Shown: positions 1 through 64,000, counted from the first letter of the stretch. The stretch is 64,000 nt of DNA from Candidatus Hodarchaeota archaeon (GCA_016839815.1 JAEOTM010000047.1:32001-96000); one strand, 5' to 3'. Numbers and translations are program-made. The notes: generated by a model from the sequence alone, not told the origin.

Positions 1-372
1 ATCATCAATAATGATAACACGGTCATCCTTATCTATTCCACTCAGGTAAAGGGTGCCCTCTTTCACATACTCGCATGAAAAGATTTCAGAAACTTGATTA
101 GCTAATTGATTAGGTACCCAGCGAACCATTCCAAAAGATAAACCGGTTTTTAAAGATACAGCGGCTAGAAGAATCCCTCCTTTGTCTTCTTCGGTTAAAA
201 GTTTATCACAATCAGGTGTTATTTCAGCGGTAATCCATTCCGCAGCTAGTTCCAATAGATTGGAGGATGTGGCGGGAACTTGTTCAGTCAGAGAGTTGAG
301 AATGAACTTATATCCCTCAACTTCATAGAGTGGTTGATCGTGGAAATTTTCGCAAACAAGAGCAAATCTCAT
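1..372 (-). CDS. Type I purine phosphoribosyltransferase (Hpt/Apt-like), truncated by the window edge
   Basis: Not in the ORF track. Manual translation from ATG at 372 gives MRFALVCENFHDQPLYEVEGYKFILNSLTEQVP...TEEDKGGILLAAVS...GTLYLSGIDKDDRVIIIDD, open to base 1. VIIIDD is the start of the PRPP-binding motif. Confidence 0.8.
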   Translation of the reverse strand, partial: MRFALVCENFHDQPLYEVEGYKFILNSLTEQVPATSSNLLELAAEWITAEITPDCDKLLTEEDKGGILLAAVSLKTGLSFGMVRWVPNQLANQVSEIFSCEYVKEGTLYLSGIDKDDRVIIIDD

Positions 373-413
373 AATTAATCAATTCTCTTGGGTGGATAGA
401 ATATAATAAGTTA

Positions 414-791
414 ATGCCTTTATCAATTCTATTCTTGATAGGTGATAATATGTCGAAGATAAAAGAATTTAATGAATTCAGATCAAAAATGAATGAAGTC
501 ATTTTGAGTAAAAAACATCAAGGAATTAATCGATTCTTTGCTCTTGATACAAGAGCATATGAGGAAGGAGCGCTTGAACCGAAAATTAAGGAACTTCTGG
601 GATTAGTAGCTAGTATGGTACTACGATGTAACGATTGTATAACTTACCATATCCTAGAGTGCCATAAACATGGAGTAACTGAACAAGAATTCCTAGAAGC
701 ATTCAATGTGGCACTGATCGTAGGTGGTTCCATTGTTATTCCTCATCTACGAGTAGCTATGGAAATAGTTGAAGAATGTATACATAAATAA
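414..791 (+). CDS. Carboxymuconolactone decarboxylase/AhpD-like protein
   Basis: KELLGLVASMVLRCNDCITYH (CxxC..H AhpD motif). Likely start is ATG 450 after a GGTGA SD. Confidence 0.9.
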   Translation: MPLSILFLIGDNMSKIKEFNEFRSKMNEVILSKKHQGINRFFALDTRAYEEGALEPKIKELLGLVASMVLRCNDCITYHILECHKHGVTEQEFLEAFNVALIVGGSIVIPHLRVAMEIVEECIHK

Positions 792-816
792 CAGGTCTTC
801 ATGAATAGAAGATTCT

Positions 817-1425
817 TCACCCAAAATAATCAGGTTCATTCCCTTCTTTCCATTTAATATTACACCCGATACTAGGAATTTGATCTTTAGGTGACTCTTT
901 TCCTGCTAGTAATAAATCTAGAGCGTTTCTTAGGTCATTACCAGTCACTGGATTTTCATTTTTTGGACGACTAGCATCCAATTGTCCACGATAGTACAAC
1001 TTCAGATCTTCATCAAATAAGAAGAAATCTGGAGTACAGGCGGCTTTGTAACTCTTCGCTACTTCCTGTGATTCGTCCCAGCAATATGGAAATTCCCATC
1101 CTTTCTCTTCTGCGAGCTCCTTCATATGCTCTGGAGCGTCAATTGGATAAGAATCTACATCGTTAGCTCCAATTGCGATAAAAGACACACCACGAAAATT
1201 ATAATCATCATAAATAGATTTAAAGTGATCACGTACATGAATAACATAAGGACAATGATTACTAATAAAAAAAACTAATGTAGCTTTGGTACCACGTACT
1301 TTATACAAGGAAATTTCTTTATTATTAACACTATTTGGTAATGTAAATTCAGGAGCCTTAGTTCCTAAGGGTAACATTTGGGATTCAACAGAAACCATTT
1401 TTTTCAACCGTTTAAGTACTCTCAC
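817..1425 (-). CDS. Thioredoxin-fold AhpC/TSA-family (peroxiredoxin-like) protein
   Basis: LGTKAPEFTLP, NHCPYV, YKAACTPDFFLFD, GQLD, SIGCNIKW. Likely start is MVSVES at 1398. Confidence 0.9.
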   Translation of the reverse strand: MRVLKRLKKMVSVESQMLPLGTKAPEFTLPNSVNNKEISLYKVRGTKATLVFFISNHCPYVIHVRDHFKSIYDDYNFRGVSFIAIGANDVDSYPIDAPEHMKELAEEKGWEFPYCWDESQEVAKSYKAACTPDFFLFDEDLKLYYRGQLDASRPKNENPVTGNDLRNALDLLLAGKESPKDQIPSIGCNIKWKEGNEPDYFG

Positions 1426-1531
1426 GTCTGTAAATTAAGTATATGTGTTTGAAAATGGGAATATTCACTTTCTATTTTTCCCGCAAAATATCTTAATATG
1501 CACACCAAACTCCGCAAGGGATGAATAAACT

Positions 1532-2071
1532 ATGGAACACGGCTGCAAATGCACTCAACAGATAGTCGCGCTGGATGTGGAGAGTGTCCTTGCTGATATT
1601 CACACAGCATGGATTGATCATTATAATAAAAAATTCACAATAAAAGATATTACAGATTGGGATTTTTTAAGTTTACAAAAATGGGATGAAACCTTAACCT
1701 CGTTCTTGGAAGAGACAGATGATCTATGGGTTAATCATCCAAAGAAAATACCTCCCACCATCCCAAATCTGAGAGAAGCGACTAAACACATCCGACCATT
1801 TGATATCGTTACTTCTAGACGTACTCTCGGAGGCATAATCGAGTGGGTTGAACATCACAAGTTAGATTACCGTGCAATAGTCTATGTCCCTGATGATAAA
1901 GCAGATCTTGACTATTGCATGTACATTGATGACAATCCTAATCTTGCCAAGAAACTAAAAGATAATCAATTCTTATGGCTGATTTCGCAACCTTATAATC
2001 AGGAAATTCAGGAAACATCGCAAGTACGAAGAATTACTTCAATTCTTGAAGCAGTTAATCAAAAAGGATAA
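1532..2071 (+). CDS. HAD-superfamily 5'(3')-deoxyribonucleotidase (NT5C-like)
   Basis: ALDVESVLAD (motif I, DxE variant), IVTSR, K..YIDDNP, PYNQ. Confidence 0.75.
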   Translation: MEHGCKCTQQIVALDVESVLADIHTAWIDHYNKKFTIKDITDWDFLSLQKWDETLTSFLEETDDLWVNHPKKIPPTIPNLREATKHIRPFDIVTSRRTLGGIIEWVEHHKLDYRAIVYVPDDKADLDYCMYIDDNPNLAKKLKDNQFLWLISQPYNQEIQETSQVRRITSILEAVNQKG

Positions 2072-2084
2072 TTTCTTGTAAATT

Positions 2085-2945
2085 TCAACCTACAGAAAAT
2101 TTCACCTTATAGTAAATACGTGTTCTTGTACCCACCTTATTAGATATAAAAGTATAATCATATTGCTGATTATTCAACTCTTCTTCTAAGACAGACTTCA
2201 ATCTTGGTAGAGTCAATTGGAAAAAGACTGGAGGGGGATCCAAAAAGTCTCTCACTTCAGATAACAGAGAAAGAATAAATTCATGGCCAATTGGCCCTCC
2301 CACTAGTTCATAGTAATTGCCTACAAACCCTCTGGTAGAGGATTTGTGCTGTTGGTAAAAGGTTTCATCATATTGAGGGGGATTGCATAAGATTAAATCG
2401 AAGGTAGAAAGATCATCAATCAAACCCTGAATGATTTTGTTTTCAGCTTGTACTAAAGTAATACGATTTGAAAGTCCATTTCTTTGAATATTCGAATTCG
2501 CATATTGAAGAGCAATCTCATCGACTTCAGTTGCAGTAACAGTAATTCCCAAACGTCCTAGCATTAAAGAAAGAATTCCCGATGCCCCAGTACCGATTTC
2601 TAAAACATTAGATGGATTTTGTCGTAGGATATACTTCACAAAAGTCCAACGACTACATATAGTAGGAATTAAGTAACCTTCGGGCAAATCAAATTCCAAA
2701 GCCATGAATTCTCTAAGGATTACCTTGTTATAAAGGATTAAAGCCTTGGTATTACCTAATTCGAGTTTATTATTTGTTACATATTGAGATAGTTTAGGTT
2801 CAAGCTTCAATGCCTGTTTAATAGGGACACCACACTTTTTAGCTGGAAAGGAGAGGAAATTCATATGTATTCTACACAATGAAGTATGTGAATATCTTAC
2901 CAAAAAAGAATTGGGTGAAAGAAAGAATGAGTGGGTACAAATCAA
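2085..2945 (-). CDS. RlmF/METTL16-like RNA m6A methyltransferase
   Basis: LPEGYLIPTICSR, LEIGTGASGI, LCNPPQY, GG..G.EFI. The true start may be downstream, around 2864. Confidence 0.75.
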   Translation of the reverse strand: MICTHSFFLSPNSFLVRYSHTSLCRIHMNFLSFPAKKCGVPIKQALKLEPKLSQYVTNNKLELGNTKALILYNKVILREFMALEFDLPEGYLIPTICSRWTFVKYILRQNPSNVLEIGTGASGILSLMLGRLGITVTATEVDEIALQYANSNIQRNGLSNRITLVQAENKIIQGLIDDLSTFDLILCNPPQYDETFYQQHKSSTRGFVGNYYELVGGPIGHEFILSLLSEVRDFLDPPPVFFQLTLPRLKSVLEEELNNQQYDYTFISNKVGTRTRIYYKVKFSVG

Positions 2946-2978
2946 ATCAGGCTAAAAAAGCGGTAGAAGGATTTATTC

Positions 2979-4211
2979 ATGACAAATAGTAAAATTCCTA
3001 ATTGGAAGATCCATACATTGGCATTACATGGTGGGGAAGAAGAAAAATTTGCAGATTCGCATTTAATGCCTATATTTACTTCATCTACCTTTACATTTCC
3101 GAATGTGGATGTTGGAATAGCACGATTCTCCGGTGAAGAGCCAGGTTACATCTATACTCGCTTAGGGAACCCTACAATCCGAGAATCAGAGAGAAAACTT
3201 GCGTTATTGGAGGGACGAGAATTGATGAAAGAGGGAAGAAGAGTAGAAGGACATGCATTTGCGACAGGTATGGGAAGTATTTCTTCAGCATTAATGGCCC
3301 TAACGAAATCTGATGAAAATATTATCGCGACCAATCCATTATATGGAGGTACTAACTATCTCCTTGATGGAATCCTAAAACCTTATGGTGTATCAACAAC
3401 TTTCGTCGATACGTCTGGAGAAAGAGGGCCTGAAAGAATTAATGAACAAATTAAGAATTATACTAAAGCAATTTATTTGGAAAGTCCCACAAATCCTAAT
3501 CTAGTAATTTGTGATATTCTGGAGATCTCAAAAGTTGCTAGAGATAGTGAAATACCTGTAGTAATAGATAATACGTTCGCTACCCCAGTTCTTCAGCGTC
3601 CATTGGAGTTAGGAGCAAGTATTTCTCTTCATTCCACTACAAAATATTTGAATGGTCATGGTACCACAGTATCTGGAATTTTAGCCGCGAGTTTATCTGA
3701 TGAACACGAAAATAGGCTTGAATTCGTAAAAAAGAACTTAGGAGCGACACAATCTCCATTTGATAGTTTTCTTGTCTTGCAGGGAATGAAAACCCTTCCT
3801 TTACGAATGGAAAGACATTGTGCAAATGCACAGATAATTGCAGAATATTTGGAAGAGCATCCTAAAGTTGATACAGTCTATTATCCTGGCTTAAGTTCAC
3901 ATCCACAGCACTCATTAGCGAAAAAACAAATGATAGGAGGATATGGAGGAATGGTTGCATGTGAGCTTAAGGGAGGTATCGAAGCAGGAAAGATATTACA
4001 GAATTCAGTTGAGGTATTTACATTAGCAGTGTCGCTAGGATGTGTAGATTCATTGATACAACATCCAGCAAGTATGACTCATGTTTCTGTCCCACGAGAG
4101 ATCCGTTTACAAGGAGGTATTACTGATGGATTGGTTCGAATTTCAGTTGGGCTTGAAGATACTGATGATTTAATTGAAGATCTATCACAAGCACTGGCAA
4201 AGATCTCATGA
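2979..4211 (+). CDS. PLP-dependent methionine gamma-lyase / Cys-Met metabolism family
   Basis: YIYTRLGNPT, FATGMG, ESPTNP, DNTFATP, HSTTKYLNGHG, AVSLGCVDSLIQHPASMTH, LVRISVGLED. Confidence 0.9.
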   Translation: MTNSKIPNWKIHTLALHGGEEEKFADSHLMPIFTSSTFTFPNVDVGIARFSGEEPGYIYTRLGNPTIRESERKLALLEGRELMKEGRRVEGHAFATGMGSISSALMALTKSDENIIATNPLYGGTNYLLDGILKPYGVSTTFVDTSGERGPERINEQIKNYTKAIYLESPTNPNLVICDILEISKVARDSEIPVVIDNTFATPVLQRPLELGASISLHSTTKYLNGHGTTVSGILAASLSDEHENRLEFVKKNLGATQSPFDSFLVLQGMKTLPLRMERHCANAQIIAEYLEEHPKVDTVYYPGLSSHPQHSLAKKQMIGGYGGMVACELKGGIEAGKILQNSVEVFTLAVSLGCVDSLIQHPASMTHVSVPREIRLQGGITDGLVRISVGLEDTDDLIEDLSQALAKIS

Positions 4212-4213
4212 TA

Positions 4214-5092
4214 TTATGATATCTTTTTTCTAATAAATTCCTCTATAAGATCTGCAATCATGATTGCTCCTTCTGTATTTAGATGGAGATAATCTAGATG
4301 AAGCTTAAATCCAGCTTTTTTTGATATTATATCCCAACTTCGAAATAATCCATAGTGTTGAATAGCCGCCCACAATGTTAACCTCATCCCATCTTCATAA
4401 TCAAAACGTGGGTGGGCAGAGTTCTTTACTAGATAATCAATCATCTGCTTTTCAAGTGGAAGACAGTCACATCCATGTTTTATCGCCGTTTCTCGTATGA
4501 TTTCGCTGTATTCGTTCGTACAATGAAAAATTTTGCTATTAGGAGACTCACCAATTGTAGGAAGAGTTATAAGCGCAATTTGGGCACTAGTTTTGTTTTT
4601 GAGTAAACTAACAATGTCGTTTAATGAAGTTTTATACCATTCAAGATCAGGTTTTTCTGGTAAACCCATCCTCCTGATATAATCAGCCATATTTTGCCTA
4701 GAAAGAGTAGCATTTACATCATTTGTACCAATTAGTATAGTAATAAAATCAGGTTTACACTCAATTATACCTGGTAATCGTTCCAGTACATTCCATGCAA
4801 GATTAGAATTAACACCTGCATTAACAAACTCGTAATCTGGTCCAAATCTCTCCCGTAACATTCTGACATAGTTTGAACTTATCCTTCCATGAGTAAGACT
4901 ATCGCCTACACATACTACCACAGATTTTTGTTCAAGATTCAAACGTTTTCTGCGAATAAATCGTTCAGGAGTAATGTTAGGTAATTTCATCACTTGGTAG
5001 TTTATGTAATACGCGATAAGAAGTACTAGTGTAAGTAAAACGATAAATATTAGTGAAATTCCTAAAAAGGTTTCTAAAAACTCATTTGGCAT
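4214..5092 (-). CDS. Membrane-anchored SGNH/GDSL hydrolase
   Basis: N-terminal TM, GDSLT, AGVNSN, GTND, DYLH catalytic blocks. Confidence 0.9.
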   Translation of the reverse strand: MPNEFLETFLGISLIFIVLLTLVLLIAYYINYQVMKLPNITPERFIRRKRLNLEQKSVVVCVGDSLTHGRISSNYVRMLRERFGPDYEFVNAGVNSNLAWNVLERLPGIIECKPDFITILIGTNDVNATLSRQNMADYIRRMGLPEKPDLEWYKTSLNDIVSLLKNKTSAQIALITLPTIGESPNSKIFHCTNEYSEIIRETAIKHGCDCLPLEKQMIDYLVKNSAHPRFDYEDGMRLTLWAAIQHYGLFRSWDIISKKAGFKLHLDYLHLNTEGAIMIADLIEEFIRKKIS

Positions 5093-5209
5093 TATCTGAA
5101 GATAAAAACCAAATTTCTATTGAAGGTTTCTGGGGTAGAAGGAAAAAAATATTTTGGAAAAAGATAATATGTATAGTAACACTATGAAAAAAAGAGAAGG
5201 ATGTCGCGT

Positions 5210-6946
5210 TTAGCGACGTTTTCGGAGTGCGATCAGAGTAGCCAAAACAAACGGGAGAAAAATAAGTTCAAATCCAGGACTGATGGTTGGTGTAGTTTCC
5301 CTGTCATCAGTTGAGGTATTGTCTTCAACTGGTATTGTTGCTGAAATAGTAGAAGTAGTAGTATTCTCAGGTGGTAATCCATCATCTGTGGATTCCCACC
5401 AGCAGTCGTCATCCCAGATTTGACCTGTTTCGTCAGTGACGGTCAGTATAACAGTATATGATCCTTTTTCGTCAAATACAAATTCTACTTGGTCAGACCA
5501 ATTTCCGAAAGCAGGGAACAAAAACGAGGTATTATAGAAAATAACTTCACCACTCGGTTTTTTCATTTTGGCTTCAATATAAACGTATTTATCGACAGAA
5601 AAATGTGAAAATACTACAAATTCCATTGTACCACCTTCACCCACCTTGACATAATAGTCTTGATGAATGTGTACCTCAAAAGCTTTATCGTCGTCCAAGA
5701 CATCATAGTAACATGAAGCGTAATAGTATTCATTGTTGATATTATCTCTGACAACTAATTCTACACCATAATAGCCTGGTATATAGAATACGTATGAAAC
5801 CTGTTGAGACCAGGTTGACATGGAATGTAGGGTCACATTCGCATCAGAAAAGGTAATATTACTATATTCGTTACCACCTATAGGCCCATTAAATGTCAAT
5901 TCCACCGCGATCGATGTATCATTCTGCAAGAACGACCGGATTACTATGGTTAAATATTCAGGTTTCCCTACTTGAGCTACATAATCTTGTTCAAGGAATA
6001 CGACTATGTCACCATCAGTTACTTCCCACCAACAGTCGTCTTTCCAGGGATTATCCATATCATCAATGACAGTAAAGAATACATCGTAATATCCTACCTC
6101 CAAGAAGGTATGGGTCACTTCTGTGTGCCAGAATTCTCCTGAAAAAAGAAGGACCGAGAGGTTTTGGTAAAGAGTAATCTCTGTACCTGAAGGAAGTATC
6201 ATTGTTATAAACACTTGAACCGTCATGTTATGTTGAAAAGCGGAATAAATTTCGAAACCCATCCAACCAGAATCACCAATACGTGCATAGTTTTCCTGAT
6301 AGATCTTTATACTAAGGAATTCAGGAATATAGGGTTCTCCAGATTCAATCTTGATATCATCTATTAGCCAGCCTCGCATATCATTTGCGACTTCATCTCC
6401 TGTATCAAAATGAAATCGTACCTTAACAGAATTGTTTTTAAAAGGAGTTAGATCGAAGGCATATCTATACCATGAAGTGTGCATCGAAACATTCCCAATA
6501 TTTGTCCAGGTTAAGCCATCATCTGTTGAGATAAAGACCATCTTGTGATCGTAGTAGTCTCCAAGCTCAGTATCAGCATAACTCATGAGACTGAGGACAA
6601 TATTTCCACTTAGCCCAGTCAAATCCAAGTTTTCAGATATAAGATCTCCTGAATTATTAGTCTCTGTTCCAAACCCATCAAATGTCTCATAAGTCCCTGT
6701 TCGATTGTCTCCATACCAAGCGTAATATTTTCCGCTAGGAACATTACCTATTGGATGATTGGAGAGATCATCATTTTCTATATGCCATAAACCGGTTGCT
6801 TTCCACGGTAATAATGATCCTGATTCGAAATCCTCATATAGATCATCTCCCAGTACAGCAACTCCAGCAGGCATCATATTTAACATTCCTAGTGCAAATA
6901 TGACTAGGAATAAGCCATTTATTAATCGTGATCTCACAAATTTCAC
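5210..6946 (-). CDS. Secreted cell-surface protein with an N-terminal jelly-roll-like domain, three ~105-aa beta-sandwich repeats and a PGF-CTERM-like anchor
   Basis: Signal peptide; EDFESG..W and GWLIDDIKI motifs; three repeats; Thr-rich linker; SPGF + TM + RKRR. Confidence 0.8.
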   Translation of the reverse strand: MKFVRSRLINGLFLVIFALGMLNMMPAGVAVLGDDLYEDFESGSLLPWKATGLWHIENDDLSNHPIGNVPSGKYYAWYGDNRTGTYETFDGFGTETNNSGDLISENLDLTGLSGNIVLSLMSYADTELGDYYDHKMVFISTDDGLTWTNIGNVSMHTSWYRYAFDLTPFKNNSVKVRFHFDTGDEVANDMRGWLIDDIKIESGEPYIPEFLSIKIYQENYARIGDSGWMGFEIYSAFQHNMTVQVFITMILPSGTEITLYQNLSVLLFSGEFWHTEVTHTFLEVGYYDVFFTVIDDMDNPWKDDCWWEVTDGDIVVFLEQDYVAQVGKPEYLTIVIRSFLQNDTSIAVELTFNGPIGGNEYSNITFSDANVTLHSMSTWSQQVSYVFYIPGYYGVELVVRDNINNEYYYASCYYDVLDDDKAFEVHIHQDYYVKVGEGGTMEFVVFSHFSVDKYVYIEAKMKKPSGEVIFYNTSFLFPAFGNWSDQVEFVFDEKGSYTVILTVTDETGQIWDDDCWWESTDDGLPPENTTTSTISATIPVEDNTSTDDRETTPTISPGFELIFLPFVLATLIALRKRR

Positions 6947-7171
6947 CTTTGCAAAGAAGTTACTCGAGAAGAGTAACTCGACCTATATTGATAATGGAAT
7001 GACTTTTTTTTAAACCCCTTTGGAATGAACTTCCGCAGAAAAGTGTTTGAACCGAAATCACTAAATCTAATCTCGGAGCTAATTGGTTCTCACAATTTTT
7101 TCATGGAGAGAATTCTTTATAGGGAAACAACTGAAAAACTAAAAAACTGATATTCAAGGACTGATAAAATT

Positions 7172-8863
7172 ATGAGCTTCCGAGAAATGGTACAATCAGG
7201 AAAATCTAGTCATCTTTTCATAGCTATTCTACCCTCTTCTTATTTCTGGATAGCAGGAACTTTCTTCTTCCTGATTAATGGCTTAAAATTAATTGAGTAT
7301 GCTAAAGACCAGAATTTACTAACTGGATTTCTAGGCACAACAGCTTTAGGAGATTTATTAATTGGAATCTTTTACGCAATTCCTCCTCTATTAGCAATAG
7401 GTCTTGTTGGTCAATTAATTGATAATCGGCCATATTTACTCGGTACAATTACACTGATCAGTTTACTCATCTCAGCTAGTGCCCTTTTTCTTTTCGTGAT
7501 TGCGTTGAAACTTCTTATCGCACCGGTGACTTTGATACTTGTCACGGTGTTTTTAACTGGATTAGCCTGTCTTGCTACAGCAAGTCATACAATTTATGGA
7601 GCGGTCACAAAATGGAGTCATAGGGGACGGGGATTTGCTGTTGGAAATTTAATATTTGGGTTGACAATTGTGATTTTACTGCTAATTTCAGGAATGTTTA
7701 ACTTGGATTTTTTCTTTTCACTATTAATAATTTCTTTACTTGGGTTTTTACTGAGTGCATTATTCTATTATACGACTCGAGACTGGATATATTGGCGAAA
7801 TGACGATTGGCCAACTAAAACTTCACAAATCCTTGTACGGCAATCAGTAAAAGCATATTTTTTCTCCCATATTCTTATTTATTTCATGTTAGGATTGACG
7901 ATCGGTAGTTTAGCTCAGGAAGGAGTAAATGAAAACTATTCTAGTTTCTTAGGGATTGAATTAGGTGCGTTTGAAACATTCTGGGCTATAGTAATCTTAG
8001 GTACTGTGATCTTCGTCATCCCTGCAGGATATCTATCCGACAAAATTGGTAGAAAAGATTTAACGATCATGGCAACCTATGGTATCGTTCTAGCCTCGCT
8101 GATAACGTCTTTGAATGGTTTACTGGACCCGAACTTTGATTCTATAGTTTATGTTCTAACAGCCTTTACAATTGGAGTATCGTTTGCGTTTCTTCATCCT
8201 ACACTGGACAGTAGCTTATGGATTGATTTATCATCCAAGGACTCTATTGGTCGATATTGTGACATTAATGTCTATTCTCTTGTAACAGGGTTGGCTGCTG
8301 GGTTTGGAATAAGCTATTTCTTTTTGACAACACTCATAGAATATAGAAATATTATGGTTTTAATGTATATAGGATTAGCTGTGCTAGCAGTACTTCCTTT
8401 ATTCTGGGTGAGTGATTCTTTTCCTCCCCTTGAGTTTTTCCTATTATTAGTTATAAATGATGCAGGAGTTCCTATCTTTCACTACTCTTTTGGTAGAAAA
8501 AAAGAACTACAAGTCGATCTCCCTTTAATAGCGGGAGCATTGTCAGCAGTTGGCTCATTCATGTTAGAGGCAACTGGAGAAGCAGGAGCTAAACTCAATC
8601 TTGTTAGGCATGGTACTCATTTTATTCTCTCAGACCAAAGTAGCGATATAGGACTGACAGCAACGATTTTTGCTAATAAAAATGATCCAGAACTGCAAAT
8701 AGTTCTCTCAAAATTCCTTCGTAGATTCAGGAAAAGATTTTCCAAGGAGCTACACGAATGGAAAGGAGATATTCAATTATTCGAGAGTGCATTAGAAGAT
8801 GCAGAAGAAATCTTCGGTCCATTAATCACCATAGCGACAGGTGAACAAATGATCACTGAATGA
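7172..8863 (+). CDS. MFS transporter fused to a C-terminal longin-like domain
   Basis: About 12 TM segments with MFS motif A (GQLIDN, GYLSDKIGRK). Soluble tail LLVINDAGVPIFHYSF..LIAGALSAVGSFMLEA... Confidence 0.8.
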   Translation: MSFREMVQSGKSSHLFIAILPSSYFWIAGTFFFLINGLKLIEYAKDQNLLTGFLGTTALGDLLIGIFYAIPPLLAIGLVGQLIDNRPYLLGTITLISLLISASALFLFVIALKLLIAPVTLILVTVFLTGLACLATASHTIYGAVTKWSHRGRGFAVGNLIFGLTIVILLLISGMFNLDFFFSLLIISLLGFLLSALFYYTTRDWIYWRNDDWPTKTSQILVRQSVKAYFFSHILIYFMLGLTIGSLAQEGVNENYSSFLGIELGAFETFWAIVILGTVIFVIPAGYLSDKIGRKDLTIMATYGIVLASLITSLNGLLDPNFDSIVYVLTAFTIGVSFAFLHPTLDSSLWIDLSSKDSIGRYCDINVYSLVTGLAAGFGISYFFLTTLIEYRNIMVLMYIGLAVLAVLPLFWVSDSFPPLEFFLLLVINDAGVPIFHYSFGRKKELQVDLPLIAGALSAVGSFMLEATGEAGAKLNLVRHGTHFILSDQSSDIGLTATIFANKNDPELQIVLSKFLRRFRKRFSKELHEWKGDIQLFESALEDAEEIFGPLITIATGEQMITE

Positions 8864-9119
8864 ATTGAGTTACTTTATATATCATATGATCTTCATAGTA
8901 TCTTTGTATAGTCTTGAACAGTATTTCAGATACCTTTTTAAATAGAGTTTCCTTTGAATAACCTACACCTACAATGGAGTTTTTCTCATGGCTGTTAGTT
9001 CGCGCACACCGTCAAAATTTGCTGAAGTTGCCTTTCCATCCCTTATTCCAGTAATTTTAAGCTTATATAAAGCGAAAACTGATATTCAGAACAAGAAGAG
9101 AGACCCTAAATAAGTACTT

Positions 9120-9779
9120 TTGAGGATTGAGATTAATTTTATTAACTCAATCCCATCACTTGTTCTTATGGCAGATGATATCATAATTAGAGCTTTTGAA
9201 TTCGCATATCAGGCTCATAGTAACACCAAGCGTAAAGGATCGACTAGCCCCTATATTACTCATCCTATGACTGTAGCTACCATACTAATGCGTCATAATC
9301 TTCCTGATGAAATTATCGCGGCATCATTACTTCATGATGTGGTTGAAGATGAAAACATCACCTTTGATGAGATACAAGGACAATTTGGAGAAGAAGTATG
9401 CTTTTATGTAAGGTCAGTAACGGAACCACCTTCTTTGGATAATTCACCAGCTGAAAGAAAAAGATCTTGGAAAACACGAAAACGAGATACAATTAACTCA
9501 TTAATTACTGCAAATAAGAATGTAAAAATGCTTTCATGTGCCGATAAAGTTGCAAACTTGTCTGACATGGAAAGAGATCTTGCCAATCAAGGAGATAAGC
9601 TATGGACTAGATTCAATGCTCCAAAATCAGAACAAAGATGGTATTATCACTCTCTTATGGAGTCCTATATTTCTGAACCGGACAGTCTCAAGGATTCTCC
9701 CCTGTATAAGGAATTTTGTACCCTTGTGGGGAGAATCTTCTTTAAAAATAGAAAGGGGAGAAAGGAAAAATATCATTGA
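9120..9779 (+). CDS. RelA/SpoT-type HD domain protein (Mesh1-like small alarmone hydrolase)
   Basis: AH..KRKG..PYITHP, LLHDVVED, VTE, ADKVANL. Likely start is ATG 9168. Confidence 0.85.
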   Translation: MRIEINFINSIPSLVLMADDIIIRAFEFAYQAHSNTKRKGSTSPYITHPMTVATILMRHNLPDEIIAASLLHDVVEDENITFDEIQGQFGEEVCFYVRSVTEPPSLDNSPAERKRSWKTRKRDTINSLITANKNVKMLSCADKVANLSDMERDLANQGDKLWTRFNAPKSEQRWYYHSLMESYISEPDSLKDSPLYKEFCTLVGRIFFKNRKGRKEKYH

Positions 9780-9843
9780 ACAGGTTGTATATAACCCATA
9801 TCTGAATGCATGGAAAAACACCATTAGACGGGTTTAATCGGGC

Positions 9844-11154
9844 TTAAACAGGTTTAATATATCCCCATTTCTGGAGGGCAGCTTTTAATTCTTTATAACT
9901 TTCTGCCTTTTCCTCTAACGTGATTCCATCCCTGATTGCTTCCAACGCTTGGACTGTAGCTTTAGCTCCAGCGTGAGAACCCTCAGGGTGACCATGAATT
10001 CCCCCGCCAACTTGTAAAGCCATGTTAGTTGTCCCATATACCTCCATCACTTCAGGGAGAACACCTGGGTGTAGCCCACCAGAAGCGACTGGCAATGTAC
10101 CCTTCAAATCTCCCCAATTCTGATAAAGATTTCTCTCGGGGTTCTCCTTTACTTCTTTATTGAGAAGCATATCTCTCATATCAAGAACATCTTGTTTAGG
10201 AGAATCAAGTTTGCCTACCACCGTTCCAATATGAATTTGATCTACTCCTATCAATCTCATAAGTTTAGCAAGCATATACATGGAAACGCCATGAGTATAA
10301 TGTTTTGTAAAGGTAGCGTGCATTGCACGATGTGCATGGATTGCCATGTCTAAGTCACCAGCTAAGTTTCTGAGGGTTTGAACAGCTGAAAAACCTGTTG
10401 TAACAACATCAACCATGAAATACCGGAATCCATTATCATGTAATAATTTTACTCTGCGTTCCATTTCGTGAGTTTCTGCAGTAACATTGATAAACGCATC
10501 TTTAATGTCTCCAGTTTCATTCTGAACTTTATCACGAGCTTTTGCCATTTTTACAACACGAGATTCGAATTTGTTCCAAGATTGTGATGTGAGATTCTCA
10601 TCATCTTTAATAGCATCTATTCCACCGCTCCAAACATCTATTGCGACTTGAACATGCTGATCTGTGGTCATGCCAATTTTAGGCTTAGGAACACAAGAAG
10701 TGATGGGACCTACATCTCTTTTAAAAATCCTTTTAATTGCATCCACTCCCATGTGCGGACCCTTGCTTCCTTTAATGTAATCCAAAGGTAAAGTAGTATC
10801 TATAAGGCGTAAATTAAGAACAGCTTTCATTCCGAAGATGTTTCCCGCAATCCCACTCATCAGTTGAGGTACATTATTTAATTCCCACAATTCAAGTGGA
10901 TAAGAGATTTTTACATGATTATCTGTATTCCAAAACGCTCTTGCTCGTTTCTTAAAGATCTCATCATCCAATGTTCCTAATGTTGTCCATGTTCCTATAC
11001 TGGATTCAGAGGCAAGTCTTCCAATGAGATCGTCAACTGAGACTGAATCAGCCTTATCAAAGTAGAAAAGGGAGACAAGTTCATCATCCCTTGGTGTATG
11101 TTCTCTATCAATGAAGTCATGATACCATTCAATTTTTTCTTTGTCCTTAGTCAA
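9844..11154 (-). CDS. rbcL: Ribulose-1,5-bisphosphate carboxylase, archaeal form III-type large subunit
   Basis: ASESSIGTWT, PKPKIG, KDDENL catalytic motif, HAHRAMH, GTVVGKL, SGGLHP, GGGIHGHP. Confidence 0.95.
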   Translation of the reverse strand: MTKDKEKIEWYHDFIDREHTPRDDELVSLFYFDKADSVSVDDLIGRLASESSIGTWTTLGTLDDEIFKKRARAFWNTDNHVKISYPLELWELNNVPQLMSGIAGNIFGMKAVLNLRLIDTTLPLDYIKGSKGPHMGVDAIKRIFKRDVGPITSCVPKPKIGMTTDQHVQVAIDVWSGGIDAIKDDENLTSQSWNKFESRVVKMAKARDKVQNETGDIKDAFINVTAETHEMERRVKLLHDNGFRYFMVDVVTTGFSAVQTLRNLAGDLDMAIHAHRAMHATFTKHYTHGVSMYMLAKLMRLIGVDQIHIGTVVGKLDSPKQDVLDMRDMLLNKEVKENPERNLYQNWGDLKGTLPVASGGLHPGVLPEVMEVYGTTNMALQVGGGIHGHPEGSHAGAKATVQALEAIRDGITLEEKAESYKELKAALQKWGYIKPV

Positions 11155-11343
11155 TTTAATTCCTCCATACGGGAAAATAATTTCTTATAATAAGTTGTAA
11201 ACAATTTATTAGTTACCAAAACGAGTCTTGGTATGATTAATACGCATTCTGATACTACTTTCAATCAATGATGATTTCATTTGCCCTTCTAGATGTTATA
11301 AAAAATTCACTTTTAGCTGAGATACCTTTCTTTTCAATACCCC

Positions 11344-12387
11344 TTAAGGAGTATCATGATAGAGAACTTGATATTGAGTTTCAGAGATTTTGTTAAAGTT
11401 TTGAGCAATGGGAAAACATAATTGGGTTTCCTGCCTGGTCATTACTGGAAAATTATAATTTTCATTTATATATTTCAATTTTCCAACATTTGCTTCTCTA
11501 AGTTTTACAAAATTGAGATGGTTTTCAATTCGTTCATTAATACGACTTTGTGATAGTTTAACAACCTCTTCCATTCTACTAACGATTGTGTCCTTGAAGT
11601 TCTCATCTATTTCAATTCCAATACTATTCCTCCCGCTAGCCATTGCTGCTATCATCGTGGTACCAGTACCTAGGAATGGGTCTAGTACGGTATCAGTAAG
11701 TACTGAAAACATATTGATTAAGCGATATGCTAATTCAAAAGGAAAAGCTGCACTTCGATCTCTGGTAGGGGTGTTCTTTAGAATTTGACTTACTCCCTTT
11801 AAATCCCACGTATCTGAAAACCATTTGTTTCTTTCTTCCCAAAAAAAGGCACTTTTTCGTCGAATAAGTTTCTCTGATTCGGTTTTAAATTCACGTTTCC
11901 CTCCTTTCCTAAAGATTAGTATGTATTCATGTTCTAAAGTAACGTAAGCTCCAGGAGGAAGCATTCCAGAACCCATGAATTTATTAGGAGCATTAGTCGG
12001 CTTCTTCCATAAGATACAGGGAAGTACATTGAAACCCAGTCTAGAACAATAATCGACAATCCTTGTATGATTTGGATAAAGCCGAAAATCCTTACCGATA
12101 GTTCGAACTGCATCCCCAATGTTGATACAAGCAATTCCTCCTGGTATTAGGACACGATGGACTTCTTCCCATATTTTATCTAGTTCTTTATGCATTAATT
12201 CAAACGCTAACAACCCATTACTATTTGATAAAGCCGTTCCAATCTCAGAATTTAATTCTGTAAATAAAGTATCCCAAAGCTCGATGATAGGGTATACACA
12301 TGAAGTCACAACTAAATCAATACTCAAATTCTCAACCGAATTCATATTCTGAGCATTTTCTAAAACTAAATCATGAGTTGTAAGCAT
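11344..12387 (-). CDS. Beta-class N4-C/N6-A DNA methyltransferase (orphan; atypical motif IV)
   Basis: LVVTSCVYP (canonical TSPPY), EHEYILIFRK, AAFPFELAYRLI, VLDPFLGTGTT, SIGIEID. Confidence 0.85.
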   Translation of the reverse strand: MLTTHDLVLENAQNMNSVENLSIDLVVTSCVYPIIELWDTLFTELNSEIGTALSNSNGLLAFELMHKELDKIWEEVHRVLIPGGIACINIGDAVRTIGKDFRLYPNHTRIVDYCSRLGFNVLPCILWKKPTNAPNKFMGSGMLPPGAYVTLEHEYILIFRKGGKREFKTESEKLIRRKSAFFWEERNKWFSDTWDLKGVSQILKNTPTRDRSAAFPFELAYRLINMFSVLTDTVLDPFLGTGTTMIAAMASGRNSIGIEIDENFKDTIVSRMEEVVKLSQSRINERIENHLNFVKLREANVGKLKYINENYNFPVMTRQETQLCFPIAQNFNKISETQYQVLYHDTP

Positions 12388-12526
12388 AAGACCTTATCAT
12401 CTCAATTTGAATAAAGGAGTTACAATAAATCTAGATATAAACTTATCGTAAAAATACTTAGAGCTGAGTGACTCTAATTCTATCGAGAATCCTTAGGTTA
12501 TCTAGAAAGGGATCTTGGTCATTAAT

Positions 12527-13441
12527 TCACTCAATTTCGACTTCTGAATAATCCTTTAAACTTTCTTCAGAAACATAGGGTTCGAGATGAACAATCATGG
12601 ATGCATTTTGTTCCTGCTTCAGAAGAGAAACTACTTGCTCAGATATCTTATGGCCATCAAGAACAGAAAGAGAAGGATTTACCAGGATGTGCATATCACC
12701 CATATATCCACCTTGGATGGTTCGAGCACGTATTAAATGCACTTCTTTAACTCCTGGAACCCCCAATGCAAGCGAATGAAAAGATTTTAGAATTTCTTCA
12801 GGAGGAGCTTTATCAACGAGAATATTCCAGCCTTCGATAAATATAGATAAACCAGTATATCCTATCAGGGCACAGATGACAATAGCCATTATGGAATCTA
12901 GCATTCCTATCTCAAAAAAGGCAAAGATCATGCTCACTCCGACTAATACTGATGAAAATACATCTGTACGAAAATTCTTAGCATTCGCAATCAATGCAGG
13001 GGAACGTACTCTGTTTCCGATTCCTAGGATGATGTAAGAGATCAGTACTTTAAGGAGTACACTAAAGATTGCTATAATTAATCCTGATATATCAAAAATG
13101 AACTCTTGCTGGGATAGCAATTGATTTAACGCTGTCAGGAAGATTTGAATACTGGAGTAAGTAATCAGTACGAAAATACCGAGGGAAAAGAAAATCTCCA
13201 TCTTTTCATGACCATAAGGATGAGAGGTGTCAGGAGGTCTGTTAGCAACTCTAACCCCTATATATGCAAAAATAGAAGTGATTATATCTAGAAAAGAGTC
13301 AACTCCGTCTGCTAATAGTGCAGTACTCCCAATTACGATTCCAATCATTAATTTAAGTATAGCTAGTATCATATTGACTGATATGGCAAGTACTGTGGCA
13401 ATACGGATAAGTTGTTGGTCAGAATAGTTAGCAAACAACAA
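12527..13441 (-). CDS. Cation diffusion facilitator transporter (FieF-like)
   Basis: GSTALLADGVDSFLD, PPD.SHPYGHEKME, RTDVFSS, C-terminal dimerisation domain ending VHLEP. Confidence 0.9.
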   Translation of the reverse strand: MLFANYSDQQLIRIATVLAISVNMILAILKLMIGIVIGSTALLADGVDSFLDIITSIFAYIGVRVANRPPDTSHPYGHEKMEIFFSLGIFVLITYSSIQIFLTALNQLLSQQEFIFDISGLIIAIFSVLLKVLISYIILGIGNRVRSPALIANAKNFRTDVFSSVLVGVSMIFAFFEIGMLDSIMAIVICALIGYTGLSIFIEGWNILVDKAPPEEILKSFHSLALGVPGVKEVHLIRARTIQGGYMGDMHILVNPSLSVLDGHKISEQVVSLLKQEQNASMIVHLEPYVSEESLKDYSEVEIE

Positions 13442-13652
13442 GAATCACGTAAGTAAGGATTAATTATTACACTTTAAGTGAATCTTGTTTTTCATTATCG
13501 AATAAGTACATCTACTAAAATATGGTAATTATAGATTGTTGTCTTGTTTCAACTAAAGACTAAAAAATCCTTTTGTCTACAGAGCTCATGGATCTTAGGA
13601 GTAGTTTATTATAAGTTCAAACGAATTTTATGATTCCTTTGTCACATCGGCT

Positions 13653-15011
13653 TTGTATTATACCAAAAAAAACTCCCTTAAGATACAATCTCTCTTATTA
13701 GAAGCACCTTCAGCCCTACCATCCACACTGATCACAGATGATGTCCTTCTTGTTTCTAGTTCACCTTCTATAGATTCTACTAGAGGCACCAGCACTTTAT
13801 CCTTAGAAGAAGAGCAAAAACCAGCATCAAAAGTCCAAAAGAAGATAAAAGAACCAGAAATAGACCTAACGCCATTAACAATCCCCCATTTTTATCCTGA
13901 TATTCCTGAATTAGAAGAAATACCCTTAAGACCTAAGAAGAAGGGAAAAAAAAAGAATTCAACGACAAAACAACTTCTCTTAGAGGCTCTAACGAATAGC
14001 AAAAAACAGATTGAGGAAAAATCAAAGAAGAAGGGAAAAAAAAGAGGAAGAAATGCCCCAAAAACCCCTCATCTGACAAAACGCCAAAGAAAGGAAATTG
14101 AACATAAACGTACCATTGATTTAACTAAATTTATCCCTCAGAAATCCGATAAACCAGCACACTCTACTCAAATACAGGGACAGCAAGAATCCACTAGTAA
14201 TACACCAGCATCCTCTCTTTCAAAACCTATAATAAGATCAAATATTCCCGTATTAAATGAGTCAGATCCATTTCCCTTTACTACCTTATCAGAATGGCTT
14301 ATTTGGCACAGCCATTTTCCAGAATTGGCATTTGTTCGTGAAGCTTACGATCTAGATAATGTACCGACAGACTCTGATGAAATATATTGGATAAATGTGA
14401 TGAATGAACCTGAATTCTTTAATTCCAATTGGAAGATGGCTGGTTCAATAATTCATGATATAAATCAAGCAAAAATGCAGGGTCCTCCTAGTGGAACACC
14501 TGATTTCGATATGGATCATGTACTAACAGAGGGATTTTCCACTTTATTTACTGACATTTATCTAATCCTTACTAAGATGCCTCAAGGATTGAAAAATCAA
14601 AGGAACCCCGTACTTCAATTAGCCCTTAAAGGATTATTATTGCTTGATCTTGTATTTATAGACCAAAATAAATGGTATGCTAAGGAATCAGAAGAAGAAT
14701 TAGATCGAAGAGTGAAAGAATTAGATAATTTTATTCTTCAGCAAAACGACATAGAAATCTATGAAAGGAATGTCCATGAGCTTTTAAAATTAGGAGAATG
14801 GAGAAATGGTGTAATTTGCTTTGATCTACTAATTACTAAATCCATTTACTTGTCTACTTTCTCCCAGACACACCTAACAGAGGATTTGAAATTAACTAAC
14901 TTACTTGAGAATCAGATTCAAGTGGAGATAATTCTTGCTCTAGAGAAGGTAAGATCTATGGATCAACTAAAAGTGAGAGGTCTTTCATCTAAATTAAGAG
15001 TTAACGCGTAA
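13653..15011 (+). CDS. Hypothetical protein with a disordered Lys/Pro/Ser-rich N-half and a helical C-half
   Basis: 452-codon ORF with two KKKGKK blocks. No family recognised and the start is uncertain. Confidence 0.6.
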   Translation: MYYTKKNSLKIQSLLLEAPSALPSTLITDDVLLVSSSPSIDSTRGTSTLSLEEEQKPASKVQKKIKEPEIDLTPLTIPHFYPDIPELEEIPLRPKKKGKKKNSTTKQLLLEALTNSKKQIEEKSKKKGKKRGRNAPKTPHLTKRQRKEIEHKRTIDLTKFIPQKSDKPAHSTQIQGQQESTSNTPASSLSKPIIRSNIPVLNESDPFPFTTLSEWLIWHSHFPELAFVREAYDLDNVPTDSDEIYWINVMNEPEFFNSNWKMAGSIIHDINQAKMQGPPSGTPDFDMDHVLTEGFSTLFTDIYLILTKMPQGLKNQRNPVLQLALKGLLLLDLVFIDQNKWYAKESEEELDRRVKELDNFILQQNDIEIYERNVHELLKLGEWRNGVICFDLLITKSIYLSTFSQTHLTEDLKLTNLLENQIQVEIILALEKVRSMDQLKVRGLSSKLRVNA

Positions 15012-16095
15012 TTTTGAAACCCATAACTGCATCTCTTAATTCTCGTAATTTGGAATTATTCTCGAATGCATCCCTCACTGGTTCAATAAGCTCATTTAGA
15101 TAGTAAGAAACTCCATTTTTTAGATCTGCGGGATGCAGATCTTTCTTCAAGTATGCTTGTTCTAAATCATCATAAGAAGCATATTCTAAATCGCCCCCGA
15201 ATTTTTTAGAGCGTTCGATCTTCATCGTATCGTAGCTCTCAAAGATGAAGTATTTTGTATAATCCAGTATTGGATTATCTTCAACTCCTTCTGGGCAGTA
15301 CGATTTGTTAATCTTCTTCTTTATTTGGGCTTTTGTATCAGTCATAAAGATAGTAGCATCGGGTTTCGATTTTGACATCTTTAAATCCATAACACGATCT
15401 TCTAAAGTATCATAAGACTCCTTTGGAGTATTAAGACCCAAAACCATATGATGAGAAATTACGACAGGTTTGGTATCGTACAATTTAGGACCGACTTCTC
15501 GGGCTAGCATATTTACTTTGCGTTGATCCATACCTAACTGACACACATCCAGCGGGTTACCATTATCCAAGTGGAAAATATCAGCACATTGCATACATGG
15601 ATAAAGAATCTGTGAAGCCTGTAATGCCTCTGATTGACTCCTACCCATAATCTGAGCAGTCCTCAGGATACGTTTTAGCGTAGAGTTTCTAGCAATTTGC
15701 ATAACTTTTTTCCAGTATGAATCGTCTTGTACAAGGTCAGAAGCCCAAATAAAATCTACATTTTTTAAATCCATACCAGTTAAACGCCATACTTCAATCA
15801 AATACTTACCAGTGGTCTGAATGTTGTCCAAATTTCCCCCGAGTTTATTATTGGCCCATGCATGCCAATCAGCCACCAGCATTTTGAAACGAGCGCCTGC
15901 TTTAATCATTTTATTGACATTAGTTGCACGAAGAACACCCTGTGCAATGTGTACTTGGCCAGAAGGTTCGAATCCATCATAAGCTGTAAAGGTTTTCTTT
16001 GCTGTTAGAAGTTCCTCCAATTCCCCTTCTGTTACTATTTCCTCTCCCACAGTTTTTATCAAAGCCATTCTTTCTTTTATATCCATAATACTCAC
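15001..16095 (-). CDS. tyrS: Tyrosine--tRNA ligase (archaeal/eukaryotic type)
   Basis: YDGFEPSGQVHIAQG, YPCMQCADIF, QLGMDQRKVNMLARE, KMSKS, LHPADLK. Confidence 0.97.
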   Translation of the reverse strand: MSIMDIKERMALIKTVGEEIVTEGELEELLTAKKTFTAYDGFEPSGQVHIAQGVLRATNVNKMIKAGARFKMLVADWHAWANNKLGGNLDNIQTTGKYLIEVWRLTGMDLKNVDFIWASDLVQDDSYWKKVMQIARNSTLKRILRTAQIMGRSQSEALQASQILYPCMQCADIFHLDNGNPLDVCQLGMDQRKVNMLAREVGPKLYDTKPVVISHHMVLGLNTPKESYDTLEDRVMDLKMSKSKPDATIFMTDTKAQIKKKINKSYCPEGVEDNPILDYTKYFIFESYDTMKIERSKKFGGDLEYASYDDLEQAYLKKDLHPADLKNGVSYYLNELIEPVRDAFENNSKLRELRDAVMGFKITR

Positions 16096-16169
16096 CAGAA
16101 ATGAGTAGAAAACCTCTACTGAAGTTTATAATAAAAATACTCTAATAATGAATTTTTCTTGATATTAAC

Positions 16170-16931
16170 TTAACGCTTTTCTTGTGTGTCTTTCCATCGG
16201 TTCTCGCTTACTTTTTCTTTCCTATTTCTTAATTTTTTTGCTGGAAGACCGATCCAAACCTCATTGGGAGGAATTTTTTGTCCCTTTATGACTCCTGATT
16301 TAGCTCCGAGGATAGAATTGTCCCCAAATTCGACTCCGCAGGCTACTATACTGTAGGTACCCACCATACAGTTCTTTCCGACTTTAGTGGGACTAACTAC
16401 AATGGAAGTACCTTCATTGGCGTGTCCAGTCACTACTGAATTATATCCGATGAAAGAGTTGTCTCCTATCTCAACCAATCCTGCAGTTTCAATATATGTC
16501 CTTGTAGTAATGTAAACATTTTTACCAACTTTCAACCCATACAATCGCATCAATTGTGGGAATAGGAATATTCCCCATACAAACGGAAGGGCGGTATAAA
16601 CTTTCAACATGGATTTGAAGATCCCATCAGCTGCAATCCTGACAGCAATTAATCGTCCTTGTGATGAATAACGAGGGTAAATTCCTGGCTTGATGAGGAA
16701 AGGGAGCGTTAATCTAACGACAATTTGGGAATGAAACACTCCAAAAAAGAGGACAGTAAATGAATACGCTAAAAACAAATAAAGGGGAGAGAGAAGAAAG
16801 TGTATTAATCCTAAATCAGATGTGGTGACAAGAAAATACACTAACCATCCTTCTGGAAAAAATGAAACAACCAATAGAATACAGGTAAGTGCAAAATACA
16901 GGACAATACGCAAATCATTTACTAATGACAT
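16170..16931 (-). CDS. Membrane-associated left-handed beta-helix (hexapeptide) acyltransferase-like protein
   Basis: N-terminal TMs; repeats KVGKNV, EIGDNS, KVGKNC, EFGDNS; W.GLPAK. Confidence 0.8.
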   Translation of the reverse strand: MSLVNDLRIVLYFALTCILLVVSFFPEGWLVYFLVTTSDLGLIHFLLSPLYLFLAYSFTVLFFGVFHSQIVVRLTLPFLIKPGIYPRYSSQGRLIAVRIAADGIFKSMLKVYTALPFVWGIFLFPQLMRLYGLKVGKNVYITTRTYIETAGLVEIGDNSFIGYNSVVTGHANEGTSIVVSPTKVGKNCMVGTYSIVACGVEFGDNSILGAKSGVIKGQKIPPNEVWIGLPAKKLRNRKEKVSENRWKDTQEKR

Positions 16932-17037
16932 ACTCGTATGCTTTAGAGAGGTAATTATATCTCTTCAGATATTTCACTCAACATCTACTTTTTAAGCGAA
17001 ATCATTCTACATGATTCATTATTCTTATTAGAGATGA

Positions 17038-18723
17038 TTGATGATGAAACTGCAAACGATTTTTCTGGAACTCGTATTAATTCTCAGTCTTTGTTCAATA
17101 GTATCAACAAATGCCTTTAACAGGACTTATGTCAGTTCTATCCAAGTTCAGGGAAAAAATTTTTCTTCAACTACCTCAGCAATAGATGAAATCGAATTAA
17201 AATATCCAACAGGATATCACAACTTGTCTCAAGTCTATGAAGAGTTAGAACATTTCAACAATTCAGCAGAAAAATTCATCAATTATACTAATATCGGGTT
17301 GTCATATAGAGAAAATCCCATTCCATTAATTACGTTAACTAATGAAAAAATACCAAGCTATTCCAAAGGAAAGACATTTATCGTTGCACACCATCATGCT
17401 CGAGAATTTTGTACTATTGAACACGTTTTAAGAATGATCCGAGATTTACTAAATGAATATGGATCGGATAAATCGACAACCTTTCTTTTAGATCATTTTA
17501 TTGTCTATATTATTGTCACATTGAATCCTGATGCATTGAACATTGCATTATATGAGAATGCTTATCAAAGAAAGACTACTCAACCCATTGATGAAGATGA
17601 AGATGGATTATTTGATGAGGATCCCCCCGAGGATGTTGATGGTGATGGTCGAATAAGTGAATATGTAACAGCCCGTAAAGGGGAATGGGATTGGGATAGA
17701 TCGTTTGAAGGGATAGATAATGATAATGATTCTTTAATCAATGAAGACCGTATTGGTGGAGTTGATCTCAATCGGAATTATCCATTTCATTGGAATGATA
17801 ATACTACCGATAGTGGTTGGGGAAACGATTCATCTTCATTCACTTTTCCAGGTTACAGCCCTCTTTCTGAACCAGAATCACTCGCATTAACCACTTTTGT
17901 TGCCAAACACAATTTTACCCAATCTCTTAGCCTTCATTCAGGGACAAATACTTCATTATTAGGTTGGTCTTACACCAATGCTTCCCAAGCAGAAGCTTCA
18001 CTCTATACAAATATATTGTATTTCCTAGAACTACAAGAATTACTTCCAGATAGTTTTTTTTCTAAAGAAAACGAGCTAGACTATTCTACAGCAGGTGAAT
18101 GGGGGGATTGGATGTACACTACACAGAAATCTATTCCGATGACTTTAGAGATATATCATATGGCTGGAAGCGAACAGTGGTATTTTTATGAAGAAAATTC
18201 TACACATGAGACTTGGACTCGTAATACTATCTGCGAATACTTTAATCCTCCTGCCGAGAAACTCGATTCCCTTCACCAAGATCTAATGCCATTTGAAAAA
18301 TATTGGATTAGTTTGACTCCTTCTATTGAATTTGAGGGATTTAGAAACGGGAGTATTTCAAAGGATATCTATCAAATAGGTATTATAGTAGCCACTGGAT
18401 CGCAATTTTTCAATACAACTGACAATCCTCGTATTATTGTATCTCCTTCACATTCTGATATCATAACGGATTATCCTCAAACAATACCCACTTTGCTCAG
18501 GAATTCTGATACTAATGTGAATATCCAATTAATTAAAAACATTCCACCAGGATTCTTTTTCGATCTAAATGTTACTTCTGAATGGGCAAGTGACCTTTAT
18601 TTACGAGTTTATGTTAATGCTTCCCAAATAAAGAGTACTCAAGGAATAAACTACATCTTTGTCATAACTGGAATCGTTGTCGCTAACGTGCTACTAAAAA
18701 AGAAAAGAAAACTACAATATTGA
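17038..18723 (+). CDS. Secreted, C-terminally anchored M14 zinc carboxypeptidase
   Basis: Signal peptide, HHARE, NPD, GVDLNRNYP, SEPES, SLHSG, TLEI; DxDxDG Ca-binding-like insert; TM + KKKRK. Confidence 0.9.
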   Translation: MMMKLQTIFLELVLILSLCSIVSTNAFNRTYVSSIQVQGKNFSSTTSAIDEIELKYPTGYHNLSQVYEELEHFNNSAEKFINYTNIGLSYRENPIPLITLTNEKIPSYSKGKTFIVAHHHAREFCTIEHVLRMIRDLLNEYGSDKSTTFLLDHFIVYIIVTLNPDALNIALYENAYQRKTTQPIDEDEDGLFDEDPPEDVDGDGRISEYVTARKGEWDWDRSFEGIDNDNDSLINEDRIGGVDLNRNYPFHWNDNTTDSGWGNDSSSFTFPGYSPLSEPESLALTTFVAKHNFTQSLSLHSGTNTSLLGWSYTNASQAEASLYTNILYFLELQELLPDSFFSKENELDYSTAGEWGDWMYTTQKSIPMTLEIYHMAGSEQWYFYEENSTHETWTRNTICEYFNPPAEKLDSLHQDLMPFEKYWISLTPSIEFEGFRNGSISKDIYQIGIIVATGSQFFNTTDNPRIIVSPSHSDIITDYPQTIPTLLRNSDTNVNIQLIKNIPPGFFFDLNVTSEWASDLYLRVYVNASQIKSTQGINYIFVITGIVVANVLLKKKRKLQY

Positions 18724-19695
18724 TTATCTATTGATTTCTCCTGGAAGATAGAAATTATAGGTTTTTCCAAGCATACGGGTCTGTAAGTAACGATCGATTC
18801 TTCGTGCGGTCTGGAAAACAACCCAAATTTGTTTATCACCTAGAAAACCGTTATAATACCTATCAACTTCTTTATAGGTTATTGGTTCAATATCTAAATC
18901 TGAAACCTCAGTTAGGAAGAAATTATTTACAAGTTTAAGTAAGCCTGGGATCAGCTCAGCTTTCTGCTCTTTGAAAAAATTGGCTATTAGATCAATAGTT
19001 ACTAATCGGAAGTCGTAATACCGATCAACAACTTCATCTAGGAACAAAGCTTCCAATGCCCATCTTAAGAATGAAGGAGCACTTTTTAAAAAGAGGATTG
19101 GTTCCATTGCGTCAATACCATAAATACGTATCATTGGAGTACTTGTATCCAGATAAAAGAGTTCTGTTGAATCAGAGATGTTAGGATCTTCAGCGTTATA
19201 CCCACGTACAGCCCAATTCGAGATTTGTCCATCAATTCCGACTTGAAATTTTCGAGAACTTTTGTTAAAAAACCAGATTTTTGATAGTTGTCGCATTATC
19301 AGATGTAGTAACGCGTAGATTTCCTTTTGACTTATCGAATGGTGGATAATCGCGTTCCCGATAGATTGCGGATCAATTTTTTGTTGTGCACAATAGAGTA
19401 CAATTGATCCATCTTTTGACTTTAACCAGTAGGAAGCTTCAGAAGGGACTTCAATTCCAATTTTCGTCAAGATTTGATGATAAATTTCATATGCACGTAC
19501 ATGCCTTTTTACCTGTTTTTCAGTATCGAATATAGGCAATCTCTTATATGCAATAGAATCAGTAGAACTCTTAAATTCAAAAACTAAACTTATCTCACCA
19601 TAACCCAATATTCCTATGGGAACAACCCCTTTTTCAGGATGTAGTGTATTAATAGTTTTTTCAAAATCCTGAATTTGGGTTATATCAATCTTCAT
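18724..19695 (-). CDS. Kinase-like hypothetical protein (DUF6206-like)
   Basis: LGYGEISLV Gly loop, AYKRLP, GIDGQISNW, YLDTSTP. Confidence 0.65.
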   Translation of the reverse strand: MKIDITQIQDFEKTINTLHPEKGVVPIGILGYGEISLVFEFKSSTDSIAYKRLPIFDTEKQVKRHVRAYEIYHQILTKIGIEVPSEASYWLKSKDGSIVLYCAQQKIDPQSIGNAIIHHSISQKEIYALLHLIMRQLSKIWFFNKSSRKFQVGIDGQISNWAVRGYNAEDPNISDSTELFYLDTSTPMIRIYGIDAMEPILFLKSAPSFLRWALEALFLDEVVDRYYDFRLVTIDLIANFFKEQKAELIPGLLKLVNNFFLTEVSDLDIEPITYKEVDRYYNGFLGDKQIWVVFQTARRIDRYLQTRMLGKTYNFYLPGEINR

Positions 19696-19852
19696 GACGG
19701 AACCACAGAACCTTAGACTAAGTGATAACTTTGAAGATTGGTCACCAGATAAAAGTGTTTATATCAATTCAGAGAATTCCTTTTACATCTATTGGTCAAA
19801 TGATCCAATTCTTTATAATTATTAGGAGTTCTCCTATTTTTTAGATTTTAAT

Positions 19853-20491
19853 ATGACCCAACCCATAATTTCGTATTTTGGACAATCCTGCTTTCTATTG
19901 GAATTCGAATCTACAAAAATACTTATTGATCCTGGGAATAAGAAGCTTGGGAAGATAGAAGCTGATATCGTTTATTCCACTCACAGTCATTTCGACCATG
20001 CCTCTGGAATAAATGAATTTTTAGATTTCAATAAAGAATCTGCGATATTCATTAGTAATAAAGAAGTAACAAAGAAGTACACGGAATGGGGTAGTCGGGT
20101 GAAGACAATTGAAGACGGAACCCAATTAAATATTGGAGAATTAACTCTTGAATTCATTTATGCCCGTCACGGTATCTTTAAAGGTGAACTAAATCTAGGA
20201 ATCGTAATAAGCACTCCTACATTCAAGTTTGGTCATGTAGGAGATGGTGTTTCATTCCAAGGATTTCGCAAAAAAAAACTTGATATCTTAGCTGTACCAA
20301 TCAGTGGTTTATTTGCTGCTTCACCCAATCGTGTTCTTCAGGAATTACCCTCTTTTGAGGAACCATTACCTACTATTATACCAATGCACTGGTTATTTAG
20401 ATCTCCAAAGAAATTTTGCAAAAAACTATCCAAAGAATTTCCTCAAATAAAGTGTATCGTTCCTAAGAAAGAAGAAATTGTATCTTATTAA
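19853..20491 (+). CDS. Metallo-beta-lactamase fold hydrolase (UPF0173-like)
   Basis: GQSCFLLE, ILIDP, THSHFDH, HVGD, IPMHW. Confidence 0.9.
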   Translation: MTQPIISYFGQSCFLLEFESTKILIDPGNKKLGKIEADIVYSTHSHFDHASGINEFLDFNKESAIFISNKEVTKKYTEWGSRVKTIEDGTQLNIGELTLEFIYARHGIFKGELNLGIVISTPTFKFGHVGDGVSFQGFRKKKLDILAVPISGLFAASPNRVLQELPSFEEPLPTIIPMHWLFRSPKKFCKKLSKEFPQIKCIVPKKEEIVSY

Positions 20492-20506
20492 GATGGAGAA
20501 GATAAT

Positions 20507-21283
20507 ATGCGTATTCAATTAGTTTTAAACGTATGGGAGAGTAAAGCGTTCATTGCGAAGGCAATAATGAATCATCCTGACATTCAGGAGTATTTAGCAA
20601 CTGGTACTATTGCAATCGGAAGAGGTATAACTAATGCATTTATTTTACGCGAATTTCTAAGCGCTACAGAAAATTCAGATTTTGATATTGATATAGATAA
20701 TTATGTTGCTGGAGTAATTGATGGATCGTTATGGGTTTCGCACCCAGATACACGCACACCCGAAGTTGTATTTCGTCAAGGAAAGCCCAGTATAGAACCA
20801 ATTGCTCAATCAGTAGAATCATGTGACCTGATAATTAAGGGGGGAAATGCATTAGGTTCCGACTGGGTAGCAGGAGTCTTATGTGCACATCCACAAGGAG
20901 GAACAATAGGCTCTGTATATTCAATAGCCCTTTCAAGAGGCATTAAGATACTTGTACCAATATCTATCCAAAAAACAATTCCGCTAGCTATTACTGAAAT
21001 AATATCAGAACTTGGTGGACAGAATAATATTGATTATGCGAGGGGATTGCCAGTAAGTTTGTTTCCAATTATAGGGGGTGAAATATTCTCGGAAATTGAA
21101 GCGATAGATACGGTAGCAACAGTAAATGCCTATCCAATTGCTGCGGGAGGGGTATATGAGGGTGCAGGATCGTCTGTATTTGAGATTTCTGGTCCAGATA
21201 CTGAAGTAGAAAAGGTCAAGAAATTATTCAATAAGATAAAAGATACTAAACCATTAAATGTGAATCTAAAACCCCATTCATAA
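20507..21283 (+). CDS. Conserved hypothetical protein (possibly NagB/RpiA/CoA-transferase-like fold)
   Basis: GRGITNAFI, IIKGGNAL, GGTIG, AAGGV.EG.GS. Operonic between the MBL and GH130 genes. Confidence 0.6.
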   Translation: MRIQLVLNVWESKAFIAKAIMNHPDIQEYLATGTIAIGRGITNAFILREFLSATENSDFDIDIDNYVAGVIDGSLWVSHPDTRTPEVVFRQGKPSIEPIAQSVESCDLIIKGGNALGSDWVAGVLCAHPQGGTIGSVYSIALSRGIKILVPISIQKTIPLAITEIISELGGQNNIDYARGLPVSLFPIIGGEIFSEIEAIDTVATVNAYPIAAGGVYEGAGSSVFEISGPDTEVEKVKKLFNKIKDTKPLNVNLKPHS

Positions 21284-21298
21284 AGAAGTGAACAATGG

Positions 21299-22237
21299 AT
21301 GAAGAAATACTCCTACGTTACCCGATATGAAAAAAATCCGATTTTAACTAAGGAAGACATTCCATATCAAGTTGAAACCGTTCATAATGCAGGAGTTACT
21401 AAATATAATGGTAAGTATATTATGATCTTTAGATCCCACTTAAGGACTGGAAGATCAATCATAGGGTTAGCTGAAAGTAAAAACGGTTTTGATTTCGATG
21501 TAAGCGAAGATCCGTTTATGATTCCTTCTCAACAACCTTTTTTCAAAGATTACGAAGAATATGGTGTTGAAGATCCAAGAATTTCTCAAATTGGAGATGA
21601 ATACTACATCACATACTCTGCCTACTCGAAATTTGGTGTTAGAATTGGATTAGCTAAAACTCAGGATTTTCAATCAGTGGAACGAATAGCATTTATAACA
21701 CAATCAGATTACAGAAATACTGTTATTTTTCCAGAGATAATTAATAATGAATACATTAAACTAGATAGACCTCATTCTGATATTAGTCCTTGGAGTATTT
21801 GGATAAGTTACTCCCCCGATTTAATTCACTGGGGGAAATCTAAAGTTATTATGAAACCAGTAATTTATCACTGGGATGAGATGAAAATAGGAGCAGGAGC
21901 CCCTCCAATAAAAACAAAAAAAGGATGGTTAAATATTTATCATGGTGTATTTCCAACAATGGACGGTTCAATCTATCGATTAGGGGTGGCTTTACATGAT
22001 TTGAAAGATCCTTCAAAATTACTCGGAATCAGTGATGAATGGATTTTACAACCAGAAGATCCGTGGGAAGTCACAGGGTATGTTCATAATGTAGTTTTTA
22101 GTTGTGGGGCAGTTCCTGAACCCAATGGAGAAGTAAAGATTTATTGGGGAGGAGCAGATACAGTTATGTGCGTTGGGACTGCGAAAATTGACGCATTGGT
22201 TAATTTATGTCTTTCTAAATCACGTGATCCCTACTAG
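21299..22237 (+). CDS. GH130 beta-mannoside phosphorylase/glycosidase
   Basis: RYEKNPIL, HNAGV, YGVEDPRI, RNTVIFPE, KIGAGAPP, YHGV, GYVHNVVFSCG, YWGGAD. Confidence 0.92.
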   Translation: MKKYSYVTRYEKNPILTKEDIPYQVETVHNAGVTKYNGKYIMIFRSHLRTGRSIIGLAESKNGFDFDVSEDPFMIPSQQPFFKDYEEYGVEDPRISQIGDEYYITYSAYSKFGVRIGLAKTQDFQSVERIAFITQSDYRNTVIFPEIINNEYIKLDRPHSDISPWSIWISYSPDLIHWGKSKVIMKPVIYHWDEMKIGAGAPPIKTKKGWLNIYHGVFPTMDGSIYRLGVALHDLKDPSKLLGISDEWILQPEDPWEVTGYVHNVVFSCGAVPEPNGEVKIYWGGADTVMCVGTAKIDALVNLCLSKSRDPY

Positions 22238-22241
22238 ATAC

Positions 22242-22922
22242 TTAACAGAATCTAGAGAGATCTAATTCAGAAAAAGAATCTATTATAAGATCTGCCTCTT
22301 CAAGTTTTTTTCTAGGAAAAGAAGTTGTTATTGCAATGACATGCATTCCTGCTTGATTTGCAGCACTAATACCATGAGGGGCGTCTTCAATTGCGACACA
22401 TTCTGAAGGAGAAACATTAAGCTTTTCCGCAGCATTCAAGAAAATATCGGGAAAAGGTTTACTCCGTATACCAGGTTCAGCTCCTGCAATAGAATCAAAT
22501 TCATTTTCTAGAGATACTTGTTGAAGATTAAAGGTTATTTTCTTAAGTGTACCAGAAGAAGCTACTCCAATTTTCCATTTAAGATCACGAGCTTGCTTAA
22601 TAATCAGATCAATACCCGAGACTCTTTTTAACTTATTTTCTGCTATTTCTAAGTATACTTCGTCTTTCAATCTCATCAGATATTGGATTTTTTCTTCAGT
22701 ACCACTTAAATTAAATGTTTTGAAGTAATAATCTACTGAAGCTCTTGAAGTACCCCCCAAAATTTCCTCGTAATTCGTCCCAATATCCACACCATATTCC
22801 TGCTCAAATACGATATTCCATGCCCCGCAACTTAATGGTTCTGAATCTACAATTACTCCATCACAATCTAGAATTAATGCCTTTATGGGTTTATCAAAAC
22901 TAGAGGAAAGGTGGTTTCTCAT
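22242..22922 (-). CDS. HAD-IA phosphatase / beta-phosphoglucomutase-like
   Basis: DCDGVIVDSE, VASSG, KPFPDIF, IEDAPHGI. Confidence 0.9.
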   Translation of the reverse strand: MRNHLSSSFDKPIKALILDCDGVIVDSEPLSCGAWNIVFEQEYGVDIGTNYEEILGGTSRASVDYYFKTFNLSGTEEKIQYLMRLKDEVYLEIAENKLKRVSGIDLIIKQARDLKWKIGVASSGTLKKITFNLQQVSLENEFDSIAGAEPGIRSKPFPDIFLNAAEKLNVSPSECVAIEDAPHGISAANQAGMHVIAITTSFPRKKLEEADLIIDSFSELDLSRFC

Positions 22923-22938
22923 GCAAATAGAAAATTAT

Positions 22939-24219
22939 TTAGAGATTCATTAATGCTGTGGTTATCCTTTCAAGAATCTCGGTAATTTGGTTTTCAGAAA
23001 TGATTAGGGGAGGTAGGAATTTGCTTGTGGCTTTATGATTTCCGCAATAATCACAAAATACCCCATTTCTTACAGAACTTAATACAAAATAGAGTGAGGT
23101 AAAATCATCAATGAATTCGACTCCCCACATTAGGCCTCTTCCTCTCACATCCACTATTTTATCAGAAAAGTCATTTTTTAGCTTATTTAGACCTTGACCA
23201 AATAGTTTTCCGACATTCTCCACATGGGCTAAGAATGACGGGGTTGATATAATATCCAACATTTTTCGAGTAATATAACATCCTAATTCCGATCCTCCTG
23301 TCGTACTGATATGTAAAAATGGATCTTCCTCAAATACTGACTCTAATTCAGGGATGTAACTAGTTGTTGACAAAGGATAAACTCCTGAACTCATCCCTTT
23401 TGCTAGCACCATAATATCAGGGACAACCTGTTCCTTATCGTATAGGCCCCCATAGATTCCCCACATCTTCCCTGTCCTTCCCAGCCCTGTTTGTACTTCA
23501 TCAGCAATCATTACGACATTTTTATCATCACAAAGCTCACGAACTTCCCGAAAATAGCCTTCAGGAGGAATTAAAATTCCTCCAGTTGCAGGAATGGTTT
23601 CAAAGAGTACACATGCAGTTTCTTCATCCATAACTTCCCTTAGTGCATTTATATCTGCAAATGGAACCTGTAAAAAGTCAGGTGAATCCCAGAAGAATGG
23701 ATCCTTAAAACTTGGGGCACATGCTCCAAGAGCAAATCCTGTTACTCCGTGATAAGCCCTTTTTGCCGAAATTATCTTTTTTCGCTTTGTAAATGCCCTT
23801 GAAAGTTTAATCGCTAGATCGATTGCTTCACCACCTCCCACAGAAAACATAGTTTTCGAGATTCTACCAGGTAAGAGATCAGCTAGTTGTTTAGCCAATA
23901 GAGCTCGTTGTTCGCTCAATAAGTGATGATCCCCTATATCAAGACCTAGATTTAAACCTTCTTTTAATGCAGCATTAATCTCGGGATGATGGTGTCCCAA
24001 ATTAAAGACACCTCCACTCGTATGACAATCTATCAATTCTAAGGGGCCATTACCATCCTCTCCCTCAAGCATATGTATTTTAATTCCTTCTCGTTTAGCT
24101 TGAATCAATCCTAAGCCAATTTGAGTGAAAAAAGAAGCCTTCGGCTCTGATACATACTTCGCATACAAATCTACCAATGATTTTTGATCTTTGGTTCCAA
24201 AAACCTTTTTCTGATGCAT
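22939..24219 (-). CDS. Class III PLP aminotransferase (putrescine/ornithine-type)
   Basis: GGVFNLGH, GGEAIDLAIK, YHG, DEVQTGLGRTG, LAKGMSSG. Confidence 0.9.
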   Translation of the reverse strand: MHQKKVFGTKDQKSLVDLYAKYVSEPKASFFTQIGLGLIQAKREGIKIHMLEGEDGNGPLELIDCHTSGGVFNLGHHHPEINAALKEGLNLGLDIGDHHLLSEQRALLAKQLADLLPGRISKTMFSVGGGEAIDLAIKLSRAFTKRKKIISAKRAYHGVTGFALGACAPSFKDPFFWDSPDFLQVPFADINALREVMDEETACVLFETIPATGGILIPPEGYFREVRELCDDKNVVMIADEVQTGLGRTGKMWGIYGGLYDKEQVVPDIMVLAKGMSSGVYPLSTTSYIPELESVFEEDPFLHISTTGGSELGCYITRKMLDIISTPSFLAHVENVGKLFGQGLNKLKNDFSDKIVDVRGRGLMWGVEFIDDFTSLYFVLSSVRNGVFCDYCGNHKATSKFLPPLIISENQITEILERITTALMNL

Positions 24220-24272
24220 AGAACTTTACTTCGTGACCTCCAAATAAAAATCTATTGAAGTCAATGATGAGC

Positions 24273-25232
24273 CTAGAAATAGGTAGCCAATAGGGTTGGG
24301 GAGTACAATAATCCAAAAATAACTGCCCCCCCACCACTAGTAATCATAATAGTTCTGTATAATAACAAAGCACCTTCTTGATCCTGTCTTCTTAATAAAT
24401 TGAAAACAGCAACGATTTCAATTATACCCAGTAAAAAAGGAGTCCAATTCGCGATTAAAAGGTTATTATTCATTAAATAAATGTTTAAAAGTACCAATAG
24501 CAATACTCGAACAAGTACCACTCCTGCAGTTAATTTTATTGCTTTGGATCTCCCAAGAAACACAACTGTTGTCTTATCCCCAACCGTTTGATCGGTTTCA
24601 ATGTCTATCAACATTGTAGGTAGATGTATTCCCATAACTAGTATAAAATTAAGTAGAATACCAAGGCCAACTAAGTCCAACTCAACAAATGTAGTTGGAC
24701 CTAGTAATCCAACGTATATGGGAATAAAAACCCCGATTATTACGAGTGTATCTAAGATATCCAAGATAGGACGAGATTTTAATTTGAAGGGAGGAACTGA
24801 ATATAAAACTGAACCAATTATTCCAATTAAGCAGGCTAAAATTAATAAGAGAATTTTAGAGACCGTTCTGCTATTCGGAACTAGTAAAAGATTGAAAGGA
24901 ACTAATAAGATCCAGATCAGTATAGTCCATGAAAGTATCTGCACTTTTTGTAGTGGATTTGATTCACCAAGAGGATTTCGGAGAGATAAACCACGTGGAT
25001 TTATAGAATCGCTTTCTCGATCATAATATCCATTTAAGCTGAAATGACCTAAACTGAAGAGAAAAATGGATAGAGAACTGGAGATCAATGAGTTAACTGG
25101 AAGTCGATATAAGAGAGCGATCATAAGGGCTACTTGGGAAAAAATAAATCCCCATTCAGGGCGGGATACCAATAAAAGATACCAAGAATATTCTTTGACT
25201 CTAACTAATCGATTCGTTTCTGATTTCATCAA
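24273..25232 (-). CDS. UbiA-family prenyltransferase
   Basis: LNGYYDRESD, YSVPPFKLK, DIETDQTVGDKT; multiple TMs. Confidence 0.85.
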   Translation of the reverse strand: MMKSETNRLVRVKEYSWYLLLVSRPEWGFIFSQVALMIALLYRLPVNSLISSSLSIFLFSLGHFSLNGYYDRESDSINPRGLSLRNPLGESNPLQKVQILSWTILIWILLVPFNLLLVPNSRTVSKILLLILACLIGIIGSVLYSVPPFKLKSRPILDILDTLVIIGVFIPIYVGLLGPTTFVELDLVGLGILLNFILVMGIHLPTMLIDIETDQTVGDKTTVVFLGRSKAIKLTAGVVLVRVLLLVLLNIYLMNNNLLIANWTPFLLGIIEIVAVFNLLRRQDQEGALLLYRTIMITSGGGAVIFGLLYSPTLLATYF

Positions 25233-25328
25233 ATAATTCTGGAAAGATTTTCTTTAAATTTAATATTGCTAATCAATGAAAGTTCAAAAGATAATCGTAA
25301 GATATCATTTTGTGGCCAGACACAAATA

Positions 25329-25388
25329 TTTATAATGTCATACATGTTTATCTTGTCATACCGTCATACAAGTCAAAGCGATGACTTG
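25329..25388 (+). promoter_or_regulatory. TATA box followed by an operator-like GTCA half-site array
   Basis: TTTATAA 25329-25335; GTCATAC at 25337, 25355 and 25363; inverted repeat CAAGTCA-N6-TGACTTG 25369-25388. Confidence 0.55.
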
Positions 25389-25409
25389 AAAAACCGATTG
25401 GTGAAAAAA

Positions 25410-25949
25410 ATGTCAGAATACGATGATTGGTCAGATAAGGAAATAAGCGACTTGAAAAAGATGAAAAATGTAACGATACGTGGAATCGACTCGGAAATCT
25501 ATGATGAATTCTCTTCTTCCATTAAGTCCCTCAAAATGAACATTGGAGAAGCTATCACGCAGATGATGCAAGATGTAATGGAAGATTTTGGTGAGACATT
25601 TCCTAATTTGACCGCTAAAGGATCACTAGGTAAAATGAGGAAAGATCGCATTTCCATTAATGCTCTTGATACCTTGAGAGTATCCAAGAAGGATTTGGAA
25701 GAAGCAGGTGCAGAAATCAGATTTTCTCACGTAACCAAATTAATCTTTGAACCTGATGTGGATTTAACTACCTTTAACAAGTATGTTCGAGGAATTTCGC
25801 ATTGTGATTATGTAAAAATTCCCGCTTTTCTTCCAAAGCTTGTTTTATTGTCGAAAACTCAGTATTGTGGTAAAGTTGAATCATATCCCGTGGAAGAATC
25901 TGCTAAAATGACCGCAAAGTCGTTTCATGACTCATATGAAGAAGAATAA
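25410..25949 (+). CDS. Hypothetical protein with an N-terminal ribbon-helix-helix-like segment
   Basis: The track ORF starts at 25266, but ATG 25410 follows a GGTGA SD. KNVTIRGIDSEIYDEF..MNIGEAITQMM. Paralog of the next gene. Confidence 0.7.
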   Translation: MSEYDDWSDKEISDLKKMKNVTIRGIDSEIYDEFSSSIKSLKMNIGEAITQMMQDVMEDFGETFPNLTAKGSLGKMRKDRISINALDTLRVSKKDLEEAGAEIRFSHVTKLIFEPDVDLTTFNKYVRGISHCDYVKIPAFLPKLVLLSKTQYCGKVESYPVEESAKMTAKSFHDSYEEE

Positions 25950-25969
25950 GAGAAATTCTCCTCAGAGAG

Positions 25970-26704
25970 GTGATTGAAACGACTGTAGAGATTATAAATC
26001 CTAGCCAGCTTAAAACTTCATTATCACACCAAATATTTAAACTAACTGAGAATCTTAAAGCCGAGAATATCTCGTATGAAGAAATATTAGATCTCTTTCG
26101 GAATATCATTAAGGAGAGGGAGTTTTTAATTTCAGAGATAGATAATTTGAAATCCATCCTACAGACATATGAGTCAGTAATGCAAGTTAAATCTAATCCT
26201 TTGGTAATTACTTTATCAGAAATTGAAGAAAACTTGTACAATGATTTTGAAAGTTTGTCAAGCAAACTTGGTAGAAGTGATGGGGAAATTTTAAACATTT
26301 TGATGGAACTTTTTCTTGCGCGTAATGAGAAATATGCGTTTCCTAAGCTAACTGCGTCTGAACTAGTGGGAAGAGTAAAAGGAACTATTTCAACGGTGAG
26401 AATTCGAAATCATCGATTTTTGAGAATTTCTGACCAAGACCTAGAGAATTTGGATGGAAAGATAGATTTCGATAATATTAAGACCATTATCCTTGATGTT
26501 ACTCCAGAGAATTTCGTTAAGTATGTCAATTCAATAAAAAGGTGTGCAGAGGTTCATGTTTCCACCACAATATCGAAGTTGATGGTATATGCGCGAACTA
26601 GTGAATGTCAAGAAATACACTTCATTCCTCCTCAATCAGAGAATTGTCTGGAATATGCAAAAGAGGCAAATCAGGTTGTAGAAGAATGGAATAGTTACAA
26701 ATGA
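25970..26704 (+). CDS. Paralog of the upstream RHH-like protein with an extra N-terminal coiled coil
   Basis: VITLSEIEENLYNDF..GEILNILM..FPKLTA..LRISDQDL..FVKYVNSI..C aligns by eye with the previous ORF. Confidence 0.7.
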   Translation: MIETTVEIINPSQLKTSLSHQIFKLTENLKAENISYEEILDLFRNIIKEREFLISEIDNLKSILQTYESVMQVKSNPLVITLSEIEENLYNDFESLSSKLGRSDGEILNILMELFLARNEKYAFPKLTASELVGRVKGTISTVRIRNHRFLRISDQDLENLDGKIDFDNIKTIILDVTPENFVKYVNSIKRCAEVHVSTTISKLMVYARTSECQEIHFIPPQSENCLEYAKEANQVVEEWNSYK

Positions 26705-26770
26705 TCTATTTTTCCTTAAACCACCTTTACCATCCTGATTTACACTATGTAGGGCCCATATATTATCTGA

Positions 26771-27988
26771 TCAAAATGCTGTCATAATCAAGTAACCTGC
26801 AAGTGGTAAAATCAGAAGAGGGACTATTCCAATTAATAATCTCATTATTGATATTCTCTTCGTATCCATATCTGCGTTGTATTTTTCTAATGGCTTAAAT
26901 CCTCGTCCAGTCATTTTATATTTGTTGTCGATAAGAATTGTCAGACTTGGTTGCTGGAAGAAAGAAATTCTATCAAATAATACATTTTCAAGTTCCTGAA
27001 TTAATCCTTCAAATTTAATTTGTGCAGCGGATAAATCACTAATAAGAGATTCATGGGGAGTATTTTTTAGTTCATCAAGAGTGATTTCTTTTGCTTCGAT
27101 TAATTCTTTCAAAGAAGTATCAATCTCCACATTACCCCCTTGGTACTTAAATATCCCAGATGCTCTCCAGTATTTGAACTCGTACTTTTGGGCTTGGAAT
27201 TCTCCAAAATAACCTTCACCACCGCAAGAAGAACATTTTTGTTTTCCTGTTCCTTGACATGATGTGCAGGTTCTCTGTCCTGATCCACTACATGATATAC
27301 ATCGTTCTCTTCTCGTTTCAGATGTCTTCTTAGCATAGTTATATTGAGTTCGTGTTACTGAACCACTACCACCACAACTAGTGCATCGACTCTTTCCAGT
27401 AGAACTACACATTGAACAGTGTGACTTTCCTTGTCCACCACAACGCATACAAGACTGTTTCTTTAACGTACCAGCCACAGGATAGATTTTTGTGCTTTTC
27501 TCAAATGTTGTTGGAAAATCTACGTTAATAGGTTCTGAAAAAAACTGTTGCTTTTGTGCTTCAGAATAACCCATTTTCTTAGATATGGTAGAAACTTTGT
27601 AAAATTCAGCTTCTCCTCTTGCTTCAAATAATAGTGCTCCTTCATCCGCAGTCCATTTCAAGCTCTTCAGGGGAGGAGTAGATCGTAATAAACCCCTTAT
27701 TCCTCTCTGATGACTCCACCACCAAAAATTAATCAGATCGTCTGTATCTAGAGGTATTTCCGAAGCAGGATGATCGAGAATCTCTGGACGTTTTATGGGA
27801 CGAATTTTGGCATAAAAAAGAAATATTACTAAATAGATACCAATAGCTATACCCGAATATATTAACAAATGTGTGTCTATTTGAAAATCTTGGTTGATTA
27901 CACCGTCATAAAGCCAAAACGTAAGCACTCCCTCTAAAATAATTAGGATCGCTCCAAAGAAAATTACAGAATATATTTTTTTCATCAT
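26771..27988 (-). CDS. Membrane protein with six DnaJ-type CxxCxGxG zinc-finger motifs and no J-domain (SSUH2-like)
   Basis: CMRCGGQG, CSMCSSTG, CTSCGGSG, CISCSGSG, CTSCQGTG, CSSCGGEG; two N-terminal TMs and one C-terminal TM; no J-domain. Confidence 0.75.
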   Translation of the reverse strand: MMKKIYSVIFFGAILIILEGVLTFWLYDGVINQDFQIDTHLLIYSGIAIGIYLVIFLFYAKIRPIKRPEILDHPASEIPLDTDDLINFWWWSHQRGIRGLLRSTPPLKSLKWTADEGALLFEARGEAEFYKVSTISKKMGYSEAQKQQFFSEPINVDFPTTFEKSTKIYPVAGTLKKQSCMRCGGQGKSHCSMCSSTGKSRCTSCGGSGSVTRTQYNYAKKTSETRRERCISCSGSGQRTCTSCQGTGKQKCSSCGGEGYFGEFQAQKYEFKYWRASGIFKYQGGNVEIDTSLKELIEAKEITLDELKNTPHESLISDLSAAQIKFEGLIQELENVLFDRISFFQQPSLTILIDNKYKMTGRGFKPLEKYNADMDTKRISIMRLLIGIVPLLILPLAGYLIMTAF

Positions 27989-28204
27989 TTACAACATCAT
28001 TGTACGAGAATTTTCATAACGTACAATTCCTTTTAGCAGTCAATGAATCTTAAAAAAACTTTCTATGGAAATTCATTGGGTTCTTTAGTTAGAGAATCTA
28101 CTATTTATCCTTAGTTCAAAGAAGATTAGTGAAGAATATTCCAAAAATTACCTCCAACTAAAAGTATAAAAATAAAAATGTAAGAAAATTACATAATCAT
28201 TTTA

Positions 28205-28873
28205 TTGGTGAGAAAGAAAATGAAATTTGGTCCAACCTCCTTTTCGCATGATACAGAGCTTACTGAACCCATTACCTCTTTTGGTCCTTTAGTTGCTCGT
28301 GGAAACCTATATGCTCCTAAAATTTCAACTAATGGGCCCTGTTCAATTGGTGAAAACTTAGAAATCGGTGAAGCATTAAAAGTGAATGGGCCCCTAGTTA
28401 TTAAGGGTTCATTTACTTGTCATAAAGATGCTTCGGCCAAAGTAAATGGTCCTGTTACAATAAATGGCGGAGTAATTGGTGGAAAAATAAAAATAAATGG
28501 ACCCATGAAGTCACGTTATGTAGAAGTTAGCTCTCTTAAGGTAAATGGACCAGTAAACATTACAGAAGATATCATTGCTAAAGATAGTGTTGTACTTGGT
28601 GTGGGAAGGTCGAGTAAAAGTCGAGAGAATCAATCTGTAGAAGTGGGAGGAGTCATTGATGCTCCTCACATTCGGATTACAAATTATTCATCGATGTTTT
28701 CACCGGCGAAAATCATCAAAAAAGTAATCGGATTGAAGGATAAGTTTGAGAGAGTCCTAGTTCTGGAAGACCTCAAATTTAAAGCTAAAACTCTTGAATT
28801 AGAGGGAATTGAACTTGAGAATTGTGATACTTCAGAAGTTGATGAGATAATCAAACTCCATTCTACTAAATAA
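28205..28873 (+). CDS. Bactofilin-like (polymer-forming) beta-helical repeat protein
   Basis: Repeats of about 15-19 aa: SFGP, STNGP, KVNGP, KVNGP, KINGP, KVNGP. Confidence 0.65.
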   Translation: MVRKKMKFGPTSFSHDTELTEPITSFGPLVARGNLYAPKISTNGPCSIGENLEIGEALKVNGPLVIKGSFTCHKDASAKVNGPVTINGGVIGGKIKINGPMKSRYVEVSSLKVNGPVNITEDIIAKDSVVLGVGRSSKSRENQSVEVGGVIDAPHIRITNYSSMFSPAKIIKKVIGLKDKFERVLVLEDLKFKAKTLELEGIELENCDTSEVDEIIKLHSTK

Positions 28874-28939
28874 GGGGAAATACTTACCCTGTAGTCTGCA
28901 ATTACATCCAAATCTTTCGAAGATTAACCGTAATTCAAT

Positions 28940-29842
28940 GTGGTCCACAACGTGAATACACCGTCCTCGCAAAAAACGTTTTTTCAAATGGTTCGAGGTC
29001 TTTTTATCCTAGGTAGACCAGTAGATGGAATTATAATTGGGTGTACCGCTGTTCTAGGAATGATAGTTGGCTTACACTCTGTTCCGTCTACATTTCAAAT
29101 AGTTCTCGGAATTTTGTGCGGTATTTTACTCCTCGCAGGAATGGATACCTTCAATGATTACCTGGATATCGAAATAGATAGTATGTCCAAACCATGGCGA
29201 CCACTACCAGCTGGAATTGTAGATCGTCAATTAGCATTACTAGCTGCGATCGTAGAAACCATAAGTGCATTTATTCTAGGTTATATCCTTTTTAACTATC
29301 AAGCAATTGTAATTGGTTTGGTAGCTGTTATCCTGGCGGTTGTATACTCAAAATGGTTAAAACCCATTTTCCTAGCAAAAAATGTTATAGTAGCATTTAG
29401 TTTATCCTTAACATTTCTAGGAGGGGCTTTAGCAGTAAATTCTACCCCAGTGATAGACAATACATTTCTTTTACTACAATCTCTTGTCTTTCTTACAGCG
29501 TTTACTTTTGAAATCCACAAAGATCTAGGAGATCTAGCTGGTGATAAAGATCATGATGTGACAACATTCCCAATTCGATTTGGAATGAGCAATACCGTTT
29601 GGTTTATTAACCTCTGTTATACCTTAGCATGGTGTATTGCTTTGTTATTCATATTCATTCTTGAAATAGATCTTTTTTATCTTATTATTGTTATGATAAC
29701 AGCAATATTATTGGCATTAGTGATGTATTTATTAATTAAAAATCCTGTAAAGTATATCGAATTGACTAGAAGAATCACAACCCTAGTAATGGGATTTATC
29801 CTACTTGGTTTAGCTCATATCTCATTATTGACTTATTCTTAA
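28940..29842 (+). CDS. UbiA prenyltransferase, digeranylgeranylglyceryl-phosphate synthase-like
   Basis: FNDYLDIEIDSMSKPWRPLPAG, YSKWLK..KN, EIHKDLGDLAGD..TFPIRFG. Confidence 0.8.
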   Translation: MVHNVNTPSSQKTFFQMVRGLFILGRPVDGIIIGCTAVLGMIVGLHSVPSTFQIVLGILCGILLLAGMDTFNDYLDIEIDSMSKPWRPLPAGIVDRQLALLAAIVETISAFILGYILFNYQAIVIGLVAVILAVVYSKWLKPIFLAKNVIVAFSLSLTFLGGALAVNSTPVIDNTFLLLQSLVFLTAFTFEIHKDLGDLAGDKDHDVTTFPIRFGMSNTVWFINLCYTLAWCIALLFIFILEIDLFYLIIVMITAILLALVMYLLIKNPVKYIELTRRITTLVMGFILLGLAHISLLTYS

Positions 29843-29852
29843 CGTAAATTGC

Positions 29853-31307
29853 TCATTCTTTCTCCTTAATTCCTGACAGAAATTTCACAATAGCTTTTCT
29901 GGAATCCACATCATATTGCTTGAGAATGGCAATATCTTCCATAACAGGAGACCCACCTCCATGAACTCCAGCTACGGCAAATACACCACCTATCGAAGAG
30001 CATAATACCTCAGAAATAGATCTATAGAGTTTATAGACATCTTTAGCAGGAATATCAGCTTTGCGTTTGATATATTTTTGTAAAAGGGGACCAATCTTCT
30101 CTTCATCAAAAAAATCTCTCTCGAAAGGTAGGGTTGCGGGTAAACCACCTGATAAATCAGCTAGTATATCCATTTCATGATAATAATTCTTCCCAGCATG
30201 TTTTCTACCAACATTACAGAACATTGGGTCAGGAATCATTGTTCCACACTCATCCTTGGTTGCTTTATATGCAGCGGCAATACCACTGGCGTAAACTAAT
30301 TCAGCAACACTAATCAAATCTGCTAGTTTAGATTGGACATGTTTTTTATCTTCAATACCATTGTATTCACTCACAAGGGCAGAATACCCTAATATGATAT
30401 CTGTTGAGGAAGGTTTACATCCTGTATAGCTATGTCGATGGTACAAAGCAAAAAGAAGAGCTAACCAACCACCGAATTGATGTTCACCCTCATAACCTCC
30501 TAAAAACACTCGTTCATTAGGGATAAAAACATCATCAAAAACAACAGTGGTTTCAACATCCCCAAAAAAGCCAGCGGGGTAGGGATCAAACTCTGATTGC
30601 CTTTTTGATTCAGCACGTGTGACAAGATAAACACCTTCCCAGTCGCCCGGGATCGAAAATGCGACAGAATATTCATCCTCTTCAGGAGTGAGAAAACGAG
30701 TAGGAGTTACAATGATCTCTTCTGCAACAGAAGCAGCAGTAATATGGTGTTTAGCTCCTCTAACAACAATTCCATCCTCTCTATGTTCAATTACTCGTAA
30801 ATAAAGGTCGGGATCAGCCTGTTGATGTGGTCTTAAGGATCGATCACCTTTAGGATCAGTTTGAGCACAACAACCTACAGTATCATCCTCCTGCCAATGT
30901 CTTAACATTGCTAAGAATCGCTGATTGTAAGGTCTTTCAGTCATCATTTCTGCTCTAGCTGTTATAACTGATAAAGCATTCAATGCATCAACCCCCATAC
31001 ACCTAAATATACATCCACCCGTGTAATGACAAATTTCTCTGGTCAAATCTTGTTTCTTTAATAAATCATCTACTGATTGATGGATATGTGTGAATCTGTT
31101 GATTATTTTATCGGTTAAATGAGATTTGGCCACGATTAGATCCTTAAGATTTTTATCATCAACGCAATCAAATGTTTTACAAAGGACATTTATTGCACCT
31201 GCCAGTCTTGGATCATCTCTCCTGACCTGTTCTCCATTAATATAGACATTTGGTTTCATTTTGTATAATTGATCTTTATATTCTTGAGAGGTTTTCACTA
31301 GTTCCAC
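29853..31307 (-). CDS. abfD: 4-hydroxybutyryl-CoA dehydratase (HpaB/AbfD family)
   Basis: GGCIFRCMG (CxxxC), QTDPKGDRS, VRGAK.H.T, HRHSYTGCK (His/Cys cluster ligands), HGGGSP. Confidence 0.8.
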   Translation of the reverse strand: MELVKTSQEYKDQLYKMKPNVYINGEQVRRDDPRLAGAINVLCKTFDCVDDKNLKDLIVAKSHLTDKIINRFTHIHQSVDDLLKKQDLTREICHYTGGCIFRCMGVDALNALSVITARAEMMTERPYNQRFLAMLRHWQEDDTVGCCAQTDPKGDRSLRPHQQADPDLYLRVIEHREDGIVVRGAKHHITAASVAEEIIVTPTRFLTPEEDEYSVAFSIPGDWEGVYLVTRAESKRQSEFDPYPAGFFGDVETTVVFDDVFIPNERVFLGGYEGEHQFGGWLALLFALYHRHSYTGCKPSSTDIILGYSALVSEYNGIEDKKHVQSKLADLISVAELVYASGIAAAYKATKDECGTMIPDPMFCNVGRKHAGKNYYHEMDILADLSGGLPATLPFERDFFDEEKIGPLLQKYIKRKADIPAKDVYKLYRSISEVLCSSIGGVFAVAGVHGGGSPVMEDIAILKQYDVDSRKAIVKFLSGIKEKE

Positions 31308-31403
31308 AAGCCATTGTATAAATCTACTCTAGTAACCTAGAATTAATATTTTTTAAATCTTCAGGGGGATTTAACAATTGCCAAGATCCAGACTTGTCTA
31401 GGT

Positions 31404-31760
31404 GTGAAATTTATGCAAACTATAACGATAATTCTAAATGATGCTCCCTATGGATCTGAAAGATCCTATAATGGACTAAGAACAGCAATAGCCCTACAAA
31501 AGAAAGATACTCAAGTGAATGTATTTCTAATAGCGGATTCTGTATACTGTGGTCTAGGAGATCAATCAACTCCGGAAGGATATTATAATATTGGACGTAT
31601 GATCCGGGGTGTAACAACGAGGGGAAAAATCGGTTCATGTGGTGCATGTATGGATGCTAGAGGTCTTTCTAATCTTCAATTAATCAAAGGAGTACACAGA
31701 AGCTCAATGGCTGAATTAGCAGATTGGGTTCTATCCAGTGATAAAGTTATTACATTTTAA
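31404..31760 (+). CDS. DsrE/YchN-family sulfur-relay-like protein
   Basis: APYGSERSYNGLR, FLIADSV, CGACMDARG, SSMAELADW..DKVITF. Confidence 0.88.
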   Translation: MKFMQTITIILNDAPYGSERSYNGLRTAIALQKKDTQVNVFLIADSVYCGLGDQSTPEGYYNIGRMIRGVTTRGKIGSCGACMDARGLSNLQLIKGVHRSSMAELADWVLSSDKVITF

Positions 31761-31783
31761 TCCTAGATGCAAGCAGTTGATTA

Positions 31784-34168
31784 TTAAGTACTCATATGCT
31801 CTGTTCGATGGATAATCTCATTTTGCAATTCTATACCTAAGTTAACAAAGAGATCACTGTAGCCGGCAACTCTAACAATCAAATTTCTGTACTTTTCAGG
31901 ATTTTTCTGAGCATCCCGTAGAGTTTCCACAGATACAACATTAAATTGTATGTGATGACCATCCATCTTAAAATATGAACGTACAAGATGAGCTACTTTC
32001 TTTAATGATTTTTCATCATCAAGAAATTTAGGGGAAAATTTCTGATTTAGAAGAGTCCCACCTGTTCTTTCATGATCTATTTTCGCTACTGATTTAATCA
32101 CAGCAGTTGGTCCTTTAATATCAGCACCTTGAACTGGTGAGACCCCTTCGGATAACGGTTCATGAGCTAGTCGTCCATCAGGAAGAGCACCGATCATTCG
32201 GCCGAAATATACGTGTACAGTTGTAGGGAGAAGATTCACGCGATGATGACCACCCTTAGTATTTGGTCTACCATCAATTGCATTCCAATAAATCTCAAAA
32301 ACCTGTTTCATCACATCATCCGCATAATCCTCATCGTTCCCATATTTCGGAGTTTCTGTTAGTAATCTTCTTCTTAATTCTTTAGACTCATTGAAGTTCG
32401 TTTTTAAAGCATTTACTAACTCTTCCATACTCACATGTTTGTTATCATATACATTATACTTAATTGCTGCAAGTGAATCAGTTATTGAACCTAACCCTAC
32501 TCCTTGGATATAAGAACTATTGTAGCGAGCTCCTCCATCATTATAATCCTTTCCTTTCTGAATACAATCTTTGGTGAGAAGAGACATGAATGGAGCAGGA
32601 AGAATTTGGGCCCATAACCGCTCGATAATGTTGTTACCTTTAATTTTAACATCTATGAAATAATTCATTTGTTTAGTAAAAGCTAGAACTAATTCATTAA
32701 ATGTAGAAAACTTCGTTGGGTCACCAGTCTCCAAACCAATTAGTTTTCCGGTATTAGGATCTGTACCGTTGTTTAACGTAATTTCAAGTACTTTAGGAAT
32801 GTTGAAATATCCTGTAAGGATATAGGCTTCTTTTCCAAAGGCTCCTGCTTCTACGCAGCCCGAAGCTCCTCCCGCTCTAGCATCAATAATCGATTTTCCT
32901 TGTCGGGTTAGCTCTTGAATTATTGTGTCGGTGTTGAAAACAGAGGGTTGTCCGTATCCAGTTTTGATAATATCCAATGCACGCTTCAAGAACCGATCAG
33001 GAGACTTCCTACTGATTTGTACCATTGAACTAGGTTGAAGTAGACGCATCTCTTCGATAACATCAAGCAGGACATACGACAGTTTATTAACTGCATTTGA
33101 TCCATCGCTCTTCACTCCTCCAATATTGATTAAACAAAAGTCTGTATAAGTATTACTTTCTTCAGCGGTTACTCCGACCTTAGGAGGTGCGGGTTGATTA
33201 TTAAATTTAACCCAAAATGCCTGTAACAATTCTTTAATGAATTCCTCGTTATGGATCCCTTCAGCTAAATCCTTTTTATATAACGGATATAAATTTTGAT
33301 CAAGTCTTCCTGGATTAAATGAATCCCAAGTATTTAACTCTGTAATAACGCCAAGATGTATGAACCAATAGTGTTGAAGTGCTTCCCAGACATTTTGGGG
33401 TGCATTAGCTGGAACATTGGTACAAATTTCTGCAATAGTATTTAACTCTCTTTTTCTTTTAGAATCTGTTTCCTTTTCTGCTAGTTCCTTAGCTTTCTTT
33501 GAATAACGTTCTGCAACTACAATGAGTGCTTCTGCGGCAATGGACATTGCAGTTAATTCTTCTTTCTTATTCAGAGCTTCAGGATCATTGAAAAAACTAC
33601 TACTCCCGTTTAATGACTCGATACTTGCTTTAATTTTCTTCTGAAAATCCTTCATCCCATTGATCCATAGATGGGCTCCTCCTACTGTGTGACCCGGAGC
33701 TCTTTGCTCCATAAATTCGGTGAATATCCCTGCATGATACGATTCGATCCATTCTATATCCATTGCCGAAAATATCTTATCTCTGATCGATCTTCCTTCC
33801 CAAAATGGAGAGATTAATTCCTTTTGAAGCTTCTTTACTTCTTCATCTACTGTAAAACTAATTTTATCACGAGAATTAAGGATTTCAAAATCTTCTTGAG
33901 TATGAGTACAGATTTCTGGATATGTAGGTGTAGCGGTCGGTTCAGGTCCCCGTTCTCCAACTATTAATTCTCCCTCGTTAATACATATCTTTTTGTTTTC
34001 TAAAATGTATTTAAAAGCTTGAGCTCGAGCTACTGGAACTGATACACGATCTGCAGCTCCACTTTGATAAAATTCCGTAAGTAATTTCGCTCTTTCTATT
34101 GATAATGATGGTTGAGCATTCACACTCTGTTCTCGAAGTCGTTTTATCCTCTCGTTCATGTCATCCAC
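31784..34168 (-). CDS. hypD: Glycyl radical enzyme, trans-4-hydroxy-L-proline dehydratase
   Basis: FTEFMEQRAPGHT, NTWDSFNPGR, ESNTYTDF, SGCVE, EAYILTGY, LPTTVH, RVAGYS. These match the HypD active-site signature. Confidence 0.85.
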   Translation of the reverse strand: MDDMNERIKRLREQSVNAQPSLSIERAKLLTEFYQSGAADRVSVPVARAQAFKYILENKKICINEGELIVGERGPEPTATPTYPEICTHTQEDFEILNSRDKISFTVDEEVKKLQKELISPFWEGRSIRDKIFSAMDIEWIESYHAGIFTEFMEQRAPGHTVGGAHLWINGMKDFQKKIKASIESLNGSSSFFNDPEALNKKEELTAMSIAAEALIVVAERYSKKAKELAEKETDSKRKRELNTIAEICTNVPANAPQNVWEALQHYWFIHLGVITELNTWDSFNPGRLDQNLYPLYKKDLAEGIHNEEFIKELLQAFWVKFNNQPAPPKVGVTAEESNTYTDFCLINIGGVKSDGSNAVNKLSYVLLDVIEEMRLLQPSSMVQISRKSPDRFLKRALDIIKTGYGQPSVFNTDTIIQELTRQGKSIIDARAGGASGCVEAGAFGKEAYILTGYFNIPKVLEITLNNGTDPNTGKLIGLETGDPTKFSTFNELVLAFTKQMNYFIDVKIKGNNIIERLWAQILPAPFMSLLTKDCIQKGKDYNDGGARYNSSYIQGVGLGSITDSLAAIKYNVYDNKHVSMEELVNALKTNFNESKELRRRLLTETPKYGNDEDYADDVMKQVFEIYWNAIDGRPNTKGGHHRVNLLPTTVHVYFGRMIGALPDGRLAHEPLSEGVSPVQGADIKGPTAVIKSVAKIDHERTGGTLLNQKFSPKFLDDEKSLKKVAHLVRSYFKMDGHHIQFNVVSVETLRDAQKNPEKYRNLIVRVAGYSDLFVNLGIELQNEIIHRTEHMST

Positions 34169-34949
34169 CTATAGAGACTTTGGTTCCATGACTTTCAAAT
34201 TCATATTTAATTTTATTCAGCTCTTTATCGGAAGGAGTTCGTACTTTGTTACCCAATCTATAATGACGGTTTAATCTTGGATATTTTCCCTCGCCTAAGT
34301 GATTGTACGGTAAGATATTTACTTCAGTTATTGAACTTAATTGTGAAATATATCCACCTAGATCTGCAATATTGGATCGAGTATCTGTGATTCCTGGAAT
34401 AATCGGAATTCGTATGATTACTGATTCATTCTCACTATTGAGATACTCTAGGTTCTTCAATATCGATTCGTTAGATACTCCTGTGTATTTCTGATGTAAT
34501 TTATCATCAATAAATTTTAAGTCATATAAGTAAAGATTTAATTTGCCTAGTAAGGATTTCAATAGCTTCTGAGATCCATAACCAGTGGTATCAATTGCAG
34601 TATGAATATCCTCTTTGCTACAACTATCTATCAGTGCTATCAAAAATTCTGATTGCAGTAATGGTTCTCCTCCGGAAAAAGTTACACCCCCATTAGATTC
34701 TTCGTAAAAAATTATATCCTTCCGAATTTCTTTCATTATATACTTAGTATCAACAACCTTTCCCACTATCTCAGTTTCTTCAGAATTAGGTCGCTTAATT
34801 GGTTCAGGATCGATGTTTTGACTTTCTGGATTATGACACCACCAACAGTTCAGGGGACACCCTTTGAAAAAGACAGTAGTTCGTATCCCTGGTCCGTCAT
34901 GAACAGCAAATCGTTTAATGTCAAAAATTGTACCTGTGAGATGATTCAT
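34161..34949 (-). CDS. Glycyl-radical-enzyme activating enzyme (radical SAM)
   Basis: HDGPGIRTTVFFKGCPLNCWWCHNPESQ, GVTFSGGEP. Overlaps the GRE start by 8 nt and has no ferredoxin insert. Confidence 0.93.
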   Translation of the reverse strand: MNHLTGTIFDIKRFAVHDGPGIRTTVFFKGCPLNCWWCHNPESQNIDPEPIKRPNSEETEIVGKVVDTKYIMKEIRKDIIFYEESNGGVTFSGGEPLLQSEFLIALIDSCSKEDIHTAIDTTGYGSQKLLKSLLGKLNLYLYDLKFIDDKLHQKYTGVSNESILKNLEYLNSENESVIIRIPIIPGITDTRSNIADLGGYISQLSSITEVNILPYNHLGEGKYPRLNRHYRLGNKVRTPSDKELNKIKYEFESHGTKVSIGG

Positions 34950-35012
34950 ACTTGAGTTCTTCTTCGTTGATGAGGTTTATAATTCTTCAGCTTTTATTTC
35001 CAAGAAGTAAGA

Positions 35013-35858
35013 TTATTTGACTTTCTTGAATATACTTGAACCTAGAATCAATGAGAGTATAATTAATTCATATCTGACCCAAGGACTACTAGCACCAGAA
35101 GTCTGAGTGGAAAGGGGAGGTGGAGAAGTATAATACTTTGTAATGGTAGAATTACTACTAGGATCTTCTGTAATCGTGTAATTATAATAAACAGGTAACG
35201 AATCATCTACATAGGGGGAATCAGAGTACCGACCAGTACTCTCCCAAAAACCTAAGTAATCTTGGCTAGTAATCTCGATATGTGTTAGCCATTTGATCCA
35301 TTTGTATCCATAAAACCTGGGACAGACTAATCTAATCGGAAAACCATGATCAACTGGTAACGGAACACCATTCATCTCATAAGCAAGAATTACATCGTTC
35401 CAATAGGCTTCATTAATTGACAAACTCGTCGAATATCCTTCTGGAGAATGATCCGGGGTACGAAATATAACATCCACAGCTTTTTCGGTTTTTATCTCAG
35501 CTAAATTCAGAATTTCTGATAATCTGACTCCTGTCCAGTTTGCTACTCCCGTTAAACCAACACCTCCATATGTGTAAGCTATACACGTTAGCCGTACTAT
35601 TTCGAAAGTGACTGGTAATGCTTTAATTTCACCCAAACTCAAGTTTAAAGGATTATAGATATCTCCAGAGACTATCAAACGGTAAGTCGTCGGATCCAGT
35701 TCAAAATAATCGATCGCAGTGGTGAAAAATGATTCATTAGAAGTAATTGGATATCCATTATCGATTTTAGCTTGAATAGGTATGCTTTTACCAAGAACTC
35801 CTAGTATTAGAAAAAGAAGAAGATAATTAGTTTTCCATTTTTGGTGTAACCAATGCAT
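35013..35858 (-). CDS. Sulfite-oxidase-family molybdopterin-binding protein, secreted with a C-terminal anchor (copy 2)
   Basis: ITSNESFF, LTC (Mo-Cys), ANWTGV, YSTSL, LAYEMNGVPLPVDHGFPIRLVCPRFYGYKWIKWL, GFWE. The track start is 35915; ATG 35858 is preferred. Confidence 0.85.
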   Translation of the reverse strand: MHWLHQKWKTNYLLLFLILGVLGKSIPIQAKIDNGYPITSNESFFTTAIDYFELDPTTYRLIVSGDIYNPLNLSLGEIKALPVTFEIVRLTCIAYTYGGVGLTGVANWTGVRLSEILNLAEIKTEKAVDVIFRTPDHSPEGYSTSLSINEAYWNDVILAYEMNGVPLPVDHGFPIRLVCPRFYGYKWIKWLTHIEITSQDYLGFWESTGRYSDSPYVDDSLPVYYNYTITEDPSSNSTITKYYTSPPPLSTQTSGASSPWVRYELIILSLILGSSIFKKVK

Positions 35859-35913
35859 ACTTACCTGATTGTCTGCGAAGCGATTAAATATTTTCCCATG
35901 AAAATTCAGTTGC

Positions 35914-35928
35914 AATAACGATTGTGAA
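35914..35928 (-). promoter_or_regulatory. Conserved upstream motif TTCACAATCGTTATT
   Basis: 14/15 match to 38398-38412. Both copies lie 56 nt from the ATG of the paralogous Mo genes. Confidence 0.55.
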
Positions 35929-36228
35929 CGATTATAATGGTGAGGAAAGAATAAGGTTAGGACACAAAGCTATCATAAACGGTCAGTCAATCTGGAAAAG
36001 ACTATTTATAAAAGATAACGACTTATATATCCACAGCACATCTATAATTCGTGGATCCGACCGATACAATTACATCTTCTCATGAGATTCTGTAAAGACT
36101 AGATTCCTTGCCATTTGTACATAATTCTCGATCTTTGCTTCCTCAAAATCGAGTCTTAAATGAAGCATTCGACTCAAGAAGGGTTTGCCATTTACTATAT
36201 TCTTTCATCAAAGGTTTTTTTTCTTCTA

Positions 36229-37392
36229 TTATCTTCTATTTCTTTGTTTTCGATATATAACAGTAAGAACTGGGAGAATTATTATGAAATTGAAGAATAT
36301 GAAACTGGGACTTGCCGAGGTGGAAGGTTCTTCTGTAGTATCAGTGGTTATTATTTCTGTCCACGAAGAAGTTCTTGTTGTATATGTCGTGCTACTCTCT
36401 ATTGTAGTTTCTTCTTCTAAAGCTGCAGATACCGAGTAGTTATACACGTAACTCATATTTGGAGTAATTACACTGACATTATATCCTTCGTTAGTTACCT
36501 CAACTAAGCAGAGATGATTTACGCCTGTAAAATAGTAGTCTTCTGGTTGAATTGTGTCTAGTACGGGTCCTGCAATCAATATGCTAGAGAAATCTGAAGT
36601 ACCACCACCAGAGGTTGTATACCACGTTCCGTTTCTATATGTATTGTAAAAGTTATGGGCATGTCCGCTTATTACTAAATCCACACCATATCGGACAAAT
36701 AGATCATGCCATGTATCACGAACGTTTTGTGCAGCAATAAATCGATCTGAAGATGGATTAAGGTTCCAAAAAGGTGTATGTGTCATCGCGATTATTCGAC
36801 TAATATTATTTGTGGCTAAATCGTTCTCTAACCACGTTTGCTGTTCCGCAGCTAAGGTGAGATTCTGAAAATTATTGTAATCCTCATCAATGAAATAATA
36901 GGTATTCAAAACAATGATATGAGTATCATTCTGGGGTGTATTAAAACTATAATAGACCTCATTTCCAGGATTATCAACATTTGCAATATATGTCTCTAAA
37001 GTTGCCTCTGTTTGAAATCCATAATCATATTCATGATTTCCTACGGCGTAGTAGATAGGTATTTCTGCTGCAATTGTACCGAAATTTGGCCACCAGTACG
37101 TATCCCACTGTGTCTGAACTGAACCATCCCACACCACATCTCCTGAATGTAAGATGAATTCAATCTGATGCTCTTGTTTTAATGTATTAATCATGGTAGC
37201 TAGTATTTCGCATCCTGTGTTATCATCCTCTTCTGGTCTTGTATCACCCAGAAAAATAAACTTGTAATTGCTAAAATTTGAGGATTTCGTTAAAGTTTCA
37301 TTTGAAACACTGCTAAGTGATCTTCCACTACTAATAAATATTAGTAAAAAGACCCCACACATTATCCCTGCCATTAACCTCGTTTTTGTCAT
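36229..37392 (-). CDS. Secreted, C-terminally anchored calcineurin-like metallophosphoesterase (purple-acid-phosphatase-like; copy 2)
   Basis: GDTR, HSGDVV, VGNHE, HTP, SGHAH; Thr-rich linker, TM, basic tail. Confidence 0.9.
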   Translation of the reverse strand: MTKTRLMAGIMCGVFLLIFISSGRSLSSVSNETLTKSSNFSNYKFIFLGDTRPEEDDNTGCEILATMINTLKQEHQIEFILHSGDVVWDGSVQTQWDTYWWPNFGTIAAEIPIYYAVGNHEYDYGFQTEATLETYIANVDNPGNEVYYSFNTPQNDTHIIVLNTYYFIDEDYNNFQNLTLAAEQQTWLENDLATNNISRIIAMTHTPFWNLNPSSDRFIAAQNVRDTWHDLFVRYGVDLVISGHAHNFYNTYRNGTWYTTSGGGTSDFSSILIAGPVLDTIQPEDYYFTGVNHLCLVEVTNEGYNVSVITPNMSYVYNYSVSAALEEETTIESSTTYTTRTSSWTEIITTDTTEEPSTSASPSFIFFNFIIILPVLTVIYRKQRNRR

Positions 37393-37478
37393 AGTTTATA
37401 ACCTCATTCGAAATTATCACTTAAAAAGAATAATTCCTTAAATAATCTGTCCCGCTATTATTATTGACTCACAAAGCT

Positions 37479-38342
37479 TTATTTGAAGAGCTTCCTTCTC
37501 TTTTGAATATTATAGAAACTAGAGCCTATCAGTAGAACAATTAATGCATAATCAATCTGTAACCAAGGGATTCTCTGAGTAAATGTATCCTCTGGTAAAG
37601 AGGTTAAGATTGTATAATACTCTATACTACTTGAATTTGTATTAGGGTCGATAGCTATTGTATAATTATAGTATATCGGAAGAGCAATATCAACAAAGGG
37701 AGAATCTGAGTATCTCCCACTGCTTTCCCAATACCCGGTGTGATCAATTGGAGAAACTTCAATGTAAGTAAGCCATTTAATCCACTTGTAACCATAAAAA
37801 CGTGGACAAACGAGTCTTATTGGAAATCCATGTTCTACAGGTAAAGGAACACCATTCATCTCATATGCAAGTATTACATCATCCCAAAAAGCCTCTTCAA
37901 TCGTTAAGCTTGTCGTATAACCTTCTTTGGAATGATCAGGTGTGCGAAAAATTACATCCAATGCTGTTTCATACTTAATTTCGGCCAGATTTAGAATCTC
38001 TGACAGTTTCACTCCAGTCCAATTTGCCACTCCGGTATATGAAGATGCTCCATATTTATAATCAACGCAAGTAAGACGGACAATTTCAGAAGTTACTGGA
38101 AGAGATTGTATTTCGCTTAAACTTAAGCTTAAAGAGTTGTAAACATCACCGACGACTGTCAGACGGTATGCTTCTTGGTCAAGCTCAAAAAAATCTATTG
38201 CTGTATTAAAAAATTCGTCATTAGGAGTAATAGGGGATTCAATTCGAACTGGGGCGGAAATCTGTATGTTTTTTAGTAGAAATCCAGCTAGTATGAAAAA
38301 TACTATCAACTCGACTTTCCAGAATTTATAGAGAACTTTCAT
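37479..38342 (-). CDS. Sulfite-oxidase-family molybdopterin-binding protein, secreted with a C-terminal anchor (copy 1)
   Basis: Core highly similar to 35013..35858 (LTCV, ANWTGV, HGFPIRLVCPRFYGYKWIKWL, GYWE); TM + KRRK. Confidence 0.87.
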   Translation of the reverse strand: MKVLYKFWKVELIVFFILAGFLLKNIQISAPVRIESPITPNDEFFNTAIDFFELDQEAYRLTVVGDVYNSLSLSLSEIQSLPVTSEIVRLTCVDYKYGASSYTGVANWTGVKLSEILNLAEIKYETALDVIFRTPDHSKEGYTTSLTIEEAFWDDVILAYEMNGVPLPVEHGFPIRLVCPRFYGYKWIKWLTYIEVSPIDHTGYWESSGRYSDSPFVDIALPIYYNYTIAIDPNTNSSSIEYYTILTSLPEDTFTQRIPWLQIDYALIVLLIGSSFYNIQKRRKLFK

Positions 38343-38397
38343 TGACTAAACCCTATTATTTATTCAATAATAAGGTTTTGCATGTTACTCAATCCAT

Positions 38398-38412
38398 AAT
38401 AACGATAGTGAA
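38398..38412 (-). promoter_or_regulatory. Conserved upstream motif TTCACTATCGTTATT
   Basis: Partner of 35914-35928, with the same 56-nt offset from ATG 38342. Confidence 0.55.
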
Positions 38413-38557
38413 GAAGTAATGGCCTTCCTCTTACATCAGATGGAGTAAAAAAGAAAAATGGGGAAGTTATAGGAATTACTTGATTATCCCTACTTATCTT
38501 TGAAATATGTACCATATCTCATAGGAGATTCGTAGATTGCTTTCGGTCTGTATTTTT

Positions 38558-39766
38558 CTATTTTCGTCTGGGAATGATTCCAACCAATAGAATTCCGATG
38601 ATTACTGACAGAGGAAAAATGGGAGTTTTATCAGTAGTACTGGAAGTAGAGGTTTTAGAAAGAGAAGTACTAGATATTAAGGTGCTAGATGTCGAATCAA
38701 TGGATGCAGTAGTAGTAGTGGTGGTAGTAGTTGTCGTAGTGGTTTCATCGAATATTCTTGTTTCAGTAACCACAAATGAATCGCCTAATGAAATTGTTTG
38801 ATCGGTTTCATTGAAAATATAAACTTCAATATTTGCCTGTATGACACCCTCACTTTCGCTAATTGAAACATTACAGTAATGGAACTCTGAAAAGTACACA
38901 TCACCCTCTTGCCACTCTGATGTGTCTGTATTGGTGTAGAGATCTGCCCCTGCACCTCCTGTTGTTACGTATGTTATATTATTCCTTACTGTCCGATAGT
39001 AATAGTGATCATGACCAGAGAACACTAAATCTACACCGTAATCATTAAATATTGGATTAAGAACTGAACGAACTTTTTGGGCATCTTCTACACGTCCCAG
39101 ATCACGAACAGAGTAACATGGACGGTGGAATATAGCTACTACGAACTCGAGTGCATTATTTTCGAGATCATCTATTAACCAATTATATTGGTCGGATGTA
39201 ATATCAAATTGCCCCGACCAGTTTTCTTCAGTATTAATAAAAACGAAATGTATCTGATCCATATAATCAAAACTATAATACCGCTCATTTCCAGGTAGTT
39301 CAACGTTAGCTAGATATGTGGAAAAATCTTCGTCAGGAAGCCCCCAAATACTTGGACCTGACGCATAGGTATATCTTTCATGATTTCCAACAGCGTAGTA
39401 AAAAGTTACATTCTCTTTCGTTGCATTTTCTATATCTTCAAAATACCGATCCCAATCATCCTGTTCTCCACCAGAATTCACCATATCGCCTGAATGTAGA
39501 ATAAATTCAAGATCTGGATTTTTTTCTACTATAGAGGTAATAATGGCTGCTCTTGTAGGATTACTACTATTCTCATGTGGATAGTTCATATTATCATAAT
39601 CCCAAGGTTCATGCTGTTGACGACTATCACCTATTGCAATAAAGTGCCATGAGTCACTTAATTGACTTAAAGTACCTTCTTCCACTGAACTATGACTTAA
39701 AGTAATTGTTGAAAGTAAAAATAGGCCTAAAACAATTAAAAGAAAATTCCTTTTCATTTTTCTCAT
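38558..39766 (-). CDS. Secreted, C-terminally anchored metallophosphoesterase (copy 1)
   Basis: GDSR, HSGDMV, VGNHE, HRP, SGHDH; poly-Thr/Ser linker; TM + RRK. Confidence 0.9.
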   Translation of the reverse strand: MRKMKRNFLLIVLGLFLLSTITLSHSSVEEGTLSQLSDSWHFIAIGDSRQQHEPWDYDNMNYPHENSSNPTRAAIITSIVEKNPDLEFILHSGDMVNSGGEQDDWDRYFEDIENATKENVTFYYAVGNHERYTYASGPSIWGLPDEDFSTYLANVELPGNERYYSFDYMDQIHFVFINTEENWSGQFDITSDQYNWLIDDLENNALEFVVAIFHRPCYSVRDLGRVEDAQKVRSVLNPIFNDYGVDLVFSGHDHYYYRTVRNNITYVTTGGAGADLYTNTDTSEWQEGDVYFSEFHYCNVSISESEGVIQANIEVYIFNETDQTISLGDSFVVTETRIFDETTTTTTTTTTTTASIDSTSSTLISSTSLSKTSTSSTTDKTPIFPLSVIIGILLVGIIPRRK

Positions 39767-39883
39767 ATTTATTCCCGCTGACTTATTAATACTAAATTTG
39801 AGCTGTTAGAAATAAGTTTATTAAAATTCTTCTCAATTAGTCGTACTATTGTAGAAAGTCCGTGACTGATAGGAAGGATACGA

Positions 39884-40333
39884 ATGGCTGAAATTAAAGA
39901 AATTCTAAATTTTGCAATTAAAAAAGAAATTGAGGCATATGATCTTTATTCGGGAATTGCTGAATCATCAAAGAATCCAGCGGTTAAAGAATTACTAAGC
40001 GAACTGGCAACGGATGAACTTGGCCATAAAGAGGCACTTGAAAATCTTTCAAGAGCAGAAGAGATTTTAAATTTTGATATTGATAAAGTTCAAGATCTAA
40101 AATTATCTGATCACCTTCAAGCAACCACTATTGATGAAAATTCAGATTTACAAGAAACTCTTGTCTTTGCCATGAAAGAAGAAAAGGGGGCTTACGAACT
40201 GTATACCAGAATGTCTAAAGCAGCAGAAACAAAAGAAAATGCCAAGGTATTTCAGAAGCTGGCTCAAATGGAATTAATCCACAAAAATAAACTCGAAGCC
40301 TTATACGATGATATGTTCTACACTGATAATTAG
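39884..40333 (+). CDS. Rubrerythrin/ferritin-like diiron protein
   Basis: AIKKE..Y..DELGH and AMKEE..Y..MELIH (two ExxH motifs). Confidence 0.9.
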   Translation: MAEIKEILNFAIKKEIEAYDLYSGIAESSKNPAVKELLSELATDELGHKEALENLSRAEEILNFDIDKVQDLKLSDHLQATTIDENSDLQETLVFAMKEEKGAYELYTRMSKAAETKENAKVFQKLAQMELIHKNKLEALYDDMFYTDN

Positions 40334-40400
40334 TACTTTATAAGCCCTTAAGACGCTATCAGATTTTGTTTTTTTCCCCATTTCAAAGGAATAATGTGAC

Positions 40401-41078
40401 CTAATCTACCTTAAACATGTTCGCAAAGCTTTCTATGGATAGAAATTCTTCCCAATGTTCAACTAAGATTTTTGCTGAACCAAATGGTTTCAGTAGTGAA
40501 TTCTCGGGTATTTTACGTTTATCTTGGATGTAAATCTCTGCTCCTTCATCTAGCAGGATTTTCAAATTCCCTCCTCGGAGAAGGGACGGTGGTAGTAATA
40601 AAAGAGCAGGGACTTCCATTTGTGGATTGGGATTAGATTCAATTATTCCCAGATAAACACATACAGACATTTTCATCTTTTTTGAATTATAGATTAAGAT
40701 GGGAGGAAGATTATCCTTTAATTCCTGCAGAATGGTGGTAGAGTTTTCTAACTCACAGATGATTGTTTTATCTGCAGGTAAAAGTGTAATATCACATCCT
40801 AATTCCTCTAAAACCTCCCTTTTTGTCGCTTCAATCATAGTTTCATCTTTTTCCACATGTCCCCCGGTATTGGTAAAAGTAATCAACAATCTGTCATTAG
40901 TTACTTGCCAATATTTTTCATTTCCAACAGCAAATAGAAATGAATCTTTCCAACAGATAAAAACTCCGTTTCCTCTATTTTTGTAGGAGAGTAATTCTTC
41001 TGAATGCAATATTTTTCCCGTTACACTTTGAAAAATTTTTACGAAATTGTTTTCAACGTACCAAAAACAATGAAACAT
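40401..41078 (-). CDS. NUDIX hydrolase
   Basis: GGHVEKDETMIEATKREVLEELG Nudix box. Confidence 0.85.
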   Translation of the reverse strand: MFHCFWYVENNFVKIFQSVTGKILHSEELLSYKNRGNGVFICWKDSFLFAVGNEKYWQVTNDRLLITFTNTGGHVEKDETMIEATKREVLEELGCDITLLPADKTIICELENSTTILQELKDNLPPILIYNSKKMKMSVCVYLGIIESNPNPQMEVPALLLLPPSLLRGGNLKILLDEGAEIYIQDKRKIPENSLLKPFGSAKILVEHWEEFLSIESFANMFKVD

Positions 41079-41088
41079 TTATACTTAA

Positions 41089-41931
41089 TTGTCTAAAAGA
41101 CAGGTTCTGAGATCAATGGTAGCTTCAGAGACTTATCATTTCGTATTAGGTTCGTTAATTCTTCTTCGTCTCTTCGGATTTGTAATTTTCTTCGACTTCT
41201 ATCGAAAAAATCAAGAAATTAGGTTCTTAATTTTATCCTTGGCCATCTTAACTTATGCTTTTAGTCCAGTAATCGATTTATTCATTCAGGATATTCAAGG
41301 AACATCAACATATAATTTCCTCTTCTTCATCAGCGAACTCGCAACCTCTCTTGCATTAATTCTATTTCTCTTTGTTTTTTTTCGATATACAACTACTGAG
41401 ACCTCTACAAAAGCATGGTTGACAATTCTAGTAAGTATTTTAATTATAGCAATATCTTATCCAATTGTACATCTAGATCTGGGAATTTTACTAATTCGCG
41501 GATTAAATTTGGTCTTAATAATAATTACTATTCTACACATAATAAGAAAATGGGAAATATTGACAAATATTGCTGATAATAGCGCGTACTTTTTTTTTGT
41601 AAGTTCAATAGCAATCATAATAGTTTTAATTGTTGGTACAGTAGGTGATAGCCCTGAAACTGACTTTATTCAATATGTCTTAAATGTAGGAATATCCTTC
41701 CTTGCAATTTTCATTTTTGTACATCTTGAATACAATCGATTATCAATCCAGAAATTTTTAATGAAAGATGATTATTCACACTCTGTAGCTCAAATTCTAC
41801 AAGTATTAATTGGTCGATTAGAAACTTCACAACTTCAACACAACACAGAAGAAGCGAAGATGTTGATTGAACAGGCAATAGAAGATTGTTTAAGAGTAGG
41901 GGACACACTTACTAAAATAAGGAAAATTTGA
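41089..41931 (+). CDS. Multi-TM membrane protein ending in a HisKA-like helical hairpin (no ATPase domain)
   Basis: About 7 TMs followed by KDDYSHSVAQILQVLIG. Likely start is ATG 41116. Confidence 0.65.
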   Translation: MSKRQVLRSMVASETYHFVLGSLILLRLFGFVIFFDFYRKNQEIRFLILSLAILTYAFSPVIDLFIQDIQGTSTYNFLFFISELATSLALILFLFVFFRYTTTETSTKAWLTILVSILIIAISYPIVHLDLGILLIRGLNLVLIIITILHIIRKWEILTNIADNSAYFFFVSSIAIIIVLIVGTVGDSPETDFIQYVLNVGISFLAIFIFVHLEYNRLSIQKFLMKDDYSHSVAQILQVLIGRLETSQLQHNTEEAKMLIEQAIEDCLRVGDTLTKIRKI

Positions 41932-42075
41932 GAGATAAACTGGTTATATTTTACCAGCTCTGTAAGATGATTTTACAGAGGATAAAAACTCCAATTTCTA
42001 ATCGGAAACGATTTCGGATGGAGACTTAGTTACCTATTAAGTCGAAGATATAAGATCGAATAAGTATCGAACCAG

Positions 42076-42999
42076 TTGGTTCTTAAAGTGAAAATACAAC
42101 CACGACCTTACAATAAACAACAAGATTTCCAACCTATCATGACATTTCTTTCAGATTTATTTCTAAGAACTAAATCATATGAAAACTGGTTCCCAGATCG
42201 TTTTGAAAATAGTAGTGATTCTCGTGAAGACGGGATTATGATCTGGGAAGAACATGATACCACTGTTAATCCCACAACCAAGAAAATAATTGCATTGACA
42301 TCACGTGATTCGCCTAAAGATTTTTTCCTTCAAGTTGATCCAGCTTATAGGCATATTGAACCTCAAATGATCAAGTGGATCGAATCTTATCGAAAAGCAA
42401 CTTCCACGCCAGAAATAACGGAAGTTGTCATTAAAATCAACATCCTTGAAGGAAACAGTAAACGAGAAAAGTTATTATCTACTTTGGGTTATACAAACGA
42501 AGGTATTTATGGTTTTTACCGAATTAGACAACCTAATACACCAATCCCAGAGTATGCATGTCCCAAGGGATTCAGAATTAGAACACTAAAAAGAGCTGAT
42601 TATGATCAGTTAGCTTTACTGATCAGGAGAGTCTTTGGACACGGGGAATATTTTACAGCAGAAGTATTAGAGTGGCTAGCAAGCTGTTCATTCTACAAAG
42701 AGGAACTTGACCTTGTTGTAGTTACTCCTGAAGATATAATTGCTTCATTCTGTACCTTCAGATTGGATCCTAATAGTCATATACTTAGTTTAGAACCCAT
42801 GGGTACCAATCCAGATTATCGAGGATTAGGATTAGGTAAAGCAATTATGAGTGAAGGAATTAAACGATCCATGAAATATAAACCTCCGTTTTTTTATATT
42901 GATGGAGCTGCAAACAATCCCGCTGCGAACCGATTATATGACGCTACTGGATTTACAGAAAAGTATGCTATTAATTCCTGGACTAAACGGATTAAATAA
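42076..42999 (+). CDS. GNAT acetyltransferase (tandem-domain type)
   Basis: EPMGTNPDYRGLGLGKA, N.AANRLY..TGF. Confidence 0.9.
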   Translation: MVLKVKIQPRPYNKQQDFQPIMTFLSDLFLRTKSYENWFPDRFENSSDSREDGIMIWEEHDTTVNPTTKKIIALTSRDSPKDFFLQVDPAYRHIEPQMIKWIESYRKATSTPEITEVVIKINILEGNSKREKLLSTLGYTNEGIYGFYRIRQPNTPIPEYACPKGFRIRTLKRADYDQLALLIRRVFGHGEYFTAEVLEWLASCSFYKEELDLVVVTPEDIIASFCTFRLDPNSHILSLEPMGTNPDYRGLGLGKAIMSEGIKRSMKYKPPFFYIDGAANNPAANRLYDATGFTEKYAINSWTKRIK

Positions 43000-43035
43000 T
43001 GAGTGTGATCTAATACACTTTCTTCTTTATCATTG

Positions 43036-45960
43036 TTAAGAACAATTCACACAACGAGCAACTACTTCTTCATTTTTGATTTTGACTTTAACCCTTCCAC
43101 AAGATTCACAAACCTCTGTTCCACATTTCTTACAGACAGAAAGAAGGTCAGGAGCGAAAGAGTTCTTACATCCTTGACATTGCTTAGGCATATGTTCAGG
43201 ACAATATGTAGCCTCTGTGTTTGGATCAAATGTACTACATTCACCACATAAACCCTGTCCACATACTTTGCATACTTCGGAGTGATCCAGGCAAGCAGTT
43301 TTTCCACACTTCTGGCAGAAAGAAATATGTTCACTACAGAATAGCTTAAAACAAGTAGTACACACAAATGTAGGAGGGGAAATTTCTCCTGCCAATAATG
43401 ATTGATAATAGTTCTCGGTGCTTATTTGAGGACCACATCCCTCGCACATGAGTTCAGCATTCCCATTATATAGATTAAGATTGAGATGAAATTGGTTAAT
43501 GTTTTCCACACTATCTCGGTTTTCTTTAATAGAAACAGGTATAGTTAAACGAGGGACCCAATATACTGATTTTTCAATAATCGACACATCTGCCTTACCT
43601 GGCCTATAGAGATCTGGTGGCACACCTTGACCCTTAAGAACTTCAATGGACTTATGAAATGCCTCATAATTTTCCTGTTTCTCTTTGAATAGCTCTTGTC
43701 GTTTCATTTCACTTTTTTTTATCTGCTTTCTAAGTTCTTTAGTTCGTTCTTCATGCCTCATCTGTTTAGTAGATGTAGAATCAATGGATCGTTCAATTGC
43801 TTTAACTGATCTTCCCTCTGCAACACGAGCTTTCCGCTCTCCCTCCAAACTTTCCACACGTATTAGTGTTTCATCAAGTTTTTGATTCTCGATTTGTAGT
43901 TTTTCCTCTATTCCGCTTATTTGATTAGATAACTTCGATAATTCCTTTCCAACTTTTTTTCCTGCAAGTTTTGAAATTTCAGTTCGTTCATATTCTCGTA
44001 ATCGCTCCTGATAGATCGATTCGGCCTCTGGAAAAGGATTCTGTGTAAAATACCAAATCAAATTTTCAGGGAGTTTAGTAATCACCTCTTTATCAAATTC
44101 AAGGAATTTATAATCTGAAAGGGGTTGAATTGCTAGATCTCTTGCGGGAAGAGAGGATGCGTGAATTCCTTCAATTGTGGTAGAGTTCCAATCAATTTTT
44201 CGTAAATCAAATGTACGAGACATTTCCTCTTTAATTTGTACTGGAAACAGTAATTGGCCTTCTTTAATTGTTCTTTTTATATCTATTAAGGTTTTTGTAA
44301 AATAAAGAGGAGAATAATATATCTCATAATCCCCTACCTCAAGATAAATTCCATCATGATCAGGATTGCCACTAAGACTTAGTCTTTCATGAATAACAGC
44401 CGTGTGTTCCTTATTTTCTGGTTTGATTTTCGGACTGAGAAAGCGTTCTGTAATTTTCCCCATTGCAGGTTTTTTCGACTTGAATGAGATTGTTGAAGGT
44501 AATTTCTCTTTCTTGACCTCAGAAACCGGTTTTTCTTTTTTCAGCTCAGCTTTTTTTGGTTTAGGAGGTTTTAACGTAAGAGCGGTAATTTCAGAATTGG
44601 TTAATGGGCCTTTATGTAAGCTTAACAACCAACGCGTTTTTAACATATTGACCCCATGGAGAGGATTGTAAGCGATGAAGTTACCTGGTTTCAGTGCACG
44701 AATCTTTCCCATTAAAGATTTAAACTCCTCTTCCGTACCACCACTCCCTTCAAACACAGGTTTTAACGCACCTTGAACTTTTGCAATATCTTGATTGGTA
44801 GCTAATCTACCTAGTACCCAAGTAGCGATATTTGACAGCCCCCGGTAATCTAAATCACCAGGATTCTGTGTTGCTAAAACACATCCTAGTCCTGCAGCTC
44901 TTGCTTGTTTTAATAATATTAGAAGTGCAGTTTTTGAAGGAGGACTAAGGGAACCAGCGGGCATGAATCCATACAACTCATCGAAGTATATTATAGCCCG
45001 TAAACGGCTTGTACCACCTTTCGACCAAGCCCAGCGTTGTACTTCTCCCAAAATTTCTGCTACAAAAGTATTTTTTTCATCGGAATCCGTTATTTTGCGT
45101 AGATCAAAAACTATAATAGGAGTTTTGTTCTCTTTCGTAGCTAAGCCAATTAATTTATCAAAATCAAGCTCCACTCCCGGAACTGTACGTACCATTAGTG
45201 CATTTATGTTACGGGCCAGTTCCTGACATTTAGTACTGGATATGAATTTATCAACTGCAAGTGAACCAACTTTTTTAAACGGAGGATCTTGGATTTTTTC
45301 TATTAGAAGATCCAAACCTACAACGTTCTTTCTTTCATTTTCCCATACATGACGAATTATATTGTTTAGATATATAACACGATTATCAGTAGAGGAAGAT
45401 GTACCTATCCCAACACGAGATAACAGTAATTGTATTTTCAGATCTAAAGCACTTAACACTGCATCAGGTGATTCTTCCATCATCTTACTATAGTTTTTGG
45501 GTTTTTCAAAATGAGGGGTTAGTGAAATTTGAACACCTGCAGCATTTTTAGGAGTAATTAGTATTGTAGCAACTCTATCTGAATATTCAGCTTCAGCTGA
45601 AAGGTAATCATCGCCAAATGAGTCTTCAAGCTTTTCTTCATATAAATTGATCCAATCATCTGCGATTTCTTCTGGATCTCCTCCCCCCCGATCTTCAGCT
45701 TCGACTTTGGCGTGTATTAATAGTCTATCTCTAGAAAAATCACCAAGTCCTATTCCTAATGCTCCAATATCTCCCTTGGGATCAATTGCTATTACTGGAA
45801 TATTCGATCGAATCGCTTCTTCAACTATTGACTTGCACACAACCGTTTTTCCCGAGCCTGAGGCCCCTAATACTGCAGCATGCGTTAAAAAAGTCGTAGA
45901 GGGTAATTCAAATCTTTCACCCTCACCTATTCGTCCGAGAAAAAATTTTGGATCAGTCAT
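43036..45960 (-). CDS. HerA/FtsK-like (DUF87/DUF853-type) P-loop ATPase with a coiled coil and a Cys-rich Zn-finger tail
   Basis: HAAVLGASGSGKT, IDPKGD, IIYFDE, LKQARAAGLGCVLATQNPGDLDY; long coiled coil; repeated CxxC-x4-CxxH/C. Confidence 0.85.
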   Translation of the reverse strand: MTDPKFFLGRIGEGERFELPSTTFLTHAAVLGASGSGKTVVCKSIVEEAIRSNIPVIAIDPKGDIGALGIGLGDFSRDRLLIHAKVEAEDRGGGDPEEIADDWINLYEEKLEDSFGDDYLSAEAEYSDRVATILITPKNAAGVQISLTPHFEKPKNYSKMMEESPDAVLSALDLKIQLLLSRVGIGTSSSTDNRVIYLNNIIRHVWENERKNVVGLDLLIEKIQDPPFKKVGSLAVDKFISSTKCQELARNINALMVRTVPGVELDFDKLIGLATKENKTPIIVFDLRKITDSDEKNTFVAEILGEVQRWAWSKGGTSRLRAIIYFDELYGFMPAGSLSPPSKTALLILLKQARAAGLGCVLATQNPGDLDYRGLSNIATWVLGRLATNQDIAKVQGALKPVFEGSGGTEEEFKSLMGKIRALKPGNFIAYNPLHGVNMLKTRWLLSLHKGPLTNSEITALTLKPPKPKKAELKKEKPVSEVKKEKLPSTISFKSKKPAMGKITERFLSPKIKPENKEHTAVIHERLSLSGNPDHDGIYLEVGDYEIYYSPLYFTKTLIDIKRTIKEGQLLFPVQIKEEMSRTFDLRKIDWNSTTIEGIHASSLPARDLAIQPLSDYKFLEFDKEVITKLPENLIWYFTQNPFPEAESIYQERLREYERTEISKLAGKKVGKELSKLSNQISGIEEKLQIENQKLDETLIRVESLEGERKARVAEGRSVKAIERSIDSTSTKQMRHEERTKELRKQIKKSEMKRQELFKEKQENYEAFHKSIEVLKGQGVPPDLYRPGKADVSIIEKSVYWVPRLTIPVSIKENRDSVENINQFHLNLNLYNGNAELMCEGCGPQISTENYYQSLLAGEISPPTFVCTTCFKLFCSEHISFCQKCGKTACLDHSEVCKVCGQGLCGECSTFDPNTEATYCPEHMPKQCQGCKNSFAPDLLSVCKKCGTEVCESCGRVKVKIKNEEVVARCVNCS

Positions 45961-46091
45961 TGTCTTTCCCTATATTTGATATTATGATGAAATTGAATTA
46001 AATTAATAAATGAATCCTTTAGTTCAAGGCCCAAATAAAACTATTCTATCTAAGAAACGCCAAAAATTTTCTGCTATACTGGTGTTGGAAG

Positions 46092-46276
46092 ATGTCTACA
46101 CAAAAGTTTCCTCTTATTACATTAAGCGGTACTCCAGAAGAAATAGGTACACAACATGGAGAACTCCTAAAAGACAAAATTCATTCTACAGTTACTTGGT
46201 ATAAAAAATAATCTCTTCCGATGAAGAACGTATTTTAACTCTATGTAAGCATTTTAAATGGGAGAATGGGATTTAA
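46092..46276 (+). pseudogene. N-terminal remnant of a C45-family (Ntn) peptidase/acyltransferase
   Basis: MSTQKFPLITLSGTPEEIGTQHGELLKDKI.. stops at 46209-46211 right after an A6 run. One extra A would continue as IISSDEERILTLCKHFK, which then ends. Confidence 0.5.
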
Positions 46277-46554
46277 GGAATACAAGTCAGGTTCTGAATA
46301 TAAATTCCAGGTTGATGAGCTTGAGAAAAAACTGATGTAATCAGTATTAATCCTAAATTATGGTTTTTCCCCTTTATTTCAAATTACTTTGTTGTGAATA
46401 GAATCGTTCATTAAAACAAAACGTTTTCATAATACATACCAAATCACAGTGCATAGGACGCATGATAGGCTTCCTGCTTAGCTTATCAGAACAGAATGGC
46501 ATTGATTGGCTTTCTAAAAACTCCCTATATGTAGAATTCTCAATAAGGAGATAA

Positions 46555-47148
46555 GTGTTCTTGGTAAATGTTGGTATATTAGGAGATATGAACTGCGGAA
46601 AAACCTCTGTTTTTGTACGATTTATGAATTCATTAGCAGCAACCAACGAAAAGATAATCGCTGGTAGCCCAGGTGGACCAGAGATGTATACCACACAGAC
46701 TGTAGATTTCATTCGATTCACTCATAGGGGATTTATCCATGTTTTATATGGCACAGGTGGGCATACAACACCTATTACCGATTATTATCGAGTTTATGTT
46801 TTGAGAAACGCTAACCGATTCCTTTGCATGTTTGATCTATCGATTGACTTAGATAGGCAACTTGAATTCTATCATAATCTTGAAATTCCCACAAAACAAG
46901 TAACGATTTTTCTTAACAAATATGATCTGGCAAAAGAAAACTATGAGGAATATAAGGAAAAGGTAGAGGATTTCTTTATTAATGATCAAAAAAAATTAAT
47001 AAAAGAAATTCTTCCCACTGTCGCCATTAAAGTTGAGGATAATCAATTTAAAAAGGAATCACAGAATTGTTTAAAGGGGATTTTAGATTTGTGTGAGTTT
47101 GACAAAGATGCGTCTGCATTTGACGTTTGGGATGGACAAGGAAAATAA
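46555..47148 (+). CDS. Small Ras-superfamily-like GTPase (MglA/Arf-like)
   Basis: G1 GDMNCGKTS, G2 TTQTVDF, G3 YGTGGH, MFD, G4 NKYD, G5-like TVA. Confidence 0.8.
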   Translation: MFLVNVGILGDMNCGKTSVFVRFMNSLAATNEKIIAGSPGGPEMYTTQTVDFIRFTHRGFIHVLYGTGGHTTPITDYYRVYVLRNANRFLCMFDLSIDLDRQLEFYHNLEIPTKQVTIFLNKYDLAKENYEEYKEKVEDFFINDQKKLIKEILPTVAIKVEDNQFKKESQNCLKGILDLCEFDKDASAFDVWDGQGK

Positions 47149-47167
47149 TTAAACCTAGGTTTTAATA

Positions 47168-48079
47168 TTGGAGAATTCTGATCCATTTACACAACTTGTT
47201 GATACTCTAGCTGTAATTGAAAATCAAAACCGCATTCTTTGCCTAATAGCGGTATATTTGGGTCAAAAAGCCGATCAAAACACTATCCAAGGAATTACCG
47301 ACATACTCTCAAGTCTTTTAGGTAAACATGAGCAATTTACTACGACAAAAACTCGGGGGTTGATCACCTCTCTTGTGAATGGTGGGATTCTGGAAAGAGA
47401 AAGAGAGAAAGTAATCAGCTCTACAAAAGTTTCTTTTCATTCGATCAGTTCTCTAGGCTATATTGTTTTGACTTATGTCCTACTGACATATGTCATAAGA
47501 ATCGATCCTGCTTCAATCGAATGGGATACCAAAAGATTCAATGAATATACTGATTCTGAAGAAAAGATGATTTTATTCTCTATTGACACCTTAATTACTC
47601 AGGAGACTACTCTGAAACGGGTTTATACTTCACTTAGATCAGGAAAAGACCCTCGTAAAATTAAACTCTCAAAACCCTTAATTATCCCAGTCAAAAAAGT
47701 CTTTTCTGGGAATACTGGATATAGAGTGTTTAAAATCTTTGAAGAACTAATTTGGGATTACTTACACAATAATACAGGATTCACTAAATTGGGACTTGAA
47801 CAATCAACAGAAATACCAACTGCATTAACTGGTTCATTGAAGAAACTGGATGGACTCTTTCTTCAACAAGAGAATTGGACAAAAGAAAGACGCTACCGAT
47901 TATCAATTCAGGGGATTTTCATTTTACCAATCTTTGCGTTACTAATTAAGCATTTTTCTGTGGATAAATCGTTATTTCCTTCCCTAAAATTAGCGAGACT
48001 AGAGAAAGATGAAAATTATTGGATTTCTCTGTCAAAATTAGGACATACGTTTTTTAAAACGGTATATAGGATCTCATAA
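47168..48079 (+). CDS. Tandem winged-helix-like protein
   Basis: ENQNRILCL..LITSLVNGGILER..HSISSLG and a second RVFKIF..LKKL..RYRLSIQG wing motif. Confidence 0.55.
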   Translation: MENSDPFTQLVDTLAVIENQNRILCLIAVYLGQKADQNTIQGITDILSSLLGKHEQFTTTKTRGLITSLVNGGILEREREKVISSTKVSFHSISSLGYIVLTYVLLTYVIRIDPASIEWDTKRFNEYTDSEEKMILFSIDTLITQETTLKRVYTSLRSGKDPRKIKLSKPLIIPVKKVFSGNTGYRVFKIFEELIWDYLHNNTGFTKLGLEQSTEIPTALTGSLKKLDGLFLQQENWTKERRYRLSIQGIFILPIFALLIKHFSVDKSLFPSLKLARLEKDENYWISLSKLGHTFFKTVYRIS

Positions 48080-48158
48080 TCCATTTTTTCTCTTTAATAG
48101 GGAAAATTAAAAAGCGACAAAATGAAAGATAACCTCCGAATTCTCAGAGGAAACTCAT

Positions 48159-49559
48159 TTGCTAAAGCTTTCAGATGAATTGAATAATCTCCATTATTTA
48201 CCACTTGTGGATATTCACACTCATATAGGCCGGGTTAAAATCGCAACAACAAAAGGAACCTCCCAACGAATCAACCAACCTCAAGATATAACGAATTTAT
48301 ATCAAAAGTTACAATATGAAATTGCTTCTCGTATCAATCAAACCAAAGAGAATCATTATATTGATATACTTGAGGTAGAAACATGTGTAGAACCTCTCTT
48401 CCCAATTGTTAAATCATTACTCAGCGAACAATCCACAGTGAAATCACGAGCTTGGTTAGTAGACAAAATTGTAACATTCCCTTTTAATGACTTATTCCAC
48501 CTAAAAACTGATCCTAAATTTGTAAAAAGTAATCGTTATGTTCGTCATCAGGTCAATACATTGGAAAATACTTTTAGATTTACTCCTTTTTGTCGTGTTG
48601 ATCCTACAGACTCGGATGCAACAAATGAAGTTCAAGAGTCTATTAAGCTTGGAATGTATGGATTGAAATTACATCCGCTTTCTCAAGGTTGGATAGAAAG
48701 AATAAAATCAGAAGAAACTAAGGAGGTATTACAAATTGCGGGAGATCTCAATATTCCAGTGATTTTTGATGTACCGAACAAAGGAGTGGCTCTTGATATT
48801 ACAGCCGTGACTCAAGAAGCGCGTGATGAATCAGAGTTTCCTGTTTCGGTAATACTTGGTCATACTGGATTTGATTATTCTTCTCCGGAGGTTTTTGAGT
48901 GTCTCTCACAAGAAGGAATGTATGCAGAAACTTCAGGAATGAGAGGGAAGGATGTTGAAATCTTCTTTAATAATGTATTAGAAGTTCCTGACTGGGAGGA
49001 TAAGCTCCTCTTCGGTACTGACCACAATTATTTTAGTGTTCTTCAAGCAACGGATGTAATTGCTTTTTTATTCTCAAATCAGTTCCGCACATTACTAATC
49101 GAAAACGGAATTCAAAAACAACCTATAGATATTGCATTCAAAATCTTAGGAGCGAATTCCTTATCCCTAATACCTGTAGCATGGCAAAGAAAAGAAAATA
49201 AATCTCCTAAACTCAAGTATAAAATCAACAAACAAGTATTTCTTCAGTTTCTCAAGAAGTTCATGAGTATAGAGGGAAATTACCAGAGGATTGACTTGGG
49301 GTATGATCAAGCAAAAGAACAAATTGTGCAAATCCTCACTATAGGGGAGAAAACCTCTAAAGTATCATTTGTAATTTATGAAACGATAAAACGAGACGAA
49401 ATTCTTTTGCACTCACTTCATTCAGCAATTCAAAAAGTGAATTATAGAGAACATTCATTATTTCCAATACTTTCCTCGCAAAAATCATTGAGAAGAGCAA
49501 AAAAATTGTCCTTGGAGAAACTAGAGACTACGATGTCGCAGAATATGTCGCAAGAGTGA
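48159..49559 (+). CDS. Metal-dependent amidohydrolase (Amidohydro_2) with a C-terminal extension
   Basis: DIHTHIG, GLKLHP, ILGHTG, ETSG, LLFGTD. Confidence 0.88.
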   Translation: MLKLSDELNNLHYLPLVDIHTHIGRVKIATTKGTSQRINQPQDITNLYQKLQYEIASRINQTKENHYIDILEVETCVEPLFPIVKSLLSEQSTVKSRAWLVDKIVTFPFNDLFHLKTDPKFVKSNRYVRHQVNTLENTFRFTPFCRVDPTDSDATNEVQESIKLGMYGLKLHPLSQGWIERIKSEETKEVLQIAGDLNIPVIFDVPNKGVALDITAVTQEARDESEFPVSVILGHTGFDYSSPEVFECLSQEGMYAETSGMRGKDVEIFFNNVLEVPDWEDKLLFGTDHNYFSVLQATDVIAFLFSNQFRTLLIENGIQKQPIDIAFKILGANSLSLIPVAWQRKENKSPKLKYKINKQVFLQFLKKFMSIEGNYQRIDLGYDQAKEQIVQILTIGEKTSKVSFVIYETIKRDEILLHSLHSAIQKVNYREHSLFPILSSQKSLRRAKKLSLEKLETTMSQNMSQE

Positions 49560-52500
49560 AAACAATGGAACTAAAAGACTACTTATTAGAAACACCGTTA
49601 TACTTCTCACATGGGATTGAAGTCGAAAATCATCTTGTGGATACTACTTCAGGTGAAGTACTGGTGGGAAATGATCTTCTGAGTACATGGGAGGAGATGT
49701 TTTCTGGAGCAGCAAAATATTTAGAGAAACTAAAGAAAGCAAAACATACTCCAAAAACTATAGCAAAGAAGATAGTCAAAATAGAAGTCGCTGAAGAGCT
49801 AAAAAGAGAGAAACGGTTAAATTTCATATTCGTTCATTACCGACTTGGAAAGAAAACAGTCCGAGTCAATGTATTTGGTCCTGATCCAAATATTTCACAA
49901 ATTACCTGGTTATTAGAATTAGTAACCCCTCCCTGTGAGTATCTTGAAGAGATCGCATTTTGGATCGACTCTTTATACGCAGCTGCAGCTCATGGATTAT
50001 CAAAACTAAAGAGTAAGTACAAGCTGTTACCTTTAGGCCTGAATCCCATGGAAAAACGAGTACGAAGCGGTTTAACCTGTGGAGAGCACCACCATATTGG
50101 TGTAGCGTCATTTATTCGAGCACCTGTTTATAATATGTTACGCAACTATACTCCTCATTTGATCGCATTAAGCGCCACTTCTCCTTTTCTTAATCAAAAA
50201 CCTAGTAGTAAGATCATTGTTAAGGAGAAAGAAGGAAAAAAGCAAGTAATTAGTAGAGGTATTCATTCTTATCGTCTAGCAAATAATACAGGACAAATGG
50301 GACCAAACATTCCGCAATACCTTCCCATTATAGATGATATGACTACTCGGGAAGATTTTGCACGCTCGATCCGCAAAGTTCCCCCTGAGGACCGAATGAT
50401 AGATCTTTTCCCCTATACAGATTATTCAACAATCGAGCTAAGGTTCTTTGATGCCCAACCTTGGAGGGAAAATCGTTTAGCTATGGTGTTACTTATTCAA
50501 GCCTTAGCACAAAAGACGAAAAACTTGATTAAAGAGAGGAAAGCAGTTCCAACTGTTTCTTCGCAGAGTTTATATGAAAACCGTCGAAAAGCAATTCAAT
50601 TTGGCCTATTAGCTCAATTTACAAGGGATGAAAATCTAACTGGGGAGTTTGCCTGGTTCTATAACTATGATATCGAAAATGGAGTAAAAGCATCTAAGTT
50701 AATGCATTCTGTCCTGGCATTATTCATTTACATTGAGGATGAACTTCTTGATTTGAATTCAAAGTATGTTGACCAGGTTCTTCTACCTGTTTTAGGTTCG
50801 GAAAAATTTGCTCCTCCATTTACAGTATGTGAATATCTCCTATCACTCTTCACTGAAAAAGGGGAAAATGCCAATGAATTCCTGAATGAAATCTATTATT
50901 CTGAAAAACTTACTTATCCTCCGAAAGTAGCAGGTAATTTTTCTTCTTTTCTTGTTGAAAACCCTCCCGACTCATTTTCAGAAGTTAGTGCAGAAAAAGA
51001 CAACTTAACCAGAATCTTAAGGCAGGATATCGCCACACGAGATGTTTTCAAGAGTCAACCTCCTCCAAAACCAAAAAAGAGAAAGATAAAGAAACCTGTT
51101 GTCCCTAAAGAGATACCTGTTGTAAAACCAAAGAAAAAAGTCCTAGTTGAAACACCTAAGAAAGTCCCACCTAAGAAGAAGGAACCAACCAAAACACCAA
51201 AAACAAAACCTGCAAAAGCAAAAAAACCAACTAAAGTTCCCCTCCTAAAGAAGGAAGTAAAGAAAACTCCTAAACTTAAACCAGTAGAAATCGTGCAGGA
51301 AAAAGCAAGTCAGGTAATTTCTGCATTTGATGAAAATGAAGATCTCGAAATTTATTCCCCTATGATTGAGATAGAACCAAAATATCAGAAGATTAACTCT
51401 AAAATCGCAAATATTATGCGTACACGTCGTCAAGAAATTGAAGCAAAACGAGTTGTATTCTTCCGAGAGCATCTAAAAGCAGAAGAATCTAATTTTAAGC
51501 CATTCCCAAAGAAAAGAGCCGCTGTATTTCCCGCTTTAATATCTGGTTCTGAATTATTTGGTTATATTGAGCTTACATTCGGTGATATAAAGAAAGTAAT
51601 GTACCAATTTAGGAACAATCCTATAACTTTAAGATTTTACGATGATACCACGAATAAAGAGGTAGATACGTTAAGGACTTTCATTGATATATCAACACTT
51701 GAAAAACGCCAAATGGTAAGAATACCTTGTTCTATCGACCTGGGAGAACTCTATGGAAAGATTAAGCTAAGAGTGGAGGCGGTTACCTCAACAAATCATC
51801 GATTATTGCCCGAAAAGTTCAGTTTTACATTAGAACGCAAAGATGAAATTAGTATTTCCCCCAAGGAGTTCTATATCACAAGTAATTTTGGGTCTGTAGA
51901 ATGCATTTACAAAGCAACCAATGACTCAAAGAAGGAAGAAAGAGGGGAGTTGACGCTCCTATTAGCTACACAAGCATCATCATCACCTATTGTCATTTAT
52001 GAGGAAAAGTTCTCAATTAAACCTCGTGCATCCTATGAATTGGCACGAAGTATTGATTTGTCAATTGATTATCAGCATAGTTCCTTTTATATTTTAGCTC
52101 GTGTAACTACAGGGCTTTTAAAGAAAAACCGATCTTTTAAGAGCATTCATGTTCCTGTATTACGTGAAGTGGTTGTCGATTGGTCATTTGAAACCCACAC
52201 TGGTTCTAAAAATGACTTATGGCTGGGTGTAGAGCCTAAAACACACTATGCTGTAGATTTTGTGTTTCATTTCCTTAGGTCATTGCCACCTGTAAGTATT
52301 ACAATCTATATTAACACATTTCCTCAAGGTGAAACAAAAAAATTGACGAGTTTACGATTAAAACGTTTCATCGATAAAGGAGACGAATTCCGTGCGCCAA
52401 CGGTCAAATTTAAGACTCCGAAAAAATGTGGTTACTTAATCTTTGACGCGCAGATCCGTACTGAAAAAGGAATTCTTCCCATGCACCTTATTTCAGAACC

Positions 52501-52564
52501 TATTGGGGTATATGCGTTAACCACAAAATCTACTTTCGAACAAAGCCGGAATTTAGATTTGTAA
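49556..52564 (+). CDS. GCS2/YbdK-like carboxylate-amine ligase domain + Lys/Pro-rich linker + beta-rich C-terminal domains
   Basis: HGIEVE, LELVTP, GEHHHIG, ALSATSPF, HSYR, TIELRFFDAQ, ENRRKAIQFG. The GTG start overlaps the upstream TGA. Confidence 0.82.
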   Translation: MKTMELKDYLLETPLYFSHGIEVENHLVDTTSGEVLVGNDLLSTWEEMFSGAAKYLEKLKKAKHTPKTIAKKIVKIEVAEELKREKRLNFIFVHYRLGKKTVRVNVFGPDPNISQITWLLELVTPPCEYLEEIAFWIDSLYAAAAHGLSKLKSKYKLLPLGLNPMEKRVRSGLTCGEHHHIGVASFIRAPVYNMLRNYTPHLIALSATSPFLNQKPSSKIIVKEKEGKKQVISRGIHSYRLANNTGQMGPNIPQYLPIIDDMTTREDFARSIRKVPPEDRMIDLFPYTDYSTIELRFFDAQPWRENRLAMVLLIQALAQKTKNLIKERKAVPTVSSQSLYENRRKAIQFGLLAQFTRDENLTGEFAWFYNYDIENGVKASKLMHSVLALFIYIEDELLDLNSKYVDQVLLPVLGSEKFAPPFTVCEYLLSLFTEKGENANEFLNEIYYSEKLTYPPKVAGNFSSFLVENPPDSFSEVSAEKDNLTRILRQDIATRDVFKSQPPPKPKKRKIKKPVVPKEIPVVKPKKKVLVETPKKVPPKKKEPTKTPKTKPAKAKKPTKVPLLKKEVKKTPKLKPVEIVQEKASQVISAFDENEDLEIYSPMIEIEPKYQKINSKIANIMRTRRQEIEAKRVVFFREHLKAEESNFKPFPKKRAAVFPALISGSELFGYIELTFGDIKKVMYQFRNNPITLRFYDDTTNKEVDTLRTFIDISTLEKRQMVRIPCSIDLGELYGKIKLRVEAVTSTNHRLLPEKFSFTLERKDEISISPKEFYITSNFGSVECIYKATNDSKKEERGELTLLLATQASSSPIVIYEEKFSIKPRASYELARSIDLSIDYQHSSFYILARVTTGLLKKNRSFKSIHVPVLREVVVDWSFETHTGSKNDLWLGVEPKTHYAVDFVFHFLRSLPPVSITIYINTFPQGETKKLTSLRLKRFIDKGDEFRAPTVKFKTPKKCGYLIFDAQIRTEKGILPMHLISEPIGVYALTTKSTFEQSRNLDL

Positions 52565-52665
52565 TGGATTCGAACTTGTACTCATTTCTTTCAAAGGATT
52601 TAATTTTTAAAGGATAAATCAACCTAAACTGAAACAATATAGGATTACCTAACCAAGGAGACTTC

Positions 52666-53949
52666 TTGATGACTCACAAAGTTGTAAATGTAGGAAATAT
52701 TGAAGGACGGGCATATCTCCATACCCTAGATATAGAAAAACTAGGTATTAATGAATTTGATTATGTTAAGATGGTGACAGAATGGGAGGATTGGGGTGCA
52801 GTTCAAATACTTTCATCAGATGAAGTGGAACAGGGCACTATCGCTGTAGATGGAAGTGTACTCTCATCAGCAAACATCTCAGATGGTGATGCAGTCGAAG
52901 TTGAAGCAGTAAAGGCCACAGCAGGTATTAAATCTATCAAACTTGGAATCGAACCTCTCGCAGGACAAGAGGTTGAAGAAGCTATCTTATGGATCGCTAC
53001 TGAATTCGAACAGCTATCTACATTGCTCAAAAATCGTCCTGTCTTTAATAATTTACAGATCTCATGGGAAGATTGCCCTATTGGAAGTTTGACCGTGAGA
53101 TTCTTAGGTGCAGATCCTCCAATCCCTGACGAGGATATCGGAATAGTTGATCCTACTGGTAGAGAAGTAGAAATTAACATTATTCCTTTCACTGAAATGA
53201 GTTTCAACGCTGTTTTGGTTCTTGATGTATCGGGTAGTATGTCTAAAAAGGATATGAAAGTTAAAAATATTAGTGGCGCTCTAGAAGGATTGAAGAAAGG
53301 CTTAGACGAATCTAATGAACTTAATGCGTTTATAGAAAAGTTTCAAGATGGAAAGAAAGTTTCTAGAGTGGATGCGGCTGCAATGGCAATTATGTTGTTC
53401 ATGTCACTCAAGATTGCAAAGGGATGGGGAGAACAGATCCAATTATTGACGTTTTCTGGAGAAGTGGAGAAATTTGAACTTGGGGAATCAAATGTTATTT
53501 CCTGTGTAGGTGAAACCAAAAAAGCAGGAATTGAGAGTATTATAGATCACGTTGTGCAAAAAACCGCAGAAAGTACTGGGTTGACCTTTTTGAGTGGGGC
53601 AATTGATCAAGCATACAAAAGTATTGATAGTTTTGACGACAATCCTACAATCCAAAAGAAAAATCCGACCATGATTATTGTTCTGACTGACGGTAATCCA
53701 AATAAAGGAAATGGACTTGGAGTAAATCCTATTCCAATTGTTAAGCAACAGGTTGAGCAATTTCCCGAAGTGGTTCTCTATGCTATCGGTTTAGGCGAAG
53801 CAGATCGACTAATGTTACGTAAGATTGGAGAAATGGGTCGTGGAGGAAGTCTGATGGCCGATGACCTGGAAACGTTAATCGATTTTTACGATTCATTAGC
53901 TCAAAATTTCCAGATGGTCGTTAAAATGAAAAAGGAACCAGAGGAATAA
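52666..53949 (+). CDS. CDC48/VAT N-terminal-like domain fused to a vWA domain
   Basis: GRAYLH..EKLGINEFDYV..GTIAVD..NISDGDAVEV (double-psi barrel); LDVSGSM, T and LTDG (MIDAS); YAIGLG. Confidence 0.82.
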   Translation: MMTHKVVNVGNIEGRAYLHTLDIEKLGINEFDYVKMVTEWEDWGAVQILSSDEVEQGTIAVDGSVLSSANISDGDAVEVEAVKATAGIKSIKLGIEPLAGQEVEEAILWIATEFEQLSTLLKNRPVFNNLQISWEDCPIGSLTVRFLGADPPIPDEDIGIVDPTGREVEINIIPFTEMSFNAVLVLDVSGSMSKKDMKVKNISGALEGLKKGLDESNELNAFIEKFQDGKKVSRVDAAAMAIMLFMSLKIAKGWGEQIQLLTFSGEVEKFELGESNVISCVGETKKAGIESIIDHVVQKTAESTGLTFLSGAIDQAYKSIDSFDDNPTIQKKNPTMIIVLTDGNPNKGNGLGVNPIPIVKQQVEQFPEVVLYAIGLGEADRLMLRKIGEMGRGGSLMADDLETLIDFYDSLAQNFQMVVKMKKEPEE

Positions 53950-54159
53950 AAGTTAAATTATCCTCCAATATTTTCTTCTTTTCATAACATCTGGTGACAC
54001 CTAAATTTATAAAACTCTCTAATCCTTTCCCATAAGAGCTCAAGAAGGAAAATTTTTCACCTAATACATTTCAAATTATTTGTAATCCAAATAAAATCCT
54101 TAGGAAGAAGACTAAATTATTTATACTTTGATGAAGAGTGCATAGACCCCAACTTGTAA

Positions 54160-55719
54160 ATGAGCTTTTTTGGGAATGAGTGTTTAGGTGAACATATGCC
54201 AGAATACAAAGTTGTAACATCCGATATTGATCCAAAAGACGCTGTTCTAGTTTCTCCGGAAAATAATCAACAAATAGTTACTCAAGCAAAATTTACTCTA
54301 GCTTTTAAAGGAGCAGAAGAAAAAGTTGGTCAGGTTTTCAAGTTAAAATGCTTCTTAGAAGAAGATGAAATTGGTTTGTCTCAGGTGATGATGAATAAGC
54401 TTGGAATAACAGAAGGAGAAAAAGTACGTCTGCAATCAATTGGACGGACAATCTCCAGAAGCTTTCCTCTAATTAAACAACGAATAACTCAACCTGGAAG
54501 AATGTTCACTAAAAACGAAATAGATCAAATAATCAGCGATATTACTCTCGACAACATGACCCCACTTGAAGAATCGGTTTTTCTAACCTCTCAGATGCTT
54601 CAAGAATGGAGTATTGGAGAAATTGAATGTTTAACCAACGCAATAGCTCATTCAGGGCAAATGATCAATTGGGGAGATACAGTTATCTTTGATAAGCACT
54701 CTCTTGGTGGGGTTCCAGGTAACAAGGTAACTCTTTTAGTTGTTCCTATAATTGCTGCAGCTGGATTAACTATTCCTAAAACTTCGTCACGAGCTATTAC
54801 CAGTCCTTCAGGTACAGCTGATACCATGGAAGCTCTTGGATGTAAAATTGAATTTACTATTGATGAAATGGTTGACATTGCTCACAATATTGGGGGACTT
54901 ATTGCTTGGACAGGTGGTTTAAACATTGTTCCTGCTGATGAGAAAATAATTCGTGATGTTCAATATCCTTTAGGTATTGATCCCGAACCAATGATGATGG
55001 CTTCAGTGATCTCCAAGAAAGTTGCGATGGGAGTTAAGTTCCTTGTTTTAGATATTCCAACGGGATATGGTACTAAGGTTGCTAGTTTAGATGATGGTAA
55101 ACGGATTGCTCATCGATTTGCAGAGTTAGGACGGTTACTTGGAATACGAATTGAAAGTGGAATAACTTACGGTAGCTCACCTGTCGGTAATGCCATTGGA
55201 CCTGGATTAGAGGCTAGAGAAGCATTGACTAGCTTGATGAATCCCTTAGAAGCTCCACATTCCTTAGTAGGGAAAAGTACCTCACTAGCAGGTATTCTTT
55301 TGGAAATGGCTGGTAAAGCTATTGCTGGTGCAGGTCAAGAAATGGCATATGAGATTTTGAACTCTGGCCAGGCCTATCAGAAATTCCAAGAAATTCTTGA
55401 AGCACAGAATGCGGAACCTGACTTAAAACCAGAAAACATTGAAGTTGGGTCAGCAACATATGACTATCTAGCTCCTCAAAGCGGTTATGTTGTAGAAATC
55501 AATAATAAAGTAATCGTTCGGGCTGCTCGAGCAGCTGGAGCTCCTATGGACAAACGTGCTGGTGTGTACTTCCATAAAAAGAAAGATTCTGTGAAACGTG
55601 GAGAACCCTTATTTACTTTGCACGCTCCTTCAGAAAAAAAGTTATCAGCTGCTCAAGCTGAATTAACTAAAGGAGATTTACCTGTTACTATTGAAGGTAT
55701 GCTTCTAGCACGTGAATGA
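54160..55719 (+). CDS. AMP phosphorylase (archaeal thymidine-phosphorylase family)
   Basis: DKHSLGGVPGNK, PKTSSRAITSPSGTADTME, LDIPTG.GTKV, ARAAGAPMDK.AG. Likely start is 54196. Confidence 0.93.
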   Translation: MSFFGNECLGEHMPEYKVVTSDIDPKDAVLVSPENNQQIVTQAKFTLAFKGAEEKVGQVFKLKCFLEEDEIGLSQVMMNKLGITEGEKVRLQSIGRTISRSFPLIKQRITQPGRMFTKNEIDQIISDITLDNMTPLEESVFLTSQMLQEWSIGEIECLTNAIAHSGQMINWGDTVIFDKHSLGGVPGNKVTLLVVPIIAAAGLTIPKTSSRAITSPSGTADTMEALGCKIEFTIDEMVDIAHNIGGLIAWTGGLNIVPADEKIIRDVQYPLGIDPEPMMMASVISKKVAMGVKFLVLDIPTGYGTKVASLDDGKRIAHRFAELGRLLGIRIESGITYGSSPVGNAIGPGLEAREALTSLMNPLEAPHSLVGKSTSLAGILLEMAGKAIAGAGQEMAYEILNSGQAYQKFQEILEAQNAEPDLKPENIEVGSATYDYLAPQSGYVVEINNKVIVRAARAAGAPMDKRAGVYFHKKKDSVKRGEPLFTLHAPSEKKLSAAQAELTKGDLPVTIEGMLLARE

Positions 55720-56135
55720 TGATAATTACGAAAATGAAACCATCGGCATCCCTTCCTCTTGATCTTCTATCCACATTCGTAGATTATTGTAACTCGATAA
55801 CTGATTCCACTGTTATTGTTGTCGAAGGGAACCGAGATATCGAAGCATTAAGATCAATTGGTTTAAATTTAACAAGTGGAAAAATACTAGCAAAAAAGGG
55901 ATTATCTCTAGCCCAAACCGTTGACCAAATCTATAAATTTCCTGTGATAATTTTACTTCTTGATTTTGATAAAGCAGGAGCTCGTATACGGGGAAAATTA
56001 AAACAGGAAATTCAAAAACGCAAAGGTCATGGACTTATTGATTCTTTCCCAAGGCAATTACTGTATAAATTTTGTCGTGCCGCTCGTATAAACGAAATCG
56101 AAGAAATTAAACAATTTTCAGATTTAATTCTCTAA
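55716..56135 (+). CDS. Stand-alone TOPRIM domain protein (UPF0292/RNase M5-like)
   Basis: VVEGNRD..AL, LLDFDKAG; ATGA overlap with the AMP phosphorylase gene. Confidence 0.85.
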   Translation: MMIITKMKPSASLPLDLLSTFVDYCNSITDSTVIVVEGNRDIEALRSIGLNLTSGKILAKKGLSLAQTVDQIYKFPVIILLLDFDKAGARIRGKLKQEIQKRKGHGLIDSFPRQLLYKFCRAARINEIEEIKQFSDLIL

Positions 56136-56225
56136 ATTCAGAAATATTGGGACATAAATATATTGAAAAACAACACTGATTAAGAGTAATATCTACAGGT
56201 GATCGTGTTATTAGGAGAATAACAC

Positions 56226-57074
56226 ATGAAAATCGGGGATTCTTCAGGATTAAAAAATGAAAAACTCTTTTTTCCTAGGCGCACAACCATTGCGAGTTTT
56301 CCTGGTGGAAAAAGTGATGTAAAAAAGCACCTTCCACTTTATTCATCGATCCCCATAAAAGTAGACTATTTAGTTGAACCTTTTGCAGGTTTAGCTAATG
56401 TCTTCATTTCAATATCCCCAAGAGTTTCGCGAGTATGGTTAAATGATAAAGATCCTGAAATTTATTCACTTCTCCATTGCATCAATGATTCTTCATTACT
56501 CCCCCAGCTCATAGAATATATTAAATCGTTGGAGCCCATTGATAAAGCTGATTATTATCATTGGAAAGAGTCTAATCCCTCTGAACTGTTAGAACGTGCA
56601 GTCAGAAGATTAGTCATACTCAATTGTTCTCCCAATGGAGCTGGAGGAGGATATAGTAGGGAAAAAGCTCATCGGAAATGGTACCAAAACAAACCCAAAC
56701 TTTGGTTTACAATTCAGCAGATTTTTCATAAAAAATATGTACGGATTACTAATCTTGATTATGAAGAAATTCTAAATTCTTTCTCTCATGTTGAGCATGA
56801 GAAGAAATATTTTCTCTATTTAGACCCCCCATATTATGATGTGGCACAAAAAGGCTCTTTATATGGCAAAAAATTCAATCTTATTGATTTAAAGGAATTG
56901 AAATCGTTGTTAGCTCCTCTTTCGATTCACTGGTTATTATCAAATCGGGATACTCCTAGGGTCAGAGAGATCTTTAGAGAATTTCACTTATTTGGATATA
57001 ATACCTATAATGATATGAATAATACGAAAAGTAATAATCCTGAACTTCTCATTAGTAATCGTCCTTTTGAATAA
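56226..57074 (+). CDS. Dam-like (D12 class) DNA adenine methyltransferase, orphan
   Basis: FPGGKS, VEPFAG, LND, YLDPPYY, LLSN, ELLISN. Confidence 0.9.
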   Translation: MKIGDSSGLKNEKLFFPRRTTIASFPGGKSDVKKHLPLYSSIPIKVDYLVEPFAGLANVFISISPRVSRVWLNDKDPEIYSLLHCINDSSLLPQLIEYIKSLEPIDKADYYHWKESNPSELLERAVRRLVILNCSPNGAGGGYSREKAHRKWYQNKPKLWFTIQQIFHKKYVRITNLDYEEILNSFSHVEHEKKYFLYLDPPYYDVAQKGSLYGKKFNLIDLKELKSLLAPLSIHWLLSNRDTPRVREIFREFHLFGYNTYNDMNNTKSNNPELLISNRPFE

Positions 57075-57099
57075 AATATCAAATGTTTATTGCTACGCA

Positions 57100-57498
57100 T
57101 TAAGATTCTGATTTTCTAAAACCACAGGCAGGACATGTATGTGTTCCGTAATCCAACATAAGACTGCAATTTTCACAGGGGGTTGATTCTCCTATTACTT
57201 CAAGAGTTCCCACCTCTAAGAATCCACATTTGGAACATTTTACTGTCCCTTTCTGAAAATTTGCGCCACATTTTGGACAATATTCATCCTCTAAACCTGG
57301 TAGTTTATATGGTCTCCCATATTTTCTCATGTTTTCCAACCCCTTTTTATCAGCATATTGCTCTGTATATCCACATTCCAGACAAGTTAATGCATTTATT
57401 GTAGAAGTCCTCAGATTTAATAAATGCACTCTATCAATAATATGGGGACCACTAATTTCAGTATTTCCACAAATCGGACATTTTTGAGTAAATCGCAT
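57100..57498 (-). CDS. Multi zinc-ribbon protein
   Basis: CPICG..CLECGYTEQY, CPKCG..CSKCG, CENC..CPACG. Confidence 0.75.
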   Translation of the reverse strand: MRFTQKCPICGNTEISGPHIIDRVHLLNLRTSTINALTCLECGYTEQYADKKGLENMRKYGRPYKLPGLEDEYCPKCGANFQKGTVKCSKCGFLEVGTLEVIGESTPCENCSLMLDYGTHTCPACGFRKSES

Positions 57499-57726
57499 AA
57501 CCGATCGTGATTCAAAGGTTTTAATAAGATTATTTATGCAGGAAGAAGTCTTGGATTGTCAGAGAATTACGATTCTAATCCTTTCTACCTCAAATTGGAC
57601 AATCATTCTTAAGCATGCAGGATGCTTTAGATGAGCTTTTCGATATACAAGGGACGGAGCAAGAAAGTTCAAAATTACTCTTCCGTTTATCCTTGATAAG
57701 TTGAACAAAAGGAGTATGACGAGATT

Positions 57727-58800
57727 ATGCAAGCTATAATGAAAACTAGTGAAGCAAAAGGGTTTGAAATTCGTGAGGTCCCTGAACCAGCTATTAAACA
57801 TAACGAGGTCAAATTAAAAATCGATGTTGCTTCAATATGCGGCACAGATCATCACATGTGGGTGTATGACCTATGGGCACAAAATAGATTACCCCCTGCT
57901 ATTCCTTTTATTGCTGGCCATGAGGCCGGTTTAGAGGTCGTGGACATCGGAAAAGACGTTAAAAACCTACAGATCGGGGATAAGGTGTCTATGGAATGTC
58001 ATGCAGCCTGTGGTACCTGTTATCAATGCAGAAGTGATCGGATGCATATTTGTGCCAATACCAAAATTTTTGGTGTGGATAAAGATGGTATTTTTGCAGA
58101 ATATGCAGTTATTCCTGAACTAAATGCAATAAAGAACGATGATAACCTTGATCCAGCCATAGCATCTCTTCAAGACCCTTTGGGCAACGCTGTACATACC
58201 ATTCTTCCTAAAGATAATATTGAAGATATTGCAGGAAAAAATGTCCTCATTACAGGGGCTGGCCCAATCGGTTTGATGGCTATTCCTGTTGTAAAAATGC
58301 TTGGTGCAGGACAAGTATTTGTAACGGCTGGCGGGAATAATTTGTTAAGATTGGAAACTGCAAAAAAACTTGGTGCTGATATGGTCCTTAATGCCCGAGA
58401 AGAGGGAGATACAATACCTAAAATCATTAAAGATGCGACTGATGGAATTGGAGTTGATGTTCTCCTCGAGATGGCTGGAAATATTTATGCTCTCAAGCAT
58501 GGTTTAGAAGCTTTGACCTATGGTGGTCGTGTTTCATTATTAGGATTCTTTCCAGGTTCTATTGAATTTGATATTAATTCTTTAATGATTAGTAAAGGGA
58601 CATCTGTGTTTGGAATTGCCGGTCGTCGTATGTTTCAGACTTGGCAAGTGATGAAAGGACTGTTGAAGTCAAAAGACTTGCAATCAAAACTTAAGGATAA
58701 TATTATTACGCACCGAGTAAATATGAGTGACTGGGAAAAAGGGATGACGGAAATTCATGAGAAACGTGCAATTAAAGTCGTAATGGATCCATTCAATTGA
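57727..58800 (+). CDS. tdh: Zn-dependent (MDR) L-threonine 3-dehydrogenase
   Basis: SICGTDHH..D.WAQ, GHE, CGTCYQC..HIC, DPLGNAVHT, GAGPIG, LEMAG, GIAGRRMFQTW. Confidence 0.88.
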   Translation: MQAIMKTSEAKGFEIREVPEPAIKHNEVKLKIDVASICGTDHHMWVYDLWAQNRLPPAIPFIAGHEAGLEVVDIGKDVKNLQIGDKVSMECHAACGTCYQCRSDRMHICANTKIFGVDKDGIFAEYAVIPELNAIKNDDNLDPAIASLQDPLGNAVHTILPKDNIEDIAGKNVLITGAGPIGLMAIPVVKMLGAGQVFVTAGGNNLLRLETAKKLGADMVLNAREEGDTIPKIIKDATDGIGVDVLLEMAGNIYALKHGLEALTYGGRVSLLGFFPGSIEFDINSLMISKGTSVFGIAGRRMFQTWQVMKGLLKSKDLQSKLKDNIITHRVNMSDWEKGMTEIHEKRAIKVVMDPFN

Positions 58801-59777
58801 ACATGGGAATGCTTATGAAGAATATACTTGTTACAGGGGCTGCAGGACAGATAGGAACTGAATTAGTAACTTCTTTACGTCAACGGTATGGTAAAAATGC
58901 CATAGTAATTGCTACAGGCCGACGTACGCAACTTCCAGCCTATATCAAAAACACTGGTCCCTTTTCTTATCTCAATGTCCTAGATCGAAATCAGTTAGAA
59001 GAACTTGCATTTGAGAACAATATTGACACAATTTACCATATGGCTTCTATTTTGAGTGCTGTTGGGGAGCAGAAACCCCAATTAGCGTGGGATATCAATA
59101 TGAATGGACTGTACAATGTCTTGGAAGTAGCACGCACGTATAACATTAGTGTATTGTGGCCATCATCCATTGCAGTATTTGGTCCTGATACTCCTAAATT
59201 AAATACTCCAAATGACACGATCTTGAAACCTACAACAATATATGGTATTTCAAAAGTTGCTGGAGAACTTCTTGCTGAATATTACTTTCATAAATTCTCC
59301 GTAGATGTCCGATCAGTACGCTATCCTGGAATAATTAGCAGTGAAACCCCTCCAGGTGGAGGAACGACTGATTATGCCGTAGCCATTTATTATGACGCGG
59401 TTCAAAAAGGATCATACACCTGTTTTGTTAGGGAAGACACTACTTTGCCTATGATATATATGCCTGATGCTATTAAAGGCTTGATTGATCTAGCAGAAGC
59501 AGATAATGCTCAATTAACACACCGAATCTTTAATATAGGTTCGATGAGTTTTAGCGCGGGTAAGCTTGCCGATTCAATAAAAGAACTAATTCCTGACTTT
59601 ACTATTCAATATAAACCCGATTTTCGGCAAGAAATTGCTGATTCATGGCCTCAATCAGTTGATGATTCTTTTGCTCGTAGTGAATGGAAGTGGGATCCTA
59701 AATATGATTTACCAAAGATGACCCGGGATATGATAGATCGGTTGCAAAAGAAATTCAATAAAGAGGAGAACTTCTAA
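58797..59777 (+). CDS. Extended-SDR L-threonine 3-dehydrogenase
   Basis: TGAAGQIG, LSAVGE, PSSIAVFG, YGISK, RYPGIIS..PGGGTTDYAV, RQEIADSWP. Likely start is 58814. Confidence 0.85.
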   Translation: MNMGMLMKNILVTGAAGQIGTELVTSLRQRYGKNAIVIATGRRTQLPAYIKNTGPFSYLNVLDRNQLEELAFENNIDTIYHMASILSAVGEQKPQLAWDINMNGLYNVLEVARTYNISVLWPSSIAVFGPDTPKLNTPNDTILKPTTIYGISKVAGELLAEYYFHKFSVDVRSVRYPGIISSETPPGGGTTDYAVAIYYDAVQKGSYTCFVREDTTLPMIYMPDAIKGLIDLAEADNAQLTHRIFNIGSMSFSAGKLADSIKELIPDFTIQYKPDFRQEIADSWPQSVDDSFARSEWKWDPKYDLPKMTRDMIDRLQKKFNKEENF

Positions 59778-60070
59778 CGTCCGAAAATCCGATCAATCCA
59801 TCTTTTCTTCTTAAAATGCTTATGCCATTGCCGTAGTATTTCATCCGCACAATCATACGGTCCTGTAAGAGCATAAAAATCAATACCAACATTGACAGCT
59901 ACCTTATGTAGGAATTGACGATCAATTTGTGCCTCTGTAATATGAATCGTTTTTATTCTTGTTATTGCTTGATAGAAAATGAGTTCGTATCCAGTCTCTA
60001 TTCTTTTCATTTCACAAAAATAATTTTGACTTGATGGTAGCTGAAAGCGAATTTTCTCATCCGAAACCAA
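59774..60070 (-). CDS. Hypothetical protein
   Basis: 98-codon ORF filling a gap; no motif recognised. Confidence 0.5.
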   Translation of the reverse strand: MVSDEKIRFQLPSSQNYFCEMKRIETGYELIFYQAITRIKTIHITEAQIDRQFLHKVAVNVGIDFYALTGPYDCADEILRQWHKHFKKKRWIDRIFGR

Positions 60071-60214
60071 TTGAATCCCATATTAGATTTCTTTTTTCTT
60101 CTTATAACATTTTCTTTTTGATTATGAAAACTAGTTTTACTTACAACTCCTGACAGATATGCTCTTTATTCAGTTAACACTTGATAAAAATTGAAAAAGA
60201 AAGGAATGGATTAA

Positions 60215-61672
60215 TTATACATCCTTCTGTTCCCTTCCTTCCATTAATGGATACTTCCGAAATACAATAGCTCCAAGGATAAGAATAATGCCTGCCACTG
60301 GCCCAACCAATAATAAACCTACTGGGCCTGTATTTAACAATCCAGATTCGGTTGTAAATGTTGAAGACAAGTATTCTCGTCCAAATAATGTAAGTAGAAT
60401 TCCTAACATCAAATCTCCAGCTGCAGCAAAAAACCAGTCTACAACACCCTGTGCAGCAAAATACATAGATTCTCTACGTTGACCTGTTCGTTTTTCATCG
60501 AAGTCGATTACATCAGAGAAAACAGAATATCCCAATACCATAACACCACCAACAGGAATTCCTACTACCAGTATAGTTAGAAAGGCCTGAACAAGCGTAA
60601 AATTTTTCCATGCAGTGCTTGTTACCGCTTGAAGCGTATCATCAGCAGTCATTGTAAACGAAACAGAGTTTTCTGGTGTGATAAAAGGTACCTGACCGAT
60701 AAAAATCAGAAGCCATGTCAATATCCCAAATGATAAACAACAGTAGTAATATAGTTTAGCCTTCCCAATCCGTCTTGAAAGCATTGTAATGATTGGAATG
60801 GATAGAATAGCGGAAACAACAAAGATTCCAGAAATTAAAGATACAAGAAGATCATCTGGAGCTAATCCAATATAATCCTGAGCAATCATCGGTAGAGCAG
60901 CAAGAAGCATAGATTCAGCTAGCATTAGAGTGCTTACTGTAGCTAAGTAGCTGGGAAAAAAACTTTTATTCTTAAATGTCTCCTTGAAAGATTCTATCAT
61001 GCTTAAATGAGCTGTTGCTATATTTGGATTCTCTTGCACTCCGAAAAACACAACTGCCATTCCTATGAACGTTAGGATTGCAATTGGGAGTGTAGCATAA
61101 AAAGCGGTTATTTTAGTCTCCCCATAAGTATCAACAAAAATACCACGTAGTATAGGAAAACTCATTATACCTAGAATTGTTCCTACAAGAACAAAAAATG
61201 TTCGATAGGAATTATACAACGTTCGTTGGTGATCCTCTGGTGCTATTTCAGGTAGAAGGGCTAGATAAGGATTAACAACCGCTGCATTTGTCCAACGGAA
61301 TCCTCCATAGGTGATAAGAAGCCAAACTAAAATCATGAATGTATCTTCAAAAGGACATGCAAATGTTAAAACAAAGAAAAACACCCAGATTGGTGTAAGA
61401 AGAAAGAAAGGCCTTCGTCGACCAAATCTTGTTCGTACATTATCTGAAAATCTAGCAATAGGAACGTTAATTAAACCTTCACTAAGCTTTGCGGTGAAAG
61501 TAACTGTAGTAACAAATAAGGCGTCGAAATCAGAGGGAGTCACCAGCACTTCCCCTAAATAAAAGGCAATAATGAATACATTTAAGACATTCGACATGAT
61601 AGAACTACCAAAATTACCAAATGCCCAAAACCCGCCTTGGTATCGTCGAGGTTTATATTCTGTAACAGTCAT
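60215..61672 (-). CDS. MFS glycoside-pentoside-hexuronide (MelB-like) symporter
   Basis: SDNVRTRFGRRRPF, PYLALLPEI, SDVIDFDEKRTGQRRESMYF. Confidence 0.9.
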   Translation of the reverse strand: MTVTEYKPRRYQGGFWAFGNFGSSIMSNVLNVFIIAFYLGEVLVTPSDFDALFVTTVTFTAKLSEGLINVPIARFSDNVRTRFGRRRPFFLLTPIWVFFFVLTFACPFEDTFMILVWLLITYGGFRWTNAAVVNPYLALLPEIAPEDHQRTLYNSYRTFFVLVGTILGIMSFPILRGIFVDTYGETKITAFYATLPIAILTFIGMAVVFFGVQENPNIATAHLSMIESFKETFKNKSFFPSYLATVSTLMLAESMLLAALPMIAQDYIGLAPDDLLVSLISGIFVVSAILSIPIITMLSRRIGKAKLYYYCCLSFGILTWLLIFIGQVPFITPENSVSFTMTADDTLQAVTSTAWKNFTLVQAFLTILVVGIPVGGVMVLGYSVFSDVIDFDEKRTGQRRESMYFAAQGVVDWFFAAAGDLMLGILLTLFGREYLSSTFTTESGLLNTGPVGLLLVGPVAGIILILGAIVFRKYPLMEGREQKDV

Positions 61673-61725
61673 TTGTGATTCACCAGAGTTTTATTAGAGT
61701 AAATACTTGACTTACTCGAACCAGT

Positions 61726-61738
61726 TATATAAATTTTC
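61726..61738 (-). promoter_or_regulatory. Archaeal BRE/TATA candidate for the GPH transporter
   Basis: Minus strand GAAAATTTATATA about 54 nt upstream of ATG 61672. Confidence 0.45.
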
Positions 61739-61889
61739 ATCCTTTCAATGATTTCGATAATTACTATTCATTTGATACCTAAATCATGAAATAGGGAATA
61801 AAAAAGCCTTTAACTTCCCACTAACTATTCTCATTGTGATATACTCACGATAAGACTAATAATCTTCTTTAAGTTCTAACTTTGTATAA

Positions 61890-62435
61890 ATGAAGTTTCA
61901 ACAAATAATCTCCTTATTCAAAACCTGTGAAATTAATGGAGGTATATGGATCGATGCTGGTTGTGGAAATGGGACTTTTACGTTTCCCTTAGCTACCTTT
62001 GTTGACCAAGTTATTGCAATTGATAAAAATCATAACAATCTAAGCTATTTAGAGTCTAGAAAATCGACAGAGAAGAATATTATAACCCGACATACTGATT
62101 TTAATAAACCTAATTGGTATCATCTGTTAGTAGATGGAATTTTCTTCGGTTTTTCACTACATTATCATCCTAATCATAAGATTGCACTATCTAATGCATT
62201 TAACCAGTTAAAAAAAGGTGGAACGATTCTTATTATTGATTATGCCTCAGGAACTCCTGTATCATGGGTTCCTTATCCTTTACCTGAAGAGAAACTTCGT
62301 TCCATATTAAAAGATTTATCTTTTATAAATATTAAGCTAGTAGATTCACTTCCATCAAAAAGAAGGAGTAGTTATTGGGATAATTCTTCGTATGTTCTAA
62401 AAGCAGAAAACCATGATTTAAAACTAATGCAATAG
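61890..62435 (+). CDS. Class I SAM-dependent methyltransferase
   Basis: IDAGCGNG, IAID, SLHY, LKKGG.ILIIDY. Confidence 0.88.
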   Translation: MKFQQIISLFKTCEINGGIWIDAGCGNGTFTFPLATFVDQVIAIDKNHNNLSYLESRKSTEKNIITRHTDFNKPNWYHLLVDGIFFGFSLHYHPNHKIALSNAFNQLKKGGTILIIDYASGTPVSWVPYPLPEEKLRSILKDLSFINIKLVDSLPSKRRSSYWDNSSYVLKAENHDLKLMQ

Positions 62436-62580
62436 AATTAACCAAATAGACTACAATTTAATAGACTACTTTTTATGATAGATTAAATTATTATCATTAC
62501 TTGAAAATATATACAAATATCCTTTTTGTGGAAACACCAAGCTCTAAAATATTTATTTATTATGTACTGGAGATAGAACT

Positions 62581-64000
62581 ATGAGTAGACTTCCTGATCG
62601 CATTAAAGAGTTACAAGACTTAGCTGAAAATCTGATCTGGGTTTGGAAACCTAAAGCTCGTGAAATATTTAAAATTCTGGATCATCCTGCTTGGCATTCC
62701 ACAGGACATAATCCTGTCCATATGTTACAGATTATTCCACAGGAACGACTTGATGCTGCTGCGACTGACCCATCATTTCTAAAAAAATACGATTCCATGA
62801 TCCACAATTACCATTCTATCTTAGAAACACAAGATACATGGTTTTCAAAGGAGTTTCCTGAATACAAAGGAAAAATTGCTTATCTTTCCACTGAATATGG
62901 ATTACATCAGTCACTACCAATATATTCAGGCGGTCTAGGGATTCTGAGTGGTGATCATGTTAAGGAGAGTAGTGATTTAGGATTACCCTTTGTGGGTGTA
63001 GGTTTCGTTTACCCTCAAGGTTATTTTAAACAAAGAATTCCAAGAAATGGGTGGCAACAAGCAGAATATGAGAATATTGACTTTTCTAAATCGCCGATAA
63101 AACCAGTCCAAGCGAATGGTGACTCTCAACTTACAATTGAACTCCAATATCCAACCTCTCTCTTCTTACGCGTGTGGAGTATGAACGTAGGTCGAACTCC
63201 GATTTATCTTATGGATACAGATATAGAGCAGAATCAACCTTGGGATCGAGGATTGTCAGCTCGTTTGTATGGGGGAGACAGAGAAATGCGTATCAGACAG
63301 GAAATTGTCTTAGGATTTGGGGCTTTGAAAATCCTTTCCCATTTAGGCCATAATCCTGACGTGTATCATCTTAATGAAGGCCATACATCTTTTTCAGCCT
63401 TAGAACTACTACGACAAGAAATGCTTGGCAATGGATTGTCATTTGATGAAGCTAAGGAAGATGTTAGAAAAAAAGTAGTATTTACAACTCACACACCAGT
63501 TGCTGCTGGTCATGATCAATTTTCTTTTGAGCTTGTATCTAAATACTTCCAGAATTTCTGGGAAAGTTTAGGAATAAGTCGAGAGGATTTCTTATCTCTT
63601 GGTGCATTCGACTGGGGCTATGGAGATGGTCCACGGTTTAATATGACTACATTGGGAATCCGTTTAAGTCGTTATCAAAACGCCGTTTCCAAGCTAAACG
63701 GGGAAGTTAGTCAAGAAATGTGGAAAGATCTTTACTCCAGTCCAGAATTTCGAGACCGTTCTCCTTTAGCGTATGTAACCAATGGTGTACATGTTCCTAC
63801 ATGGGTAAGTGGACCTTTTCAAAATCTTTACACAAAATATTTGGGGAAGAATTGGCTCCGTCAACAAGATGATCATGATATCTGGGAAAAAATTGATAAT
63901 ATTCCTAATGTAGAATTATGGAACACCCGTCAAGAAGCTCGTAAACGGATGTTTTCATTTCTTCGCGAAAAAACTCGTGCACATCGTATTCAAGGTGACC
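62581..64000 (+). CDS. glgP: Alpha-glucan (glycogen/maltodextrin) phosphorylase, truncated by the window edge
   Basis: Not in the track. MSRLPDRIKELQDLAENLIWVW.., HNPV, EYGLHQSLPIYSGGLGILSGDH.KE.SDLG, LYGGD, HLNEGH, FTTHTPV.AGHD, TNGVH. Confidence 0.95.
   Translation, partial: MSRLPDRIKELQDLAENLIWVWKPKAREIFKILDHPAWHSTGHNPVHMLQIIPQERLDAAATDPSFLKKYDSMIHNYHSILETQDTWFSKEFPEYKGKIAYLSTEYGLHQSLPIYSGGLGILSGDHVKESSDLGLPFVGVGFVYPQGYFKQRIPRNGWQQAEYENIDFSKSPIKPVQANGDSQLTIELQYPTSLFLRVWSMNVGRTPIYLMDTDIEQNQPWDRGLSARLYGGDREMRIRQEIVLGFGALKILSHLGHNPDVYHLNEGHTSFSALELLRQEMLGNGLSFDEAKEDVRKKVVFTTHTPVAAGHDQFSFELVSKYFQNFWESLGISREDFLSLGAFDWGYGDGPRFNMTTLGIRLSRYQNAVSKLNGEVSQEMWKDLYSSPEFRDRSPLAYVTNGVHVPTWVSGPFQNLYTKYLGKNWLRQQDDHDIWEKIDNIPNVELWNTRQEARKRMFSFLREKTRAHRIQGD

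Follow-up and report, generated by a model that had tools for sequence, protein, structure and literature searches.

A candidate Asgard-restricted enzyme module of a GCS2-type ligase, an amidohydrolase-fold hydrolase and a Cdc48-N-like vWA protein

Introduction

To our knowledge, every characterized enzyme of the GCS2 family acts on small-molecule substrates, YbdK and the gamma-Glu-Cys ligases included. A passage of PMC13674229 cites Lehmann 2004 for the action of YbdK and the gamma-Glu-Cys ligases on small molecules. In FluG/NodGS-type pairs such as SCO6961/SCO6962, a GS-fold ATP-dependent ligase has an amidohydrolase-superfamily TIM barrel as its genetically coupled partner (PMC6478659), so the pairing of a ligase with an amidohydrolase is also found in small-molecule metabolism.

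The locus described here lies in a 64,000-nucleotide stretch of archaeal DNA (the window), in which a sequence-only reading had proposed a reversible tagging system composed of a GTPase, a winged-helix protein, an amidohydrolase, a GCS2 ligase, a CDC48N-vWA protein and a divergent HerA-like ATPase. The host had been taken for a probable Asgard archaeon, and its nearest public relatives indeed carry Hodarchaeales/Heimdallarchaeota labels. Among known organisms, Asgard archaea stand closest to the eukaryotes, and their lineage-specific proteins mostly lack an assigned role. The best explanation of the locus is an ancient, Asgard-restricted enzyme module of three proteins, the ligase, the hydrolase and the vWA protein (hereafter the trio), of which we found no description in the literature.

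Results

Organization of the locus

The six open reading frames and their strands are as the sequence-only reading had given them (Table 1), and re-measurement returned the same gaps of 19, 79, −4 and 101 nt between the five co-directional genes. The GTGA overlap of the hydrolase and ligase genes is seen in the DNA, and the same 4-nt overlap of these two longest reading frames is present in all six same-genus relatives that span the junction (L001, L003, L004, L010, L025 and L026). An alternative ligase start, an ATG at 49565, lies 9 nt downstream and is where the public gene model P0001 (999 aa) begins. The GTPase gene is the first in the row, and the GTPase, 303-aa and trio genes, which stand in one row here, probably form one operon. 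Genes for a Toprim protein and a D12 methyltransferase are located downstream.

Table 1. Genes of the locus, with positions counted from the first nucleotide of the window
Feature	Position (nt)	Strand	Basis or remark
HerA/FtsK-type P-loop ATPase, 974 aa	43036-45960	-	divergently transcribed; DUF87, HerA_C and PADLOC mad8/HerA matches
GTPase, 197 aa, divergent P-loop	46555-47148	+	sub-threshold GTP_EFTU, Roc and small_GTP matches
Orphan protein, 303 aa	47168-48079	+	no Pfam or PDB match
Amidohydro_2-clade TIM-barrel hydrolase, 466 aa	48159-49559	+	PF04909 on orthologues, invariant metal residues, model
GCS2/YbdK-type carboxylate-amine ligase, 1002 aa	49556-52564	+	Pfam and NCBIfam matches
Cdc48-N-like barrel and MIDAS-vWA protein, 427 aa	52666-53949	+	Pfam VWA and CDC48_N

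Distribution and linkage of the trio

Separate ligase, hydrolase and vWA profiles were run against a survey sample of 201 Asgard genomes from 27 families. The three genes were found in 100, 100 and 99 genomes, respectively, and in the identical nine families (f1, f6, f9, f10, f11, f13, f22, f26 and f27), with per-family genome counts differing by at most 2 between genes; none of the three profiles matched in the remaining 18 sampled families. The co-occurrence across Asgard genomes on which the proposal depended is therefore borne out for these three genes. They are close to one another in every lineage sampled and lie within about 12 kb in most, and the vWA gene is up to about 40 kb from the other two in one family. 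Two complete paralogous sets are present in f11 and f22 (for example G038:C1 2917697-2925801 and 2376351-2383001), and f10 encodes a fusion protein of 870–890 aa in which a hydrolase-like domain (aa 7–325) is joined to a vWA-like domain (aa ~540–830) and the catalytic and MIDAS residues have been lost. The trio genes are inherited, lost and duplicated together, and within the families that bear them they are near-universal, in a vertical pattern.

Neighbors of the trio include the housekeeping genes for MetRS, PFK and pyrophosphatase. No metabolic or transport neighbor and no intergenic ORF of 25–110 aa (a possible tag) is conserved across lineages at the trio loci, and neither proteasome nor AAA+ families are among the called neighbors there. 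Acyl-CoA dehydrogenase genes are found 1–3 kb from trio genes in three lineages.

The ligase

The GCS2 assignment holds: Pfam PF04107 scores 30.9 bits (cut-off 21), the matched stretch covering only aa 169–217 (49 residues). The NCBIfam carboxylate-amine ligase model PRK13515 matches with E 1.9e-16 at 59.7 bits, under its 371-bit equivalog cut-off, and the NCBIfam scores in general are near 60 bits against equivalog cut-offs of about 370–430 bits. By these profile scores, the ligase is a member of the GCS2 superfamily and not an equivalog. Comparison with YbdK, GshA, PafA and Dop had been suggested, and a profile search of all PDB chains returned the YbdK structures 1r8g/1tt4 at E ~1e-12; at E <= 1 only YbdK and GshAB chains were matched, with no PafA or Dop chain. 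By this profile search the ligase is nearer to YbdK than to PafA/Dop.

The catalytic domain occupies aa 1 to ~480. Across 38 sequences, residues E19, E21, E118, H175, H177, E291 and R293 do not vary, and they align with the YbdK motifs. Since these metal- and ATP-binding residues shared with YbdK are kept, the ligase should form an acyl-phosphate from a carboxylate and couple this to an amine, and ATP-dependent carboxylate-amine ligation is the chemistry expected of it. The catalytic domain is followed by a Lys/Pro-rich disordered tether (aa ~499–580, nt ~51050–51296) in which K, P and R make up 61% across 80 aa, and then by a helix and three Ig-like β-sandwich domains (aa ~616–987, nt ~51400–52516). 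The C-terminal region was modeled with a pLDDT of 86, and its Foldseek and VIA-align matches are macroglobulin and transglutaminase-type β-sandwiches. The Ig-like array and basic disordered tether point to macromolecular docking by the ligase. The f13 and f26 ligases (~570 aa) are without the Ig-like C terminus. A canonical bacterial GCS2 gene, from Roseiflexus (L005), sits in a different context, adjoining a circularly permuted ATP-grasp gene.

The Cdc48-N-like vWA protein

The vWA half of the CDC48N-vWA call is secure (Pfam VWA, 34.3 bits), and the other half is a sub-threshold match, with CDC48_N (PF02359) scoring 27.8 bits under a cut-off of 35.1; PF02359 is present as a precomputed annotation on many orthologues. 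The protein begins with a Cdc48-N-like barrel region (aa 1 to ~175), followed by a vWA domain (aa ~180–420) that has a complete MIDAS; the MIDAS residues D187, S189, S191, T307 and D342 (DxSxS...T...D) are identical in all 31 sequences compared. Of the three trio proteins it is the most conserved, with 93–97% identity in relatives in which the ligase has 79–86% and the hydrolase 60–71%. Homologues were found only on contigs that are Asgard-labeled or evidently mis-binned. Gelsolin and roadblock genes adjoin the vWA gene in three families.

The hydrolase

The amidohydrolase call stands for fold and family, in that orthologues carry PF04909, the closest cluster in the ESM Atlas consists entirely (100%) of PF04909 proteins and the model is a TIM barrel (pLDDT 89.4), while the window protein itself has no Pfam match at E <= 0.01. 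An extra C-terminal α/β domain spans aa ~353–466. Residues D18, H20, H22, K170, H172, D204, H235 and D288 are invariant in 23 orthologues. H20, H22, H172, H235 and D288 among them correspond to the HxH, His, His and Asp metal or catalytic positions, and as judged from these residues the mononuclear metal site typical of Amidohydro_2 is fully retained. The best Foldseek matches to the model are the lactonase LigI and the decarboxylases IDCase, gamma-RSD and ACMSD (E 1e-8 to 1e-6), structural neighbors with small aromatic acids or lactones as substrates, and no amide or isopeptide hydrolase is among the nearest structures. With a lactonase and decarboxylases as its nearest relatives of solved structure, amide cleavage by the hydrolase is an assumption.

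These relatives, together with YbdK as the nearest solved relative of the ligase, favor a small-molecule pathway, in which the ligase would gamma-glutamylate or otherwise amidate a metabolite or amine, the hydrolase would catalyze a hydrolysis, decarboxylation or ring opening in the same pathway, and the vWA protein would be a structural or regulatory subunit, as in chelatases. FluG offers a precedent, as the same pairing acts there on a gamma-glutamylated intermediate (PMC6478659), and the nearby acyl-CoA dehydrogenase genes would fit. Against it, no metabolic or transporter neighbor persists across lineages, the ligase bears Ig-like arrays and a tether that is long, basic and disordered, and the obligatory vWA/barrel partner is more conserved than both enzymes; the dead fusion paralogue also suggests a scaffold role. 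We regard this explanation as somewhat doubtful.

Predicted complex of the hydrolase and the vWA protein

The hydrolase and the vWA protein are predicted to form a complex with ipSAE values of 0.79, 0.79 and 0.80 against 0.00 for the best control, a score that is a model confidence and not a measurement. Of 80 solved complexes, 58 reach this mark, as do 2 of 110 mismatched pairs. The runs share at least 80% of their contacts, and the partner has a pLDDT of 78. In the predicted pose, the mouth of the TIM barrel, its active-site face, is covered by the Cdc48-N-like barrel together with a conserved face of the vWA domain other than the MIDAS. The hydrolase would contribute loops 174–179, 206–213, 239–240, 260–268 and 291–295, which follow the catalytic strands, and the vWA protein invariant residues near 63–74 and 96–100 as well as E207, K249 and C280. 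MIDAS residues are absent from the confidently placed contacts. The two proteins are predicted to be a stable pair.

The invariant residues E207, K249 and C280 of the vWA domain and K170 of the hydrolase, which fall within or next to the predicted interface and the active site, would also suit a self-contained regulated enzyme or maturation system. The hydrolase-vWA pair would then be the working enzyme, and the ligase would modify its own partner, for example at an invariant interface Lys or Glu, for switching or metal-site maturation. Strict co-inheritance of the trio agrees with this, but a fixed partner would make the Ig-like arm unnecessary, and we consider such a system distinctly unlikely.

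The shared phyletic pattern, the proximity of the genes, the duplication of whole sets, the fused paralogue and a complex prediction that passed its controls together argue that the trio is a functional unit. The unit originally proposed for the whole locus is hence upheld for the ligase, hydrolase and Cdc48N-vWA protein and not for the GTPase, the 303-aa protein and the HerA-like ATPase.

Accessory genes

The GTPase has P-loop and NKxD motifs in its sequence, all of its Pfam and NCBIfam GTPase matches are sub-threshold, and in a scan of its own genome it did not reach E 1e-3 against Pfam Ras. Its orthologues are confined to the same-genus loci L001, L004, L010, L025 and L026. The label "wHTH" for the 303-aa protein was not sustained, as the window protein has no Pfam or PDB match and only two distant members weakly match PadR (E 3e-4 and 9e-3); an N-terminal winged helix may be present on sequence grounds. 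Two hydrophobic segments are found at aa ~92–110 and ~245–265 (hydropathy windows >= 1.6), and among 1.84 billion proteins the family is represented by 16 clusters. Both genes stand beside the trio in this genus-level lineage only, which removes them from the proposed core.

The description of the third protein as a HerA-like ATPase is confirmed by a DUF87 score of 30.6 bits (cut-off 23.2), and its C-terminal part carries an array of nine CxxC motifs (aa 839–973). Its Walker A motif is GASGSGKT (aa 32) and its middle region is coiled-coil. PADLOC mad8 matches aa 26–387 with E 1.3e-14, the PADLOC HerA model also matches, and every NCBIfam equivalog score is far under its cut-off. The ATPase adjoins the trio only in this lineage and L014, occurs in trio-less families and was not found with this query in several trio-bearing ones; with a distribution so uncoupled from the trio, it too drops out as a core part. 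The GTPase, the 303-aa protein and the ATPase are best explained as lineage-specific regulators or partners and not as core components.

vWA and GTPase domains are known from conflict systems, and an anti-virus or conflict system around the HerA-like ATPase, the vWA protein and the GTPase would account for the mad8 and HerA matches and for the Toprim and D12 methyltransferase genes downstream. Against it, the five co-directional proteins have no PADLOC match, the trio is near-universal in its families and vertical amid housekeeping genes, and the distribution of the HerA-like ATPase is uncoupled from it, which makes such a system highly improbable.

Discussion

As a mechanism for the three-protein module we tentatively favor formation of a macromolecular amide bond by the ligase, with the hydrolase-vWA pair reversing or processing it. 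The ligase would form an amide on a protein or peptide carboxylate or amine and would dock through an arm made of its tether and Ig-like domains; the bond would then be reversed or processed by the hydrolase-vWA pair, with substrate recognition coming from the Cdc48-N-like barrel and the MIDAS. Counted against a macromolecular substrate are the small-molecule substrates of all characterized GCS2 enzymes known to us, the small-molecule relatives of the hydrolase, the lack of PafA/Dop similarity at E <= 1 and of a tag ORF in the loci, and the Ig-less f13 and f26 ligases. vWA subunits are also found in small-molecule enzymes, for example the Mg and Co chelatases. In a more specific form, which we consider unlikely, the trio would be an Asgard-specific reversible protein-modification machine: the ligase would write a mark, such as a gamma-glutamyl or isopeptide amide, the hydrolase-vWA/Cdc48N heterodimer would read and erase it, and small GTPases would provide input. 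Its targets may be cytoskeletal, as the gelsolin and roadblock genes that adjoin the vWA gene in three families hint.

The trio offers a concrete, testable enzyme system with one predicted complex and, from its conserved residues, two apparently intact catalytic sites. With a protein as substrate, it would represent a new type of reversible archaeal modification; with a metabolite, it would define an Asgard-specific pathway with an unusual vWA-capped hydrolase. The protein-modification machine, if true, would mean that ubiquitin/Pup-like logic arose independently a third time, here in the archaea most closely related to eukaryotes. Whichever the substrate, the all-or-none pattern provides a handle for finding it by phylogenetic profiling.

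The N-terminal ~480 aa of the ligase resemble YbdK/GCS2 enzymes and share the motifs GIExE, GxHxH...SPF and TxExR. Unlike YbdK, the Asgard ligase has an insert of ~55 aa past the first motif, a C-terminal extension of 500–900 aa (tether and Ig-like domains) and obligatory genomic partners, the hydrolase and the vWA protein. The vWA protein is like CbbO, NorD, CoxE, BchD/ChlD and Rpn10, in which a complete-MIDAS vWA domain serves as a protein-protein adaptor, but it has no MoxR or AAA+ partner. Its putative N-terminal barrel resembles a substrate- or cofactor-binding module of the Cdc48-N/Ufd1 type. We found no description in the literature of a direct fusion of a Cdc48-N-like barrel to a vWA domain, or of its pairing with an Amidohydro_2 protein.

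With pupylation (PafA/Dop with Pup and Mpa) the trio has a concept in common, that of a GS-fold ligase, a hydrolase and a β-barrel-containing recognition protein. The Asgard hydrolase is an unrelated TIM barrel and not a paralogue of the ligase, and the trio loci are without a Pup-like small ORF, proteasome or AAA+ genes. The FluG ligase is GSI-like and that of the trio GCS2-type; the FluG hydrolase is described as binuclear with a carbamylated Lys, whereas the trio hydrolase has an ACMSD-like mononuclear spacing. FluG is fused and lacks a vWA or barrel partner, whereas the Asgard proteins are encoded by separate genes and include both, and the resemblance of FluG/NodGS to the trio is functional only.

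Co-inheritance of the ligase, hydrolase and vWA genes

Three genes, encoding a ligase, a hydrolase and a vWA protein, are strictly co-inherited in Asgard archaea and form the core of the locus. In 201 Asgard genomes spread evenly over the phylum, the ligase-domain, hydrolase and vWA-protein profiles matched 100, 100 and 99 genomes, respectively. All matches lie within nine families, cited here by number (f1, f6, f9, f10, f11, f13, f22, f26 and f27; public labels of f13-type contigs conflict, naming Thor, Hermod, Hod and Promethearchaeia), and the other 18 families gave no matches, including f2 (0/21 genomes) and f16 (0/19). Per-family counts of the three profiles differ by at most two genomes, and in the few discordant genomes checked the position of the absent gene is a contig end. 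Two complete paralogous sets occur in each of f11 and f22. Gene order varies between lineages with proximity kept: hydrolase then ligase in this genus and f6; hydrolase, vWA gene and a facing ligase in f9, f11 and f22; a hydrolase-vWA pair with the ligase 6-12 kb off in f10; and ligase then hydrolase in f13 and f26, with the vWA gene 5-40 kb off. In a collection of 5.8 billion proteins, all homologues of the ligase and vWA protein were Asgard-labelled or on contigs syntenic with Heimdall contigs, so the latter are apparently mis-binned where they carry other labels.

The six ORFs, their strands and their intergenic distances are identical to those of the sequence-only reading, as is the GTGA overlap between the hydrolase stop and the ligase GTG, for the GTG start. 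The public gene call places the ligase start at an ATG 9 nt downstream, so the 4-nt overlap depends on the start codon chosen; between longest ORFs it is seen in all six same-genus relatives spanning the junction. The proposed Asgard host stands, since the closest public relatives of all window proteins carry Hodarchaeales or Heimdallarchaeota labels.

Features of the locus and of comparison loci (L, loci from related genomes; G000:C118, another contig of this genome; other positions are window-relative)
Feature	Position	Strand	Remark
HerA-like ATPase	43036-45960	-	974 aa
Divergent intergenic region	45961-46554		594 nt; ~270-320 nt in L001, L010; 2.5 kb in L004
GTPase	46555-47148	+	
303-aa protein	47168-48079	+	
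Hydrolase	48159-49559	+	466 aa
Hydrolase C-terminal alpha/beta domain	49215-49559	+	aa ~353-466
Ligase	49556-52564	+	1002 aa
vWA protein	52666-53949	+	427 aa
AMP-phosphorylase-like	54160-55719	+	519 aa; Glycos_transf_3 and PYNP_C; directly downstream of vWA gene
Small Toprim-domain gene	55716-56135	+	4-nt overlap with AMP-phosphorylase-like stop
D12-class N6-adenine DNA methyltransferase	56226-57074	+	after Toprim gene
Short ligase, f13 and f26	L020:4744-6495, L023:7548-9269, L027:16631-18289		~570 aa
Long vWA protein, f13 and f26	L020:15680-17845, L023:12837-15131		720-764 aa
Fusion protein, f10	L015:2391-5063	-	870-890 aa
Fusion protein, f10	L024:16840-19461, L028:17134-19770	+	870-890 aa
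Gelsolin homologue	L020:14111-15422, L023:11278-12670, L027:3993-5406, L017:6544-7425		beside vWA/hydrolase gene
Gelsolin-like gene between two Ras-family GTPase genes	G000:C118:1993-6141		outside window; gelsolin-like 4692-5609, GTPases 1993-2520 and 5662-6141
Acyl-CoA dehydrogenase	L011:5326-6471, L016:17704-18849, L014:13320-14549, L018:2682-5245		three lineages; 1-3 kb from trio genes

Accessory and neighbouring genes

Conservation of the neighbourhood across Asgard genomes thus holds for the trio but does not extend to the HerA-like ATPase, GTPase and 303-aa protein that had been joined to it as partner and switch. The ATPase is HerA/FtsK-like, with one Walker A motif and nine CxxC motifs in its final 135 residues. 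Its full-length orthologues are limited to this genus, locus L014 and the trio-less f18, shorter relatives are present in families that lack the trio, and the query found no match in the trio-bearing f13, f11 and f6; on this uncoupled distribution the ATPase was rejected as a core part. The GTPase and 303-aa protein are found with the trio in this genus-level lineage alone, in which all six genes keep their arrangement in relatives with as little as 57% ligase identity (L010, L025, L026), and neither was upheld as a core part. The GTPase is divergent, with no match to Pfam Ras at E 1e-3. Ras-family matches in this genome number ~60, or about one every 70 kb, so the closeness of Ras-like genes to the trio elsewhere (within 10 kb in just 3 of ~12 other lineages) is about at chance level; small GTPases were rejected as a general partner, the operonic GTPase of this lineage being the sole case counted. 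The 303-aa protein, previously called a wHTH protein, is an orphan with two hydrophobic segments, and a set of 1.84 billion proteins yielded 16 cluster representatives of its family; weak PadR-type winged-helix matches came from just two distant family members, and that identity was not confirmed. With hhalign, no homology was seen between it and the genes that precede the ligase in other lineages. A defence function for the five co-directional proteins, which had no PADLOC matches, is very improbable.

Several neighbours were observed in passing. No conserved ORF was found in the divergent intergenic region. The AMP-phosphorylase-like gene is syntenic in L001-L004 and missing at that position in L010, where the Toprim gene follows the vWA gene. 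The vWA-protein N-terminus weakly matches the N-terminal region of the AMP-phosphorylase model (TIGR03327, E 1.5e-4); kinship with the neighbouring N-domain was nevertheless rejected, as BLASTP detected no similarity between the two. In f13, f26 and f22b a gelsolin homologue (profile match to Lokiarchaeota 2DGel, E 7e-16) adjoins either the vWA or the hydrolase gene, and f13 and f26 also have a 130-aa Roadblock/LC7 gene beside the vWA gene. This genome has just five gelsolin-like and eleven roadblock genes, which makes chance adjacency less likely; the association was spotted after the fact and serves as a lead only. The roadblock-like resemblance of a 217-aa protein in f22a was not confirmed. 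Acyl-CoA dehydrogenase genes are common, and their nearness to the trio may be chance.

A divergent GCS2-superfamily ligase

The GCS2/YbdK-type domain is limited to the first ~480 residues of the ligase, of which a Pfam match covers 49 residues, and NCBIfam carboxylate-amine ligase models score ~60 bits, far under their equivalog cut-offs. Of the four families proposed for comparison, a 38-sequence ligase profile searched against PDB chains recovered two YbdK structures (E ~1e-12) and, weakly, GshAB; PafA and Dop chains were not matched. The Glu, His and Arg motifs common to the ligase and YbdK are invariant in the 38 sequences. By these comparisons the ligase appears to be a divergent GCS2-superfamily member, neither a YbdK or GshA equivalog nor, by sequence, a PafA/Dop relative. 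An 80-residue tether, 61% of it Lys, Pro and Arg, follows the catalytic domain, and the C-terminus is modelled (pLDDT 86) as a long helix and three beta-sandwich domains. The best structural matches of these sandwiches are macroglobulin and transglutaminase-type Ig-like domains; being generic and at Z < 8, they indicate a common fold only and no specific function. The short ligases of f13 and f26 lack the Ig-like C-terminus, and a ~600-aa gene lies immediately upstream of them.

The hydrolase and its predicted vWA partner

The hydrolase itself has no Pfam match. Its orthologues carry PF04909, and all 23 sequences compared keep D18, H20, H22, K170, H172, D204, H235 and D288. The model is a TIM barrel (pLDDT 89); among solved structures it comes closest to LigI lactonase and to three decarboxylases (IDCase, gamma-resorcylate and ACMSD). 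Together these features place it in the Amidohydro_2 clade, whereas amide-hydrolase activity is our assumption. As judged from conserved residues, both enzymes keep intact active sites. The C-terminal domain of the hydrolase is modelled with confidence as a five-strand sheet and two helices, one of them terminal, and shows little sequence conservation.

The CDC48_N match of the vWA protein is below threshold; CDC48_N is annotated on many orthologues, and the MIDAS of the vWA domain is invariant. The vWA protein is the most conserved trio member, with 93-97% identity in relatives (ligase, 79-86%; hydrolase, 60-71%). In f13 and f26 it is longer by ~300 aa at the N-terminus, and this added region contains more CDC48_N-like segments.

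Of the pairwise complex predictions suggested earlier, the run with hydrolase and vWA protein gave a confident pairing, with ipSAE of 0.79, 0.79 and 0.80 and three controls all at 0.00; 58 of 80 solved complexes, but also 2 of 110 mismatched pairs, score this high. Contact agreement between runs was at least 80%, and partner pLDDT was 78. The interface is predicted to join loops following the catalytic strands of the hydrolase to invariant barrel residues ~63-74 and 96-100 and vWA-domain residues E207, K249 and C280; MIDAS residues are absent from the confident contacts. The model supports binding of the hydrolase by the vWA protein, and the pairing is further supported by the f10 fusion protein, which joins a hydrolase-like to a vWA-like domain. 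The fusion gene is transcribed divergently from the active hydrolase-vWA pair, and its product has lost both the HxH/H/H/D and the MIDAS residues; this dead fusion may be a scaffold paralogue.

Possible function and comparison with known systems

Our tentative and most likely reading is that the trio performs a cycle of ligation and hydrolysis on a macromolecular substrate. The tether and Ig-like arm of the ligase would point to such a substrate, and a partner with an adaptor-type barrel and MIDAS would cap the hydrolase. The putative dead scaffold paralogue and the finding of no metabolic neighbour conserved across lineages also count in favour; to our knowledge, the characterised relatives of both enzymes all act on small molecules, which counts against, as do the FluG-type pairs cited below, the lack of PafA/Dop matches and the fact that no tag gene was found. 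A self-regulating enzyme, with the ligase acting on its own partners, seems improbable. A small-molecule pathway is somewhat less likely than the main reading and has a metabolic precedent in FluG-type pairs, which couple an amidohydrolase with a gamma-glutamyl ligase (PMC6478659).

The searched literature gave no account of an Asgard GCS2/carboxylate-amine ligase or of an Asgard vWA protein with an amidohydrolase, and neither the vWA-protein architecture nor its pairing with an Amidohydro_2 hydrolase was found there. Cross-lineage clusters of small ORFs, considered as a Pup-like tag, were all shadow frames inside conserved genes. The trio differs from PafA/Dop in that its ligase profile matched neither of them and no small Pup-like ORF conserved across lineages was found in its loci. 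We rate the trio as a ligase/hydrolase pair whose adaptor subunit is both new and obligatory; there is a real, though unproven, chance of its being a new protein-modification system.
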